A stretch of DNA of 64,000 nt from assembly GCA_963720755.1 (NCBI GenBank), contig CAVRGP010000002.1, positions 256,001-320,000 on the forward strand, in the 5' to 3' direction. The notes beneath the pieces were generated by a model. The model was given only the letters and a program-made list of their open reading frames with translations. It did not search any database and was not told the origin of the DNA. The stretch's first letter is position 1, and each line of letters opens with the position of its first letter. The DNA comes from an uncultured Chloroflexia bacterium. Its GTDB lineage: Bacteria; Chloroflexota; Limnocylindria; Limnocylindrales; CSP1-4. Shown piece by piece: positions 1 to 64,000 of the stretch. Made by a program: the position numbers and the translations under genes.

Positions 1-507
1 CCCAGGCCGTGGATCGCCGCCGTCGCGGCCCGCGGCCGGGCCATGGTCCTCGCGACCCGCGGGCAGCTGGAACAGGCTACCGAGGCGTTCGATCGCGCGC
101 TGCAGGCGCACGAGGTGGCTCCTGGATCGTTCGAGCGTGGGCGGACGTTGCTGGCCATGGGCCGCATCCAGCGTCGGGCACGGCAGAAGCGACTTGCCCG
201 GACCTCCTTGGAAGCGGCCCTTGGGGTGTTCGATGAGCAGGGTGCCGTTGGCTGGGCCGAGCAGACACGCAGCGAGCTCCGCCGCGTGGCGACGCGCACC
301 ACGCCGGCGGACCTGACGGCGACGGAGCTGCTCATCGCTCGCCTGGCAGCCTCGGGCCTGACAAACGACGAGGTCGCCGATCGGGCGTTCGTCAGCCCCA
401 AGACCGTCGAGGCGAACCTCGCGCGGGCCTACGTCAAGCTCGGCATCGGCCGTCGCGCCCAGCTCGCGCACGCGCTCGACGAGCGGGAAGCCGCGGCGAT
501 TTCATAG
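1..507 (+). CDS. LuxR-family (LAL/MalT-like) transcriptional regulator, C-terminal part (5' end outside window)
   Basis: Frame open from base 1; C-terminal LuxR HTH LTATELLIARLAASGLTNDEVADRAFVSPKTVEANLARAYVKLGI preceded by TPR-like helices. Confidence 0.9.
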   Translation, partial: PRPWIAAVAARGRAMVLATRGQLEQATEAFDRALQAHEVAPGSFERGRTLLAMGRIQRRARQKRLARTSLEAALGVFDEQGAVGWAEQTRSELRRVATRTTPADLTATELLIARLAASGLTNDEVADRAFVSPKTVEANLARAYVKLGIGRRAQLAHALDEREAAAIS

Positions 508-548
508 GGTTCCCCCCACTATCGGGATCCGGCGCCCGACCGTAGCCT
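504..548 (+). promoter_or_regulatory. Putative LuxR-type activator site plus leaderless -10 for the downstream gene
   Basis: Imperfect palindrome ATAGGGTTCCCCCCACTAT (504-522); TAGCCT (543-548) lies 7 nt before the GTG at 556. Confidence 0.45.
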
Positions 549-555
549 CAGCGCC

Positions 556-897
556 GTGGACACCACCACGTATGTCGTCGAGTGCTTCTGGCCGGGGGTC
601 GATACCGCCGACCTGGACGCGCTCGACCGGCGCGCGATCGCCGCGGTCGCTGCGCTCGACGCAGAGGGGATCCTGGTCGTGTACCGCGGCTCCTGGCTGA
701 TTCGCGAGGACGAGGTCGTCCTCTGCTTCCTCAGCGGGACCCGGACCGACGTAACCGCTGCCGCTCGACGGGCGGAGATCCCGTTCGAGCGCATCCACGA
801 AGGCGTGCGGCCGGCCCGCGTCCCGGGCGTCGCCATCCACATCGATCAGGCGGATCACGACCGGGCGACGGTCGACGGTCCGACACCAGGAGGCTGA
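556..897 (+). CDS. Small hypothetical protein, DUF4242/SCO4226-like
   Basis: 113 aa, YVVECFWPG ... EDEVVLCFL ... AARRAEIPFERI pattern; directly follows LuxR gene. Confidence 0.6.
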   Translation: MDTTTYVVECFWPGVDTADLDALDRRAIAAVAALDAEGILVVYRGSWLIREDEVVLCFLSGTRTDVTAAARRAEIPFERIHEGVRPARVPGVAIHIDQADHDRATVDGPTPGG

Positions 898-899
898 CC

Positions 900-1544
900 A
901 TGCTCCGTGTCCCGAGGCTCGTGACTCTTGCATCATGTCTGGTCATCGTGGCCGCCTGCAGCTCCTCGACGGGCAGCTCGGCGTCGACCGCACAATCGTC
1001 CGCTCCCGCAGCATCGACGCCGGCCGCCGCGGCGACTGGGACCCCTGCGGTGAGCGGCGGTACCCCGCCTTCGGCGTCACCGGCCGGCGGTGGCGGAGGG
1101 AATGCCACCGGGACTCCGGTCTCCTCGGCGACTTCGTCCGACGAGGCTGGCAGCAGCACAGGACCGACGCTGCTCGCGAACGTCTGCGACATGCTCGACG
1201 TGCCAACAATCGACTCGGTCACAAGTCTTTCGGTGAAGGCAGGCAAGTCCATCGCCGCCGACCCGAGCAAAGGTGATCTCGGCAGCTGCCTCTGGGCCGC
1301 AGGGACAACGACCGGGGTCCAGATGACCGCTCATTCCGAAGAGCGGATCAAGGCGCTCCTCCTCGCTCCTGGTACCGACGAGCCGGGAGTGGGGGTGGCG
1401 GCAAAAGGCCGCACGGCAACGATCAGCGGGATCATCCACGCCAGTGTTGCCGTCGACTTCGGGACATTCGGCGTCCAGATCGTCACCGATTCGCCCGCCG
1501 CCACGCTCGCGATGTCGGTCGCGCTCGCGAAGGCGATCACGTAG
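900..1544 (+). CDS. Putative lipoprotein with Ser/Thr/Pro/Gly-rich linker
   Basis: RBS AGGAGG; signal peptide with lipobox VAAC; low-complexity linker, then a domain with two Cys (VCDML, GSCLW). Confidence 0.75.
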   Translation: MLRVPRLVTLASCLVIVAACSSSTGSSASTAQSSAPAASTPAAAATGTPAVSGGTPPSASPAGGGGGNATGTPVSSATSSDEAGSSTGPTLLANVCDMLDVPTIDSVTSLSVKAGKSIAADPSKGDLGSCLWAAGTTTGVQMTAHSEERIKALLLAPGTDEPGVGVAAKGRTATISGIIHASVAVDFGTFGVQIVTDSPAATLAMSVALAKAIT

Positions 1545-1697
1545 CTCGGCCCCGGCCACGACCAGGTAGCGTGGCCTCCTGGACGCGACGAACATCGTCT
1601 GGGTACAACGTGACAGCTCCGGTCGGATGGCGGGCCGGGGGAGTTCGACGATGTGGCGGAGGCTGCCAAAGCCCGCAACGAGGCCCTGAGATGAGGG

Positions 1698-2075
1698 TCA
1701 GCCGGGTTCGGGACCGTCGACATTGACGGTCACCGGCCCCTCGCCGACGCGGACGATCACGCCGTCGTTGGGCTCGGCCCCGGCGTTGCCCTCGCGGTGG
1801 ACGACGCCTTTCGGGATGAGCACGAAGTCCCCCGGCTCCATCTCGACACGCTCGTTCCCACCGGGCCCGAACTCCACGAAGAACCGGCCCCGCGTGACGT
1901 GCCCGTACGTGTCGTGGCCGGGATGGACGTGCCAGCCCGACGCTTGGTGGGCTGCATTCTCGACGCGCCCCACCCAGACGCCCTCGTCCGCGAACGCCTC
2001 GAAGCGCGTGACGCCCGGCGTCGGCGTCGGCTCGCCGCGGAGTTCGCCGTTGCTGACCACCTTCGGCCGATCCAC
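1698..2075 (-). CDS. Cupin domain protein
   Basis: Cupin motifs SGWHVHPGHDTYGHV and PGDFVLIPKGVVHREGN; RBS GGAGGG. Confidence 0.85.
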   Translation of the reverse strand: MDRPKVVSNGELRGEPTPTPGVTRFEAFADEGVWVGRVENAAHQASGWHVHPGHDTYGHVTRGRFFVEFGPGGNERVEMEPGDFVLIPKGVVHREGNAGAEPNDGVIVRVGEGPVTVNVDGPEPG

Positions 2076-2346
2076 AACCCACCCTCCTGAGGATTCGCCG
2101 GCTCCGGGAGCGCCGACGGCTGACGGCCAACACTACGCCACGCCCGCCGCGCGCGAGATCACAGGACCGAGCGCCAGCACCCTGTTCCCCGGCAAACCAC
2201 CACGTCGGCGTTCATTTCGAGTCATGGCTCGGTCAACGAAGCTGTGTCTTGTCGTCGATCAGGGCACTGTCCATACTCCCGTTTCCGAACCGGTGGGCGT
2301 CCCTGCCATCAGGCAGTCGAGACGCGCCTCCCAAGGAGGGGCAGGA

Positions 2347-2613
2347 ATGCCGAAGATCGTGGTCACCGCGGCGGTCAAGGATGTCGAGGCGTGGCTGAAG
2401 TTCAAGACGGACATGACCGCCGCGTTGTCGGCGGTCGCGTCGGACGGGTCCAGCTACGTTGCGATGGATGGCAGCAACCAGGTGGCGAGCACCTGGGACG
2501 TCCCCGATATGGAGGCCTTCCAGGCAGCGCAGCGGTCCTTCCCGCCGGAATTGGCGGCCGCGGCGGAACGAGCCGGGATGATCCCACCTGTGATGATCTA
2601 CATCAAGAAGTAG
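2347..2613 (+). CDS. Small hypothetical protein (88 aa)
   Basis: MPKIVVTAAVKDVEAWLKFK..., good RBS and codon bias; candidate promoter TTGTCG-N17-CATACT upstream. Confidence 0.7.
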   Translation: MPKIVVTAAVKDVEAWLKFKTDMTAALSAVASDGSSYVAMDGSNQVASTWDVPDMEAFQAAQRSFPPELAAAAERAGMIPPVMIYIKK

Positions 2614-2748
2614 CTCGGTCGCTGGTTGCCGGCGCCCCGCTGATTTGCGGGTCACCCGCCCGATCACCTCGAACCTGCACGAGTAGCGCGTAACGTGAGG
2701 CGCAGGGGCCTGGTCATGGTGCGCCGCGGGTGAGTCCAGGGAGGGGTC

Positions 2749-4177
2749 ATGTCGAAGTCCGATGATGCGGTCGATCAAGGCCGACTACCTGATCCAGGGG
2801 GGCGGCGCCGTTGGGATGGCCTTCGCCGACTCGTTGTTCACCGACACCGACGCGACGATGGTGATCGTCGATCGGCACGACCGACCGGGCGGCCACTGGA
2901 ACGACGCATACCCGTTCGTGCGGCTGCACCAGCCCGCCAGCTACTACGGCGTGAACTCGCGGCCGCTCGGCACAGGCTCGATCGACAGATCGGGCTCAAC
3001 GCCGGGTTCCACGAATTGGCGTCGGGGCACGAGGTCGTGGCCCATTTCGACGCCGTGATGCGGCAGCGGTTCCTGCCGTCGGGCCGGGTCACGTTCCTGC
3101 CATCGAGCGAGGTCGGCGACGACCGGGTCGTGACGTCGCTGCTATCCGGGCGATCGGCGCCGGGTGGACGGCGGCCGCTTCGTCGACGCGACGCACTCCA
3201 GGATGCAGGTGCCGTCGACGACGCCACCGCCGTACGCCGTGCGCCGACGACGTGACCTGCGTTCCGGTCGGACGGCTGCCCGCGGTCGCTGCCGCGGTTC
3301 GATGACTTCATGGTGGTCGGTGCGGGCAAGACCGGCATGGACGCGTGCATCTGGCTGCTCGAGCAACGGCGCCGACCCGAGCAGATCCGCTGGATCGTGC
3401 CTCGCGACTCGTGGGTGCTGCGCCGGGGCAACTTCCAGCCGGGCGCCGAGCACTTCGCCCGCTTCTGCCAAGAGCATCGCGGACCAGGTGAGGCCGTCGC
3501 GAGTGCGATCGGGATCGACGACCTGTTCCTGCGGCTGGAGGCGGCCGACGAGCTCGCGCCGCGTCGACCCCGACAGTGACGCCCGAGGCGTACCACTGCG
3601 CCATCCTCAGCGACGGCGAGCTCGCCGAGCTGCGCCGCATCGACCGATGTCGTCCGACTCGGACGGGTGCGCGTCGATCGATCGCCGGCGAGATCGAGCT
3701 CGAGCAGGGCACCATCGACGGGCCCGACCGACGCTGCACGTCGACTGCTCGGCGGCGGGCATCCCGACGCACGGCCATCGACCGATGTTCGACGGCGACC
3801 GCATCACGCTCCAGTGGGTGCGCACGTGCCAACCCACGTTCAGCGCCGCGTTCATCGGTTTCGTCGAGGCGACGTTCGACGACGGACGAGAAGAACCGCA
3901 TCTGCCGCCCGATCGTGCCGCCGACGGTGCCGCTCGACTGGCTGCGGGTGATCGCAGTCGAGCTCGACAACCGACGGGCTGGACCGACTATCCCGCAGCT
4001 CGACGACTGGATGGCCGGTACGCGGCTCGACCCCTTCACCAAGACGGCGCGCGAGCGCATCGGGCGTCGACGACGAGGCCACCGACAGTTCCAGCGGTAC
4101 CTCGCCAACGCCGGGGCCGGCGAGGGCCAGGCTCGACCAGCTCCTGCAGCGGAGCTGGAAAGCGCGAGGTCGAAGCG
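2749..4177 (+). CDS. FAD/NAD(P)-binding oxidoreductase (multiple frameshifts, end approximate)
   Basis: DYLIQGGGAVGMAFAD, GGHWNDAYPFVRLHQP and VVGAGKTGMDACIWLL spread over several frames. Confidence 0.8.
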
Positions 4178-5136
4178 ATGGACGAGCTGCTGGTCGACAA
4201 CGGCGACATCACGCTGCGGGTCGAGGTGACCGGCGACGGGCCGACGGTGCTGTGCGTGCCCGGCTGGCCGGAGCTGGCCTCGTCGTGGCGCCACCAGGTC
4301 GCGCACTTCTCGGAGCGTGGCTACCGGGTCGCGGCGCTCGACGTGCGCGGCTACGGCGGCAGCTCGCGCCGCCCGAGGTCGAGCGCTACACGCTGCGCGA
4401 GCTGGCCGGCGACGTGGCTGCGGTGGCGGCCGCGCTCGACGACGAGCCGGTCGTGCTGTTCGGCCACGACTGGGGCGCGCCGATCGCGTGGCACGCCGCG
4501 ATCCGCCACCCCGACCGGGTGCGGGCCGTGGCCGGGCTGAGCGTTCCCCACACGCCGCCGCTGCCGCTCTCGCTGCTCGACGTGTTCGACCAGCTCTACG
4601 CCGACCGGTTCTTCTACATGCTCCGCTTCCGGAGCCCGGCGTGATCGAGGCGGAGTTCGACGCCGACCTGCGCGACGCGCTCGAAGCGTGTCTACTTCGC
4701 GCTCTCGGGCGCCGCCCCGCCGACAGCCTGCTGCCGGACGGCCCCGCGGACGCTGCGTTCCTCCCCCTGCTGCCCGAACCGCCGGACGGGACCGCTGGCG
4801 TTCATGTCCGACGACGAGCTCGACGCCTACGCGCGACGTTCGAGCGCACCGGGATGGTCGGCGCGTTCAACCGCTACCGGGCGCTGCGCGCTCGACGGCG
4901 ACGCCGACGCCGACATCGTCGGCGCCACGCGTCGACCAGCCCTCGTGCTTCATCGCCGGCGAGCATCGACCCCGTCCGGGCCATGCTCCCCGGCGTCGAC
5001 TCGTACGCCGACCCCGGCGCCGGCTGCACCGACTTCCGCGGCGCGACCATCGTCGCACGGGGCCGGCCACTGGGTGCAGCAGGAGGCCCCCGCCGCCGTC
5101 AACGCGGCGCTCGACGCCTTCCTCACCGGACTCTGA
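4178..5136 (+). CDS. Alpha/beta hydrolase, epoxide hydrolase-like (frameshifted)
   Basis: PGWPELASSWRHQ, DVRGYGGS, nucleophile elbow GHDWGA, GAGHWVQQE. Confidence 0.85.
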
Positions 5137-5157
5137 GCCACCGCGGAGGCCGCGTGC

Positions 5158-5285
5158 GAGCGCATCGATGTCCAGGGGTGACCGACGACACCTTCACCCT
5201 GACCGCCCCAAGCGTCGTCCGCGGGAACGAAGGTCAGTCTGGTCGGGGCGAGAGGACTTGGGCCCACGGAACCTACCTCATCAGG
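5158..5285 (+). pseudogene. Eroded C-terminal remnant of a putative site-specific recombinase, reading through a tRNA-Pro att-like site
   Basis: ERIDVQG/VTDDTFTLTA...GRGERTWAH resembles ARTDVLGFERMEYELTP...GRGER of the 9123-9410 remnant; recombinase identity is inference. Confidence 0.4.
5240..5255 (-). repeat. tRNA-Pro 3'-end copy 1 (att-like)
   Basis: Minus strand CCTCTCGCCCCGACCA = T-stem 3' strand, acceptor strand, A73, CCA; identical to 9334-9349. Confidence 0.75.
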
Positions 5286-5301
5286 CGCTGCCAGGGATGC
5301 G

Positions 5302-5646
5302 TCAGCCTCGGCCGAGTACCACGTCGAGGCCGGCGAGGACGAGCTCGAGGTTGGATGCCGAGAGGCGGCCGGCGCGCTCGGTGAGCGCCGTCCGGTCGAT
5401 GCGTGACGAGCTGGGACACGTTGGCAACCGACGGCTTCGGGAGGCCAGTCGCCCGTGCGGGTAGGAGCACGTTGCCGGGCGCCTCGCCCCACTTGAGGTT
5501 GCTCGTCAGCACGACGCAGACGACGGTCCGCAGGGAGCTCGCGTTGAAGGCGTCGCCCTGGACGACGACCACGGGCCGCGAAAGCCCGGCTCGGAGCCGG
5601 CAGGCTCGCCGAGGTCGGCCCACCAAACCTCGCCCTGGGCGATCAC
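5302..5646 (-). CDS. mazF: PemK/MazF-family type II toxin (frameshifted)
   Basis: VIAQGEVWWADLGEPAGSEPGF, RPVVVVQGDAFNAS, PGNVLL, SVANVSQLVT; GTG overlaps the antitoxin stop. Confidence 0.85.
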
Positions 5647-5882
5647 CACTCGTCGGACTCGAGGGTCCGGCGGGCGGCGCGGGCCGAGAAGTCGGCGCTC
5701 TCGCCGTCGCCCGCTTCGGCCACGACGGCATCAAGCCGCGCCGTCACCTCATCGGGGGCATGCCGGGCGACGTACTCGCGCAGGGCGGCGCTGTACACCT
5801 CGCTCCTCGAGCGGCGCGAGCGGCGGGCGAGGCGGTCCACCTGGGCGAACAGGTCGTCGGGGACCGAGACGGCGGTCTTCAT
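5643..5882 (-). CDS. Ribbon-helix-helix antitoxin (ChpI/MazE-like)
   Basis: MKTAVSVPDDLF...SRSEVYSAALREYV, C-terminal W; directly upstream of the toxin. Confidence 0.85.
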   Translation of the reverse strand: MKTAVSVPDDLFAQVDRLARRSRRSRSEVYSAALREYVARHAPDEVTARLDAVVAEAGDGESADFSARAARRTLESDEW

Positions 5883-5894
5883 ACCCGGAGTATA
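5881..5894 (-). promoter_or_regulatory. Leaderless -10 with overlapping autorepression operator of the TA operon
   Basis: TATACT 6 nt before ATG; palindrome ATAC-N5-GTAT overlaps the start. Confidence 0.55.
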
Positions 5895-5952
5895 ACGCCG
5901 TGCTCGGCCGGCCGAGCACGGCGAAGCGCCACCTCGCGGACCTGCCCGCAGG

Positions 5953-6672
5953 TCAGGCAGCCGCAGCGACCCGTGATGCCGGTGTCGGCCGATGCTGCGC
6001 TTCGCCCGTCTGGAACCCCTTGGCGAGGAGCCAGCCCGCGAACACCATCTCCTGGAACGCGATCGGCATCGCCAGGAGCATGTATGGCGAGCCCATGCCA
6101 GTGTCGAAGCCCAGGATGCCGAGCAGCCCGTACGTGAACACGCCGATGCCGCCGATCAGGCCCCAAACGGACAGCCAGTGGGGCACGAGCCGCGATCGGA
6201 AGAGCACGACATTGAGGGTCAGGCAGCCCAGACCGAAGAAGATCAGTGTCCCGATGACGACCGACCACGTGTGCCACGCCGCCAGCATCGCCCCGAGCGC
6301 GACCAGGTCCGCCGGCGCTGCCGCACCGATCGCGTCGTCCTGGCTCAGCGTCAGCATGACCAGGATGCTGATCGCGCCGGCCACGTAGAACACGTTCTCG
6401 AACGCCCGCAGGCCGACGTAGCCAGCCGCAAGGCCCTCGCCATGGGGCCGCAGGATCGGGAACAGCAGGAACGAGGTCGCAAAGGCGCAGGTCGCCGCGA
6501 CCAGGAAGCACAGCACGGCCGCCGTCACGCGACCGGCCTCAGCGGACAGGCCGGCCAGGTAGTCCGGTCCATCGAGGGCCGAACCGAGGACGACCGAACC
6601 CAGGATCGAACCCGCGGTCGCGACGATGAACAGGACGCCGACGACGGCCGCCGTCCGTCTCTCCGACTGCAT
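5953..6672 (-). CDS. DUF4386 family membrane protein
   Basis: RRTAAVVGVLFIVAT, LFRSRLVPHWLSVWG, PIAFQEMVFAGWLLAKGF; RBS GGAGG. Confidence 0.85.
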   Translation of the reverse strand: MQSERRTAAVVGVLFIVATAGSILGSVVLGSALDGPDYLAGLSAEAGRVTAAVLCFLVAATCAFATSFLLFPILRPHGEGLAAGYVGLRAFENVFYVAGAISILVMLTLSQDDAIGAAAPADLVALGAMLAAWHTWSVVIGTLIFFGLGCLTLNVVLFRSRLVPHWLSVWGLIGGIGVFTYGLLGILGFDTGMGSPYMLLAMPIAFQEMVFAGWLLAKGFQTGEAQHRPTPASRVAAAA

Positions 6673-7097
6673 TCGAGACCTCCATCGTTGAGGTTGCCAC
6701 GGCAGCCGCCGCGAGGCGGCGCCCGCAAGTCTCGGAATAGCGCACGACACGGACCTGACGCGAGAGCCACAGCGACCGAATCGCCGGGCCCCTGGGCAGG
6801 TTCGTTCGGGGGATCCGAGGGTCGAGGGATCCGGCGCCGATCAGCCCGAGCCTGCCGGCCAGCGAGACGGCAGCCGCAAGCACCCCCGGCCGCGACCGCC
6901 ATGGCCGCAGCGACGATCGGGTGCTCCAACGCGCCGACCTTCTCCGTGGTGACGAGCCCGGCCTGCTCCAGCCCCTCCTTGACTCAGCGATCTCTCAGCT
7001 TCGTGGGCCGGGCAGGCGGGTGGCTCCTCGTCCCGAGTCTGGAGCCCGTGGGAACGCCTGCTGGCCGACCCAGTGGGTTCGATGAGAGGCTCGGGCC

Positions 7098-8021
7098 TTA
7101 CGCCACGGCGACGACCACGTTGCCCCGCTTGTGCCCGTTGTCGACGTACCGGTGCGCCTCGACGATGTCGTCCAGGGCATAGGTGCGGTCGATGACGGGC
7201 CTGATCTCACCCTTCGTGGCCAACTCCCCGAGCAGCACCAGGTCCTCGCGACGAAGCTTCGGCCTCCCGTCGTCGACCGAGACGCAGGCTCCGCCGGGAG
7301 TCAGCACCTGCCGGCATCGTCGGAGCGCGGCGGCGCTCTTCCGCTTGCCCACGGCATCGAAGATCAGGTCGTATCGCGTTGCCCCATCCGTGAAGTCCTC
7401 GCAGGTGTAGTCGATCACCGCGGTCGCGCCGAGCGACGCCACGAGGTCCACGTTCGCACGTGCTGCACACGCCCGTCACCTCCGCACCGAGGTGCCGAGC
7501 AAGTTGCACGGCGGATGTGCCCACCGCCCCCGAGGCCCCGAAGACGAGGACCCGTTGTCCCGCCCGGACGCCCGCCTTGCGCAGGAAGGCAGAGCGCGAG
7601 GAGGCCACCGTACGGAATGGCCGCGGCCTCCTCATCGGTGAGGTTCGCCGGTCGCGTCGCCAAGAGTCCGTCTTCGGGCCAGCACACGTACTGCGCATAC
7701 GTTCCGAAGCGGCGCTGATCGAAGCCGAATACCCGCTGGCCCACTTCGAACGACGTGGCGTCTGGTCCGACGGAGTCCACCTCCCCTGAGAGCAGCATGC
7801 CGAGCACGGGTTGTCTGGGTGCGTTCCAGCCGAGGGCGAGTCGCGCCATGATCCGGTAGGCGGGGCTCAGGTCGAGCCCCCGGACGTAACAGTCGCTGGA
7901 CGTCACCGCGGTTGCCAGGATGCGGATGCGCACCTCGTGCTCGCGGGGAACCGGGGTCGCGAGTTCCTCGAGCCGCAGAACGGTCTGGCGGTCCATACCG
8001 CGTGCAGACGACGGCCTTCAT
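7098..8021 (-). CDS. NAD(P)-dependent alcohol dehydrogenase / MDR quinone-oxidoreductase-like (frameshifted)
   Basis: [49 protein letters not shown]. Confidence 0.85.
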
Positions 8022-8773
8022 GCCCGAGCGCCCTCGGCCTGCGGATCCGCGGGCCGCTTCCCAGCCGGCAGGTCCTGCCTCGGAGTCGACGACCTTCACG
8101 CCCTTGACCAGGAGCCACAGTCCCAGCCCGACTTCCGCGACGAAGCTCACGGCGAGCCCGGGGTAGCGGATCGCGGGGTAGTCCGGCAGCAGCAGGGCCT
8201 GGAGGAACCAGATCAGGACGGCGATCCCGTCGAGCACCAGGAGGACGCCCAGGAACCGGGGAAGGAAGCCGGACTTGTAGACCAGGTAGCCGAGCGGGAA
8301 CAGCCACGTGCCGAAGAACAGCTGGGCCGTGACCCAGCCCGTCTTGTAGACGTTGATGGACAGGTACGCCAGCCCCTCGAGCTGCGCCGCCGAGTAGGCC
8401 TGCATGTGGCTGGCCGCGTCTCCCTGGAGCATGCGCGGATACCAGCGACAACATGCTCGCGCCCTGGATGGCGACACCGACGGCGTTGAGCAGCAGGAAG
8501 AGCAACGCCAGGTCCTGATTGACCGGTCGCAGCAGGACGTAGAGACCCCACGCGGCCATGAGGAACAGGAACCCCGTGATCAACGCGACGACCAGGCCCA
8601 GGCGGAACGACCCCTCATTCGTGACGATCGCCTGGTAGACCTGCTGCGCGTCGCCCAGCCCGATACTGCCCCAGCACGGTGGCAAGCACGGAAGCCAGGA
8701 TGTAGGCGAGGTAGAAGCCGCCCGTGATCCTGGCCACCTTGCTCGGTGCCAGGTGATCTCCGCCCGTATTCAT
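8018..8773 (-). CDS. DUF4386 family membrane protein, second copy (frameshifted)
   Basis: ARITGGFYLAYI, LYVLLRPVN, FFGTWLFPLGYLVYKSGFLPRFLG, EVGLGLWLLVKGV. Confidence 0.8.
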
Positions 8774-9021
8774 TCCTTGTCTCCTTCGTTCGAGACGCCC
8801 CAACCCTCATCGCCAACCGCGACCGGACGGGTAGTGAGGCTCACCACCTCGTGACCTCGCAACGCCTCGAGGAATGGTTGAAAGCTGCCGCACACCAGGC
8901 AGCGCACGATCGGACCGTCGACCTCCACCTCGCTAACTCCGGACGCCCGCTCTAGCTGCCGAGCCGGAGGAACGCCGACGAAGCTGACTTCCACTCGTTG
9001 AGTCGGTAGCGCCCTGGTCAT
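8770..9021 (-). CDS. Small protein resembling the C-terminal accessory domain of ABC-2 ATPases
   Basis: 83 aa, GVSEVEVDGPIVRCLVCGSFQPFLEAL; TAGGCT -10 lies 7 nt before ATG; stop overlaps the next ATG. Confidence 0.55.
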   Translation of the reverse strand: MTRALPTQRVEVSFVGVPPARQLERASGVSEVEVDGPIVRCLVCGSFQPFLEALRGHEVVSLTTRPVAVGDEGWGVSNEGDKE

Positions 9022-9122
9022 GCTCGCCAGCCTATGGAGGCGCACGGGAGCCAGCATCGATGGGATTCGTGATTGGGTAGCGAGTCGACCGTCCGCTAGT
9101 GGCTCGACGACGCCATCCAGGC

Positions 9123-9410
9123 GACGTGCTCGTCGTCGGCTACTTGCGCTCCCTGCCATCGCCTTGGGCGGGTCAGGGCCCGATGCGCGCCAGGCGCTGG
9201 CGACATCGCTGTCCGCGCGCACGGACGTGCTGGGATTCGAGCGGATGGAGTACGAGCTCACGCCCGATGCGATCGAACTGGGCCTCGACGCCGCGCTCCT
9301 GGCCGTGTTGGAGATCGGGCAAGTGCGTGAGTTTGGTCGGGGCGAGAGGGCATGCGCCAACACTATCCAACGGTCGGTGAGGATCGCCGGCGACGGAGTC
9401 CAGGCCGACG
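9123..9410 (+). pseudogene. C-terminal remnant of a putative (large serine?) recombinase, reading through a tRNA-Pro att-like site
   Basis: VVGYLRSLPS(P)WA/GPDARQALATSLSARTDVLGFERMEYELTPDAIELGLDAAL...GRGER; no N-terminal domain; family assignment is inference. Confidence 0.5.
9334..9349 (-). repeat. tRNA-Pro 3'-end copy 2 (att-like)
   Basis: TGGTCGGGGCGAGAGG identical to 5240-5255; similarity extends 7 bp left (GTCAGTC vs GTGAGTT). Confidence 0.75.
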
Positions 9411-9549
9411 TTGATGCCTCGTCGGAGATCGCGCTGGCATCCCTCCGTCATGTCGGGAGACCACATCACCGCGCCCCCGTCAGCTCGGACCGCTGGCCGC
9501 TCGCGGCCGGATCGCAGGGCCAGGGCTAACGCCCGCGCCTTGATCTAGC

Positions 9550-10586
9550 TGTGGTTCACGAATAGGTTGTTGACAAGCGAGAGCCTCCCGAGGCTCGGTG
9601 TGGGTATCCAGCTCACAACCGACGGGAGACTCTCGTGGCACATCGTAGGGCGAAGCTGACGCTGCTCGGACGGCGTCTGCTGGTCGATCGGATCCTCATC
9701 GACGGGATGGCGGTGGCGCACGCCGCCGACATGGTCGGGGTCAGTCGTCAGACGGCCTGGAAATGGCTTCGCCGGTTCGAGGCGGAGGGACTCGCGGGTC
9801 TGGAGGACCGGTCCTCACGGCCGCACAGGTGTCCGCGGGCCCTGCCCCGGGCCACGGTCGATGCGATCGTGGCGGCTCGGCACGAGCACCGCTATGGACC
9901 CCATCGCCTCGCTCCCATCGTGGGCGTCCCGCGTTCGACCATCGGGGATGTCCTGATGCGTCTCGGGTTGTCCCGGCTGCGTGACCAGGATGGTCCGAGC
10001 GGCGTCCCGATCCGCTACGTCCGCGAGCGGCCCGGCGAGCTGCTCCACATGGACGTCAAGAAGCTGGGCCGGATCCCCGACGGTGGTGGACACCGGTTCC
10101 GTGGCCGGCAGACCGGCACACCGCGTTCCCGCGGAGCCGGATACGACTACCTGCACGTCGCGATCGACGACATGAGCCGCGTCGCATACGTCGGGGTCTT
10201 CGGTGACGAACGGGGCACGACGTGTGCCCGGTTCCTGCTCGACACGGCGGCGTTCTTCGCCGCGCGCGGGGTCCGGATCGAGCGGGTCCTGACCGACAAC
10301 GCCAAGAACTACACCCGGTCCCGGGCCTTCGCCGCGGCGATGTCGGAGATCGGGGCCCGGCACAAGCACACCCGGCCGTTCCGGCCCCAGACCAACGGCA
10401 AGGCCGAGCGCTTCAACGGCACCCTGGTCCGCGAGTGGGCCTACGTGCGACGCTACGACACCAATCGGGCCAGACTCGATACCCTGTCCGACTTCCTGAC
10501 CAACTACAACGAGCGACGCCCCCACGGATCGCTGAACGGACAGTCACCCATGACCGTCCTCGTCAACAACGTGTCCGGGAATCACA
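9550..10586 (+). mobile_element. IS481-family insertion sequence
   Basis: 25-bp terminal IRs TGTGGTTCACGAATAGGTTGTTGAC / TGTGATTCCCGGACACGTTGTTGAC (20/25); flanks TCTAGC and CCTAGC match the NCTAGN target. Confidence 0.93.
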
Positions 10587-10591
10587 CCTAG
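9635..10591 (+). CDS. IS481-family DDE transposase
   Basis: HTH N-terminus, LHMDVKKLGRI, VLTDNA, PQTNGKAERFN, YNERRPH. Confidence 0.95.
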   Translation: MAHRRAKLTLLGRRLLVDRILIDGMAVAHAADMVGVSRQTAWKWLRRFEAEGLAGLEDRSSRPHRCPRALPRATVDAIVAARHEHRYGPHRLAPIVGVPRSTIGDVLMRLGLSRLRDQDGPSGVPIRYVRERPGELLHMDVKKLGRIPDGGGHRFRGRQTGTPRSRGAGYDYLHVAIDDMSRVAYVGVFGDERGTTCARFLLDTAAFFAARGVRIERVLTDNAKNYTRSRAFAAAMSEIGARHKHTRPFRPQTNGKAERFNGTLVREWAYVRRYDTNRARLDTLSDFLTNYNERRPHGSLNGQSPMTVLVNNVSGNHT

Positions 10592-10989
10592 CGACCCCGT
10601 ATCGCCCGAACGAGCACCAGCCCGTACCCCGCGGCGATCCCAAGGAAGATCGCGAGGAAGCCCCAAGCGTTGAGCGAGGTCGCTGACTGGGAGTCCGTGA
10701 TGATCATCACCGCGATGAACAGGACCGTGAAGAGCGCCCAAGCCCCGCCGGCCATAGCGATGAGCGCCGCAACGACCCGCCCGAGCAGGCCACCGGTAAG
10801 AAGACCGACGGCGGCGACGACGCCCAGTCCCGCGAGGACGAACGGAAGGACCTCGATCGGGTTGCCGGAGATGTCCTCCATATGCCGTCGGCCCAGCGCC
10901 AGCCAGTACAGCCCGATGGCAGCGAGCGCGGTCAGCCACAGGGGCGGCCAACGTCGGCGGCGCTCGTTCGACCCATCCACCAGATACAC
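10588..10989 (-). CDS. Hypothetical integral membrane protein (about 4 TM)
   Basis: Four hydrophobic segments in 133 aa; stop codon is the CTAG of the IS target. Confidence 0.6.
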   Translation of the reverse strand: MYLVDGSNERRRRWPPLWLTALAAIGLYWLALGRRHMEDISGNPIEVLPFVLAGLGVVAAVGLLTGGLLGRVVAALIAMAGGAWALFTVLFIAVMIITDSQSATSLNAWGFLAIFLGIAAGYGLVLVRAIRGR

Positions 10990-11174
10990 CCCAGGCGAGG
11001 TCCCCGACTCTGTTCGGGCTACATCAACCTACCTTCGGCTGCTACGGGGGAGACGCACGAACGCATCGGTCCGTCACGGGCGCGGCTGGCGCGGACCGCT
11101 GATCACATGTAGCGGGTCGAGGACCGGGGCCACAGCCGAGAGCGAAGACTCAGTAGCCGAACCCCGGGCCAGCC

Positions 11175-11286
11175 GTCGTGAGGCCCGAGCGCGCCCGGAG
11201 CCACAAGCTCGGCGGCGTCGCTAACGGATCCCCCAGCGGCAACGAACGCCGCGAGCGCCTCGATCTGACGCTGCGTCGCCTTCGGC
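11175..11286 (-). pseudogene. Fragment of a small HTH protein with an internal deletion
   Basis: [28 protein letters not shown], then after a frame break LRARSGLTT. Confidence 0.45.
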
Positions 11287-11382
11287 GATCGAGCCGGACG
11301 TCGCGAAGCGCGTAGACCAACGCGCGATGCCGATTAGCAATACATCGTTGTTGTGCATCTGCTCAACCATTGTATTGCTGCC

Positions 11383-11796
11383 CACGTTGATGCGGTCCGT
11401 CTCGGACAGGGTCTCGTCGAGGGTGTGCTGGCCGACCACCTTGCGCAGGGTGGTCTGGGCGATCTGGTTGATGGCTGCGTTGACGTTCTCGATGGCCACC
11501 ACCGATTTCACTGCGTCGATCACCCGGAAATAGGCCACCGCGGACACATCGACGCTGACGTTGTCCCGCGTGATGATGCCCTGTGACTGGATCGGCATCG
11601 TCACGATGCGCAGCGAGACCCGGTGCAGCACATCGACGAACGGGATGATGAACCGCAAGCCCGGCTTGCGGACGCCGATGACTCGACCGAATCGGAACAG
11701 CACCCCGAGTTCGTACTGCTTGACGACACGGACGGCAAGTGCGGCAATGATCGCCACCACCGCAGCCACTCCGAGAACGATGATCCAGGTGTTCAT
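11383..11796 (-). pseudogene. SPFH/band 7 (slipin) protein truncated mid-domain
   Basis: [58 protein letters not shown], then unrelated sequence. Confidence 0.85.
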
Positions 11797-11943
11797 GATG
11801 ATGCTCCTCGGAAACGACGGTGAGTGAGCATCGCCGGCGCCTCCCGGTGACCGAGGAGCGGAGCGATCCGGGCGTCGACCCGAGCTCAACAGGCATGGTG
11901 TGCCCTCGCTCTCCACAGTCGCCGAGCAGCTGGATCCTTCACA

Positions 11944-11957
11944 GGGGCAAAGGTCCT
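11944..11957. promoter_or_regulatory. DosR/DevR-box-like site upstream of the SPFH gene
   Basis: GGGGCAAAGGTCCT vs core GGGNCNWWNGNCCC. Confidence 0.35.
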
Positions 11958-11991
11958 GACAGCTCGGCCACCCCGGCCGGCCACCGGGTGG

Positions 11992-12756
11992 TCACCCCTG
12001 CGGCGCGTTCCGGCCCCGGCCGGCCCGGCGGCCGGCCGGTGGCAGCGCGTGCAGTCGCAGCAGGGCGGCCTCGAGGTGCTCGACCGACAGCGCCGGAACG
12101 GACAGCGGTGTCGGCGTCGGCCTGGACACCCGGAGCCCGTCGATGACGACGCCGAGCATCCGGCGCCAGAGCTCAGGCTGATCGGGGCCGGCGAAATCGG
12201 CGGCGGTTTGCACCGACATGGTCAACAGGGGCAGATCGGTCGCCTCGATGTCCGGACGCAGCACCCCCGCCAACTGCGCCCGTCGGACGAGATCAGCTGT
12301 CAATGAATGGATCTCACTCCGAATCTGGGCAACCTGAGCGGTCAGCCGGTGCTGCCTGTCGTTGGTCGCGCAGGACGGCGTTGGTGTCCCGCGCAGCACC
12401 AGATCACGCAGTCCGTGATCGCCGACCATCATTGCGGTGGTCTCCTCCAGGAAGTACACCAGCGCGCGCCACGGGTCGTCGATGGCGGCGGCCGCGGTGG
12501 CCACGCTCACCACCTCGGCGAGGCGGGAACGGAAGAGTTCTTCGATCAGTTCGTCCTTGGTCGCGAACCGGCGGTACACGGTGCCGACACCGACACCGGC
12601 CTGCCGCGCGACGTCGGCCAGTTTCGCGTCCAGGCCCTTCTCGGCGAAAACGACCTTGGCGGCGGCGAGCACCCGGTCCAGGTTCGCCCGGGCATCGCTG
12701 CGCAGGCGCTCCGTGTCCCGCTGCGCACCGGCGGGCTCGGACGTCGTTGTCGGCAT
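11992..12756 (-). CDS. TetR/AcrR family regulator
   Basis: LRSDARANLDRVLAAA...ADVARQAGVGVGTVYRRFATKDEL; probable leaderless start (TATCCT-N6-ATG). Confidence 0.92.
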   Translation of the reverse strand: MPTTTSEPAGAQRDTERLRSDARANLDRVLAAAKVVFAEKGLDAKLADVARQAGVGVGTVYRRFATKDELIEELFRSRLAEVVSVATAAAAIDDPWRALVYFLEETTAMMVGDHGLRDLVLRGTPTPSCATNDRQHRLTAQVAQIRSEIHSLTADLVRRAQLAGVLRPDIEATDLPLLTMSVQTAADFAGPDQPELWRRMLGVVIDGLRVSRPTPTPLSVPALSVEHLEAALLRLHALPPAGRRAGRGRNAPQG

Positions 12757-12777
12757 GGTCACAGGATATCGCACAAC

Positions 12778-12830
12778 CGGAACAAGCAGTTCCGTTTGAG
12801 GCTATGCTCTATTCGGAACCGCTGGTTCCG
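12778..12830. promoter_or_regulatory. Two TetR operators flanking a -10 box
   Basis: CGGAAC-N5-GTTCCG at 12778-12794 and 12814-12830; TATGCT at 12803-12808. Confidence 0.75.
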
Positions 12831-12884
12831 CTTACTGCCGGACGGCGTTGTCGGCCACCCCACGTACACCCCGAGGACGGATCC

Positions 12885-14410
12885 ATGACTGACATCGACC
12901 TGCGGCAGGCCCCGGCCGCCCCCGCTTCCGGAAACCGGCGCTGGCTGATCCTGGCCGTGCTGGCCATCGCCCAGCTGATGGTGGTGCTGGACGCGACCAT
13001 CGTGAACATCGCCCTGCCACAGGCCCAGGAGGCGCTGGGCTTCACCGACGGACAGCGGCAATGGGTGGTGACCGCCTACTCGCTGGCCTTCGGCAGCCTG
13101 TTGTTGCTCGGCGGTCGGATCAACGACCTCTTCGGACGCAAACGCTCCTTCATCGTCGGGCTGGTCGGATTCGCCGTCGCGTCCGCCATCGGGGGCTGGA
13201 GCCCGAACTTCGAGGTGCTGGTGACCGCCCGCGCCCTGCAGGGCGTTTTCGGTGCATTGCTGGCCCCCGCCGCCCTGTCGTTGATGACCGTGACCTTCGC
13301 CGGCTCGCCGGACGGTCCAAGGCCTTCGGCATCTACGGCGCCATCTCCGGCGCCGGGGCCGCAGTCGGCCTGCTGCTCGGCGGTTTGCTGACCGAGTACC
13401 TGTCCTGGCACTGGTGCCTGTACGTCAACGTGGTGTTCGCCGTCATCGCCCTGGTCGGTGCCGCGCTGTGCCTGCCGCGGCACGAGAAAGACGCAGAGGC
13501 AAAGACTCTCGACAGGAAGGGCGCCATCCTGGTGACCGCGGGGTTGTTCTTCCTGGTGTACGGGTTCTCCAGCTCGGAATCCAACGGCTGGGGCGACGCG
13601 CTGACCGTGTCGTTCCTGACGATCGGCGTCGCGCTGCTGGCGCTGTTCACCTGGGTGCAGTCGAAGGTCGCCCACCCGTTGCTGCCGCTGCGGATCCTGA
13701 CCGACCGGATGCGTGGCACGTCCTACCTGGTGATGCTGATTTCCGCGATCGGCATGTTCGGCATCTTTCTGTTCCTGACCTACTACCTGCAGTCCACACT
13801 GGGTTACACCCCGATCGAGACCGGCCTGGCCTTCCTGCCGATGGTCGGTGCGTTGGCGAGCACCGCGGCGGTCTGCGGTTCGGTGCTCGCCGCCCGGGTC
13901 AGCCCGAAGATCCTGGTCTCCGCGGGGCTCGCGGTGGCCGCACTCGGGATGGTGCTGCTGACCACGATCGCCGTTGACAGCAACTATTTGACCGGCATCC
14001 TGCCGGGGCTGCTGGTCGTCGGCGTCGGGCTGGGTGCGGTGTTCTCCAACGCGATGGGGCTGGCGACCCTGGGCGTCGATGCGGATGACGCGGGCGTCGC
14101 CTCGGCGACGGTCAACACCGCGCAACAGGTTGGCGGCTCGATCGGCATCGCGCTGCTCAGCAGCGTGGCCGCGTCCGCCGCGACCGGCTACGTCGCCGAC
14201 AACCCGCCGACGGCCGAGCAGCTGGCCGCGGCGGGTGGTCAGAGCGCGTTCGCCCAGCAACTGGCCGACGGCGCCACGATTGCCAGCTACCACACCGCCT
14301 TCTGGTGGGCCGCGGCGTTCTTCGCCGTGGGTGCCGTGCTGGCCGCGGTGCTCTACCGCAACGAGATCCCGGCCGCCGATCCGGACGCGGTGCCCGTGCT
14401 GGCGCACTGA
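12885..14410 (+). CDS. DHA2 (14-TM) MFS drug efflux transporter (frameshift ~13310)
   Basis: AQLMVVLDATIVNIALP, LGGRINDLFGRKR, GLLTEYLSWHW; divergent from TetR. Confidence 0.92.
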
Positions 14411-14417
14411 TTGCGCC

Positions 14418-14470
14418 GCAGGAGGCGCTGACCCGGGCGGCCCTTACCCGGCGCGGGTCAGCGCCCCTGC
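14418..14470. terminator. Stem-loop between convergent MFS and helicase genes
   Basis: GGCGCTGACCCG ... CGGGTCAGCGCC inverted repeat. Confidence 0.5.
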
Positions 14471-16801
14471 ACTGAACGCGTCGACGACCATACCCAGCAC
14501 GATCACCGCGCCGGCCTTGTCCAGGGGTTGGTTTCCGTTGCCGCACTTGGGGGATTGCACGCAGGACGGACAGCCGGATTCGCACGGGCAGTCGGCGACC
14601 GCGCGGCGGACGGCGTCGAGCCAGTCGCGCAACACCGCGTGGCCGCGGTCGGCGAATCCGGCGCCGCCCGGGTAGCCGTCATAGACGATGACGGTCGGTT
14701 CCCCGGTGTCGGCGTGGGCGGCCGTCGACAGTCCGCCGATGTCCCACCGATCGCAGCCGGCGAACAGCGGCAACAGCCCGATCGCGGCGTGCTCGGCGGC
14801 GTGCAGCGCACCGGGCACCCTGGCCTCGGCGACACCGGCGGCGATCAGCGTGTCGAGCGCGATCGTGTACCAGACCGCTCTGGTGTGCAGGGTGTGCCGG
14901 GGCATGTCGAGCCCGATCACGTCGAGCAGTTCACCGTCCGGTCGGCGCCGGAGGTAGCCGACCACCTGCTCGGTGACCTCGACCGGACCGACCCCCACCC
15001 GCACCCCGCCCGGGTACCGGTCCTCGCGATGCACCGAGGACATCGACACCGTGGAATGGGAGCGGGCGATGGTCGACCACTCGGGGCGCTCCGGCCGGAC
15101 CAGCGCGACCCCGGTGTGCAGGTCCAGGTCCTGCACCACGTAGCTCTCGCCGCGGTGCAGGTGCACCGCACCGGAGTGCACCGCCGACGGGGCGCGGTGC
15201 AGGTCGACGGTGCCGAGCAATCGGGCGGTGTCCTGGTCGACGATGGCCACCTGGCCGCCACCGCCGCCGCGCAGATTCACCGCATCGGCCGGGTGACCCG
15301 GTTCGGCCCAGAACCAGCCCGTCGGCCGACGCCGAAGCACCTGACGGTCGACCAGATCGTCCAGCAGTGGTTCGATCGCCGGGCCACCGAACTGGCCGAG
15401 GTCGCCGGGCGTCAGGTGTCGTTCGGCGGCGGCGCAGGCCAGGTGCGGTCCCAGGATGTACGGGTTGGTGGGGTCGGTGACGGCCAGCTCCACCGGGCGG
15501 CCGAACACCGTCTCCGGGTGGTGCACCAGGTAGGTGTCCAACGGATCGTCGCGAGCGATGAACACCACGAGGGCGCGTTCCCCGGAATCGGCCCGCCGGC
15601 CGGCCCGGCCCGCCTGCTGCCAGACCGAGGCCAGCGTCCCCGGGTAGCCGGCCAGGATCGCGACGTCCAGCCCGGCGATGTCGATCCCCAGTTCCAGTGC
15701 ATTGGTCGACGCGAGTCCGAGCAGCTCCCCGGAATCCAGCGCACGTTCCAGCTCCCGTCGTTCTTCCGGCAGATAGCCGCCGCGGTAGGCCGCCACCCGG
15801 CCGACCAGGCCGGGTGCCAGCTCGGCCAGTCGGCGTTGCGCCGACAGGGCGGTCTGCTCCGCGCCGTGCCGGGACCGGACGAAGGTCAGCGTCCGAGCCC
15901 CGGCCGCGACCAGTTCGGCCATCATCCGGGCAGCCTCGGCGGGTGCCGAGCGGCGGGCCTGGCTCCCGTCGGAACCGGCCGGGCCGGTGCCCGGTTCCCA
16001 GAGCACGAAGTCGGCGCCCGCCCGCGGAGCCCCGTCGTCGGTGATGGCCTGCACGGGCCGGCCGATCAACCGGCCGGCCGAGGTCTGCGGGTCGGCGGTG
16101 GTCGCCGAGGCCAGGATGAACACCGGCTCCGATCCGTACATCCGCGCAAGCCGGGTCAACCGGCGCAGCACCAGTGCCACGTGCGAACCGAAAACACCGC
16201 GGTAGGAATGACACTCGTCGACCACCACATAGGCCAGCCGGCGTAGCACCCTGGCCCAGCGGGCGTGCCCGGGCAGCAGCCCGCGGTGCAGCATGTCCGG
16301 ATTGGTCAGCAGCCAGTTCGCGTGCGCCCTGGCCCAGTCCCGGTCGGGCATCGAGGAGTCCCCGTCATAGACCGCCGGCCGGAGGCCGGGCAGTCCGAGC
16401 GACTCCAGGGACTCCAGCTGATCGGCGGCCAGCGCCTTGGTGGGGGACAGGTACAGCACGCAGGACTTCGGGTTGTCCAGCACGGCCGCGAGGCCGGGAA
16501 GCTGATAGGCCAGGGACTTCCCGGACGCCGTCCCGGTCGCCAGCACCACATCGTGACCGGCGTGGGCAAGCTCGGCGGCCTGAGCCTGATGGGTCCAGGG
16601 GCGATTGACGCCCCGGGCCGCGAACACCTCCCGGGCGGCCTGCGGCACCCACTCCGGCCAGGGGGCGGACCGGCCGGGACGCCACGGCATCTGCTCCACA
16701 TGGGTGATCGACGGTGTGACTGACATCACTGTGGGGGCGCTGCACCGATTCAGCACTTCGAGCAGCCCGCGAGGATCTGCCCAGGCATCCGGTGACGTCA
16801 C
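14444..16801 (-). CDS. DEAD/DEAH-box helicase with DUF1998 (SftH/MrfA/Hrq1-like)
   Basis: TGTASGKS, DECH, SAT, QQAGRAGR, C-terminal CPCESGCPSC; start approximate. Confidence 0.92.
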   Translation of the reverse strand: MTSPDAWADPRGLLEVLNRCSAPTVMSVTPSITHVEQMPWRPGRSAPWPEWVPQAAREVFAARGVNRPWTHQAQAAELAHAGHDVVLATGTASGKSLAYQLPGLAAVLDNPKSCVLYLSPTKALAADQLESLESLGLPGLRPAVYDGDSSMPDRDWARAHANWLLTNPDMLHRGLLPGHARWARVLRRLAYVVVDECHSYRGVFGSHVALVLRRLTRLARMYGSEPVFILASATTADPQTSAGRLIGRPVQAITDDGAPRAGADFVLWEPGTGPAGSDGSQARRSAPAEAARMMAELVAAGARTLTFVRSRHGAEQTALSAQRRLAELAPGLVGRVAAYRGGYLPEERRELERALDSGELLGLASTNALELGIDIAGLDVAILAGYPGTLASVWQQAGRAGRRADSGERALVVFIARDDPLDTYLVHHPETVFGRPVELAVTDPTNPYILGPHLACAAAERHLTPGDLGQFGGPAIEPLLDDLVDRQVLRRRPTGWFWAEPGHPADAVNLRGGGGGQVAIVDQDTARLLGTVDLHRAPSAVHSGAVHLHRGESYVVQDLDLHTGVALVRPERPEWSTIARSHSTVSMSSVHREDRYPGGVRVGVGPVEVTEQVVGYLRRRPDGELLDVIGLDMPRHTLHTRAVWYTIALDTLIAAGVAEARVPGALHAAEHAAIGLLPLFAGCDRWDIGGLSTAAHADTGEPTVIVYDGYPGGAGFADRGHAVLRDWLDAVRRAVADCPCESGCPSCVQSPKCGNGNQPLDKAGAVIVLGMVVDAFSAGALTRAG

Positions 16802-17008
16802 TGTTCCATTGTCCCGCCGCCCACCGACAAAGGATCGCAAGCGCCTTCCGCGGGCCGGTACGGGCGCGGTCGGTAGGAGGCGGCTGATCGGTGCTTTACA
16901 GTACGGATCGTCACGTCGGGTCACCGGCGGGCGACGCGTTCGACCAGCGCCGGTCCGCAGCGAGTTGACCGGTCCGAGTAAATGCCCCTCGCATGGATCA
17001 GGAGCTCG

Positions 17009-19303
17009 ATGTCAGTCCAGAGTGCCGCCGAAATTGTCGTTACCGGCAGTGATCAAGCAATCGTCATCGGAGTGGCCGTCATCGCGTTGATCGCGCTGGT
17101 CATTGCGTTCGTGCTGCGGGCCGGGGTACTGGCCGCCGGCCAGGGCACCCCCAAGATGCAGGAGATCTCGGGCGCCGTCCAAGAGGGTGCGGCCGCCTAC
17201 CTGACGCGCCAGTTCCGCACCCTCGGCATCTTCGTCGTGATCGTCTTCGTGCTGCTGTTCGCGTTGCCCGCGACGAACACCGGCGAGCGGATCGGCCGGT
17301 CGATCTTCTTCCTGGTCGGTGCGCTGTTCTCCGCCACCATCGGTTACCTGGGTATGTGGCTCGCCACCCGGGCCAATGTCCGGGTGGCCGCAGCCGCCAA
17401 CGGCGACGGCGGCCGGGAGAAGGCGATGCAGATCGCCTTCCGCACCGGCGGCGCCGTCGGCCTGGCCACCACCGGCCTCGGCCTGCTCGGTGCCTCCGTC
17501 GTCGTCCTGGTCTACGTGGCCGAGGCGCCGAAGGTGTTGGAGGGCTTCGGTTTCGGCGCCGCGTTGCTCGCCATGTTCATGCGGGTCGGCGGTGGCATCT
17601 TCACCAAGGCCGCTGACGTCGGCGCTGACCTGGTCGGCAAGGTGGAGAAGGGCATTCCGGAGGACGACCCCCGCAACGCCGCCACCATCGCCGACAACGT
17701 CGGTGACAACGTCGGTGACTGCGCCGGCATGGCGGCCGACCTGTTCGAGTCCTACGCGGTCACCCTGGTTGCCTCGCTCATCCTGGGGAGCTCCGCGTTC
17801 GGGGTGAAGGGCCTGATCTTCCCGCTGATCGTCCCGGCGATCGGGGTGCTCACCGCCATCGTCGGCGTCTACATCACCAAGGCCAAGGTCGGCGAGCCCG
17901 GCCTGGTCACCATCAACCGGTCCTTCTACATCTCCGCCGCCATCTCCGCCGTGCTCTGCGGGGTCGCCGCCTTCAGCTACCTGCCCACGACCTTCGCGGC
18001 CCTGAATGTCGAAGCGGTTGCCGGACAGTCGGGCAACCCCGCGCTGATCGCCACCATCGCCGTGATCATCGGCATCGTCCTCGCCGGCGTCATCCTGTGG
18101 CTGACCGGCTACTTCACCGGCACCGAGACCAAGCCCACCAAGGACGTCGCCAAGTCCTCGCTGACCGGCGCCGCCACCGTCATCCTCGCCGGCATCTCCG
18201 TCGGCTTCGAGTCGGCCGTGTACACCGCGCTCGTCATCGCCGCCGCCGTCTACGGCGCGTTCCTGCTCTCCGGATCGATCCTGGTCGGGCTGTTCGCCAT
18301 CGCGCTGGCCGGTTGCGGCCTGCTGACCACCGTCGGCGTCATCGTCGCGATGGACACGTTCGGGCCCGTCTCGGACAACGCCCAGGGCGTCGCCGAGATG
18401 AGCGGCGAGGTGTCCGCCGAAGGTGCGCGGATCCTCACCGAGCTCGACGCGGTGGGCAACACCACCAAGGCCATCACCAAGGGCATCGCGATCGCAACCG
18501 CCGTGCTGGCCGCCACCGCACTGTTCGGGTCGTACTCCGACGCCATCACCCAGGCGCTGATCTCCGCCGGCGACACCGCCACCCTGGCGGCCAGCGGGAT
18601 GAACTCCTTCATCACCACGGTGGTCTCGCCCGGAACCCTGGTCGGCATGCTGCTCGGGTCGGCCGTGGTGTTCCTGTTCTCCGGGCTGGCGGTCAACGCG
18701 GTCGCCCGGGCGGCGGGCGCCGTCGTGATGGAGGTCCGCCGGCAGTTCCGGGAGATCCCCGGCATCATGGAGGGCATCAACAAGCCGGAATACGGCAAGG
18801 TCGTCGACATCGTGACCCGCGACTCATTGCGCGAACTGGCCACGCCGGGGCTGCTGGCGGTCTTCGCGCCGATCGCCGTGGGCTTCGGTCTCGGCGTCGG
18901 CCCACTGGCGGGTTACCTGGCCGGCACCATCGCGACCGGCACCCTGATGGCAGTCTTCCTGGCCAACTCCGGCGGGGCCTGGGACAACGCGAAGAAGATC
19001 GTCGAGGACGGCACGCACGGCGGCAAGGGTTCACCGGCGCACGAGGCCACCATCATCGGTGACACCGTCGGTGACCCGTTCAAGGACACCGCCGGCCCCG
19101 CGATCAACCCGCTGCTCAAGGTGATGAACCTGGTGGCGCTGCTGATCGCGCCGGCCATCGTCGGACTGTCGGTGGGTTCCTCGGAGAGCGGACCCATCCG
19201 ATACGGCATCTCCGCGATCTCGGTGCTGATCATCGTTGGCGCGGTGATCGTCTCCAAGCGGCGGGAATCCTCCCTGCACGCCGAGGAACCGCAGCACGCC
19301 TAG
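17009..19303 (+). CDS. hppA: Membrane-bound pyrophosphatase, K+-independent H+-pumping type
   Basis: DVGADLVGKVE, DNVGDNVGD, GNTTKA (Lys at the K+-determining site), GDTVGDPFKDT; RBS AGGAG. Confidence 0.95.
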   Translation: MSVQSAAEIVVTGSDQAIVIGVAVIALIALVIAFVLRAGVLAAGQGTPKMQEISGAVQEGAAAYLTRQFRTLGIFVVIVFVLLFALPATNTGERIGRSIFFLVGALFSATIGYLGMWLATRANVRVAAAANGDGGREKAMQIAFRTGGAVGLATTGLGLLGASVVVLVYVAEAPKVLEGFGFGAALLAMFMRVGGGIFTKAADVGADLVGKVEKGIPEDDPRNAATIADNVGDNVGDCAGMAADLFESYAVTLVASLILGSSAFGVKGLIFPLIVPAIGVLTAIVGVYITKAKVGEPGLVTINRSFYISAAISAVLCGVAAFSYLPTTFAALNVEAVAGQSGNPALIATIAVIIGIVLAGVILWLTGYFTGTETKPTKDVAKSSLTGAATVILAGISVGFESAVYTALVIAAAVYGAFLLSGSILVGLFAIALAGCGLLTTVGVIVAMDTFGPVSDNAQGVAEMSGEVSAEGARILTELDAVGNTTKAITKGIAIATAVLAATALFGSYSDAITQALISAGDTATLAASGMNSFITTVVSPGTLVGMLLGSAVVFLFSGLAVNAVARAAGAVVMEVRRQFREIPGIMEGINKPEYGKVVDIVTRDSLRELATPGLLAVFAPIAVGFGLGVGPLAGYLAGTIATGTLMAVFLANSGGAWDNAKKIVEDGTHGGKGSPAHEATIIGDTVGDPFKDTAGPAINPLLKVMNLVALLIAPAIVGLSVGSSESGPIRYGISAISVLIIVGAVIVSKRRESSLHAEEPQHA

Positions 19304-19380
19304 TCGGCCGCGACGAATCGTCTGCCGGCGGAGGTCGCGATTCACGGCAGCGGCGGGCCGATAGATGTCGTGATGTCCAC

Positions 19381-19416
19381 TGGCGAGGGCGCCCCATTCG
19401 GGGATTGCCCTCGCCA
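19381..19416 (+). terminator. Stem-loop downstream of hppA
   Basis: TGGCGAGGGC ... GCCCTCGCCA 10-bp stem. Confidence 0.5.
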
Positions 19417-19594
19417 CTGGCGTTTTCGGCGGGGTGAGACGCCCATCTGGGCGGTACCGTCAACCGGTCCGGGGGACGTGCAGGGAGCGGCTTTCGTCGC
19501 GCCGACTGCGCGCCTCGGCGACAGGGGGCCGAATTCGCGCAGGCCTGTGCCGTTCAACAGCGCGGCCAGGGCCGCGCCCAGGGAGGACAACCGG

Positions 19595-20314
19595 ATGAAG
19601 CGCAGTGTTCACCACCCCAGCATTCAGGACCGCACCGTCGTCAACCGCAGGGTCGTCAACCGCACCGTTGTTAACCGCACCGTGCTGACCTCGGTGATCG
19701 CGGCCGGGGTGCTGCTCGTGGCCGGATGCAGTTCCAGTGACTCGGGCGGCACTTCGACGGCAGCGGCGACCACCACGACATCGGCGGCGTCCTCGATGGC
19801 CCAGGACTCGACCGCAGCCTCCGATGAGACATCCGCGGGGACGTCCGCCGGCACTGGGGACGCCACCGCGCTCGATGCCCAGTCGACGGCCTGGTTCGAG
19901 ACCCTGTGCAACGGCGTCGCGCCGGTGGCCGAACTGGCCCAGACGGCTGACACCAGTGGACTGTCCGATGCGGCCGCTCAGCAAAAGGGTGTCGAACTGA
20001 TCACCGAGTTCGGCGCTGCGCTGTCCGACACCGGGACGGCGCTGGCTGACGCGCCGCCGCCCACCTTCGAGGGCGGGGAGGAATTCGCCGCCACGATGAC
20101 GTCCGGGTTGACGGAGTCCGGGGCCCAGATGGCCACCCTCGCGCAGTCGTTCGGGGCCATCGATCCGACGGACACCGCTGCGCTGAAGGCGGCGGTCACC
20201 TCGCTGTCGGATGATTTGTCCACCGCGGTCGCGCCACTGTCCGCGATCGGCGATCTGGATCCGGCCATTTCCGATGCGGCACAGCAGATCCCGGCCTGCG
20301 CGGCGCTGGGCTGA
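19595..20314 (+). CDS. Putative lipoprotein (paralog 1)
   Basis: RBS GGAGG; lipobox VAGC; WFETLC and C-terminal IPAC. Confidence 0.8.
   Translation: MKRSVHHPSIQDRTVVNRRVVNRTVVNRTVLTSVIAAGVLLVAGCSSSDSGGTSTAAATTTTSAASSMAQDSTAASDETSAGTSAGTGDATALDAQSTAWFETLCNGVAPVAELAQTADTSGLSDAAAQQKGVELITEFGAALSDTGTALADAPPPTFEGGEEFAATMTSGLTESGAQMATLAQSFGAIDPTDTAALKAAVTSLSDDLSTAVAPLSAIGDLDPAISDAAQQIPACAALG
19628..19687 (+). repeat. 15-bp tandem repeat x4 (NRTVV) in the signal-peptide n-region
   Basis: GACCGCACCGTCGTC / AACCGCAGGGTCGTC / AACCGCACCGTTGTT / AACCGCACCGTGCTG. Confidence 0.85.
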
Positions 20315-20342
20315 CCACGGGTCGGGGAGAGGCGGGAACGGG

Positions 20343-21026
20343 ATGAGAAGGACGGCGTTGCTGACGCTGGCGACGGCTGCGGTGCTGGCGGTCAGCGGTT
20401 GCTCGTCATCGGTTGACGGCTCACCACAGGCAGGATCGCCGGCGGCGACGACCGGCAGTACGGCGGCGACCTCATCGGCCCGGACCAGCACCTCGCGGGA
20501 GACCGAGAGCTCGGAGGAAACCGAGAGCTCGGAGGAAACCGAGAGCTCGGAGGAAACCGAGAGCTCGGAGGAGTCGACGCCGGTGTCCGGACTCGACCCC
20601 GACACGGAAAACTGGTTCGTCACTTTCTGCACCCAGGCAGCTGATTTCCAGCAATACGCCTCGCCGGACACCACGGGGCAGACGCTGTCCGAGGCACAGG
20701 CAACTGTCGCCGAGGCCTACAGCAACCTCTCGATCAGTGCCTCGACCACCGTCGGCGTGCTGCAGGCAACCCCGCCGGCGCCCATCGACGGCGGCGACGA
20801 CCTGCAGACCGGCCTCATCGAGCGGTTCACCGCCTTCTCCGACGTCTACGGCCGCGGCGCGTTGACGATCCTGGCTCTGACCCCCACCAGCGAGTCCGAC
20901 CTGGTCGACGCCATCGACGCGATCGAGGCCGAGGCGGGTGCCGCCACCGCCGACGTGATGGCAGATGTGGACCCCGCGGTGGTCGACGCGGCCCGCGATC
21001 TACCGGAATGTCAGGGCGTGCTGTAG
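20343..21026 (+). CDS. Putative lipoprotein (paralog 2)
   Basis: Lipobox VSGC; WFVTFC and C-terminal LPEC; same layout as the upstream gene. Confidence 0.8.
   Translation: MRRTALLTLATAAVLAVSGCSSSVDGSPQAGSPAATTGSTAATSSARTSTSRETESSEETESSEETESSEETESSEESTPVSGLDPDTENWFVTFCTQAADFQQYASPDTTGQTLSEAQATVAEAYSNLSISASTTVGVLQATPPAPIDGGDDLQTGLIERFTAFSDVYGRGALTILALTPTSESDLVDAIDAIEAEAGAATADVMADVDPAVVDAARDLPECQGVL
20499..20570 (+). repeat. 18-bp coding tandem repeat x4 (ETESSE)
   Basis: GA(G/A)ACCGAGAGCTCGGAG four times, three copies identical. Confidence 0.9.
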
Positions 21027-21176
21027 ACAGGGCCCTACGCTCCAGAGCGCCCGACGTTGCGGCCGGTGCAGTTCGAGCGGCCCGCTCGGTCGAGATCGGC
21101 GGTCGCCTTTCAGGCTCGACCATGGTCGGGTGTTGCCGCGGGCACGGGTCGACGTGCGATCGAGACAGGGGGATCA

Positions 21177-21785
21177 GTGAGCCAGCTGTCGCTGTTCTCG
21201 GCCGATCTCACGCCACCGCAGCTGGACGACCTCGGCGGTCTGCTGGCCGCACACGCGCACGTGGCGGGCGGGCCCGGCGGGTTACGGCTGTCCATCCTGC
21301 TCCCCGAACAGTGGCGGGCGCGCGCCCTGCTGCGTGAGTGCCTGGTCCGGGACCTCCCGGCCGGGATCGTCGAAGACGACACGCAGGCCGACGACGGGTC
21401 GCCCACGGCGGTGCTGCTGCGCACGGATCGATCCCCGCTGCTCCATGCGATGGCCGATCGGTGGAACCGCGGCGGCGTCAAGTCCGTCCCTGCGGACATC
21501 GTCATCACCCCCGGTTTCCTGCGCTGCTGGACGATCGCGGCGGGTAGACCCGCCGACATCGGGTTCCTGCTCGGCGTCGATCCGCGGGCCGCCGACACGC
21601 ACGAACCGCTCGCCGCCGCCTGTGCCGCCGCCGGGCTGACGGGGTCGCTGCTCGGGGTCCGCGGCGGCGGGCCGGCGGTGCGTATCGTCGGATACCGACG
21701 GTGCTCCAGGCTCGCCGAGATGATCGGTACGCCGCCGCCGGAAGCGCCACCCGGCGCCTTCCCGGCCCTGAGCCACCACCCCTGA
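21177..21785 (+). CDS. Conserved actinobacterial hypothetical protein (Rv3647c-like)
   Basis: VSQLSLFSA..., W.RGGVKSVP, LAEMIGTPP; typical position upstream of topA. Confidence 0.7.
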   Translation: MSQLSLFSADLTPPQLDDLGGLLAAHAHVAGGPGGLRLSILLPEQWRARALLRECLVRDLPAGIVEDDTQADDGSPTAVLLRTDRSPLLHAMADRWNRGGVKSVPADIVITPGFLRCWTIAAGRPADIGFLLGVDPRAADTHEPLAAACAAAGLTGSLLGVRGGGPAVRIVGYRRCSRLAEMIGTPPPEAPPGAFPALSHHP

Positions 21786-21931
21786 GATACCCGTCCCTGG
21801 CAACCACCCGCTGGCCCGTCCGGTCACATGCCGGACGGAAGTGCGGGCACACTGTGGCATCCTGCTCGCAAGCGCCCCCGGCGCAGGCGTAGCTGGTTGA
21901 GCGCGCATATATAAGGAGTACGTGAGAGAAG

Positions 21932-24778
21932 ATGGCCACTAGCAGTAAGGCGGGTCCGGGCTCCGGCGTGCGCCTGGTGATCGTCGAGTCCCCGAGCAAG
22001 GCCAAGACCATCTCCGGATTCCTCGGGAGCGGCTACATCGTCGAGTCCTCCGTCGGCCACATCCGCGACCTGCCCCGTGGTGCCGCCGACGTGCCGGCCA
22101 AGTACAAGGGCGAGCCGTGGGCCCGCCTCGGCGTCAACACCGAGAACGGCTTCGAGCCGCTGTACGTCATCTCCCCGGAGAAGCGGGCGCAGGTCGCCAA
22201 GCTGAAGTCCCTGCTCGAAGGCGCCGACGAGCTCTACCTGGCGACAGACGAGGACCGCGAGGGCGAGGCCATCGCTTGGCACCTCCTGGAAACCCTCAAG
22301 CCGAAGGTCCCCGTCAAGCGGATGGTCTTCCACGAGATCACCCCGGCCGCGATCCGGGAGGCCGCGAACAATCCGCGGGCACTGGACGACAACCTGGTCG
22401 ACGCCCAGGAGACCCGCCGCATCCTGGACCGGCTGTACGGCTACGAGGTCTCGCCGGTGCTGTGGAAAAAGGTGATGCCGAAGCTGTCCGCCGGTCGCGT
22501 GCAGTCGGTGGCCACCCGGATCATCGTGCAGCGGGAACGGGAACGGATGGCTTTCCGCGCCGGGACCTACTGGGGCCTGGACGCGTCCATGGCCCCGACC
22601 GAGCCCGACAGCCAGGCCTTCAAGTCGTCGCTGGCAACGGTCGAGGGGCGCCGGCTCGCGAGCGGCCGCGACTTCGACCCGGCGACCGGGGCGATCAAGG
22701 CCGGCACCGACGTGCTGCTGCTCGACGAGGACGGTGCCCGCACCCTGGCCGCGCAGCTGACCGGCGGCAGCGCCACCGTCAGCTCCGTCGAGGAGAAGCC
22801 GTACACCCGCAAGCCCTACCCGCCGTTCATGACGTCGACGATGCAGCAGGAGGCCGGCCGCAAGCTCGGTTTCAACTCCGAGCGCACCATGCGCACCGCG
22901 CAACGGCTGTACGAGAACGGCTTCATCACCTACATGCGGACCGACTCGACCACGCTGAGCGCGACCGCTCAGGAGGCCGCCCGGGCGCAGGCCCGGGAGC
23001 TCTACGGCGCGGAGTACGTGCCGGCCACCCCGCGGCAGTACACCCGCAAGGTGAAGAACGCGCAAGAGGCCCACGAGGCGATCCGGCCGGCCGGCGAGAC
23101 CTTCCGCACCCCCGGCCAGGTGGCGCGGTCGATCAGCGGCGACGAGTACCGGCTGTACGAGCTGATCTGGCAGCGCACGATCGCCTCCCAGATGGTCGAC
23201 GCCCGCGGCCTGACGCTGTCGTTGCGGATCACCGCGTCGGCTGATGGTCGCGAGTGCGTCTTTTCAGCCTCCGGCCGGACCATCACCTTCCCCGGTTTCC
23301 TCCGGGCGTACGTCGAGACGGTCGACGCGGAGGCCGGCGGTGAGGCCGACGACGCCGAGCGCCGGCTGCCGAACCTGACCGTCGGGCAGCAGTTGGACAT
23401 CCGGGAGCTCATCCCGGCCAGTCACGTCACCACCCCGCCGGCCCGCTACACCGAACCGTCGCTGATCGGCGCCCTGCAAGACCTGGGTATCGGCCGGCCC
23501 TCGACGTACACCTCGATCATCCGGACCATCATCGACCGCGGATACGTATGGAAGCGGGGCCAGGCGCTGGTGCCGTCCTGGATCGCCTTTGCGGTGATCG
23601 GGCTGCTGGAGACCCATTTCGCCCGGCTGGTCGATTACGACTTCACCGCCGCGATGGAGGACGAACTCGACGCCATCGCCGACGGCCGGATCGGCCGCAC
23701 CGACTGGCTCGGCGCGTTCTACTTCGGTGGCGACCTGGGCCCGGAAGGGTCGGTCGGTCGCACCGGCGGGCTGAAGAAGCTGGTCGGCGACCGGTTGGAG
23801 GACATCGACGCTCGCGAGGTCAACTCGCTGCCCCTGCTCACCGATTCCGAGGGTCGGCAGGTGCTGGTGCGGGTCGGCCGGTACGGGCCGTACCTCGAGC
23901 GGACGGTGACCAAGGACGACGGCGAGGATGGCGACGGGGTCGGCGTGCAGCGGGCGAACCTGCCCGAGGATCTCCCGCCGGATGAGGTCACCGCCGATGT
24001 GGCGGAGGAACTGTTCGCCGCCGCCGGTGACTCGTCGGAGAACGAACTGGGCCTCGACCCGGTGTCCGGGAACATGATCGTGGCTCGGGACGGCCGGTAC
24101 GGGCCGTACGTCACCGAGGTGCTGCCCACCGTGGAGGAGCCGGCCGCCACCGCGGACGCGGCGACGAAGAAGGCGGCGAAGGCGGCGAAGGCGCTCAAGC
24201 CGCGGACGGCGTCGTTGTTCAAGACGATGACGCTCGACACCGTCGACCTGCCGACGGCGCTGCGGCTGTTGTCGCTGCCGCGGGTGGTCGGCGTCGACCC
24301 GGCCGACGGCGGTGAGATCACCGCGCAGAACGGCCGGTACGGCCCGTACCTGAAGAAGGGCACCGACTCCCGGTCACTGACCAGCGAGGACGCGCTGTTC
24401 GACGTCACCCTGGAGGAGGCGCTGGCGCTGTACGCGCAGCCCAAGACCCGGGGGCGGTCGGCCGCCGCGGCGCCGCCGCTGCGCGAGGTCGGCACCGATC
24501 CGGTGGGCGGCAAGCCGATGGTGATCAAGGACGGCCGGTTCGGCCCGTACGTCACCGACGGGGAGACCAACGCCTCGCTCCGCAAGGGCGACGAGGTCGA
24601 GTCGCTGACCGTCGAGCGGGCGGCGGAACTGCTCGCCGATCGGCGGGCTCGCGGTCCGGCACCGAAGCGGACTCCGGCCAAGAAGGCGGCGCCCAAGACG
24701 ACAGCAGCGAAGAAGCCGGCGGCAAAGCGGGCACCGACGACCCGGGCCAAAGCCGCCGGCAGCACCCGCGGCGCGTAG
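21932..24778 (+). CDS. topA: DNA topoisomerase I, actinobacterial type
   Basis: LVIVESPSKAKTI TOPRIM, DEDREGE, active-site ITYMRTD, GR(Y/F)GPY C-terminal repeats, Lys-rich tail. Confidence 0.98.
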   Translation: MATSSKAGPGSGVRLVIVESPSKAKTISGFLGSGYIVESSVGHIRDLPRGAADVPAKYKGEPWARLGVNTENGFEPLYVISPEKRAQVAKLKSLLEGADELYLATDEDREGEAIAWHLLETLKPKVPVKRMVFHEITPAAIREAANNPRALDDNLVDAQETRRILDRLYGYEVSPVLWKKVMPKLSAGRVQSVATRIIVQRERERMAFRAGTYWGLDASMAPTEPDSQAFKSSLATVEGRRLASGRDFDPATGAIKAGTDVLLLDEDGARTLAAQLTGGSATVSSVEEKPYTRKPYPPFMTSTMQQEAGRKLGFNSERTMRTAQRLYENGFITYMRTDSTTLSATAQEAARAQARELYGAEYVPATPRQYTRKVKNAQEAHEAIRPAGETFRTPGQVARSISGDEYRLYELIWQRTIASQMVDARGLTLSLRITASADGRECVFSASGRTITFPGFLRAYVETVDAEAGGEADDAERRLPNLTVGQQLDIRELIPASHVTTPPARYTEPSLIGALQDLGIGRPSTYTSIIRTIIDRGYVWKRGQALVPSWIAFAVIGLLETHFARLVDYDFTAAMEDELDAIADGRIGRTDWLGAFYFGGDLGPEGSVGRTGGLKKLVGDRLEDIDAREVNSLPLLTDSEGRQVLVRVGRYGPYLERTVTKDDGEDGDGVGVQRANLPEDLPPDEVTADVAEELFAAAGDSSENELGLDPVSGNMIVARDGRYGPYVTEVLPTVEEPAATADAATKKAAKAAKALKPRTASLFKTMTLDTVDLPTALRLLSLPRVVGVDPADGGEITAQNGRYGPYLKKGTDSRSLTSEDALFDVTLEEALALYAQPKTRGRSAAAAPPLREVGTDPVGGKPMVIKDGRFGPYVTDGETNASLRKGDEVESLTVERAAELLADRRARGPAPKRTPAKKAAPKTTAAKKPAAKRAPTTRAKAAGSTRGA

Positions 24779-24920
24779 GTGGGTGCCGGCCGCCCGGAGG
24801 GCGGGTGAGCGCCGGGTCCGGGGTGGTTGACGGCGCCGCCCGTCAGGGTGATCCCCGGAAACACCCTGGGATTCTCCGCGGGAAGGGGATGCTGTCGGTG
24901 TCGCGGCCTACCATTTGTTC

Positions 24921-25665
24921 ATGACGGCGCCCTTCGACGCCGCGCAGGTGGCCGGTCAGACGTTCACCGATGCGCTGAGCGGGTCAGACGGTACGGCGGA
25001 TCCTTCCGTGCTGATGCCCGTGCTCGACGCGTACCCCGATGCTTTGTCCGCTCCGATGCCGGACGACCTGCTCCCGGTCCTTGTCCCGCCGGCGATGGCC
25101 GGTGCGGATCGACCCGTGGTTCGCCTCGAGCCGGTCCGGGCACCCGCCGCGCCGCTCACCCCCGCCCAGCAGCGCCTGGCCCAGCAGCGTCAGGCGCAGC
25201 AACGGCAGGCCCAACAGGCCAGCCCGCCGACCGGCCCCGCAGCGTCCGGCAGCCCAGCGTCGCGGCGCCCGGGCGCAGATCCCGCCGGTCGCTGCTCCGC
25301 ACACCGGCTGGCAGGGGGTGGCAGCCTCCGCGAGCGACGTCGCCGCGATGTTCCGGGCGAGCATGCCGGGCGCCACCGGCGAGGTCGACCGGCAGTCGTA
25401 TCAGGCCACCCACCCGCAGTCCACGGGCAGTAACGCCCCCGCCGGGGTCGCGCCCGCGGCGCCGATGGCTTCGCAGTACTCCGGCCGCGGTCAGTCCCGC
25501 AATGACGCCCACGATCGATCGCAGGAGCGTCGGCGCCGGACAAGCGTTCCGACCAGAAGGTCCGGCAGTGGCTGGGCGGTGTTCGTGTTCATGGCGGTCA
25601 TCCTGTTCGCCACCGGCATCGGGCAGCGGATCATCGAGGCGATCACCGAAGTGTTGAACCGGTGA
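24921..25665 (+). CDS. Pro/Ala/Gln-rich hypothetical protein with C-terminal TM helix (frameshift ~25275)
   Basis: Two overlapping ORF halves; GWAVFVFMAVILFATGIG TM segment. Confidence 0.6.
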
Positions 25666-25723
25666 ACCGGCCACCGGCCCATCGGGTCAGCGTCGTCCGA
25701 CGGCGTGGCGGCGGTGGCGCGAC

Positions 25724-28003
25724 GTGAGCCGGAAGCGCGGGCCAAACTCCGTCGGGGTGCTGCTCAAGATTCCGGTGTTCCGCCGGCTCTGGGCTGCCAT
25801 CGCCATCTCCAGCCTGGGTGACTGGCTCGGCCTGCTGGCCACCACTTCCCTCGCGGCGTACCTGACCAAGGATTCGTCCAACCTCGCACAGGGCGCGGCG
25901 GTGTCCGGTGTCCTGCTCACCAGGCTGCTGCCCGATCTGATCCTCGGCCCGATCGCCGGTGCCCTGGTCGACCGGTTCGACAGGCGCAAGGTGGCGGTCG
26001 ATCGGCGACACCCTCGCCGGGCTGCTGTACCTGTCGATCATCCTGAGCGGCAATCTGCTGTGGCTGCTGGTCGCGCAGTTCCTGGTGGAGGCCATCGGGC
26101 TGTTCTCGACTCCGGCCAAGCAGGCCATGTGGGTCAACATCGTGCCCCGTGAGCGGCTGGCGGTGGCCAATCAGCTCAACTACGTGTCGGTGTACGGCAT
26201 GGTGCCGGTCGCCGCGGCGCTGTTCGCGCTGCTGTCAACCGTGGCCTCGTTCTTCGGTGTCCCCAACGTTTCCGACGACAGCAGCGCACTGATCAGCGGC
26301 GCCACCAGCACCCTGGCCATCAACATCGCGTTGGCCATCGACGCGTGCACCTACTTCTTCTCCGCCGGCATGGTGTTCATCTCGCGGCGGCTGATCCCGG
26401 CCTTCGTGGGGGACCGCAGCACCTCGAAGAACATCTTCTCGCTGATCGCCGAAGGCGTCTCCTTCGTCCGCAAGAACCGGTTGATGCGATCGGTCTACAT
26501 CGGGATCCTGGGCGCCTTCGGGGCGGGTGGGCTGGTCGCCGGCGTCGCGCAGGCCTACGTCGCCACCCTGGGCGCCGGCAACGCCGGCTACGGCATCCTG
26601 TTCGGGTCGGTGTTCACCGGCTTGGCACTGGGCATGCTGATCGGCCCGCGGGTCTTCCCCACGGTGCCCCGCCGGATGATCTTCACCCCGGCGATCGGTG
26701 CGGCCGGGATCTCGCTGATCGTGATGAGTGTCCTGCAGGACTTCATCGGCGCGGTGGTCGCCGCCGCGGTGATGGGGGCGTTCGCGGGGATCGCCTGGAT
26801 CAACGGTTTCACCATGATCGGGCACGAGGTGTCCGACCAGCTCCGTGGCCGGGTCTTCGCGTTCGTCATGTCCTCCGTCCGGATCATGCTGTTGATGACG
26901 ATCGCCGCTGGGCCGATCCTGGCCGGTGCTATCGGGTCCGTATCAGGTCACGGTCGGCGACTTCCGGTTCGACATCACCGGCCCGGCGATCGTGCTCGCG
27001 GTCGGCGGTGTCATCGCCTTCGGGGTGAGCCTGCTGGGCGGGCCGGCAGATCGGCGGCCTGACGTCCGAACTCGTCCGCCGGATCTTCGGCCGGCGGGGC
27101 GTCAACATCTGGGACGAGACGGACGACCACGCCGGGGTGCTGATCGCGGTGGAGGGCGCCGACCGGGAGGCGACCGGTGAGTACGCCGAACGCGCTGGAA
27201 GGGCACCTGAGGGCCGACGGCTGGCACCTGGTGCGTGGTGCGAGCGGTCACCGGCCGGGCGCTGAATGCGCCGATCGCGGACTGGACAACCCGGCGGAGG
27301 CGCTGCGTGCATCGGCGGAGCTGGCGGACCTGGCCAGCCGACGGGTGCGGCCGCCGTTGGATTCCGGGGCCGTGGTGCTGTGTGAGGGCTTCGTCGACGC
27401 CACCATCGTCCGGTACCGGACGGCCGGGGTGGAGGAGCAGCGACTGGCCAGGGTGGCGCAGTGGGCCGTCAACGGGCTGAAGCCGGACCTGACGGTGCTG
27501 GTTGACGGTGTGCTGCCGGGCGCCGGTGGTCGCTGTTGCTGCGCCGCCAGCGGCGGCACCGCACCTCGGGCCCGCCGGCGATGGAGCTGCGCCCGACGAA
27601 ACGAGTCCGTACCGCGCGACACTTCCGAGCGCCGCCGGGCGCTGCGCCGGCGCAGGCTGCGGGCGACCCGGTCACGGTGTCCCGCCGAGACCGCGGCCAT
27701 GGGGACCCTGGCCACCGCGCGGATGCGGAGGTGCGACGCCGCCGGATGTCAGGGAGGAAGAGGAGGCCGTCGACCCGGTGCAGGCCTACCGGGACAGGGC
27801 GTCCTACACCCCGGAGCGCTACCTGATCGTGCGGCCGCTGGCGGAGGAGGGCGGCATCATCAACTCCGAGGTGGTCGAACGCCTCCGGTCGGTGCTGCGG
27901 CAGCGGTCACCGCGGCTGGCCGAACAGCCACCTGTGCGGCCGCCCGGTCACGGTGCCGGAGAGCGAGCCCGTGGCCGCGGCGGTGCCGCTGCCGACTCGC
28001 TGA
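25724..28003 (+). CDS. tmk: MFS transporter fused to a degenerate thymidylate kinase domain (frameshifted, end approximate)
   Basis: FRRLWAAIAISSLGDW, GALVDRFDRRK, QLRGRVFA; TMK-like VLIAVEGAD, VRPPLDSGAVVL, PDLTVLVD, PERYLIV; located between topA and holB. Confidence 0.8.
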
Positions 28004-28031
28004 CCGATCGCCGCGCTGCGGGGAATTGGGC

Positions 28032-29301
28032 TCAGCCCAGCAGGTCCGTCAGCGGCACCTCCGGGTCGGCCAGCGCGGCCAGGTCCACGGTGTGCGCCCG
28101 CCAGCCCCGCCTTGACCAGGGCGCCGATGGTCTCCGTCACGTCCCAGACGTTGGCGTTCATCCCCGCCAGCACCGCACCGTCCCGGACCCAGAACGCCAG
28201 GAATTCCGGCGCGGCCACATCCGGTGCCGGACCGACCGTCGGATCGCCGCGGAACACCACCTGGTCGTAGCCGCCCGGCGTCACCCAGCCGGTGTACTCC
28301 ATGCCCAGGTCGTACTGGTCGGAGAAGAAGTAGGGAACCGGTGCGTACGGCGTCGGTCGCGCCCAGCATCGACCGGGCCGCCGCCGGGCCGCCGTTCAGC
28401 GCGTTGGCCCAGTGCTCCACCCGGAGCCGCCGGCCCAGCTGCGGGTTGAACGAGGACGCGACATCGCCGCAGGCGTAGACATCCGGGTCGGACGTCCGCA
28501 GGAGCTCGTCGGTGACGACGCCGTTGTCGACCTCCAGGCCGGCCGCCACCGCCAGCTCGACGGCGGGCTCGATACCGATGCCGACCACCACGATGTCGGC
28601 GGCAACCTCCCAGCCGTCGTCCAGCAGGACACCACTGACCGCACCGTCGGTCCGGCCGAGGATCTGGGTGACACCGGCCCCGAACCGGAAATCGACACCG
28701 CGGGCGGCATGCAGATCCCGGTAGACGCCGGCGACCTCGTCGCCCAGCACCCGGCGCAGCGGCAGCGTGTCCTGCTCGACGACGGTGACCGCGCAGCCGT
28801 GCTGGCGGGCGGCGGCAGCGGTCTCCAGGCCGATCCAGCCGGCGCCGATCACCACCACGTGCTGGTGCTGCTGGAAGGCCGCGAGCAGTTCGTCCGACTG
28901 ATCCAGGGTCCGCAGGTACCGCACGCCGGCGAGTTCGGAGCCCGGAGCGGTGAGCCGGCGCACCCGGGAGCCGGTGGCGAGCAGCAGCTTGTCGTAGTGA
29001 ATGGTCTCGGTCGGGTGCAGCTCGACGGTCTTGGCGGCCGTGTCGAGCGCGACCGCGACGCTGCCGGCCCGCCACTCGATGTCGTTCTCCAGGTACCACT
29101 GCGGCTCGTGGACGATACGCCTTCTCGCGCGGCTTCGCTCCCCAGCAGGTAGCCCTTGGACAGCGGCGGTCGCTCGTAGGGCGGCTCGGTTTCCTCGCCG
29201 ATCAGCACAACCCGGCCGGTGAAGCCGTCCGCCCGGAGGGTCTCAGCGGCCTTTGCCCCGGCCAGCGAGGCTCCGACAATCACAAATGTCTCATCACTCA
29301 T
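28032..29301 (-). CDS. Ferredoxin-reductase-like FAD/NAD oxidoreductase (frameshifted)
   Basis: IVGASLAG, PYERPPLSKGYL, IGAGWIGLE, TSDPDVYACGD, RVEHWANA. Confidence 0.9.
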
Positions 29302-29570
29302 GCCGCCCAATGTCCTCCCCTTTTCGGTGGTCTCGCGACCACGGCCCGCAGGTGGCCGACCGTCCGGGCACCGCATCGGTGCCCGGGCGATGCTCGACCG
29401 GTGACCGCGGTCGATCTCCGTTCCGGGCACAAAGAGTCTGTATCAGTCGCTGCCGACAGAGGCCGATCCGGTCACGGCCGGAGCTTCCGCCGGGGGCTGT
29501 CGGCGTTCGGTGGGGACTGTCGTGGTGGTCGGTTACCGTGACCGGACCAAACCCATCAGGAGGTGCAGCG

Positions 29571-30439
29571 GTGTCGGACATCGCGAACGGCAGTCGACCG
29601 CGTGGGCGGCACCGGCCGTCGCGTCGCGGGCCGCGCTGGGCGGCGGCCGACACCGAGCCGGTGATCTGCTGCGTCTGCGGCGTTGCCGGGCGGTGCGCTG
29701 TACTCCGTGCCGCCGTTCGGGGTCGTCCGGTGTCCGGTGTGCACGCTGGTGTTCGTGTCTCCGCGGTTGACCTCCGCGGCGCTGCAACGCTTCTACGACG
29801 AGCCCGCCTACTTCGAGGGCGGCGTCTACGGGCAGGGTTCGGCCAGCTGTCGCCCGCGATGGTGCTGCAGCGGACCTGGACCGGCGGCCGGCTCGCGGTG
29901 ATCGCCCGGCTGCAGCCCGCGCCGGGCCGGCTGCTGGAGATCGGCAGCGGCTACGGGTACTTCCTGGCGGCCGCCAGCGCCGCCGGGGATTCGACGTCAG
30001 CGGGGTCGAGCTGTCCCGCACCGGGTCCGAGCACGCCCGCCGCGAGCTCGGCGCTCGAGGTCTTCAGCGGTCAACTCGCCGACGCGCCTGCGGAGCTGGC
30101 GCGACGTCGTCTGTTTCTGGGACACCCTGGAGCACGTGCCCGATCCGCTGGAGTTCCTCCGGCAGGTGCGCGCCCGGTTGGCGCCGGGCGGGGTGTTCGC
30201 CCTTTCGGTGCCGTCGTTCGCGTCGGTGCCGGCGCGGCTGCTGCGGGACCAGATGGTGGACGCTCAAACCCGAGCAGCACATCTGGCACTTCACCCCGGC
30301 GACTCTGCAGCTGGTGGCCGCCCGGGCCGGTCTGGTGATCACCTCGGTGATCACCTCCCCGCTGAGCCGGGCCAACGCCGGCCGCACCGACTCGCTGGTC
30401 GCGCGTCGGCCGGGCGCATCCCCGAGCAGGACGCGGTGA
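29571..30439 (+). CDS. Class I SAM-dependent methyltransferase with N-terminal Cys motifs (frameshifted)
   Basis: CCVCG, RCPVCTLVFVSPR, LLEIGSGYGYFL, FWDTLEHVPDP, PEQHIWHF. Confidence 0.8.
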
Positions 30440-30457
30440 TGCGCGAAGCAGGCGGCA

Positions 30458-31644
30458 GTGTTCGACGACGTCATCGGGCAGGGCGCGGCCATCGAGGTGC
30501 TGACGGCCGCGGTCGCGGCGTCCCGCGGCGAGGCCGGCGTTCCGACCGCCGCGATGACCCACGCCTGGCTGTTCACCGGGCCGCCGGGATCGGGTCGGTC
30601 GGTGGCTGCCCGCGCGTTCGCCGCCGCTCTGGAATGCGAGTACGGCGGCTGCGGGCAGTGCTCGCACTGCCGGACGGTGCTGGCCGCGACCCACGCCGAC
30701 GTCCGGACGGTCACGCCCGAGGGCCTGACGATCTCGGTGAAGGAGATGCGGGCGGTGGTGCAGCTCGCGGCCCGGCGGCCGGCGACCGGCCGGTTCCAGA
30801 TCGTCCTGATCGAGGACGCCGACCGGCTGACCGAGGGCGCGTCGAACGCGCTGCTCAAGGCCGTCGAGGAGCCACCGCCGCACACCGTGTTCCTGCTCTG
30901 CGCGCCGTCCACCCACCCCGACGACGTGTCGGTGACCATCCGGTCCCGGTGCCGGGTCATCTCGCTGCGCACCCCGTCGGCCGACTCGATCGCCGAGGTG
31001 CTGGTCCGCCGGGACGGCATCGACGAGCAGATGGCGCGCTGGGCGGCGTCGGTGTCGGCCGGTCACGTCGGCCGGGCGCGGCGGCTGGCCCGCGACCCCG
31101 AGGCCCGCGAGCAGCGCCGGCGGATCCTGGCCGTTCCCGGGGCGCTGCGCAGCATCGGGGACGTCTTCGTCGAGGCCGACGAACTGCTGTCCACCGCCGA
31201 GGGCGAGGCGAGATCGCAGTCCGGCAGCCGGGACGCCGTCGAGCTGGAGGAGCTCAAGACGGCGCTCGGCGCAGGCGGCACCGGAAAGGGCGCCGTCGGC
31301 GCGGCCCGCGGGCACCGCCGGCGTGGTCAAGGAAATGGACGCCGGCAGAAGTCCAGGGCCACCCGCACCCAGCGGGACGTGCTGGACCGGGCGCTGGTCG
31401 ACCTGTCCGGCTTCTACCGGGACGTCATCGCCCGGAGCCTCGGCTCGACCGCCCCCCTGATGAACCCCGACGTCGAGTAGCGGACGTCGACGTGGCCGCC
31501 TCCCGGCTCGGGTCGGTGGGGGCGCTGCAACGGCTGGACGCGGTGCTGGCCTGCCGGGAGGCGATCGAGCTGAACGTCAAGCCGCAGATCGCCGTGGAGG
31601 CGATGATGATGGCGCTGTTCGCCGGTCCGGTGAAAGGCTCCTGA
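30458..31644 (+). CDS. holB: DNA polymerase III subunit delta' (frameshifts near 31310-31480)
   Basis: HAWLFTGPPGSGRS, CGQCSHC, IEDADRLT...NALLKAVEEPP, TIRSRC, NVKPQIAVEAM. Confidence 0.93.
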
Positions 31645-31693
31645 CCCCGACCCACTCTGACGAACCGCTCGGACACGGCACGGACGGCGCCGC

Positions 31694-32194
31694 TCAGGAC
31701 GACGGCCGCACATGGGGCAGTGGCTCGCCCGCGTGCCACACCTCGCGGATGGTGACTGTCACGAACCGCCAGCCGTCCGGCGTTCGGCGCAGTGTGCAGT
31801 CGTACCAGCCGGCGCCGTCGGCGTGCCGGGAGGTGTCCTGGCCCAGCAGGTGCACGCCGAGCAGGTAGGAGCGGGTGCGGGCCAGGTCGCCGTCGATCTC
31901 GATCGCGTGGTTGCTGCTCAAATGCCAGGTGCCGCTGTATTGCCCGAGCGCCCGCGTACTTCCGGTGCGCATCAGTTGTTCGTGCCCCTCCAACCGCAGG
32001 CCCGGTCCCGCGGTCAGCACCCCGTCCGGCACGTAGAGCGCGGTGTTCCCGGCCCAATCCTGCTCGTCCAACGATCGGGCGAACTCGACCAGCAGGTCGC
32101 TGATCCGGGCCCGGTCCACCAGCCACTGCAGCTGGTCGATCGGGTCGGTGGGCGCCACCGGGTGGATGGGCGCTGGGGTCGTGGAGGTCGTCAT
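31694..32194 (-). CDS. SnoaL/NTF2-like (nuclear transport factor 2 fold) protein
   Basis: DRARISDLLVEFARSLDEQDW, TWHLSSNHAIEIDGD, YDCTLRRTPDGWRF. Confidence 0.85.
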   Translation of the reverse strand: MTTSTTPAPIHPVAPTDPIDQLQWLVDRARISDLLVEFARSLDEQDWAGNTALYVPDGVLTAGPGLRLEGHEQLMRTGSTRALGQYSGTWHLSSNHAIEIDGDLARTRSYLLGVHLLGQDTSRHADGAGWYDCTLRRTPDGWRFVTVTIREVWHAGEPLPHVRPSS

Positions 32195-33176
32195 CGCGGT
32201 CCTTCGTCGGTCGCGTCGTGAGAGGCAGGTGGGTGGTCGCCGGCCGGCTGGGTCCGGTCGCCGGGCGGGGCGAGGGTGGCCGCGGCCTCCCGCAGCAGCG
32301 ACTGCAGCCACCGGTGCCCGGGGTCGGCGGCGCGGGACGGATGCCACCACATCGCCTCGACCAGTTCCGGCAGGTCGAGGTCCAGGTCCAGCAGCCGCAC
32401 ACCGGCGGAGGCCTGCAGGGTGCGGGCCAGTCGTTCCTGCAGCACCCCCACCCGGCTGGTGCCGGCCAGCAGAAACGGCAGCGCCAGGAAGTTCTCCATC
32501 ACGACGTCGATATGTCGTTCGACCCCCGCCAGCTTCAGGTGGTGGTCGGCGGGGGTGAACTGGGTCGGTCCGTTGTAGGTCAGTATCCACCGCAGCGGGC
32601 CCAGGCAGTCGCGGTGATCGGATCGCACGGCACGTCGTTGGCGGGAGCGGCGCAGCCCGACCCACTTGTCGCGGAACAACTCCTGGGAGGGCAGGTCCTC
32701 CAGGAATCCGAAGGGCAGCACCATCAGGTCGACCGACCGCAGGGCTCGCGGCGGCGTCGTCCACCCCCGCCCGGTCGACCTGCCGGATCCGCAACCGCAC
32801 ATCGGGGGCCCGTTGTTCGAGCAGTTCCAGGACCCGGCCGCCCAGCACGGTCAGCGCGTAGTCGGACATCATCAGGGTGAATTCGCGGGTGGAGGACTTC
32901 TCGTCGAAGACCGGGCGCGCCGCGAAGGTGTGCGACACGTACGCAGTGCGACCTCGGACTGGTCCAGCAACGAGGACGCCGAGCGGGGTCGAGGATGAAA
33001 CGTTGCCCGTCCCGGGTGAGCAGGTCGTCGCCGAAATGCCGGCGGAGCCGACCGAGGGCGGCGCTCATCGCCGGCTGGCTCAGCCCGATGCTCTCGCCGG
33101 CCCGGGTGACGTTGCGTTCGGTGAGGAGTGCATGCAACGCCACCAGCAGGTTCAGGTCGATTCCGGGTAGGTCCAT
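32191..33176 (-). CDS. LysR-family regulator, NodD/LinR-like (frameshifted)
   Basis: [48 protein letters not shown]; WWHP...DPGHRWL. Confidence 0.9.
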
Positions 33177-33259
33177 CCCGCCGACCTCCTTGTCGCCGCC
33201 AGCTGTGTCCCGCCCACCATGCCCGAGTTCCCCGGTGCGCGCCGTCGATCGTGACACTG

Positions 33260-34535
33260 TCAGTCGTGGGTGCCGTCGAGTCGCTCGGTCGTGCGCCGCA
33301 GTGCCAGCAGGGTGACGGCGGCCATCACGGCCGCGCCGATCCCGAGCACGCCCAGTGCCGGCTGGAGCCCACCGGCTCCGACGGCGATCGCGGCGATGAT
33401 CAGTGGGGAGAGGAACTCGCCGACGAACAGGGTGCCGGTCCACAGACCGACTCCGCGGCCGCGTTGCAGGAAGGTGAGCCGGTTGACCGCCCAGGTCAGC
33501 AGGGTGGGCAGCAGCATGCCGGTGCCGAAGCCGGTGAGCGACGGCGCCGGCGGTGATCACCGGCACGCGACGTCGGTCGCGAAGGTCAGCAGCAGACCGA
33601 TTGCGGTGAGGGCGAACTCGGCGGGCAGCAGCACCCGGGGGGAGAGCCGGGACAGCTTGCCGAACACGATCGCCCCGGCCGCGGTGGCCAGGGACATGGC
33701 GGCGCTGATGCGCGCCGATGGTGGCGGTGGAGGTGATGCCGACCTCGGTCAGGACGAACGACAGTTCGACGATCAGCGCGTAGAACACGATGCCGCCGAA
33801 CAGCGTGACCAGGCACGGGCCGAGCAGCTTGCGCCATGGCACGGGCTCCAGCCGTCGGCGCCCTCGACCGGTGCCGCGGGTCGGGCCGGCTGCCACAACA
33901 GCGCGGCCATCGGGATCACCAGGAGCAGCGCGACGAGGTACAGCCAGAACGGCGTCCGCCAGCCGGACGCGCCCAGGATGCCGCCCAGACGCCAGGAAGA
34001 CGGTGGCGGACAGCGCGGCCACCAGGGTCTGCAGGCCCAGGTACCGGCTGCGCTGCGGCCCGGACCAGTAGTCGCCGATCAGCGTCGTGCAGCAGGTCAT
34101 GATCGCCGCCTCGCAGACGCCGACCAGCACCCGGCTGCCGACGATCGCGCCGAGCGAGTTCAGGTACAGCGGCGCGGTGCCGAAGATCGCGTAGGCGATC
34201 ATCGCGACGAGCAGCAGCCGTTTGCGGTCCAGCCGGTCGACGATGACGCCGGCGAACGGCGCGGTGAGGCCGATCAGCAGCGCGGGCACGGTCAGCACGA
34301 TCGGCACGAGCACCTCGACTCCCGGGGTGCCGGCGAAGGCTGCCGTCATCTGCGGCAGGACCGGTGCGATCAGCACCGCGCCGAGCACGGACATGCAGCT
34401 ACCGGCCAGCAGCAGGATCAGCTGCGCCATCCCTGGGGTGCGGCTGGGCGCGCCGGCACGCCCGTTCGGTGAGTCGGGTGACCCGGCAAGCGGGGTCACG
34501 GGGGTGTTCAGGACGGTGTCCTCGGACATGGTCAT
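33260..34535 (-). CDS. MFS transporter (frameshifted)
   Basis: Multiple TM segments, [13 protein letters not shown] motif A, RGRGVGLW. Confidence 0.85.
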
Positions 34536-34668
34536 CACCTGGTTCGTCGTTGGGCCATGGCGGATATGGGGTTGACAGTCATGAGTCGCGGCAGTGGCCG
34601 CGACGAGCGGGAAAGACGGTTTCAGCCGGCCGGGATGGCGGAAGAGCCTGGATGGCGCCAGAGAGAAG

Positions 34669-35525
34669 TCAGTGCCCGGTGGGTGGTCCGGCACGTGCCG
34701 GCACACCTGCCGGTGGCCGAGCCGGAGCGCCGGGCAGCACCATCGACCAACCGCCGTCGATGACGAGATTCGCTCCCGTCATGTACGACGACTCGTCGCT
34801 GGCGAGAAACACCGCACAGGGCGCGATGTCGTCGGGCTCACCGATCCGGCCGAGCGGGATGTGGTCCGCGATGCCGTACATCGGATGCTCGGGGTTGCCG
34901 AAGATGTCGTCCCGGGTGGCGGGCGTCATGATCATTCCGGGGCTGATGCAGTTGACCCGGATCCCGTGCGCGGCGCCCTCCGCGGCGAGTTGCCGGGCCA
35001 GTGCGACGATCCCGCCCTTGGTGACGGTGTGCGCACTGCGCATCAACGTCATCGACCCGGTCAGTCCGGCCGTGGAACCCACCAGGATGACCGAGCCGCC
35101 GCGTTGTTTCAGGTGCGGCCAGGCGTGCTTGGTGGCCAGGAACACCACATCGAGTTCGTTGCGCAGGGTGAAGTGCCAGTCCTGCAGGATTCCGCCTCGA
35201 TCGGGGCGAAGCGGGTGGCGCCGGCGTTGTTGTACAGAACGTCGATCCGGCCGTATCTGGCCGCCGCGGCGTCGACCCAGTCGCGGACGGCGGCTTCGTC
35301 GGTGAGGTCGAGGGGGTGGCTGCTGTCCATCCGCCCGCCGCGTTCGGTGACGGCCTGAACCGTCTGCTCGGCCCCGTCCGGTTTCAGGTCGCAGCCGACG
35401 ACGATCGCGCCCTCGTCGGCGAACCGGATCGCGGCGGCAGCGCCCTGCCCGCCGCCGGTACCGGTGATCAGCGCGACCTTCCCGGCTAGCCGCCTCCGAC
35501 GAAGTCGTGAGGCGCCATTGGACAC
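34669..35525 (-). CDS. Short-chain dehydrogenase/reductase (frameshift ~35185; start approximate)
   Basis: [23 protein letters not shown] at the YxxxK position, [14 protein letters not shown]. Confidence 0.85.
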
Positions 35526-35581
35526 GGCGAGAGAGTCTCCCCGTACTTTCCAGACACGCTCCGCCTGCCCGCCCGTCGGCA

Positions 35582-36709
35582 TCAGGCGGGCCGGCTGATC
35601 AAGGCGTTGACCCGCCCCATCAGCCCGGCGACGTCGGCATGGCGGTCACCGGCGAGCAGCCACCCGGTGAGCTGCAGGGAGCCGGCCACCACCGCCGACG
35701 CGCGGGCCAGCCGGCGGTCGGTGAAGGCGTCGAACAGGTTCTGGTCCAGCACATCCCGCTCCAGCAGCAACTCGGCCAGCACGGCGGCGTCCTCCAGGGC
35801 CATGGCCGCGCCGAGGGCCAGCGTCGGCGGGCAGGCGTGCGCGGCATCACCGATCAGCACGACCCGGCCCCGGTTCCACGCGCCGTCGATCAACAGCGAC
35901 TCGAAGTGCGTGTAGTTGATGCGCGCCGGGTCGGTGATGTCCTCCCGGATGGCGTCCCACGGGCCGTGATATCCCTCGGCCAGGGCGCGCATCGCCGCGA
36001 CCTGTTGTTCCGGGGTGTCCTGTGGCCGGTCCTGGCTGCGCTCCACCAGGTAGGCGTAGAGCGTGTCCGGCCCGGTGGGGCAGTAACCGGCGATGAAACA
36101 GGGTCCGTCGTAGATCAGATCCGTGCGAGTGACCTCCGCGGGCCGCTTGGCGTGCACCCGCCAGATACCCATGCCGACCGGTTCGGGCTGGACGTCGATA
36201 CCCAGCTGGGCGCGGGTCCGGGACCTGATGCCGTCCGCCCCGACCAGCAGGTCGTAGCGGCCGGTGCCGCCATCGGAAAAGACGACGTCCACGCCGTGCT
36301 CGTCCTGGCGGAACGATTCCACCGACGTGTCGAGCCGAACCTTGGCGCCGGCATTGACAGCGGCCCTGGCCAGCACCTCGGCCAGTTTCGGCCGGTAGGC
36401 GCCCAGGGTGGCGGGCAGGTCGGGGCCGCCGGTGCGGGCGTCCGGGAGTTCGGCGAGCAGCTGCCCCCCGGCCGACCGGATGCCCAGGGAATCGAAGGGG
36501 TAGCCGTCGCGACGCAATTCGTCCCAGACCCCGACGTCGCGGAGCACTCGCAGAGCCGCCCCCTGCAGGGTGATCCCCGACCCGTAGACGGTGAAATCCG
36601 TCTTCTTCTCGACGATCTCGACGGCGACGCCGGCTCTGCCGAGCAGTGCCGCAAGGGTGCAGCCGGCGGTGCCGCCGCCCACCACAAGGACGTTGTGAAC
36701 GCTGGTCAT
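35582..36709 (-). CDS. Group A flavin-dependent monooxygenase (PRK06847/FdeE-like)
   Basis: VLVVGGGTAG, LVGADGIRS, GRVVLIGDAAHACPPTLALGAAMALEDA; RBS AGGAG. Confidence 0.9.
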   Translation of the reverse strand: MTSVHNVLVVGGGTAGCTLAALLGRAGVAVEIVEKKTDFTVYGSGITLQGAALRVLRDVGVWDELRRDGYPFDSLGIRSAGGQLLAELPDARTGGPDLPATLGAYRPKLAEVLARAAVNAGAKVRLDTSVESFRQDEHGVDVVFSDGGTGRYDLLVGADGIRSRTRAQLGIDVQPEPVGMGIWRVHAKRPAEVTRTDLIYDGPCFIAGYCPTGPDTLYAYLVERSQDRPQDTPEQQVAAMRALAEGYHGPWDAIREDITDPARINYTHFESLLIDGAWNRGRVVLIGDAAHACPPTLALGAAMALEDAAVLAELLLERDVLDQNLFDAFTDRRLARASAVVAGSLQLTGWLLAGDRHADVAGLMGRVNALISRPA

Positions 36710-37089
36710 CGTTGACTCCTGAATTGATCTTAAGGGTTTGGCGGCGCTGCCAAGAACCGAACCACGGCCGTTCCCGGTGCGGAAATAGTTTGTCGACATG
36801 AACGGCATCCATCCGGCAAATACCTGCTGACCGTGCCGTGCGGGGCACGGCGGGTGATGGGCCCGGCACCGCGACTGACCTGCGGCGACAGCGCCCGGCC
36901 GAACGCGTGGGTAGGCAGCGCCTGGTCGGCCGCGATTGCGCATTCATCGGGCTGATAGCCGGTATATCGATCGACGATGCGCGGCTGGCGAATTGCCCGC
37001 TAGGTTGGCCGATATCGCTGAACAGGAGGGTTTTCGTTGACGACAAACAATGGTCGGGAACATTCCGGGATCAGGCCGGTCCTGCACCG

Positions 37090-37947
37090 ATGACGGATCC
37101 AGGCATCAGGCAACGGGGCGGGGTCCAATCTGCCGCGGGAACCGTCGGGACCGGCCGGCTCGCCGGCAAGGTCGTGGTGATCACCGGAGCCGGGCAGGGC
37201 CAAGGCGCCGCGCAGTCGGCCTCCTGCCGCGCTGCCGGTGCGAGGGTCATCGGCCTGGACATCGTGCCCGGTGCGGGCCTGCGGCGGCATGACGTCACGT
37301 CCGAGAGCGATTGGGCTGCACTGGCTGCCGATCTCACCGACCGGTTCGGCGTCGTGCACGGACTGGTCAACAACGCCGGCATCACGCACCGCGCGAGGCT
37401 GCTCGAGCTCACGGCGGCGGACCTGAACCGGGTGCTCGCGGTGAACCTGAGCGGCCCGTTGCTCGGCGTTCAATCGTTGGCACCGCTGATGGGCCACGGC
37501 GCGTCGATCGTCACCATCGGGTCGGTGGCAGCCGTCACCGCGCACTACCCGGCGGCGTACACCGCGAGCAAATGGGCGTTGCGCGGGCTGATGCAGGTCG
37601 CCGCGATGGAGCTCGGACCGGCCGGCATCCGGGTCAACACGATCCATCCGGGCTTCATCGACACTCCGATGACGGCGTCCGCGTCGCCGGCCTTCCTGAC
37701 CGCGAACCTGGCCGCCACCCCACTTGGCCGGGCCGGGCAACCGGGGGAGGTGGCCGACCTGGTGGTGTTTCTGCTGTCCGACGCCGCCGCGTTCATCAGC
37801 GGCGCCGAGATCCCGGTGGACGGTGGCCAGACCGGGCACGGCGGCGCCAAGTCGATCTCCGATGCGCTACGGCCGCACACGGACCCGGCCGCGAGTCCGC
37901 CGTCAGATGTCACCGCGCCAGCGGCAGGGGTGACCCCAGCGGGCTGA
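37090..37947 (+). CDS. Short-chain dehydrogenase/reductase
   Basis: TGAGQGQG, VNNAG, YTASK, IRVNTIHPG. Confidence 0.9.
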   Translation: MTDPGIRQRGGVQSAAGTVGTGRLAGKVVVITGAGQGQGAAQSASCRAAGARVIGLDIVPGAGLRRHDVTSESDWAALAADLTDRFGVVHGLVNNAGITHRARLLELTAADLNRVLAVNLSGPLLGVQSLAPLMGHGASIVTIGSVAAVTAHYPAAYTASKWALRGLMQVAAMELGPAGIRVNTIHPGFIDTPMTASASPAFLTANLAATPLGRAGQPGEVADLVVFLLSDAAAFISGAEIPVDGGQTGHGGAKSISDALRPHTDPAASPPSDVTAPAAGVTPAG

Positions 37948-37990
37948 GGGTGCCCGGCACATTCCGGCAGACCGCGTACCGTCACCACCC

Positions 37991-38818
37991 ATGGGCATGC
38001 TCTGCGCGGTCACCTTTACCGCAAACGGCCAACTGCACTACGCCGATCCGGGCGAGTTGCGGCCCGAGGTCGGTGACATGGTGCTGCTGCCCACCGATCA
38101 TGGTGCCGTCGCGGCCCGGGTGGTGTGGGCGTCGGAGTATTCCGGTGAGGACACCGAGGGATTCCCGGTGCTGTTGGGGCCGGCGACCGACAAGGATCTC
38201 GCGGTCACCGAGCAGATGCGCAAGACCAAGGCCCGCGGAATGGTCGCCAGCCGCCGGCTGATCCGGGAGCACGGGCTGCCGATGAAAGTGTTGGCGGTGG
38301 ACCCACAACCGGCCGGCGGCAAGATCGTCATCTACTACTCCTCGCCGGAGACGGTGGACTTCCGGTCGCTGCTGCGGGACCTGTCCGCGACCCTCGGGCA
38401 GCGGATCGAACTGCGCCAGCTCGCCGCTCGGGACGCGGTGCGGGTGACCGGTGCGATCGGCTCCTGCGGCCGGGACACCTGCTGTTCCACCTTCCTCAAG
38501 GACTACGAGCCGATCACCCTGGCCATGGCCCGCGACCAGGACCTGCCGGCGAACCCAATGCGGATCTCCGGTGCCTGCGGTCGGCTGATGTGTTGCCTCA
38601 AGTACGAGCACCCGCTCTACCAGGACTTCAAGGCCACTGCCCCCGCCATCGGCGAGGACGTCGACTCACCGGCCGGGCCGGGACGGGTCGTCGGACATTC
38701 GGTGCCTGGGGATTCGGTGGTGATCAAGCTGGCGGCGGACGGATCCAAGCAGGTCTGCCCGGTCGCCTCGGTCTGCGGGTCCCGCAAGGCCTACGAGGAG
38801 CGGCACCCCGACCGCTGA
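37991..38818 (+). CDS. ricT: PSP1 domain protein / RicT (YaaT) family
   Basis: VDFRSLLRDL, IGSCGRDTCCSTF, ISGACGRLMCCLKYE. Confidence 0.9.
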   Translation: MGMLCAVTFTANGQLHYADPGELRPEVGDMVLLPTDHGAVAARVVWASEYSGEDTEGFPVLLGPATDKDLAVTEQMRKTKARGMVASRRLIREHGLPMKVLAVDPQPAGGKIVIYYSSPETVDFRSLLRDLSATLGQRIELRQLAARDAVRVTGAIGSCGRDTCCSTFLKDYEPITLAMARDQDLPANPMRISGACGRLMCCLKYEHPLYQDFKATAPAIGEDVDSPAGPGRVVGHSVPGDSVVIKLAADGSKQVCPVASVCGSRKAYEERHPDR

Positions 38819-39179
38819 CGGGCGGACCACTCTCTGCCGCACACGGTACTGATCCCCAGGCGCCCGGTGTCCGGGGCTTTGCCACCCCGGTGCGGCGCTG
38901 TGCGATCGCCGTGTCCCCTCTGGGGAAGACGCGGTGCCCGCAAAAGAGTCCGGAACGACGGCAAGGGTGGGGCTGGGAACGGGCGGCGAGGCCAGGCTCC
39001 CCACCAACGGAGATGGATTGCGCGGCCACCGCCTTCATCCTGAATTCGATCTCGTTTTGATAACGAATCTGTGATTCACCTGATAATTGCGTCACAGCTG
39101 GGTAACGGTAAGGACGGCCGGAGGAATTTCCGGCTGCGCCCCCACAAAGGGTGCAAAACGTCCTGTTCGGGAGGCAAGA

Positions 39180-40724
39180 GTGCGAAGAAGCACAATGCTG
39201 GTGACGGCGATCGTCGGCGCGACGATGCTGGTTCCGGTGGGTTCGGCGGCGGCGGTCGACGACGTCAACACCCAGAAACTGCGCAACGCCGTGACGGTCA
39301 GCGGGATCCTGAAACACGAACGAGCACTGCAGCAGATCGCCAACGCCAACGGCGGCACCAGAGCGTCCGGTACCCCCGGCTTCGACGCGTCTGCGGCCTA
39401 CGTCATGGGCAAGCTGCAGAAGGCCGGCTACCAGGTCTCCCAGCAGAGCTTCGAGTTCCCGTTCTACGAGCTCCTGGGCGACGCCTCCCTGGCTCAGGTT
39501 TCGCCGACCCCCACCGACTACGAGACCTCGACCGTCGACTACTCGGGCTCCGGCGACGTGACCGGCACGCTGGTTGCGACGAACACGATCATCATCCCGC
39601 CGACTCCTGCTCCCAGTTCGACGTCGGGCTGCAGTGCTGACGATTACGTTCCAGCGTCCGCGACCGAACCTCAGGTCGCGTTGATCCAGCGCGGCACCTG
39701 CACCTTCGGAGAGAAGGTCGCCTTCGCCGAGGCTGCGGGTTATGACGCCGCAGTGATCTTCAACGAGGGTCAGCCGGGCCGTGACGCCCTGCTCGACGGC
39801 GTGACACTCGGCGCTCCGGCGGGCATTCCGGTCGTCGGTCTGAGCTTCGCCGACGGCGCGGCTCTGTACGCCGCCACCCAGGCCGGTGCCGTGACGATGG
39901 CGGTCAGCACCCAAACCCTGTCCGAGGTCCGCACGACCTCGAACGTCATCGCCGACACCCCCGGCGGCGACCCGACCAAGGTCATCGTGGTGGGCGCGCA
40001 TCTGGACTCGGTCAACGAAGGCCCGGGCATCAACGACAACGGCAGCGGCACCGCCGTCAACCTGGAAACCGCGATCCAGATCAGCAAGCTGAAGGCGCAG
40101 CCACGGCAGCAGATTCGCTTCGCCTTCTGGGGTGCCGAGGAGTCCGGGCTACTGGGTTCGGAGTACTACGTCGCCAACCTGGACGGCGACGCCCTTTCCA
40201 AGATCTACGCGAACCTGAACTTCGACATGCTGGGCTCGCCGAACTACGCGCGCTTCGTCTACGACGGCGACGGTTCCAGCGGTGATCCCGCCGGCCCGCA
40301 GGCCGGTGGCCCTCCCGGATCGGCCCAGATCGAGCAGGTCTTCACCGACTACTTCGCCAGCCAAGGCCTGGCGACCGCGCCGACCGCTTTTGACGGGCGT
40401 TCGGACTACGGCCCCTTCATCGCCGCCGGCATCCCGGCGGGTGGCCTGTTCTCCGGTGCCGAGGGCATCAAGACCGATCAGGAGGCCATCGACTTCGGCG
40501 GCATCGCCGGTCAGCCTTATGACGCCTGCTACCACCAGGCCTGCGACAACATCAACAACCTGAGCACCAAGGCGCTGTTCGAGTTGGGCGACGCCGCGGC
40601 GGACGCAGTGTGGACGCTGGCTCGTAGCAAGAGCGGATTCTTCGAGGACGGCAGCCGGATGGCCGCCCGTTCCGCAGTCTCGATGGATCAGTTCGACTAC
40701 AAGGGCAGCCACCTGGTCCGCTGA
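39180..40724 (+). CDS. Secreted M28 aminopeptidase with PA domain
   Basis: Signal peptide, IQRGTCTF, GAHLDSV, NDNGSG, WGAEE, NFDM, YHQACD. Confidence 0.93.
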   Translation: MRRSTMLVTAIVGATMLVPVGSAAAVDDVNTQKLRNAVTVSGILKHERALQQIANANGGTRASGTPGFDASAAYVMGKLQKAGYQVSQQSFEFPFYELLGDASLAQVSPTPTDYETSTVDYSGSGDVTGTLVATNTIIIPPTPAPSSTSGCSADDYVPASATEPQVALIQRGTCTFGEKVAFAEAAGYDAAVIFNEGQPGRDALLDGVTLGAPAGIPVVGLSFADGAALYAATQAGAVTMAVSTQTLSEVRTTSNVIADTPGGDPTKVIVVGAHLDSVNEGPGINDNGSGTAVNLETAIQISKLKAQPRQQIRFAFWGAEESGLLGSEYYVANLDGDALSKIYANLNFDMLGSPNYARFVYDGDGSSGDPAGPQAGGPPGSAQIEQVFTDYFASQGLATAPTAFDGRSDYGPFIAAGIPAGGLFSGAEGIKTDQEAIDFGGIAGQPYDACYHQACDNINNLSTKALFELGDAAADAVWTLARSKSGFFEDGSRMAARSAVSMDQFDYKGSHLVR

Positions 40725-40748
40725 CCTGAGTGCTGCTCCACCACGCCG

Positions 40749-40789
40749 CGGCCCGGCTTCGACCCCTGCACGGGGTCGGAGCCGGGCCG
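40749..40789. terminator. Bidirectional stem-loop between convergent genes
   Basis: CGGCCCGGCTTCGACCCC-N5-GGGGTCGGAGCCGGGCCG 18-bp stem. Confidence 0.75.
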
Positions 40790-40811
40790 TCGGCTTTGAC
40801 CCGCCGATGAC

Positions 40812-42290
40812 TCACCGGAGCCGGAAAATCGTTCGATGCCAGGGCTTCTCGGCCACTCCTGTCAGGTCCTGCATGACGTGCTTGACGGCGGTGTACTCCT
40901 CGAAGGAGTACGCCGACATGTCCTTGCCGAAACCCGACCGCTTGACGCCGCCGTGTGGCATCTCGCTGATGATCGGGATGTGGTCGTTCACCCACACGCA
41001 GCCGGCCGCGATCTCCCGGGTGGCCCGCAGCGACCGGTAGACATCCCGGGTCCAGGCCGAGGCGGCCAGGCCGTACTCGGTGGCGTTCGCCATCGCGATG
41101 GCCTCGTCGTCGGTGTCGAACGGCTGGACGCTCAGCACCGGGCCGAACACCTCGTCGGTGACGATCTCGCTGCCGGCCGGGGCGCCGATCACCAGGGTGG
41201 GTTCGTAGTAGGCCCCCGCGGCGAGGTCCCCGCCCGGCGCCCGCCCGCCGACCACCACCTGGGCGTCGCGGCGGGCCCGGGCCACCATCGCCGCCACCTT
41301 GTCCCGGTGCTGGAAGCTGACCAGCGGACCCAGGTCGGTGTCCTCGTCGGCGGGCGGACCCAGCCGCACGGCGGCGAACAGGTCGGCCACCCCCGCGACG
41401 AACTCGTCGTGCAGGGACCGGTGCACGATCGCCCTGGTGGCCGCCGTGCAATCCTGCCCGGAATTGATCAGACTGCCGGCCACCGCCCCGTGGATCGCCG
41501 CTGGCAGGTCGGCGTCGTCGAACACCACGAACGGTGCCTTGCCGCCGAGCTCCATGTGCATCCGTTTGCCGGTGACCGCGGCCGCCGCCATCACCCGCCG
41601 CCCGGTCGCAGTCGATCCGGTGAACGACACCATCGCCACGTCCGGATGCCCGGTCAGCCGTGAGCCGGCGTCGCCGCCGCGACCGACGATGACGTTGACC
41701 ACCCCGTCCGGTACGCCGGCATCGGCGCAGACCTGCGCGAACAACAGGCTGGTCAGCGGGGTGATCTCCGCCGGCTTGAGCACGATGGTGTTCCCGGCCG
41801 CGATGGCCGGCAGAATCTTCCACGCCGCCATTTGCAGCGGATAGTTCCAGGGGGCAATCGATCCGATGACGCCGATCGGCTCCCGCCGGATCGAGGACGT
41901 GTGGTCGGCGGAGTACTCGGCGGTGGCCCGGCCCTCGAGCATGCGGGCGGCGCCGGCGAAGAAGTCGATGTTGTCGATCGTGCCCGGGACATCGAATTCG
42001 CGGGCCAACCGGATCGGCTTCCCGGTCTGCCGGCTCTCCAGCTGGGCGAACTCCTCGGCCCGCTGCTCGAGCAGCCGTGCGGCCCTTCCCAACACGGCCG
42101 AGCGTTCCCCGGGGGTGGCCCGCGACCAGTCGAACCAGGCCGCGCGGGCTGCGTCGACGGCGTCGTCAACGTCCGCCGCGCCGGCCATCGTCACCGTTTC
42201 CACCACGGCAGCGGTTGACGGGTCGATCACGTCGAGGGTGTCGGTCGAGGTCGCGGGCCGCAGCACCCCGCCGATGAATTGATGACTCAC
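40812..42290 (-). CDS. Aldehyde dehydrogenase (gamma-aminobutyraldehyde dehydrogenase-like)
   Basis: PWNYP, FTGS, MELGGKAP, NSGQDCTA, EVFGPV, MPHGGVKRSGFGKD. Confidence 0.93.
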   Translation of the reverse strand: MSHQFIGGVLRPATSTDTLDVIDPSTAAVVETVTMAGAADVDDAVDAARAAWFDWSRATPGERSAVLGRAARLLEQRAEEFAQLESRQTGKPIRLAREFDVPGTIDNIDFFAGAARMLEGRATAEYSADHTSSIRREPIGVIGSIAPWNYPLQMAAWKILPAIAAGNTIVLKPAEITPLTSLLFAQVCADAGVPDGVVNVIVGRGGDAGSRLTGHPDVAMVSFTGSTATGRRVMAAAAVTGKRMHMELGGKAPFVVFDDADLPAAIHGAVAGSLINSGQDCTAATRAIVHRSLHDEFVAGVADLFAAVRLGPPADEDTDLGPLVSFQHRDKVAAMVARARRDAQVVVGGRAPGGDLAAGAYYEPTLVIGAPAGSEIVTDEVFGPVLSVQPFDTDDEAIAMANATEYGLAASAWTRDVYRSLRATREIAAGCVWVNDHIPIISEMPHGGVKRSGFGKDMSAYSFEEYTAVKHVMQDLTGVAEKPWHRTIFRLR

Positions 42291-42558
42291 GTCTCACTCC
42301 CCGTCCGGGTTGCCGGGCGCACCCCTGTTCCCGTCGTATCCTGCACTGGTTGGACGCGCGGGCTTCTGGTGCGTCGGACCACACCGCGGGGGATTGTTGA
42401 GCAGCGCGAAACGCCGTGCCTGCTGCAATTGGTGGGGGATTGTTGGCGGGATCATGGGAGTGGGGTATCAACGCCCGGCCCGGTCACACGTCTGTTCTAT
42501 CGGCACTGCTGCTATTCCGCGGGAGGAGTCAGCCCGTTCACGATCTTCGGAGGACCAC

Positions 42559-43869
42559 ATGCAGTTTCCTGGCCCGAGGCCCGCTCGACGGGCCGCGATG
42601 GCAGCCGTCATCGCCGGCATGTTGATCGCGACCGCGGCCTGCTCCGGCTCCACCGGCACGATATCGGCCGTCTCGACCGTCGGCGGCGTCGCACCGGCGG
42701 GAGTGACGACTGCCCAGCAGAGTCCGTCCGGCAGCAATTCCACCTCCGCCACCTCCTCCGGGTCAACCGCGGCGGCCACCTCGTCGGCGGCGCCGCGGCC
42801 GACGGTCGCGGTCACCTCGTCGCCGGCCTTCGGCGACGAGGAGCTGTCGCCGTCCGAGCCCGTCGTCATCTCGGTGGCTCGCGGCACCATCGCGCAGCTG
42901 ACGTTCACCAATCCCGAGGGCGTCCAGGTCGACGGCACCCTGAGCGCGGACAAGACGTCGTGGACGCTGGCCGAACCGCTGGGGTTCGGCCGCACCTACA
43001 CCGTGACCGGCACCGCGACCGGCACCGACGGCAGGCAGGTGCCGATCGAGGGCAGCTATACCACCGTCACGCCGGTCGACCAGATCACCACCAACATCTC
43101 GCCCGGCGACGGGGCGGTGGTCGGTGTTGCGGCTCCGGTGATCGTCCGGTTGGGTTACGAACCGGCTGACAAGGCGCTCATCGAGAGCCACGTCACGATC
43201 ACCACCACCCCGGCCGTGGAGGGTGCGTGGGCGTGGATCAGGCACGACGGCGACAAGTACCCGTCGCTGGACTGGCGCCCGAAGGAGTACTGGCCGTCCG
43301 GCACCGTGGTGCACGTCGAGTCCGACATCTACGGTCTGGACTTCGGCGGCGGCTACTACGGCGGCGACAACGTCACCAGCGACTTCACCATCGGGCGCAA
43401 TCAGGTGGTCAAGGCCGACGCCAATGCCTACAACATCGTTGTCCAGCAGGACGGGGTCACGGTGGCCACCTACGACGCGTCCTATGGGAGCGGAGACATC
43501 ATCGGCGACCCGAACCGGGTCACCCGCTCCGGCGTGCACGTGGTGATGGACAAGCAGGAAACCACCAAGATGAGCAACCCGGCGTACGGGTACACCAACA
43601 TCACCGAGCACTGGGCCGTGCGGATCAGTGACAACGGTGAGTTCATCCACCAGAACCAGGGCACCGTCGGCGACCAGGGCGTGGACAACGTCAGCCACGG
43701 CTGCATCAACCTGTCCGCGGAGAGCGCCGAGGCGTACTTCAACTCCGCGATCTACGGCGACCCGGTCGAGGTGACCGGAACCAGCGTGCCGCTGTCCGCC
43801 GCGGACGGCGACATCTACGACTGGGCGTACAGCTGGGACGAGTGGCAGGCGCTGTCGGCGCAGGCCTGA
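42559..43869 (+). CDS. L,D-transpeptidase lipoprotein (Ig-like + YkuD)
   Basis: Lipobox TAAC, WRPKEYWPSGT, GEFIH...NVSHGCINL. Confidence 0.92.
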   Translation: MQFPGPRPARRAAMAAVIAGMLIATAACSGSTGTISAVSTVGGVAPAGVTTAQQSPSGSNSTSATSSGSTAAATSSAAPRPTVAVTSSPAFGDEELSPSEPVVISVARGTIAQLTFTNPEGVQVDGTLSADKTSWTLAEPLGFGRTYTVTGTATGTDGRQVPIEGSYTTVTPVDQITTNISPGDGAVVGVAAPVIVRLGYEPADKALIESHVTITTTPAVEGAWAWIRHDGDKYPSLDWRPKEYWPSGTVVHVESDIYGLDFGGGYYGGDNVTSDFTIGRNQVVKADANAYNIVVQQDGVTVATYDASYGSGDIIGDPNRVTRSGVHVVMDKQETTKMSNPAYGYTNITEHWAVRISDNGEFIHQNQGTVGDQGVDNVSHGCINLSAESAEAYFNSAIYGDPVEVTGTSVPLSAADGDIYDWAYSWDEWQALSAQA

Positions 43870-43945
43870 GTCGCCCGGGAAATGGCGAGCCTCACGGTCG
43901 GTGCGTCCGGTGGGCGGCGCCGGAGCGGTTAGACTCTTGCACGCC

Positions 43946-44018
43946 GCCGCTGTAGCTCAGTTGGCAGAGCATCTCACTCGTAATGAGAAGGTCTGGGGTT
44001 CGATTCCCCACAGCGGCT
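43946..44018 (+). tRNA. tRNA-Thr(CGT)
   Basis: GCCGCTG/CAGCGGC acceptor stem, anticodon arm TCTCA-CTCGTAA-TGAGA, GGTTCGATTCC; -10 TAGACT at 43930; CCA not encoded. Confidence 0.96.
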
Positions 44019-44155
44019 CGTATCGACGCAGGTCAGGGGCGGTTCCCCGAGTAGCGGGCCGCCCCTGCTGCATTCGGCCGGTAGTGCGCGGCCCGTCGGG
44101 TCCGCATGCTGCGGCCTTACAGCTCACTGACGGGCAGCGAACCTTCGCAACCTGG

Positions 44156-44384
44156 CAACCGCTCCGGGAATCCACCACCGCTGCGGAGGGTGTGACTCCC
44201 CGGGGCCGTTGTGAGGTAGATGCTCTCGCGAGAAAAGTCGACAGGCCGCGAGTTCCTACCGCGCCAGCAGCGGAAGGAAATTCTGCTCCACCAACTGGGC
44301 GAAGGATGACGCGTCGAGAGAACCCTGCGGGGGACCTCGGCGTCCGTACAACCGCTGCGGGAATCCACCACAGCTGCAGACGGT
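44156..44384 (+). repeat. Two 36-bp direct repeats (44156-44191, 44349-44384)
   Basis: CAACCGCT(C/G)CGGGAATCCACCAC(C/A)GCTGC(G/A)GA(G/C)GGT, 32/36 identical. Confidence 0.8.
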
Positions 44385-44457
44385 TCGAATCCCGGCAGGT
44401 GTTGGCCGGTGGCCCCGGCGAGCGCGGCCTGGACCCGGATTCGATGGCGACCGGGGC

Positions 44458-44958
44458 TCAGCCGCCGTCGCTGGCACCAACCGCTCCGGGCCCCAGGGCC
44501 CCGAGGAGCGTCGCGCAGATGTCCTCGAAGTTCTCCAGCTGCTGCTGGCTCAACGGGTCGAACATGATGGACCGCACGGTCTCCGCGTGACTGGGAGCGA
44601 CCTCGACCAGTCGGTCGAAGCCGGCGTCGGTGAGTTCGGCGATCTGGCCGCGACGATCGCCGGGTGCCGGAATTCGGCGTACCCAACCGGCCTCCTCGAG
44701 CCGGGAGATCGCGTGTGACACCCGCGACTGGGACGCCTTGACCACGTCGGCGAGTTGGTTCATCCGCAGTCGACGGTCCGGTGCTTCGGAGAGCATGGCC
44801 AAGATCAGGTAGTAGGCGTGCGGCATTCCCGCCGCCTGCTGCAGGTCGCGCTCGATGCGTTCGTTGAGCTGCGAGGACAGCCGCAGGAAGGATCGCCACA
44901 CGTGTTGTTGCTCGGCAGAGAGCCAGGGTTCGTCGGGCACGGGAGTCAGTATCACCAT
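44458..44958 (-). CDS. MarR family regulator
   Basis: WLSAEQQHVWR, LRMNQLA...SQSRVSHAISRLEEAGWVRR, DRRG; TTGAACGCTCAA palindrome at 44981-44992. Confidence 0.92.
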   Translation of the reverse strand: MVILTPVPDEPWLSAEQQHVWRSFLRLSSQLNERIERDLQQAAGMPHAYYLILAMLSEAPDRRLRMNQLADVVKASQSRVSHAISRLEEAGWVRRIPAPGDRRGQIAELTDAGFDRLVEVAPSHAETVRSIMFDPLSQQQLENFEDICATLLGALGPGAVGASDGG

Positions 44959-45057
44959 CGCAGGTCACAGAAAGCGATACTTGAACGCTCAACTACTTTG
45001 GGATAGGCTGTGAAGAGTGCTCCATCACCACCGTCGAAGTTTGCGAATCGAGTCCTC

Positions 45058-45870
45058 ATGGCCGTCGAATCTCCTGCCGCCACCCGTCCGAGCGCTGAGC
45101 GGATGCCCGTCCTCTACCTCTCGCACGGGGCACCGCCGCTGGCCGACGATCCGACCTGGACAGCGGAGTTGGCGGCCTGGAGCAGTGATCTGCCCCGGCC
45201 CACTTCGATCCTGGTGGTGTCGGCGCACTGGGAATCCGCGCCACTGACCGTCGGGGCCACCGACCAGGTGCCGCTGACCTACGACTTCGGGGGCTTCCCG
45301 CAGCGCTACTACGAGGTCACCTACCCCGCACCCGGCGCACCCGCACTCGCGCAGGACGTCGCGGCCCTCGTCGGGCGGCCGGGCCAGGAGGTCTACCAGG
45401 ATCCGCACCGCGGCCTGGACCACGGCGCGTATGTGCCGCTGGTCGAGATGTTCCCCAATGCGGACATCCCGGTGCTGCAGGTGTCGATGCCGACGCTCGA
45501 TCCGCGCCGGCTGTTCGAACTCGGGCGGTCACTGGCACCGCTGCGCGACGCGGGGGTGCTGATCATCGGGTCCGGCTTCACCACGCACAACCTGCGGGAG
45601 GCCCGCTTTGGCGACACCAGTGGCACCGGTCCGGCCTGGGGCCGGGAATTCGACGCCTGGGCGAAGCAGGCGGTGGAGTCCGGCGACATGGACGCGGTGC
45701 TGGACTTCCAGCACACCGCGCCGGCGGCCCGGATCGCCCACCCCAGGACAGAGCACTTCGCGCCGCTGTTCGTCTCGCTCGGAGCGAGCGCGGACACCTT
45801 CTCCGGTGCCCGCAGCGCGGTCGACGGGTTCTGGTACGGGATGGCCAAGCGGTCGTTCGAGATGAACTAG
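45058..45870 (+). CDS. DODA/YgiD-type class III extradiol dioxygenase
   Basis: LYLSHGAP, VSAHWE, GLDHG, GSGFTTHNL, AHPRTEHFAPL. Confidence 0.92.
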   Translation: MAVESPAATRPSAERMPVLYLSHGAPPLADDPTWTAELAAWSSDLPRPTSILVVSAHWESAPLTVGATDQVPLTYDFGGFPQRYYEVTYPAPGAPALAQDVAALVGRPGQEVYQDPHRGLDHGAYVPLVEMFPNADIPVLQVSMPTLDPRRLFELGRSLAPLRDAGVLIIGSGFTTHNLREARFGDTSGTGPAWGREFDAWAKQAVESGDMDAVLDFQHTAPAARIAHPRTEHFAPLFVSLGASADTFSGARSAVDGFWYGMAKRSFEMN

Positions 45871-45918
45871 GACCGCACTTCTTCCTCCGATGGCGCCTCA
45901 CCACCCCGTCGGAGGCGA

Positions 45919-46911
45919 CTAACCCACGCGCGTCGGGTTCGGCGGCACGGCAGGGTGATCGATCGGTGCTGCTGGTCGGGCAGCGGGCCGCCGGGCAATG
46001 GCGACACCGACCAGCGAGATCACCCCGCCGACGACGGCGAGCACCGCGGGGACCTCCCCGAGGAAGATCCAGCCCAACAGGATCGCGATCGGCGGCACCG
46101 CGTAGGTGGTTGCGCCCAATCGCCCGGCATCTGTCCTGGCCAGGGCGTAGGCCCAGGTCAGGAAGGCTGTCGCGGTGGGGACGACACCCAGGTAGACCAT
46201 CCCCAGGGTGGTGCCGGTCGAGGCCGCCCGGACATCGCTGAGCAGGGCCGGGACGAAGGGCAGGCAGGCGACGGTGCCGATCAGGCAGGCCAGCCAGGTC
46301 ACCTGCAGGCCCGGGATCCGGCGCAGGACCACCTTCTGGGCCACCACCGCGGCCGCGTAGACGACGGCCGCGAGCAGCACCAGCAGCACCCCGCCGAGGT
46401 CGGCATTGCCCGTGCTGGTCGCCACCCCGATCAGGATCGTGCCGCCGAAGGCGACCAATCCGCCGATCACCAGCATCCGGGGGAAACCCTCGCCGAGCAG
46501 CAGGCCGGCCAACACGCCGATCAGGATCGGGGCCAGCTGGATCAGCATGGCCGCCGTGCCCGCGTCGACGAGTTGCTCGCCCGCATTGAGCGCGACGTTG
46601 TAGACGCCGAACCACAACACCCCGATCAACGTGACCAGCGCCCACTCCCGGCCGCTCATCGGGACCCACACCCGCCGCACCGCCATGATCGCGGTCAAGC
46701 ACAGCGACGCGATGGTGAGCCGGCCGACGCTGAGCCCGCCGGGGGAGTACTCCTGGCCGACAAACCGGATCACCACGAAAGCGGACGCCCAGGCGAGCAC
46801 GGTGAACGAGGCTGCGGCGAGCACTCGCCAGGAGGTGGTGGAGGCGGCGGCGGCCGGCGCGGCCGAGGGCGGAGAGGAAGGCACCAGGTCAGTATCGACG
46901 TCTCCCATCAT
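45919..46911 (-). CDS. DMT/EamA family transporter
   Basis: LAWASAFVVIR, two EamA repeats, about 10 TM. Confidence 0.9.
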   Translation of the reverse strand: MMGDVDTDLVPSSPPSAAPAAAASTTSWRVLAAASFTVLAWASAFVVIRFVGQEYSPGGLSVGRLTIASLCLTAIMAVRRVWVPMSGREWALVTLIGVLWFGVYNVALNAGEQLVDAGTAAMLIQLAPILIGVLAGLLLGEGFPRMLVIGGLVAFGGTILIGVATSTGNADLGGVLLVLLAAVVYAAAVVAQKVVLRRIPGLQVTWLACLIGTVACLPFVPALLSDVRAASTGTTLGMVYLGVVPTATAFLTWAYALARTDAGRLGATTYAVPPIAILLGWIFLGEVPAVLAVVGGVISLVGVAIARRPAARPAAPIDHPAVPPNPTRVG

Positions 46912-46986
46912 CAGCACCAGCAATGGTTTCTGGCCCCAAAACAGCAGTTTTCCTGATGTATCCGCGCCAGGGTCGAGCGCAGGCGG

Positions 46987-48123
46987 GTGACTGGCAGGAC
47001 GGACACTGGACCGGTGACCGCATCGCAGCTCTGGCAGCCGGAGATCGCCGCCCTGCACCGAGCGGTCGCCCTCGCCGATCGGGGAGCCGGCACCGCGCTA
47101 CCCAATCCCGTCGTCGGCTGCGTGCTGCTGGCCCCTGGCGGCTGGACCGTTGGCGAGGGCTTCCACGAGCGGGCCGGCGGTCCGCATGCGGAAGTGGTGG
47201 CGCTGCGGGCGGCCGGTGCCTGGGCCCGCGGGGCGACGGCCGTCGTCACCCTCGAACCGTGCAACCACACCGGACGCACCGGGCCCTGCTCCGAGGCGTT
47301 GTTGGCCGCCGGGGTCGCCCGGGTGATCGTCGCCGTCCGCGACCCGTGGCCGACCGCCGCCGGCGGGATCGGCCGGCTGCGGGCCGGTGGCGTCGACGTC
47401 ATCGATCTTGCCGAGGCCGGGTCCGAAACACTCGAAGCGGGTCAGGGTGTGGCTGCCGCCGAGGACGTCAACCGGGTGTGGCTGACGGCCACCAGGAAGA
47501 GCCGGCCGTTCGTCACCTGGAAGACCGGGATGACGATCGACGGCCGGGTCGCGGCCGCGGACGGCACCAGTCGTTGGATCACCTCGGCAGCCGCCCGCGC
47601 CGATGTGCACGCCCTGCGGGCCCGGGTCGACACGATGATGGTCGGCGTCGGCACCGTGCTGGCCGACGATCCGCAGTTGACGGTCCGGGACGCGGACGGA
47701 GTAGCCACGGGTCGCCAACCACTCCGTGTCGTGGTCGATACGCACGGCAGAACACCGTCCGACGCAAGGGTTCTCGATGATGCTGCCGACACCTGGCTGG
47801 CCACGGCGGCCGAGGTGGGTGGCGACCCGTCGGGTCGGGTGGACCTCGGGGCCCTGCTGCGCAGGCTGTACGAGCGGGGCCGGCGGCATGTGCTGCTGGA
47901 GGGCGGCCCGACGGTGGCCGCCGCGTTCCTGGACGCCGGCCTGATCGACGAGGCGCTCGTCTACATTGCCCCCACCCTGCTCGGCGCCGGCCGGTCCGCC
48001 CTGTCGGGCGGTTCGGTCGCAACACTGGCCGACGCGCATCACGCCGAGTTGCGGGAGCTCACCAGGATCGGCCCCGACGCCAGGCTGCGGTACGCGCTGA
48101 ATGGTTCGCCCACTGCGAGTTGA
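46987..48123 (+). CDS. ribD: Bifunctional riboflavin deaminase/reductase
   Basis: PNPVVGC, HAE, TLEPCNHTGRTGPC, SRWITS, DDPQLTVR, EGG. Confidence 0.93.
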   Translation: MTGRTDTGPVTASQLWQPEIAALHRAVALADRGAGTALPNPVVGCVLLAPGGWTVGEGFHERAGGPHAEVVALRAAGAWARGATAVVTLEPCNHTGRTGPCSEALLAAGVARVIVAVRDPWPTAAGGIGRLRAGGVDVIDLAEAGSETLEAGQGVAAAEDVNRVWLTATRKSRPFVTWKTGMTIDGRVAAADGTSRWITSAAARADVHALRARVDTMMVGVGTVLADDPQLTVRDADGVATGRQPLRVVVDTHGRTPSDARVLDDAADTWLATAAEVGGDPSGRVDLGALLRRLYERGRRHVLLEGGPTVAAAFLDAGLIDEALVYIAPTLLGAGRSALSGGSVATLADAHHAELRELTRIGPDARLRYALNGSPTAS

Positions 48124-48439
48124 CCGCCACGGCTGATGTCCTGCTCCACAGCCGTCACTCGACCTGCCCTCGAGGCTTCCCCCGAACGGATGGTGTCTCG
48201 TGCACGACATTGCCGAGTGCGAATGAATGGTTCATCATTCTCGTTGAGAAACGGGCAGGAGTGGTACCGGTCGAGTATTTCGGGGCACAGAGTGCGCGAT
48301 CCGGCGATCTTAGCGGGTTTCCTACGGTAATATCGTTGATTCCCGACCATCACCGAATGCCAGGGGTTTGCCACGGGGCACGAAATTCGATATTCGAGAT
48401 TGCCGTTCGGACATGCGGACCTGCGGGGAGAGTGTTGAT

Positions 48440-49954
48440 ATGGGGTGCCGTGGAGGTCGTCGGACGGCCTTGTGGAAATGGCGGCAGCTGGCGGCCGGAA
48501 TGGTTGCCCTGCTGATGGGGATCGTCGTCGTCCCAGCCGCATTGCCCTCTCCCGATGTATCTGCCGCTGTCGCGGAGTCGACCGGCGTCTTCGCCGCTTC
48601 CGGCGTGCAGGTCACCGACGGTTCGACTATTGCGGGCGGCGTGCTCTCGCCGCTCACCGTCCGCACCACCGACCCAGGCGTGACGAGGGTGAAATGTGTA
48701 TTCGACGGCGTCTATCTCGGCATCGACAATGCCAGCCCATATTCTTTTGTTGTCGCACCTGCACTCGGTGAGCACACGTTGCGGTGCACCCTCCTGCGGT
48801 ACAACGGTTCCTCGTCCGGAATTCGCCTGCGTTTCAGCGTCAAGGCGGCGGCATTGCCGCCAACCAGTTCGCCTGGTTCGCCATCGCCGCAGAATTCCGC
48901 GAGCACGAGCGTGGCGGCCTCGTCGGCCGCGGTCGGCCAAGAGAGCGAAGATGTCGTGGTCACTGACGCTGCCGGCCTGCAACTTGCCCTTCGCAATGCT
49001 CGCCCCGGCATGACCATCACCATGAGAGACGGTTCCTACAAAGGAAACGAGGTCAGGGACACGACCGGCAAAGAGCCCGGCCGCTTCGTCGCCGCCGCGT
49101 CCGGCACCGCGACCGCACCGATCATCCTGCGGGGCTCACGTGCGGCAGTGCTCGACGGCGGCGGCGCCGGGGGAGGCTACGCCCTGCATTTGACGGGTGC
49201 CAATTACTGGAGCCTTCAGGGTTTCACGGTTTCGGCGGCTTCCCGAGGAATTGTGCTGGACAGATCGAGCCATAATATTATTGAAGGTGTTCACGTGACG
49301 AACATCGGTAACGAGGGTGTTCATTTCAGGGCGTTCTCGAGCGATAACCTGCTGACAAACAGCGTGGTTGACACCACCGGTGCCTCCTCTCCGATCTATG
49401 GAGAGGGAGTTTACATCGGATCCGCTCGCTCGAACTGGGGAACCTACAGTGGCGGCGCACCGGACAGATCCGATCGCAATCGGATCATCAATAATTCGAT
49501 CGTGGACACCTCCGCCGAGAACATCGACATCAAGGAGGGATCATCGGCCGGCGTCGTGCAGGGCAACGTCCTGGGCGGTGACAAGATCGCCGCCAAGAAC
49601 TCCGCCGACTCCTGGGTCGACGTCAAGGGCAACGGGTACCTGATCGACGCCAACCACGGCGTCACCGCTCCGCGACCGGGCACCACCACGTGCGGTGACC
49701 CGATGCAGGACCCCCATTCGGTCCAGAACCCCTTCTGCGATGGCATCCAGGTGCACGTGGTCGCCAGCGGTTGGGGGCAGGACAACACGTTCAGCAACAA
49801 CAGACTGGAGGTGAACGCGCCAGGGGTCGGCATCTGGCTGCAGAACACGGCAGTGTCGTTGAACAACGTGATCAGATGCAACAACAGTGTGACCGGCGCC
49901 GGCGCCGGATCCTACGCAACGAACAAGTACAGCCTCCTGAAATGTGCTCCGTGA
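48440..49954 (+). CDS. Secreted Ig-like + right-handed beta-helix protein (polysaccharide lyase/hydrolase-like)
   Basis: Signal-like N-terminus, DNASPYSF Ig motif, ALRNARPGMTITMRDGSY, EGVYIGS, ENIDIKEG. Confidence 0.75.
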   Translation: MGCRGGRRTALWKWRQLAAGMVALLMGIVVVPAALPSPDVSAAVAESTGVFAASGVQVTDGSTIAGGVLSPLTVRTTDPGVTRVKCVFDGVYLGIDNASPYSFVVAPALGEHTLRCTLLRYNGSSSGIRLRFSVKAAALPPTSSPGSPSPQNSASTSVAASSAAVGQESEDVVVTDAAGLQLALRNARPGMTITMRDGSYKGNEVRDTTGKEPGRFVAAASGTATAPIILRGSRAAVLDGGGAGGGYALHLTGANYWSLQGFTVSAASRGIVLDRSSHNIIEGVHVTNIGNEGVHFRAFSSDNLLTNSVVDTTGASSPIYGEGVYIGSARSNWGTYSGGAPDRSDRNRIINNSIVDTSAENIDIKEGSSAGVVQGNVLGGDKIAAKNSADSWVDVKGNGYLIDANHGVTAPRPGTTTCGDPMQDPHSVQNPFCDGIQVHVVASGWGQDNTFSNNRLEVNAPGVGIWLQNTAVSLNNVIRCNNSVTGAGAGSYATNKYSLLKCAP

Positions 49955-50537
49955 CAACGACGCTGTGACCTCTTCTGAAGACCTCGGTCAATCACTTGCA
50001 GTGGCCGCCGTGGTGCCCGCGACTATTGCTTCTGATCAGCGATCAGCAATCAGTGGCCGTTGGGCCACCTGCCGATCTATTCCGGGTAGGGCGTATTTGC
50101 CGCGACGCGGTAAATATGGCCCGCTGGGCAGATGGGTTGCCCCAAAGGAACCTCCACACGTTCGCCGGGTCTCTCGGTCGATGGAGGCTGTTGCCGTGTC
50201 AGCACCGATAGGGATCGTCCGCATTCTGGACAAGCGGTCTTCAGTCGTCTGTTGCCACTCATATCCGCCCCATTTACTCTCGCAGCGCTCACCCACGTCG
50301 GAGTAAGCGAGATTTCCGAACTTCGCATCTGCAAGCAACCAGCCGTCGGGAGTCCGGACATCCTCCGGGGGAGAGGCTATCGGGCCCGCGGGACTAGGGC
50401 GATCGTCAATGCGGGCTGAATCCAACGGGAATTCAGAAGACAAGTGCAGCGCACTTGACCCGCCGACCAATCGGGATTGAGGACGGTCCACCGGGTTCGG
50501 GCTGGCGCCGGCCCGAACTTCGGCGGAGCATGTCGGG

Positions 50538-51368
50538 ATGGCCGTGTCGATGTCACAGCACCAGATGGCGGTACTCCCGCAACTGCGCTACCAGCCGACA
50601 CCCAAGCATGTACGAGTCCGGCTGGGTGACGATCTGGTCGCCGACAGCACCGGGGCGGTGCTGATCTGGGAGCCGCACCGGGTGGTCGCGTCGTACGGGA
50701 TACCGGAGGCCGACATCTCGGCGAACCTGACGCCGACAGATGGGGGCCCGGAGCCCGAGTATCGAACGATCGGGTTCGGCGCCGCGGGCCCGCCCCTGCT
50801 CGACCCCAGCGTGCCGTTCGCCGTGCACACCGCGAACGGTGAACCGATGACCGTCGCTGCCGGGGGTAGCAGCCGGGAGGGAGCCGCGTTCCGGCTCAGC
50901 GACCCGGACTTGGCCGGTCTGGTCGTGCTGGATTTCGACGCGTTCGACTGGTGGGAGGAGGACGAACAGATCATCGGCCACGCCCGGGATCCGTTTCACC
51001 GCATCGACGTTCGGCGCACGTCACGCCGGATCCGGATCGAGTACAACGGCGTCGTATTGGCCGATACCGAGCGGGCGCGGGCCTTGTTCGAGGGCACCTT
51101 TCCGGTCGTTCGGTACTACCTGCCGGCCGAGGACGTCCGGGTCGTGCTCACGCCGAGCGCCCTGCGCACCACCTGTGCCTACAAGGGTCACGCGACCCAC
51201 TTCACGGCGGAGGTCGGCGACGAGGAACTGCCGGACATCGCCTGGTCGTACCCGGAACCGCTGGCGGACGCCGCCGAGGTGGCCGGAATGATTGCGTTCT
51301 ACCAAGAACGCCTGGACGTGTTCATCGACGACGAACCGGTTCAGCGAGTCCGCACGCCCTGGTCGTGA
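50538..51368 (+). CDS. DUF427 (tandem) domain protein
   Basis: EQIIGHARDPFHRID, RYYLP, TTCAYKG, AWSYPEP. Confidence 0.88.
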   Translation: MAVSMSQHQMAVLPQLRYQPTPKHVRVRLGDDLVADSTGAVLIWEPHRVVASYGIPEADISANLTPTDGGPEPEYRTIGFGAAGPPLLDPSVPFAVHTANGEPMTVAAGGSSREGAAFRLSDPDLAGLVVLDFDAFDWWEEDEQIIGHARDPFHRIDVRRTSRRIRIEYNGVVLADTERARALFEGTFPVVRYYLPAEDVRVVLTPSALRTTCAYKGHATHFTAEVGDEELPDIAWSYPEPLADAAEVAGMIAFYQERLDVFIDDEPVQRVRTPWS

Positions 51369-51419
51369 CGAGAGACCTGCACCGACGGCGGTTCGGGGCT
51401 TCGTTCGAGCGCCTGACCG

Positions 51420-51641
51420 TCAGCCATCCGACTTCGTCAAGGCCGCCGGCTTGTGCACCGCGTCCTTGCCGGATTTGTCGCTCTCCACCAGGTACTGCGG
51501 ATGGCCCTTGTCTGCCTTGACCTTTCGGCCGCCGGCCACGGTGTCGGAGGTGATCTTCTCCTGCACCGTGCCCTCGGTGGTCGTGCCGTGCGTCTGCCAG
51601 GTCACCTTGTTGCCCGGGCGAAGTTCCTCGTCGTTTGCCAT
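51420..51641 (-). CDS. DUF2945 (Hva1-like) small protein
   Basis: GNKVTWQT, PQYLVESDKSGKDAVHKPAAL. Confidence 0.85.
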   Translation of the reverse strand: MANDEELRPGNKVTWQTHGTTTEGTVQEKITSDTVAGGRKVKADKGHPQYLVESDKSGKDAVHKPAALTKSDG

Positions 51642-51713
51642 GGCTGCTTGATTCCCACTCTCGGCCGAGCCAACCCGCACCCGGCCGCCGGCTTGCCACC
51701 TGCGACGCAGGTG

Positions 51714-51733
51714 GTGGGTCAGGTGGGACTCGA
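51714..51733 (-). repeat. Degenerate copy of the tRNA-Lys 3' end (att-like)
   Basis: GTGGGTCAGGTGGGACTCGA vs GTGGGCCCCGTGGGACTCGA at 53014-53033 (17/20). Confidence 0.55.
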
Positions 51734-52372
51734 CTACTCAGGCTGCAACCGGGCGCGCACAGCGTCGATCACGAAGTCGACGAACGCAGCGTCCAGCGGC
51801 TCGCGGGAGTACCAGCGTCGAAAGTACAAGGGTCCGCGCAGAGCCGCCACGGTCGCGGAGTGGTCTGTCCCGGAGGGTATTTCTCCTCGTTCGGCCGCTC
51901 GGTGGAGGGCAGCCCGCAATGGCGCCGCGTGCCATCGCTGGAGCGTGCTGTGCAGCTCGGCAATTTTTGGATCGCGCTCCGCGGCATCGACGATGGAGGG
52001 CAGGATGCTGGCCCAGCGTGCCGTGGACAGCAGTTCGGCCAGTTCCATCAGGATCGCGCGGACGTCGCCGTCGAAGGACCCGGTGTCAGGTGGGGCCTCG
52101 TCACCGTCCGTCATGCGCAAGCACGCGTCGACGACGAGATCCGTTCGTTCTGGCCAGTGTCGGTAGATGGTGGTCTTGGCGACCCCGGAGCGCTTGGCGA
52201 CTTCGTCGATGGTGAGTCCGCCCACGCCGGTCTCCATCAGCAGGTCGAGGGTTGCGGTGAGGACCCGCTCACGCGAGACGGCTACCCGTGGATCGGTCGA
52301 GGGCTGGCGTCGCTGGCGCGCCGGCTCCAGGACGCCGCGACGTCGGTCGCCGGCTGAGCCGCTTGGTGACAT
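51734..52372 (-). CDS. TetR/AcrR family regulator
   Basis: LTIDEVAKRSGVAKTTIYRHW, PPDTGS; RBS GGAGG. Confidence 0.92.
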   Translation of the reverse strand: MSPSGSAGDRRRGVLEPARQRRQPSTDPRVAVSRERVLTATLDLLMETGVGGLTIDEVAKRSGVAKTTIYRHWPERTDLVVDACLRMTDGDEAPPDTGSFDGDVRAILMELAELLSTARWASILPSIVDAAERDPKIAELHSTLQRWHAAPLRAALHRAAERGEIPSGTDHSATVAALRGPLYFRRWYSREPLDAAFVDFVIDAVRARLQPE

Positions 52373-52395
52373 TTCTCGGGTCCTCCTTTGAGCTG

Positions 52396-52422
52396 TTCGC
52401 TACGCTACTGTAGCGTAGTGAA
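52396..52422. promoter_or_regulatory. TetR operator between divergent tetR and VOC genes
   Basis: CTACGCTAC-T-GTAGCGTAG perfect 9-bp inverted repeat, extendable to 12/13. Confidence 0.7.
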
Positions 52423-52446
52423 TCTGTTGACAAGAAGGAGAGATCG

Positions 52447-52845
52447 ATGGACCTCGCATCCGTTCGCCTCATCACCGACAACCTGGAAGAGATGGTTCAG
52501 TTCTACGAGGTCGTCACTGGTGTGACCGCCGACCGACCTGCTCCAGTGTTCGCCGAATTCCGCTTCCACTCCTGCACTCTCGCCATCGGCCACACCAGCA
52601 CGGCCCAACTGTTCAACAACGCTGCCCGGCCGGCCGACAACCACACGGTGATTCTGGAATGGATCGTCGAGGACGTCACCGCAGAGTACGAACGATTGGC
52701 GTCCATCGTTGCCGCCTGGGAGCAGGAACCGACCCTCATGCCATGGGGTAACCGGTCGATCCTCTTCCGCGACCCGGACGGCAATCTCGTCAATCTCTTC
52801 ACACCGGAGAGCGATGAGGCGAAGAAGCGCTTTGTCCGTGCGTAG
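52447..52845 (+). CDS. VOC/glyoxalase family protein
   Basis: PWGNRSILFRDPDGNLVNLF; RBS AAGGAG. Confidence 0.92.
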   Translation: MDLASVRLITDNLEEMVQFYEVVTGVTADRPAPVFAEFRFHSCTLAIGHTSTAQLFNNAARPADNHTVILEWIVEDVTAEYERLASIVAAWEQEPTLMPWGNRSILFRDPDGNLVNLFTPESDEAKKRFVRA

Positions 52846-53014
52846 CGCAGGTGGTGCGGCAGCGAGCATGACCCGCACTGGTCGAACACCACGGGGTTCA
52901 CCGTCACCGTCCTCGACGTACCGAACGGGACGGTGCGCGGCAGCGCCGGGACCTGGCGCAGCCGGGGCCTTTGCTGTTCGAGCATGGTGGTCAAGGTGCT
53001 GACCAACAGTGACG

Positions 53015-53087
53015 TGGGCCCCGTGGGACTCGAACCCACAACCCGCGGATTAAAAGTCCGCTGCTCTGCCAATTGAGCTAGAGGCCC
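53015..53087 (-). tRNA. tRNA-Lys(TTT)
   Basis: GGGCCTC/GGGGCCC acceptor stem, GCGGA-CTTTTAA-TCCGC anticodon arm, GGTTCGAGTCC. Confidence 0.96.
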
Positions 53088-53294
53088 CTTCCGGGGTAAT
53101 GCTTGACTCCTCGGCCAGAGGTTGACCAGGAGTCGCCGGAGACGGTCCACCCGCACCCGTCGGCACGTCGGACCATGTCCGCCCATACCGTACGGCCTCC
53201 GGCCCGAAGTGCCGAACGCGGTCCGCGACGACGACGAACTCCAGGGTCAGGAGTGTCGGAGTGTCTCGGGGCCGGCGAGGTAGGGGAGGGTGAT

Positions 53295-53727
53295 GTGGTG
53301 GATGCAGAACGGGCGGAGCGGTCGGCTCGGTTGTTCGGTTTGTTGGCTCTCGTTGTTCATCGGACATCGCAGGACGCCGCCGCCATCTTGCGCCGGGAAG
53401 GGCTGAACCCAGCTCAATTTCAATTGCTGCTGGCGATCCGCAACCATCCCGGGCGGTGCCCAGCGAGAATTCGGTGAGCGGTTTGGGGTCACCGGCGGCA
53501 ACGTCTCCATGTTGGTGTCCAAGCTGACAGCTGCCGGATTGGTGCGCAGGGAGGCCCGAGGTGCCGCGAATCGGATCTGGCTCACTGCAGCCGGAACGGA
53601 CCTTGTTGCCCGGCTGGAACCGCAGCAGGACGCATTCATGGCTGATCGCTTCCGAGGACTGACCGACGGCGAAATCGGCGAGATGGAGCGGCTTGCAGAA
53701 CTCACTGTGCAGGGCTTGACAGCCTGA
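53295..53727 (+). CDS. MarR family regulator (frameshift ~53458)
   Basis: GLNPAQFQLLL, QREFGERFGVTGGNVSMLVSKLTAAGLVRR. Confidence 0.8.
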
Positions 53728-53769
53728 TATTCAGTGCTTAACATTGCGCATATGTTAAGCACTGAATAT
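53716..53769 (+). promoter_or_regulatory. Sigma70-type leaderless promoter overlapped by an 18-bp perfect inverted repeat
   Basis: TTGACA-N17-TAACAT-N7-ATG; ATATTCAGTGCTTAACAT (53727-53744) / ATGTTAAGCACTGAATAT (53752-53769). Confidence 0.8.
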
Positions 53770-54236
53770 TCGTGGTCTGCCCTCCGACGTGGGCTCGGCC
53801 ACCGAGCACTGGTGGGAACCGCGGCGGCCGTCATAGGGATCAGCGCCTGCTTCGCCATCGCGTCGATGACCGGTGCGGCCCTGACGGTTGCCGTCCGCGA
53901 CGCCACCGCGACCCCGGTGCCGGTCGGGGCGGGCGTCGTCGCGACTCGCCGCGGGCGGAGGCGCCTATCTGTTCGCTCGGCTGGCAGGCCGGGCCGGCCG
54001 TCCGCGACGGGTCTTCCTCCTGGTGACCATGGCCGGCCTGCTGGCCAGTGCGGTGCCGCCGCTGCAGGCGGCGACCACCGCCTCGACGGCGAGCTGGTTG
54101 TTGGTGATGCACGCTGTCGCGGCCCTCGCGCTGGTGCCGGTCGTGGCACTCGGACTGCCATCGATCCGGCCGGACGGTGGGCACGCTCCGCCCGCGGGCA
54201 CCCAGTTCGCCCGCCGATCAGGCGGACGGCCGGTGA
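53752..54236 (+). CDS. DUF6069-like membrane protein (frameshifted, end approximate)
   Basis: RPRRVFLLV, LASAVPPL, WLLVMHAVAA pattern, about 4 TM. Confidence 0.55.
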
Positions 54237-55075
54237 CCGCGGCCGCCCGGCGAGCCAACCGGGTCAACCGGGTCCACCGGGTCAACCAACTATGGCGAAT
54301 GGTCACCGGCGATCGCTCGCGCCAGGTCCTGACCCTCACGGCGGCCGCCGCCCAGGTGCTGCTCCCCACCTTGTGGGGTCCGCATTCGCCGAGGATGAGC
54401 AGCCGCCGAATGTTGTTCAGCCCGCGCCGTACACGTTCGCCGTGTGGTTGCCGATCTTCGCGAGCTCCCTGGGATACGCGGGCCTGCAAGCGCGGGAGAG
54501 CGGCCGCGACGATGAACTGATGCGCGCCATCGGGTGGCCACTGGCCGGGGCATTTGCCAGCACAGGTGTGTGGGCACCGTTGGTCAGGACAGGGAAGTAC
54601 TGGTCGGCCCAGGCCGCGCTGGTGGGGATCGCGGCAGTTGCGGAGACGGCTCGTCGTCGCGTCGGACGAGCCGGGCCACCGACAACAGATCGGGCCGTCG
54701 ACGCCGCGAGCACGCTCACGGCCGGAATGTTGGCGGCGTGGGGAGTCACCGCGACGGGGGTCAACCTCGCCTCCATGCTGGCCAGCAAGGGAGTGACTCC
54801 CGGCTGGGAGCCGCCGAACCGGCGCTGCTGTGGGATTGCTGCTGGGCCTGGGTGTCGCCGGCGCGACCGCGATCAGGTCAACCGGGGCCGGCCCGGTCAG
54901 CGAGGTGTACGCCGGCACCCTGATCTGGGGCCTGGCCGGCGTCATTGCCGGGCAACGGAAGCGATCACCGATCGCGGCGATCGCCGCCGGCACCGCCATG
55001 GTTCCGATCGTGGCCGCCGCAATTCGTCGGCCGCCTTGGACACAGCAAACCCCGCGGGGAGAACCTGCAGGGTGA
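54233..55075 (+). CDS. TspO/tryptophan-rich-sensory-like membrane protein (frameshifted)
   Basis: VQPAPYTFAVWLPIF, AIGWPL, AAWGVTAT.VN, YAGTLIWGLAGV. Confidence 0.6.
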
Positions 55076-55126
55076 GCGGAACGACGCGACCCAGCGAGTG
55101 GGTTTTTCCAGGTGACCGTCCCGTGA

Positions 55127-56266
55127 TCAGTGCTGAGGATCGGAGCCGACGATCACCACCGGGCAGCCGCTGTGGGTGATCAGGGCCTGGCTGGTGGAAC
55201 CCAGCAGCATGCCCGCAAACCCACCCCGGCCGCGACTGCCGACCACGACCAGTTGAGCGGTCCGGCTGTGGTCCAGCAGCGCCGGGACCGGCCGACGACG
55301 GACCACCTCTTGGTGGATCTTCACCTCCGGGTATTTCTCGCCCCAACCAGCCAAACGATCGGCGAGCAACACACGCTCCTGCTTTTCGATCGCGGCCGGG
55401 TCCACCCACACCGGCTGAACCGGGAACGCACCATTGCTGACGGTGTCATTCCAGGAATGCACCGCGATCAGATCCGAGTGACGCAGTGCCGCGGCTTCGA
55501 AGGCGAACGCAACAGCTGCGTCACTGGTGTGGGACCAGTCGACGCCGACGACGACAGGGCCCGTTGTCTTCGCGATCTGGCCCGGGCCGATCACCGCGAC
55601 AGGGGCCGGATTCATACTGGCGAGCGCCAAAGCGACGGATCCGAAGATCACACCCGTCACTCGACTCGCCGCATGTGCGCCGATGACAGTCAGTCGGGCA
55701 CCCTCGGATTCCTGCCGGAGGGCTGACACCGCGTCGCCTCGGGCCAACACCATGCTGAGTTCCAGGGCCGGATCGGTTGTCCGGAGTGCGCTGGCCACGT
55801 CTGCCAGCATTTCCTTTCCCTGTTCGCCGAGCAACGTATCGAGATCATCCAGAACCGGGCCGACTTTCCAGTACCCGGTGACGGGCACCGCGTGCACCAG
55901 GCGCAGCGCGGCATGCCGACGACCGGCCTCCGCCGCTGCCCACTCGACGACAGCGGGCGACATCTCTGATCCGTCCAACCCGGCGACGACCAGATTTGGT
56001 CGCCACCCTTTCGCCGCACTGGCCGCCGCTGGTGATTCGGCCGAAAGACCCTCCGCCGTGCCGGTTCTGCCGCCCGTCGAATCATTGACGTCAAAGGGGG
56101 GTGGGGACGATTGACCTGCTGTCGCCACGTCTGTCGCGTGACCGGCGTGCTCAGCCGCGACCAGGTACCGCTGCAGTGCCATCTCATGGATCGAGACCGC
56201 GGCGAAGGAGCTACCCGCTGCGTCACGAGCATCTACTGCGGCTCTGTGTGCCTCATAGCCGGTCAT
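55127..56266 (-). CDS. Tandem-domain universal stress protein with N-terminal extension
   Basis: VVAGLDGS, FGSVA, VVVGVD, VVGSRGRGGFAGMLLGSTS, CPVVIV; start uncertain. Confidence 0.9.
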   Translation of the reverse strand: MTGYEAHRAAVDARDAAGSSFAAVSIHEMALQRYLVAAEHAGHATDVATAGQSSPPPFDVNDSTGGRTGTAEGLSAESPAAASAAKGWRPNLVVAGLDGSEMSPAVVEWAAAEAGRRHAALRLVHAVPVTGYWKVGPVLDDLDTLLGEQGKEMLADVASALRTTDPALELSMVLARGDAVSALRQESEGARLTVIGAHAASRVTGVIFGSVALALASMNPAPVAVIGPGQIAKTTGPVVVGVDWSHTSDAAVAFAFEAAALRHSDLIAVHSWNDTVSNGAFPVQPVWVDPAAIEKQERVLLADRLAGWGEKYPEVKIHQEVVRRRPVPALLDHSRTAQLVVVGSRGRGGFAGMLLGSTSQALITHSGCPVVIVGSDPQH

Positions 56267-56321
56267 CGTGAGTCCTCTCCGCCGAACATGCGGTGCACTG
56301 CCAAGGCGAGCATCATCGGGC

Positions 56322-56351
56322 CGGCCAAAGGTCACCAGAGGCGAAAGACCC
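56322..56351. promoter_or_regulatory. Pair of DosR/DevR-box-like sites upstream of USP
   Basis: CGGCCAAAGGTCAC and GAGGCGAAAGACCC vs GGGNCNWWNGNCCC. Confidence 0.45.
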
Positions 56352-56401
56352 GGCCGATGGAACGCGCGCGGCGGGTTGATTCCTGAAATGGCTCAGCCCG
56401 G

Positions 56402-56860
56402 TCACGCGTCGAAGTGACTGACAATGTTCACCTTGCCGGGTGCAGGACTTCCCGCCCGGGCATCGTGGACGGGCGTGATCCGGACCCAGTTGTTCCGCTC
56501 AGCGAGGTCGGCCCACGGTGACACACCCAGCAGGTTCAATCGCTTCACCTCTTCCTGCCCCTCGACCCAGCCGGCCGTCCCGCGGATCAGCACGCTCGAA
56601 CCCGTACGCAACGCCGCGTCGTACTCTTCGACTTCGAAGGCCATCGCCAGCTCGCCGTCGGCGGCGGTGAGCTTGGCGCCCGGCGCCGTTCGAAACACCA
56701 CTGCATCGCCGTCCAGTCCGTGGTTGACGGGCAGAATCACCAGTTCGCCGTCGTCGATGTAGGCGATCCGACCGACCGCTGCAGCGCGAACCCGGCGTAG
56801 GCATTCCGCCGGCGACAGGATGCCGAGCCCTGATCGGTCCAGCGGGAGTGATGTTGACAC
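56402..56860 (-). CDS. Pyridoxamine 5'-phosphate oxidase-like protein (Rv0080-like)
   Basis: LSPAECL, VGRIAY, ILPVNH, VVFRTAPGAKL, AFEVE, SVLIRG; possible C-terminal frameshift. Confidence 0.85.
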   Translation of the reverse strand: MSTSLPLDRSGLGILSPAECLRRVRAAAVGRIAYIDDGELVILPVNHGLDGDAVVFRTAPGAKLTAADGELAMAFEVEEYDAALRTGSSVLIRGTAGWVEGQEEVKRLNLLGVSPWADLAERNNWVRITPVHDARAGSPAPGKVNIVSHFDA

Positions 56861-57059
56861 GGTCGACCTCCGGGAAGTGGGTGACAGCACCGGTCGTGCT
56901 GTGCTGTGTTGCGAATTCCTCCGGGAGAAATCCGCTGGTCCTGTGGCGCGAATGGTGAGAAACGCCTGCCGCCCCGTCGTCAAGAACCCTCACAATGGTG
57001 GTGTCCGTGGCAACCCGCGAACCGCCCCCGAAAGGTCCGCGGACACCTCACGTGGCCGC

Positions 57060-57287
57060 TCAGCACCCGATACCGTCGGCCGCCGGGTGAATCAAGTGGT
57101 GGGACTCCAGGTGCGCGTCCGGCGGGGGAAAGACCACCGAAACGTGGTCGTCGTCCAGCCAGCGAACGCGGAACGGCGGCGTTCCATCCGGATGCATCAG
57201 GGCAACGACCTGCCCGCGGCGGCTGTGGCTCTCCCCGGGCGCAGGCGGCACCACGAGCCAGTCACCCTCCCGTGCATCGGTGATCAT
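57060..57287 (-). CDS. DUF1918 domain protein (Rv0569-like)
   Basis: GDWLVV, RRGQV, DGTPPFRVRWLDDDHVSVVFPPPDA. Confidence 0.8.
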   Translation of the reverse strand: MITDAREGDWLVVPPAPGESHSRRGQVVALMHPDGTPPFRVRWLDDDHVSVVFPPPDAHLESHHLIHPAADGIGC

Positions 57288-57354
57288 GAGTTGCCGACTC
57301 GGATTTCATGGATACGCATCGACCGATGGTGACGGTAGGGCTCGGCCGGGAGTG

Positions 57355-57368
57355 GGGGCTTATGGCCC
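57355..57368. promoter_or_regulatory. DosR/DevR-box-like site upstream of DUF1918
   Basis: GGGGCTTATGGCCC matches GGGNCNWWNGNCCC at all fixed positions. Confidence 0.5.
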
Positions 57369-57762
57369 GTCTCTCACAACCTCGGTCTTTGCTTCAACGG
57401 GAATCGCCCGGGCACCCACGTCAGGCGGCAGGTGCGCCGGGCCGCCCAGTGCCTGTCTGCGGGCACCGCACCCGCTCGACGAATCGTGCCGGGCTTCCGG
57501 GAGACAGGTTTGCCGACTCATTCCGTTCATCTATCAGAAGTATGCTCGAAGGACCTGCCGTGACCGGCTCCGTCGCTCACTGCAGGTAGTTCCGATTCGG
57601 CTGCGCCTCGCTCCGAAAGCCCTGCATCGCAACTCGTTTGGCACGTGCACCCACCGGACGGCGGCGGGAGTGTCGGATGGCCCAAAGATTTCCTCTCTGG
57701 TCGGGGCCAACAGCTTTCACGGGTGAGTGCTCGGCGAAATACGATGGTTTGTGAGGGTTGAG

Positions 57763-58536
57763 ATGCGTATCGATGTGGAAAACCTCAATGTCTATTATGG
57801 GGATTTTCTGGCGGTCGAGGGGGCCGAAATCTCCATCGCACCGCAGACAGTCACCGCCTTTATCGGACCTTCCGGGTGCGGGAAATCCACCGTGCTGCGG
57901 ACCCTGAACCGGATGCACGAGGTCATCCTCGGTGGGTGGCTGACCGGAGCCGTGCGCCTGGATGGCAACGACCTCTACGGTCCGGGGGTTGACCCCGTCA
58001 ACGTCCGACGGACCATCGGAATGGTATTCCAACAACCCAACCCCTTCCCCACCATGACCGTGTACGAAAATGTGGCCGCCGGGTACACGCTGGCCGGGAC
58101 CAGAAAATCCAGGAAAGACTTGGACGGCATCGTCGAAGAGTCCCTGAAACGGGCGAACCTGTGGGAAGAGGTCAAACACCGATTGCACAGTCCCGGTGCT
58201 GGCTTGTCCGGCGGGCAGCAACAACGGCTGTGTATCGCCCGGGCGATCGCGGTTGAACCCACAGTGCTGCTGATGGACGAACCCTGCTCCGCGTTGGACC
58301 CCATTTCAACCCTGGCGATCGAGGACCTGATCGGGGAATTGAAGGCCAGCTACACCATCGTCATCGTGACCCACAACATGCAGCAGGCGGCCCGGATCTC
58401 CGACCAGACCGCGTTCTTCAACCTCGCAGGCGTCGGCGAACCCGGTCATCTCATCGAACACGACGACACGAAAAAGATCTTCTCCACCCCCCGGATCCAG
58501 GCCACCGAGGATTACATTTCCGGACGCTTCGGCTGA
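57763..58536 (+). CDS. pstB: Phosphate ABC transporter ATP-binding protein (orphan)
   Basis: [41 protein letters not shown]. Confidence 0.93.
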
Positions 58537-58646
58537 CACCTGTCCGGCCCTGAAGGCGTTCCGGGTGCCAGCCGGAACCATCGTTCTGGGCGACCGCCGC
58601 GCGACAACAGGCAGACGTTCACCCAGGAGGGCAAATGCTCACAGGT

Positions 58647-58770
58647 ATGAACGGCGGTGATACCGCCACGGTCACCGGTCGCGTGTGGCGCGACGGCAAC
58701 ATGGTGATGGAGAACTGCGCGGCCGAGCTGATCCCGGACCTTCTCGACGAACCTGGCTGTCTGGTGCTGA
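58647..58770 (+). pseudogene. Possible N-terminal remnant of an actinobacterial CorA-like gene
   Basis: VTGRVWRDG...IPDLLDEPGCLV resembles CorA N-termini, then the sequence loses coding character. Confidence 0.3.
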
Positions 58771-59029
58771 CCGCATACGCCACCCGGCTGCAGGCGAACG
58801 ATGACCTGCTCGAACATGGGGTCCAGCGCCGGACCTATCAGGTCCGCACGGACCACCGACCGGCTGTGATCGATCCCTGCTGCCGCTGGCCGAACCTGAG
58901 GGAGCAATCGTATCCTCTGGGCGCGAATCTGTTGCATCGCAGTTCATCTCCATCTACGACGCAACCAAAGGCCAGCCCGGTCGGCCATCTCCAGGGGTTC
59001 GATCATCGCCGCGGCGATCGGACGGGACG

Positions 59030-59779
59030 GTGACAACCCGGCAGGTGTTGGGCCTGCCGGACCAGGTGCGGGCGTGTCTGTTTGATCTCGATGGCGTGCT
59101 GACGCAGACGGCCTCGGTACACGCCGCAGCCTGGAAGGAGATGTTCGACGACTTTCTGCGCAAGCGCTGCGGGGACACGTTCCAACCCTTTGACGCTGTC
59201 GCTGACTATGACAAGTACGTCGACGGTCGGCCGCGGGCCGATGGGACCCGGTCCTTCCTGCTATCGCGTGGGATCGGGCTGCCCGAAGGTTCGCCCGCTG
59301 ACCTGCCGAAGTTGTCGACCGTGAACGGCCTGAGCAACCGCAAGAACGAGTTGGTGCTGCATCGCATCGATACCGATGGTGTACAGGCATTTCCGGGATC
59401 GGTGCGGTACGTGCAGGCGGTCCGTGCCGGCGGTCTGCGCACCGGAGTGGTTTCCTCCAGCGCAAACTGCCGACAGGTGCTCCTGGCAGCGGGCATCGGG
59501 GAACTCTTCGACGTCCGGATCGACGCGCTCATCGCCTCTACCGAGGGTTTACGGGGCAAACCAGCACCGGACACCTTTCTCGCTGCCGCCCATGCCTTGC
59601 GGCTGCGGCCCGACGAGGGGGCCGTCTTCGAGGATTCGCTCGCCGGGGTCGAGGCCGGACGGACCGGTGGGTTCGGGTTCGTCGTCGGAGTCGACCGGGT
59701 CGGCCAAGCGGACGCGTTACGCCGGCACGGCGCCGATGTCGTCGTCATTGACCTGGCGATGCTGCTCGGCAGAAGCTGA
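59030..59779 (+). CDS. HAD hydrolase, beta-phosphoglucomutase family (Rv3400-like)
   Basis: LFDLDGVLT, VVSSS, GKPAPDTF, FEDSLAGV. Confidence 0.92.
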   Translation: MTTRQVLGLPDQVRACLFDLDGVLTQTASVHAAAWKEMFDDFLRKRCGDTFQPFDAVADYDKYVDGRPRADGTRSFLLSRGIGLPEGSPADLPKLSTVNGLSNRKNELVLHRIDTDGVQAFPGSVRYVQAVRAGGLRTGVVSSSANCRQVLLAAGIGELFDVRIDALIASTEGLRGKPAPDTFLAAAHALRLRPDEGAVFEDSLAGVEAGRTGGFGFVVGVDRVGQADALRRHGADVVVIDLAMLLGRS

Positions 59780-62188
59780 CCGGACGCTCCCGCCGCCGGG
59801 GGCATCCCATTTCATTGGGCGGGCATCCAGGGATCTATCAGGATCCCGGCGCGCCGGGGCGCGGCCGTGGGGTTGGGTCGGGGCAGCGAGCGTCGCAATC
59901 CGGGGAATCGGTTGGACGAGGCGTTCCCCGGCTGTCAGGACGATCGAATGACCGAAGTGGAAAACCGTCAGCGGTGGACCCTCCAACAACAAGTAGGCCG
60001 CCGCCGCCGGGGTGATCTGGACAAGTAGGCGTCGTCCGGCGAACCGCATGCGGAAAGCCAGTCCGGTCAGCGCCTCCGGCAGCCGAGGTGCGAATCTGAG
60101 TACCCCGCCGTTGGCGCGCATTCCGCCGAAGCCCGCGACGAGAGCCGTCCACACGCCAGCCAGGGAGGCGATGTGCAGGCCGTCGCGGCTGTTGTGCTCG
60201 AGGTCGCCCAGGTCCATCAAAGCAGCCTCGCCGAGATAGTCATGGGCCAATTTCAGGTGGCCGACCTCGGCAGCCATCACCGCCTGGCTGCACGCCGAGA
60301 GCGACGAGTCCCGCACCGTGAGCTTCTCGTAGTAGGCGAAATTGCGCGCCTTCTGCTCGGTGGTGAACGCCTCCGGGAAATGTTGCATTGCGAGCACCAG
60401 GTCGGCCTGTTTGACGACTTGTTGACGGTACAGATCGAAATAGTGGAAATGATGCATCAACGGATAGTGCTCCGCCGGGGTAGTGGCAAAGTCCCAAACC
60501 CGATGTGTGGTGAAACTTTCGGCCTGTGGATGCACCCCGAGCACCTCGTCGTAGGGAACGAACATCGCGTCCGCCGCCGCTTGCCACCGGGTCAGCTCCG
60601 CGTCGTCGATGCCGAGTTGTCGAGCGCGGTCGAGGTGCCGTTGACCGGCCTCGGCGGCGGCGCGGAGGTTCTGCTGCGCCATCAGGTTGGTGTAGACGTT
60701 GTTGTCCGCCAATGCGCTGTACTCGTCCGGACCGGTCACCCCGTCGATCCGGAAGCGACCTTGTCCGTTGTGGTATCCCAACGAGCACCACAGCCTCGCC
60801 GTCTCCGCCAGGAGTTCGAGTCCGACGTCCCGTTCGAACTCGACGTCGCCGGTGGCCTCGACGTACCGAACCGCCGCGGCGGCAACATCTGCCCCGACAT
60901 GGAAGGCAGCTGTGCTCGCCGGCCAGTACCCGGAGCACTCCTCTCCATGAATCGTTCGCCACGGGAACGCCGCACCCGCCAGACCCAATTCCCCGGCGCG
61001 CTCCACTGCCAGTCCCAGGGTGCTGTGCCGCCATCGCAGCGCGTTGGCCACTGTCTGCGGAAGGCTGTACATCAGGACCGGCAGGACGAAAGACTCGGTG
61101 TCCCAAAAACTGTGACCGTCATATCCGGAACCGGTCAACCCTTTCGCCGGGATCGCTCGACCCTCGGCGCGCGCGCCCGCCTGCAGCACATGGAACAGCG
61201 CGAACCGCGCTGCCTGCTGGACCTGCGGGTCGCCGTCGATCTCGACGTCCGCCCCGGCCCAGTAGTCGTCCAGGTAGACGCATTGCTCCGCCACCAAACC
61301 TTCCCAGCCGGTGCGCATTGCCGCTGCCAGCGCCGCCGCCGCTTGATCGCGCACGGCACCCGACGAATGCGCACCCGACCAGCTGTGCGCGACGAACTTG
61401 ACCAATCGCAACCGTTGGCCGGGCTGCAGGATGGCCGACACCGTGACCCGACCCAGGTCGGGAAGCGCTTCGGAGCGCACTTGCAGGGGTTCTGGTCCCT
61501 CGACCACGTGGTCCATCGCCACCGCGACCCGCAAACCGCTGCGCCGGGTGCGGTGCACCAGGCCCGCGCTCGTTGCCGTGGGCGCGGAGTATTCCTCGCC
61601 GACCAACGCTGTCTGCAGCCAGGCCGTCGCCCGCGGGTCGCCACCAGCCGGTGGGAGTTCTTCGTTGGCCACCAATTCCGACTGCAGCACAATCCGTAGC
61701 GGGCGGTTGACCGCCTCCACCTGGTAGCGGATGGCACCGATAGACCGCTGGGTGAGGGACACCAGCCTGGTCGAGGTCACCCGGACGGCCCCACCGGCCG
61801 CGGAGACCCAGTCGGCCGTGCGGTGCAGCAGCCCGGTACGGAAATCCAGCCGGCGTTCATGTCCGGACAGGGTGCCGTCGCGGACGTCGAAGGGTTCGTC
61901 GTCGACCAGTAACCTGATCAATTTGCCGTTCGTCGCGTTGAGCATCGTCTGACCCGATTCAGGGAAGCCGAACCCGGCCTCCCCGTAGGGCAACGGGTGT
62001 AGCTCGTACAAGCCGCTCAGGTACGACCCGGGCAGCCCGTATGGCTCGCCTTCATCCAGGTTCCCCCGCCAACCGATGTGCCCGTTCGACACGGCGAAAA
62101 GTGACTCGGTCTGCGCCAACAGATGGGGGTCGAGGCCAGTGGCCCGTAGGCACCACGGTTCGACAGCGAAGGCTGGATGACTGATCAC
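59717..62188 (-). CDS. Glycoside hydrolase family 65 (trehalose/maltose/kojibiose phosphorylase-like, Rv3401-like)
   Basis: ESLFAVSNG, KGLTGSGYDGHSFWDTE, GPDEY, VKQADL, DSSLS. Confidence 0.93.
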   Translation of the reverse strand: MISHPAFAVEPWCLRATGLDPHLLAQTESLFAVSNGHIGWRGNLDEGEPYGLPGSYLSGLYELHPLPYGEAGFGFPESGQTMLNATNGKLIRLLVDDEPFDVRDGTLSGHERRLDFRTGLLHRTADWVSAAGGAVRVTSTRLVSLTQRSIGAIRYQVEAVNRPLRIVLQSELVANEELPPAGGDPRATAWLQTALVGEEYSAPTATSAGLVHRTRRSGLRVAVAMDHVVEGPEPLQVRSEALPDLGRVTVSAILQPGQRLRLVKFVAHSWSGAHSSGAVRDQAAAALAAAMRTGWEGLVAEQCVYLDDYWAGADVEIDGDPQVQQAARFALFHVLQAGARAEGRAIPAKGLTGSGYDGHSFWDTESFVLPVLMYSLPQTVANALRWRHSTLGLAVERAGELGLAGAAFPWRTIHGEECSGYWPASTAAFHVGADVAAAAVRYVEATGDVEFERDVGLELLAETARLWCSLGYHNGQGRFRIDGVTGPDEYSALADNNVYTNLMAQQNLRAAAEAGQRHLDRARQLGIDDAELTRWQAAADAMFVPYDEVLGVHPQAESFTTHRVWDFATTPAEHYPLMHHFHYFDLYRQQVVKQADLVLAMQHFPEAFTTEQKARNFAYYEKLTVRDSSLSACSQAVMAAEVGHLKLAHDYLGEAALMDLGDLEHNSRDGLHIASLAGVWTALVAGFGGMRANGGVLRFAPRLPEALTGLAFRMRFAGRRLLVQITPAAAAYLLLEGPPLTVFHFGHSIVLTAGERLVQPIPRIATLAAPTQPHGRAPARRDPDRSLDARPMKWDAPGGGSVRSASAEQHRQVNDDDIGAVPA

Positions 62189-62221
62189 AGGTCAGCGACC
62201 GATCTTCAGCGGAACCGGACC

Positions 62222-64000
62222 TCATCGGGGTGGCGATGATGGGACGCCGGGCTTGGACAGCGGGTCCAGCCGCCATGAATGCAGGGGCCGCAACAGGGCA
62301 TTCTTCTTGTCGTGGTGACCGGTCATCCGGTCCAGGATGTCGGCCAGGGCCGCTACCGCATCCAGAATGTATGGCCCTTTGTTCAGCATGACACACTCGG
62401 CCCGCACGCCCATCGCCGCGTCGGTGATTTCCGCCCGCGACGGCTGACCGGTACGCGCGAGCTGGTCCAGCACCTGGGTCGCCCAGATGACCGGTAGGTG
62501 CGCGGCCTCGGACAGCCACAAGATCTCTTCCTGGAGTTCGGCGAGCCGCTCGTAGCCACATTCACCGGCCAGGTCGCCACGGGCGATCATCACCCCGGTG
62601 TGCGGGCGGCGCATCGCAGCGAACAACATCGCCGGCAGGTTGCGGAAACCCTGTGCGGTCTCGATCTTCAGGACGATACCCAGACGATTGTCATTGACCT
62701 CCTCCAAAGCCGTCAACAGGTCCTGCACGTCCTGCGGCGTACGGACGAACGACAACTCGACGAGATCGGCCTGCGCAATGATGAAGGGCAGGTTCGCCCG
62801 GTCTGCGGCGGTGAGAGCTGCGACCGGCAGCACGGTATCGGGCAGATTGATGCCCTTCGCAGCCCGCAGCCGAGAACCATCGACCGCAGCGTGGGTGATC
62901 TGGACAGTGAATTCATCATCCCCGGTGTCGATCACTTCACCGATCATCTTGCCGTCGTCGAGGTGTACAGCGTGACCGACCTGCACCTGACCGAAGGTCT
63001 CCGGCAGCGTGCACCCGATGCGCGGAACACCGCCGGCGGGGATTGGTGCGGGTGTGCAATCGCGAGTCAGAATCAGACTGTCCCCGCGGCGCAAAGTCAG
63101 GAACTGTTCGATCGCCGGGACCGAGTCGACGGTGGCCCGATCCCCGCCGCGCGTCCGCAGTACGGTCCCGGTGGCGATGTAGGCGGTCTGCCGGGCGGAG
63201 ACCAACGCGCCACCACCCTGGGTTGATTCGACGGTCACATGGCGCCGGGAACCCCGGGTGTCGGCGAATTCGATTCTGTCGGCCGGTGACAGACCTGCGA
63301 CCCATCTCACGGGCACTGGCAGCACCGGCATACCCGGAGTCGGTGGCGGGACAGGGTTCTCGACCGGGCTGAGCCAGCACCACGCCGGGGTGGTCACCCG
63401 GCCGAGGGTGTCCCGGGTGGGACGCAGTTTCAACACCCGCGGACCGTCTTCCAGCGGCCCGGTCCGCAATTTTGGCCCCGGCAGGTCCATTGCCACCCGG
63501 CACACCCGGCCGGCAGCCGCGCTCGCCGCACGGACATTGGTGATCATCGCCGCCCACGCCGCTGGGTCGTCGTGGGCGCAGTTCACCCGGGCAATGTCCA
63601 TGCCCTGCTCGACGAGACCGCGGACCAGGGCTTGATCGGTCGCAGCCTCCGGCGGCAACGTCACCATGATCCGGGTCTGCCGATCAGCCGGCTCCGGCCC
63701 GAGCAACTCGACAGCGCGACGCCGCAGCAGGCGCGGCCCTTCGCCGAAACCGGCCACATCGCGGCGAGGCGCACCAGGGTGTCCCGCCAACGCCTCGATG
63801 GTCGCGGCGATCGCCTCGACCGTGGCTCGCACGTGCGGTTCCGAGCGCCCCAGCGAAGACAGACCCAACGCCGCCAGCTGCTGCTGCAGTTCCCGCAGAT
63901 CGGATTGCCGGATCGCCCAGTAGTGCGCCAGATTCACTGCACTGCTGAGGTTCGATTCGTCAACTCCGGCGATCTGGACCGCCCATTGCGCCTCTGCTTC
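62222..64000 (-). CDS. pyk: Atypical long pyruvate kinase (PRK08187/PRK14725-like), 5' end outside window
   Basis: GLSSLGRSE, RIMVTLP, RVNCAHD, DLPGPKLRTG, LKIET, MIARGDL, WATQVL, AECVMLNKG; frame open to window edge. Confidence 0.9.
   Translation of the reverse strand, partial: EAEAQWAVQIAGVDESNLSSAVNLAHYWAIRQSDLRELQQQLAALGLSSLGRSEPHVRATVEAIAATIEALAGHPGAPRRDVAGFGEGPRLLRRRAVELLGPEPADRQTRIMVTLPPEAATDQALVRGLVEQGMDIARVNCAHDDPAAWAAMITNVRAASAAAGRVCRVAMDLPGPKLRTGPLEDGPRVLKLRPTRDTLGRVTTPAWCWLSPVENPVPPPTPGMPVLPVPVRWVAGLSPADRIEFADTRGSRRHVTVESTQGGGALVSARQTAYIATGTVLRTRGGDRATVDSVPAIEQFLTLRRGDSLILTRDCTPAPIPAGGVPRIGCTLPETFGQVQVGHAVHLDDGKMIGEVIDTGDDEFTVQITHAAVDGSRLRAAKGINLPDTVLPVAALTAADRANLPFIIAQADLVELSFVRTPQDVQDLLTALEEVNDNRLGIVLKIETAQGFRNLPAMLFAAMRRPHTGVMIARGDLAGECGYERLAELQEEILWLSEAAHLPVIWATQVLDQLARTGQPSRAEITDAAMGVRAECVMLNKGPYILDAVAALADILDRMTGHHDKKNALLRPLHSWRLDPLSKPGVPSSPPR

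Follow-up and report, generated by a model that had tools for sequence, protein, structure and literature searches.

The large serine recombinases (LSRs), among them the integrases of PhiC31, Bxb1, SPbeta and A118, act at simple att sites of ~40–50 bp that have dyad symmetry and a central dinucleotide. Islands moved by tyrosine integrases typically have direct repeats of 16–17 bp at the 3′ end of the tRNA, and where genomic islands accumulate in tandem at a tRNA gene, repeats of its 3′ end, all in the same sense, set off one block of unrelated cargo from the next. In the mycobacteriophages BPs, Brujita and their relatives, which show integration-dependent immunity, attP lies in a coding sequence, that of the repressor, and the viral and prophage C-termini differ; the integrase is of the tyrosine type. 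In the available part of one study, attB sites of tyrosine integrases overlap tRNA genes in 10 of 15 cases, and the tRNA sites there are of the tyrosine type (PMC8092301). “Suicidal” tyrosine integrases of the SSV type, found in archaeal viruses and plasmids, have the site inside the recombinase gene, so that integration alters the gene, and are termed exclusive to archaea in the accessible text of one account (PMC8371274). The word tRNA is absent from the accessible text of a large LSR survey (10.1101/2021.11.05.467528), and no printed description was found either of an LSR targeting a tRNA or of a bacterial recombinase gene that contains an att site.

A 64-kb stretch of contig C2 from an uncultured Chloroflexia bacterium (the window) very probably carries, judging from its sequence, the scars of small islands that targeted tRNA-Pro(CGG) and were driven by an LSR whose reading frame crosses the insertion site. 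Two exact copies of a 16-nt core, TGGTCGGGGCGAGAGG, lie on the plus strand at 5240–5255 and 9334–9349, alike at 21 of 23 positions when seven left-flank bases are included, as the first-pass annotation had reported. No further copy was found in the window with up to two mismatches allowed, and at the same tolerance shuffled controls gave a mean of 0.19 matches, with at least two matches in 2 of 100 shuffles. The reverse complement had been read as a tRNA-Pro 3′ end with no such gene in the window, and both points were borne out: ARAGORN finds only tRNA-Thr and tRNA-Lys there, and the core is the exact antisense of the final 16 nt of the genome’s own tRNA-Pro(CGG), a 77-nt gene on the minus strand of another contig (C6:17516–17592). 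The 16 nt span the 3′ strand of the T-stem, the 3′ strand of the acceptor, the discriminator and CCA. The assembly as a whole (15 contigs, 3.01 Mb) has four copies of the 16-mer: two in the window, one at C6:6636, and one at C6:17516 as the tRNA end. The refuting condition named at the outset, a source genome in which no tRNA has this end, therefore does not apply. A survey of the genus found it in 50 of 61 genomes (0–11 copies), and at least twice in 25 of the 61; in multi-copy genomes the cores are mostly clustered in the same sense on a single contig, with up to nine same-sense copies in 45 kb, and a reversed control pattern had no match in any of the 61 genomes. This distribution is that of neither a dispersed nor a chance repeat.

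On C6, an LSR stump (6001–6423) is followed by the core at 6636, a 10.9-kb element, and the core with tRNA-Pro(CGG). The element encodes an RHS repeat protein, Replic_Relax and an LSR (16080–17527) with two frame breaks. Direct repeats of the tRNA 3′ end at both ends and a recombinase gene beside the tRNA, the marks of a tRNA island, are found together at C6:6636..17516 and in the relatives’ loci L023, L032 and L086; in the window, the direct repeats occur without the tRNA.

Comparison with homologues confirms that the DNA left of each window core is what erosion has left of the 3′ end of an LSR gene. The stump at core 1 (5142..5239, plus strand) retains about 33 terminal codons, running from ERIDVQG through a TGA and a frame break to VTDDTFTLTA..NEGQS and into the core. 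It has 83–94% nucleotide identity to the matching segment in six relatives’ loci, where an LSR open reading frame has the counterpart as its 3′ end (L016), and BLASTP aligns it to the homologue P0010 with 19 of 40 residues identical and a 12-aa gap (E = 1e-06). The stump at core 2 (9140..9333, plus strand), detected by BLASTP and tblastn, retains about 65 codons, ending ..ARTDVLGFERMEYELTPDAIELGLDAALLAVLEIGQVREF into the core, and matches residues 425–494 of the 495 in P0120 (46 of 71 identical, 65%, E = 4e-24). The proposal that a related, eroded frame enters each core stands for core 2, ahead of which the GRGER frame is open for 80 codons, and needs correction for core 1, where the TGA directly follows ERIDVQG, the frame of ERIDVQG differs from that of VTDDTFTLTA..GRGER, to which it had been joined, and there is a gap of 12 codons against homologues. 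No complete LSR frame is present in the window.

That these flanks are C-termini of a recombinase, suspected from the outset to be of the large serine type, is upheld by the family. Pfam Resolvase (PF00239) is matched by C6 16080–16742, L023 and L032; most members reach threshold for this domain alone, and only distant ones match PF07508. Ser25, in ..RESTAGQ.., is invariant across 31 and across 41 aligned sequences and by its position would be the nucleophile; Cys280, Cys283 and Cys300 are invariant in the LSR alignments. An AF2 model of a family member (mean pLDDT 79) has as its top Foldseek matches the full-length serine integrases 9dxh, 9iu2, 9tep and 4kis (347–621 aligned columns, probability 1.00), and the full-length matches include SPbeta-type, Bxb1 and PhiC31 integrases. 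Fold, Foldseek matches and invariant cysteines place a C-terminal recombinase domain, a zinc ribbon and a coiled coil in the family, as in the known LSRs with their Resolvase catalytic domain.

Eighty LSR loci from species-representative genomes were drawn by LSR homology alone, and in 63 of them the core lies at the end of the LSR gene. Of these 63, 24 abut tRNA-Pro(CGG) by ARAGORN, and 25 do so when the 40 nt that follow are compared for identity. The 17 loci with no core at the gene end comprise 10 cut or partial matches and the seven most distant relatives (42–44% identity), which probably use another site. At least two cores occur in 11 loci, L086 having five and the tRNA, so the tandem accumulation at tRNA-Pro that had been proposed is seen in relatives, here as in the genus survey. 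The complete elements L023 (3.8 kb) and L032 (5.4 kb) each consist of the LSR and one to a few cargo genes, and the family is found mainly in metagenome-assembled genomes labelled Chloroflexota or Candidatus Limnocylindrales.

Around core 1 lies an attP-like site of 52 bp (5229..5280, no strand assigned), made up of the left arm GAAGGTCAGTC, the core, and a tRNA-like right arm ending AACCTACCTC. The ends of the 52-bp dyad are GAAGGTC/GACCTTC and its centre is the core’s last GG, at which crossover would take place. Dyad matches, as raw counts, number 13 of 30 in the window, 16–17 of 30 in L012, L031 and L039, and 9–14 of 30 at the other sites compared, tRNA-type junctions included. By sequence, this imperfect dyad around a non-palindromic central dinucleotide would be of the size of attP in known LSRs; unlike them, the present family targets the 3′ portion of a tRNA gene, with 16 bp of identity kept to rebuild the tRNA, and has its attP in the integrase’s own last codons.

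Between the cores (5256–9333) lies cargo, all on the minus strand: a PemK/MazF-like toxin gene at the far end of the island (5276..5743; PF02452, E = 2.8e-09), a stop-to-stop frame with a ribbon-helix-helix (CopG) antitoxin-like gene (5646..6155; PF01402, E = 4.1e-08), a DUF4386 gene (5956..6840; PF14329, E = 4.7e-39), a Zn-dependent alcohol dehydrogenase-like gene in two frames, split near 7418–7475 (7101..8017; Pfam ADH_N and ADH_zinc_N_2 in separate frames), and a second DUF4386 gene, identified by Pfam and broken across two frames (7635..8769). Positions 7087–9126 are 90% identical to a block in the relative G015, and the homology stops at 9126. Contigs from other runs show single-base differences at 7457 (one base absent), 7985 and 8518, and some frame breaks may be assembly errors; one core gene of the window is likewise split. 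To the right of core 2, the far-end arm of a further element (9350..9433, plus strand) carries the LSR-frame tail ACANTIQRSVRIAGDGVQADVDASSEIA. It is identical at 57–61 of 90 nt to the flanks of L086:4856 and L017:6261, and its tail pattern is like that of L086, L094 and L084, the stop that follows ..SEIA in the relatives being absent here. The element starting at 9350 is cut by an IS481-family transposase gene (9566..10588, plus strand; Pfam LZ_Tnp_IS481, rve and rve_3), of which blastn found no second copy in the assembly. Of the cargo blocks into which the cores were said to divide the first 11.4 kb, only 5256–9333 is shown, the block to its right being the one that the IS481-family element cuts. 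The arrangement resembles tandem tRNA islands in its same-sense copies and unrelated cargo, and differs in the very small size of the elements, in the serine recombinase that would drive them, and in the occurrence of arrays away from the tRNA as well.

In relatives, as the first-pass annotation had claimed for the window, the reading frame passes through the att core as GRGER (L016), and the tail of the recombinase depends on the junction. Beside the tRNA the protein ends GRGERI, at a TGA in the T-loop antisense, and at other junctions the tails are longer. The subfamily L077–L094 reads the core in another frame (..VMVGARG..), so GRGER is not universal, and the sequence immediately to the left of the core may be conserved as part of the DNA site and not for the protein. 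From sequence, a mechanism can be proposed in which the LSR would integrate at the T-loop/T-stem boundary of tRNA-Pro(CGG). Its gene is the last in the element and is oriented toward the tRNA 3′ end, with attP within its final codons; the left half-site would consist of the last ~11 nt of coding sequence and 14 nt of the 16-mer, and the right half-site would be the opposite end of the element. Every junction keeps the 16-mer exact, which, like its reading as GRGER, would follow from the need of the element that carries it to rebuild the tRNA 3′ end. Integration would set the LSR gene against the tRNA, whose T-loop-antisense TGA would end the protein at GRGERI, whereas in an excised circle, or at a junction of stacked elements, the frame would read on through the partner arm, adding a median of 27 aa with Ala as the usual last residue. 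As the reading frame spans the insertion site, insertion would alter the tail of the enzyme. Neither a circular junction nor an empty site was seen; the sequencing runs compared contain only short contigs of relatives and speak neither for nor against recombination.

A site within the recombinase gene is also found in SSV-type integrases (PMC8371274, in its accessible text); those are of the tyrosine type and are split into inactive halves, whereas the present family has a serine fold and is bacterial, only residues after GRGER change, and neither the catalytic nor the DNA-binding part is broken up. In BPs and Brujita, too, C-termini differ across an attP in coding sequence, but here the crossed gene is the integrase.

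The cores might instead be the direct repeats of classical tyrosine-integrase islands, with the adjacent serine recombinase a passenger. The usual mark of such islands, and the tRNA overlap of tyrosine attB sites noted above, would suit this; however, Phage_integrase has no match in 107 window ORFs, in 99 C6 ORFs or in the complete elements L023 and L032, the core keeps a fixed position at the LSR end in the 63 loci, and the 52-bp dyad has its midpoint at the core end and a size that fits a serine integrase, all of which leaves a tyrosine origin very improbable. Just as improbable is a derivation from decayed tRNA-Pro duplicates (tRNA pseudogenes) rather than att sites. Such decay could explain the tRNA-like A.TT.G.. 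and ACCTCATC to the right of copy 1, at a 6-nt offset, but this right arm (5256–5282) is conserved at the same offset in nine relatives’ loci, left-joined to LSR ends or to other element ends, and is thus a conserved site arm rather than locally decayed sequence; in copy 2 the similarity to a tRNA ends with the 16-mer, and both copies have LSR C-termini at their left. The separation of the array (C2) from the tRNA (C6) would be an artefact if the assembly, a 15-contig draft (93.6% complete, 2.7% contamination) with some frame breaks, were chimeric. This is unlikely, as mis-joining long contigs takes a longer repeat than one of 16 bp, the two copies are ~261 kb deep in a contig of 470 kb, and cores occur on two or more contigs in other genomes of the genus as well (e.g. 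G005, G040 and G068). With high confidence in the explanation as a whole, the window is read as holding an inner piece of a tandem array made up of small integrative islands, dead and detached from its tRNA. Its portrayal as a working gene-capture array does not describe its present state, because no tRNA-Pro is nearby, both recombinase genes are stumps, and no intact copy of their LSR was found in the assembly.

Greater weight, at about even chances, attaches to the view that the tail swap is a neutral by-product: in a compact element whose attP needs the tRNA 3′ end, the LSR gene would merely overlap the site, and the residues after GRGER would be junk that is tolerated and affects neither directionality nor stability. 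The tails fall into many unrelated classes, in 19 of 64 non-redundant non-tRNA flanks the first 40 codons contain no stop, the core is crossed in another frame by one subfamily, and GRGER is dictated by the tRNA, not the protein. An immediate stop follows in some arms, among them the tRNA-like class found at copy 1 in relatives, so that no swap occurs there. Among the 120 best of 655 database homologues, 37 end in GRGERI, 10 in GRGER plus one residue and 50 in tails of at least 2 aa, with 23 having no GRGE(R/S) near the end. Set against neutrality are the 50 long tails among these 120, which have a median of 27 aa, with lengths that cluster at 25–32 aa, and of which 39 end in Ala. Read in the LSR frame, 28 of the 64 flanks close with Ala, versus 11 and 2 in the other forward frames. 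Tail conservation ends at the stop codon, indels in tail class C are in frame, with the -RSA end retained in homologues of 50–60% identity, and AF2 models the segment LPITMRL as a beta strand (pLDDT ~82) after a low-confidence GRGER loop. Synonymous to nonsynonymous changes in the tails stand at 16:18 in the LSR frame and 7–15:20–29 in the other five, a test in which the LSR frame is not cleanly apart from one antisense frame (15:20). Taken on these features, the tails look coding, and are probably translated.

It is possible, if rather doubtful, that an att site inside the last codons of the integrase lets the enzyme sense its own state, the circle giving a long form (the GRGER loop and a strand of ~27 aa ending -SA, -IA or -TA) and the integrated element the short GRGERI form. 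The two could differ in stability, through a protease tag, or in directionality, through a built-in tail that acts like a directionality factor and favours integration or excision. A degradation role for the Ala-ending tails is only a guess, and ARAGORN found no tmRNA gene in the genome. Were such sensing to occur, a bacterial serine integrase would provide, in one gene, a switch between integration and excision, and stacked elements would pass their tails on to each other.

The 16-mer TGGTCGGGGCGAGAGG, the proposed attachment (att) core, lies on the plus strand at window positions 5240–5255 (core 1) and 9334–9349 (core 2). The two copies are exact and agree at 21 of 23 positions when the left flank is included, and no third copy was found in the window with up to two mismatches allowed. 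The first-pass annotation had taken its reverse complement for a tRNA-Pro 3′ end and suggested looking in the source genome for a tRNA-Pro with that ending and for further copies of the 16-mer. Such a gene is present, the reverse complement being the last 16 nt (T-stem 3′ strand, acceptor strand, discriminator and CCA) of the tRNA-Pro(CGG) at C6:17516–17592, minus strand; the tRNA-Pro TGG and GGG genes of the same genome have different 3′ ends. The tRNAs of the window are tRNA-Thr and tRNA-Lys, with tRNA-Pro absent, as had been remarked. The assembly comprises 15 contigs and 3.01 Mb, the window being C2:256001–320000; across it the 16-mer occurs four times, the copies outside the window being at C6:6636 and C6:17516.

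Among 61 genomes of the window's genus the 16-mer was found in 50, with at least two copies in 25, and a reversed control pattern gave zero matches. Multiple copies are mostly same-sense and on one contig, reaching a maximum of nine in 45 kb (G064), and several genomes, that of the window included, carry cores on more than one contig. Two 16-mers at G068:C4:89462–89925 lie in opposite orientation, ~450 bp apart, possibly an inversion-type layout of this site.

Related, eroded reading frames had been described as entering both cores, and ascribed to the C-terminus of a recombinase, suspected to be of the large serine type (LSR). When the flanks of the four genomic copies were compared by blastn and tblastx, nothing was found past the core plus a few bases, and the first impression from this comparison, that the frames were spurious, was overturned by relatives and database proteins. 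At the DNA level, a search of 31 genomes found window 5142–5206 and 5212–5282 again, at 83–94% identity, in many genomes of the genus. In one of these loci, L016, the matching segments lie at the 3′ end of an LSR ORF that is almost complete but has a single in-frame stop close to its N-terminus; it reads ..FERIDVLGATDYTFTLTAHAKARGWDAAFGAGVAAVKEGRS-GRGES.. uninterrupted across the core, as the claim that the core itself encodes GRGER in the recombinase frame had supposed. That 5142–5239 is instead a conserved chromosomal flank downstream of the tRNA, which it follows in the related genome G006, is ruled out by L016, where it is an LSR 3′ end. ARAGORN also called a tRNA-Pro(cgg) at L016 2228–2304, within the LSR coding sequence; it had no blastn match to the genuine tRNA and is probably a spurious call in GC-rich sequence.

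The stump at copy 1 retains ERIDVQG, a TGA, a frame break and then VTDDTFTLTA..NEGQS-GRGER with a 12-codon gap, and matches the database protein P0010 at 19/40 identities (BLASTP, E 1e-06). That at copy 2 retains ~65 codons, corresponding to residues 425–494 of the 495-aa P0120 (46/71 identity, E 4e-24), with a DVLG-to-GRGER spacing of 33 aa, as in L016. The peptides are therefore real homologues of the LSR C-terminus, but that of copy 1 is not one open frame.

With the L016 ORF as protein query, 655 matches at E≤1e-10 were obtained among 8000 scored candidates; their sources list them as recombinase family proteins, from MAGs of Chloroflexota or Candidatus Limnocylindrales and, in a few cases, under other labels. 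Pfam places a Resolvase domain in family members, and an AlphaFold2 model of P0002, built from a 41-sequence alignment, has a mean pLDDT of 79. In a Foldseek search of the PDB it was matched by full-length serine integrases (SPbeta-type 9dxh, Bxb1 9iu2 and PhiC31 9tep), followed by the LSR–DNA complex 4kis, all at probability 1.00. The family is thus a large serine recombinase. Among the best 120 of the 655 matches, 37 end exactly in GRGERI, 10 in GRGER plus one residue, and 50 in a tail of at least 2 aa after GRGER; the other 23 have no GRGE[RS] near the end, being GRGGR-type variants or truncated or frame-broken entries.

Scanning species-representative genomes gave 148 relatives, and 80 loci were retained for analysis. 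The core stands at the end of the LSR match in 63 of the 80 (up to three mismatches, nearly all exact); the 17 loci without it comprise ten cut or partial matches and the seven most distant relatives (42–44% identity). ARAGORN places a tRNA-Pro(cgg) after the core in 24 loci, and the next 40 nt are at least 90% identical to the tRNA at 25 of 78 cores, with other flanks at 46 and the contig ending at 7. Eleven loci hold at least two cores, L086 having five and the tRNA, and two hold complete small elements (L023, 3.8 kb; L032, 5.4 kb) bounded by the tRNA at one end and by a core at the opposite end. Apart from the LSR, these small elements contain a RibD_C gene and a weak LuxR-type match, or an ECF sigma factor, plus unassigned frames.

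In window orientation, the left of the core is occupied by an LSR 3′ end or by another conserved end (..GCTCGACGATGAGGTAGGTT), and the right by the tRNA body, by an arm resembling the tRNA, A[CG]TTGG.CCC.CGGAACCTACCTCATC (window 5256–5282 is an example), or by one of several other arm classes. In the most frequent LSR clade, the left arm, GAAGGTCAGTC followed by the core, agrees with the reverse complement of the right arm (GAAGGTCGGTGGTCGCGGGGC..) at 16–17 of 30 positions, forming a putative 52-bp dyad centred on the last GG of the 16-mer. Serine-integrase attP sites have a size and symmetry that this dyad would fit. From the sequence, we infer an attP-like site with its crossover at that GG. 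The element would then have to supply everything from the crossover to the CCA of the tRNA, which would explain why identity stops exactly at the 16-mer.

At both window junctions an LSR end stands left of the core and an element arm right of it, which is the arrangement of stacked elements or of an excised circle. What remains in the window is therefore an interior part of an array that has lost both its ends. A Pfam search of 107 window frames found a frame-split alpha/beta hydrolase gene ending at 5136, with LSR stump 1 beginning 6 nt past its stop. Between the cores follow, in order, a MazF-like/RHH pair, a DUF4386 gene, a frame-split Zn-ADH and a frame-split second DUF4386. To the right of core 2 an IS481-family transposase follows the arm, and then Band_7, TetR and a split MFS gene. 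From ~14.4 kb the content is ordinary and mostly intact (helicase, H+-pyrophosphatase, topoisomerase I, DNA polymerase III delta′); in this otherwise intact region a Pyr_redox_2 gene (28052–29442, minus strand) is split over two frames. The second DUF4386 (8081–8758) has a 78%-identical paralogue at C15:248794–249469, and nearer copies (83–89%) in the relatives G005, G015 and G017. Between the first DUF4386 and the ADH, a 43-nt stretch at 6929–6971 is 93–95% identical in at least six relatives and has no Rfam match; many short contigs of other public runs match only ~6934–6970, with loose ends on both sides, and it looks like a short dispersed conserved element.

How the array came to be separated from its tRNA was approached from two sides. 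An IS-mediated rearrangement was considered and set aside, a second IS481-family copy not being found in the assembly. Comparison of the relatives' flanks with the source genome by blastn and tblastx, in search of the ancestral neighbour of the tRNA, gave only noise. Rfam returned no match at E≤1 for window 4000–12000. Pfam detected no tyrosine integrase domain in the window frames or in the C6 element region, and searching the assembly turned up no intact member of this LSR family. The block at 7087–9126 is 90% identical to one in another context in G015, the homology stopping immediately ahead of LSR stump 2. Relative to the window, contigs from other public runs lack one base at 7457, 7985 and 8518 (also at 4931, 5096, 5314 and 5402), 7457 and 8518 being the frame-change points of the ADH and the second DUF4386; because of these differences some frame breaks in the cargo, and with them its apparent decay, may be strain-specific or assembly errors. 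Those contigs are short pieces of relatives, the best runs sharing at most 0.19 of sampled words, and their joints never link the two cores without extra letters. The window is a dead, detached fragment of an island array, in itself an ordinary result; the stack of tRNA-Pro-targeting islands proposed from the sequence was a real finding and largely rightly interpreted, except that what this window preserves is only dead scars.

The genome's own tRNA-Pro(CGG) adjoins a 10.9-kb element, from C6:6636 to 17516, with the 16-mer repeated at both ends. Its cargo, at 7671–12974 of C6 (minus strand), includes a 1768-aa RHS-repeat protein (DUF6531 plus RHS repeats) and a Replic_Relax gene. Immediately left of the tRNA, and oriented toward it, Pfam identifies a Resolvase-domain gene, continued in further frames by a zinc-ribbon motif and a C-terminal portion; it is an LSR gene with two frame breaks, near 16635 and 17430; a further LSR stump lies at C6:6001–6423, left of C6:6636. 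A fourth, fragmentary copy (C8:100449–101424, minus strand), the N-terminal ~300 aa over several frames, is distant from every 16-mer. A ~125-bp repeat, present at C6 3460–3733 and C6:239127–239246 and, in relatives, in several copies close to core arrays (L011 at 5284, 12321 and 15709; L012 at 6230), may be another conserved element end.

The recombinase tail had been predicted to change with the junction, and in the reading frame it does: beside the tRNA the LSR frame ends in GRGERI, stopped by the TGA in ATTTGAA, the T-loop antisense, and away from it the frame runs on past GRGER. Excised-form tails reconstructed from single elements read DCPATNDLPITMRLAEPPEPFNWLRTA (L023), HSPATNDLPITMRLAEPPEPHELDRSA (L032) and SQADTSRVKVWIVSERCRPGVRRSA (the C6 element). 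The 50 tails among the best 120 of 655 matches are 15–108 aa long (median 27), and 39 of them end in Ala. Several observations lead us to read the tails as protein. In class C tails conservation ends at the stop codon; synonymous to non-synonymous changes number 16:18 in the LSR frame versus 7–15:20–29 in the other five, one antisense frame coming near at 15:20; and length variants in the database are in frame and keep -RSA down to 50–60% identity. A stop occurs within 40 codons in 45 of 64 non-redundant non-tRNA flanks, the last residue being Ala in 28 of 64 in the LSR frame versus 11 and 2 in the other forward frames. In the structural model, GRGER falls in a low-confidence loop (485–497) between a strand at 480–484 and a tail strand at 500–506 (LPITMRL, ~pLDDT 82).

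Against a role for the tail stand the many, mutually unrelated tail classes, the arms that give an immediate stop after the core, and the subfamily L077–L094, whose frame through the core is a different one (..VMVGARG..). A role for the tail as a sensor of the integrated or excised state is offered as a testable hypothesis. ARAGORN found no tmRNA gene for tag comparison in the 15 contigs, and one may lie outside the draft or have a form that ARAGORN misses.

The literature searched contained no account of the family or of such an arrangement, the matches being to serine integrases generally, archaeal SSV-type integrases and tyrosine-integrase phages, and nothing on Limnocylindria together with recombinases. 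In PMC8092301, 10 of 15 attB sites of tyrosine integrases overlap tRNA genes, with serine integrases treated apart, whereas here a serine integrase would use such a site. Recombinases whose site lies in their own gene, which is thereby fragmented, are described in PMC8371274 from archaea only, in contrast to the bacterial serine integrase of the present family. The word tRNA is absent from the main text of a large survey of LSRs and their targets (10.1101/2021.11.05.467528), the supplements of which may hold tRNA-adjacent sites. As outlined in PMC3694055, an attP can lie within a repressor gene, integration removing a C-terminal degradation tag, and the integrase is also tagged. The nearest engineered analogue of tail-dependent direction is the fusion named in the title of PMC5737554, which states that recombination can be controlled in its direction by joining the directionality factor to a serine integrase.

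With 655 matches at E≤1e-10 and 148 loci among species genomes, the family is a widely distributed serine integrase of bacteria, with a tRNA as its apparent target and a putative attP within the final codons of its own gene, a combination that makes it a new form of serine-integrase element. As the 16-mer is exact and conserved, its arrays are a convenient marker for following how islands turn over in genomes of soil Chloroflexota. Should the two forms of the protein differ in behaviour, this would constitute a new and very compact control of directionality, the chief practical constraint on the use of serine integrases in genome engineering.
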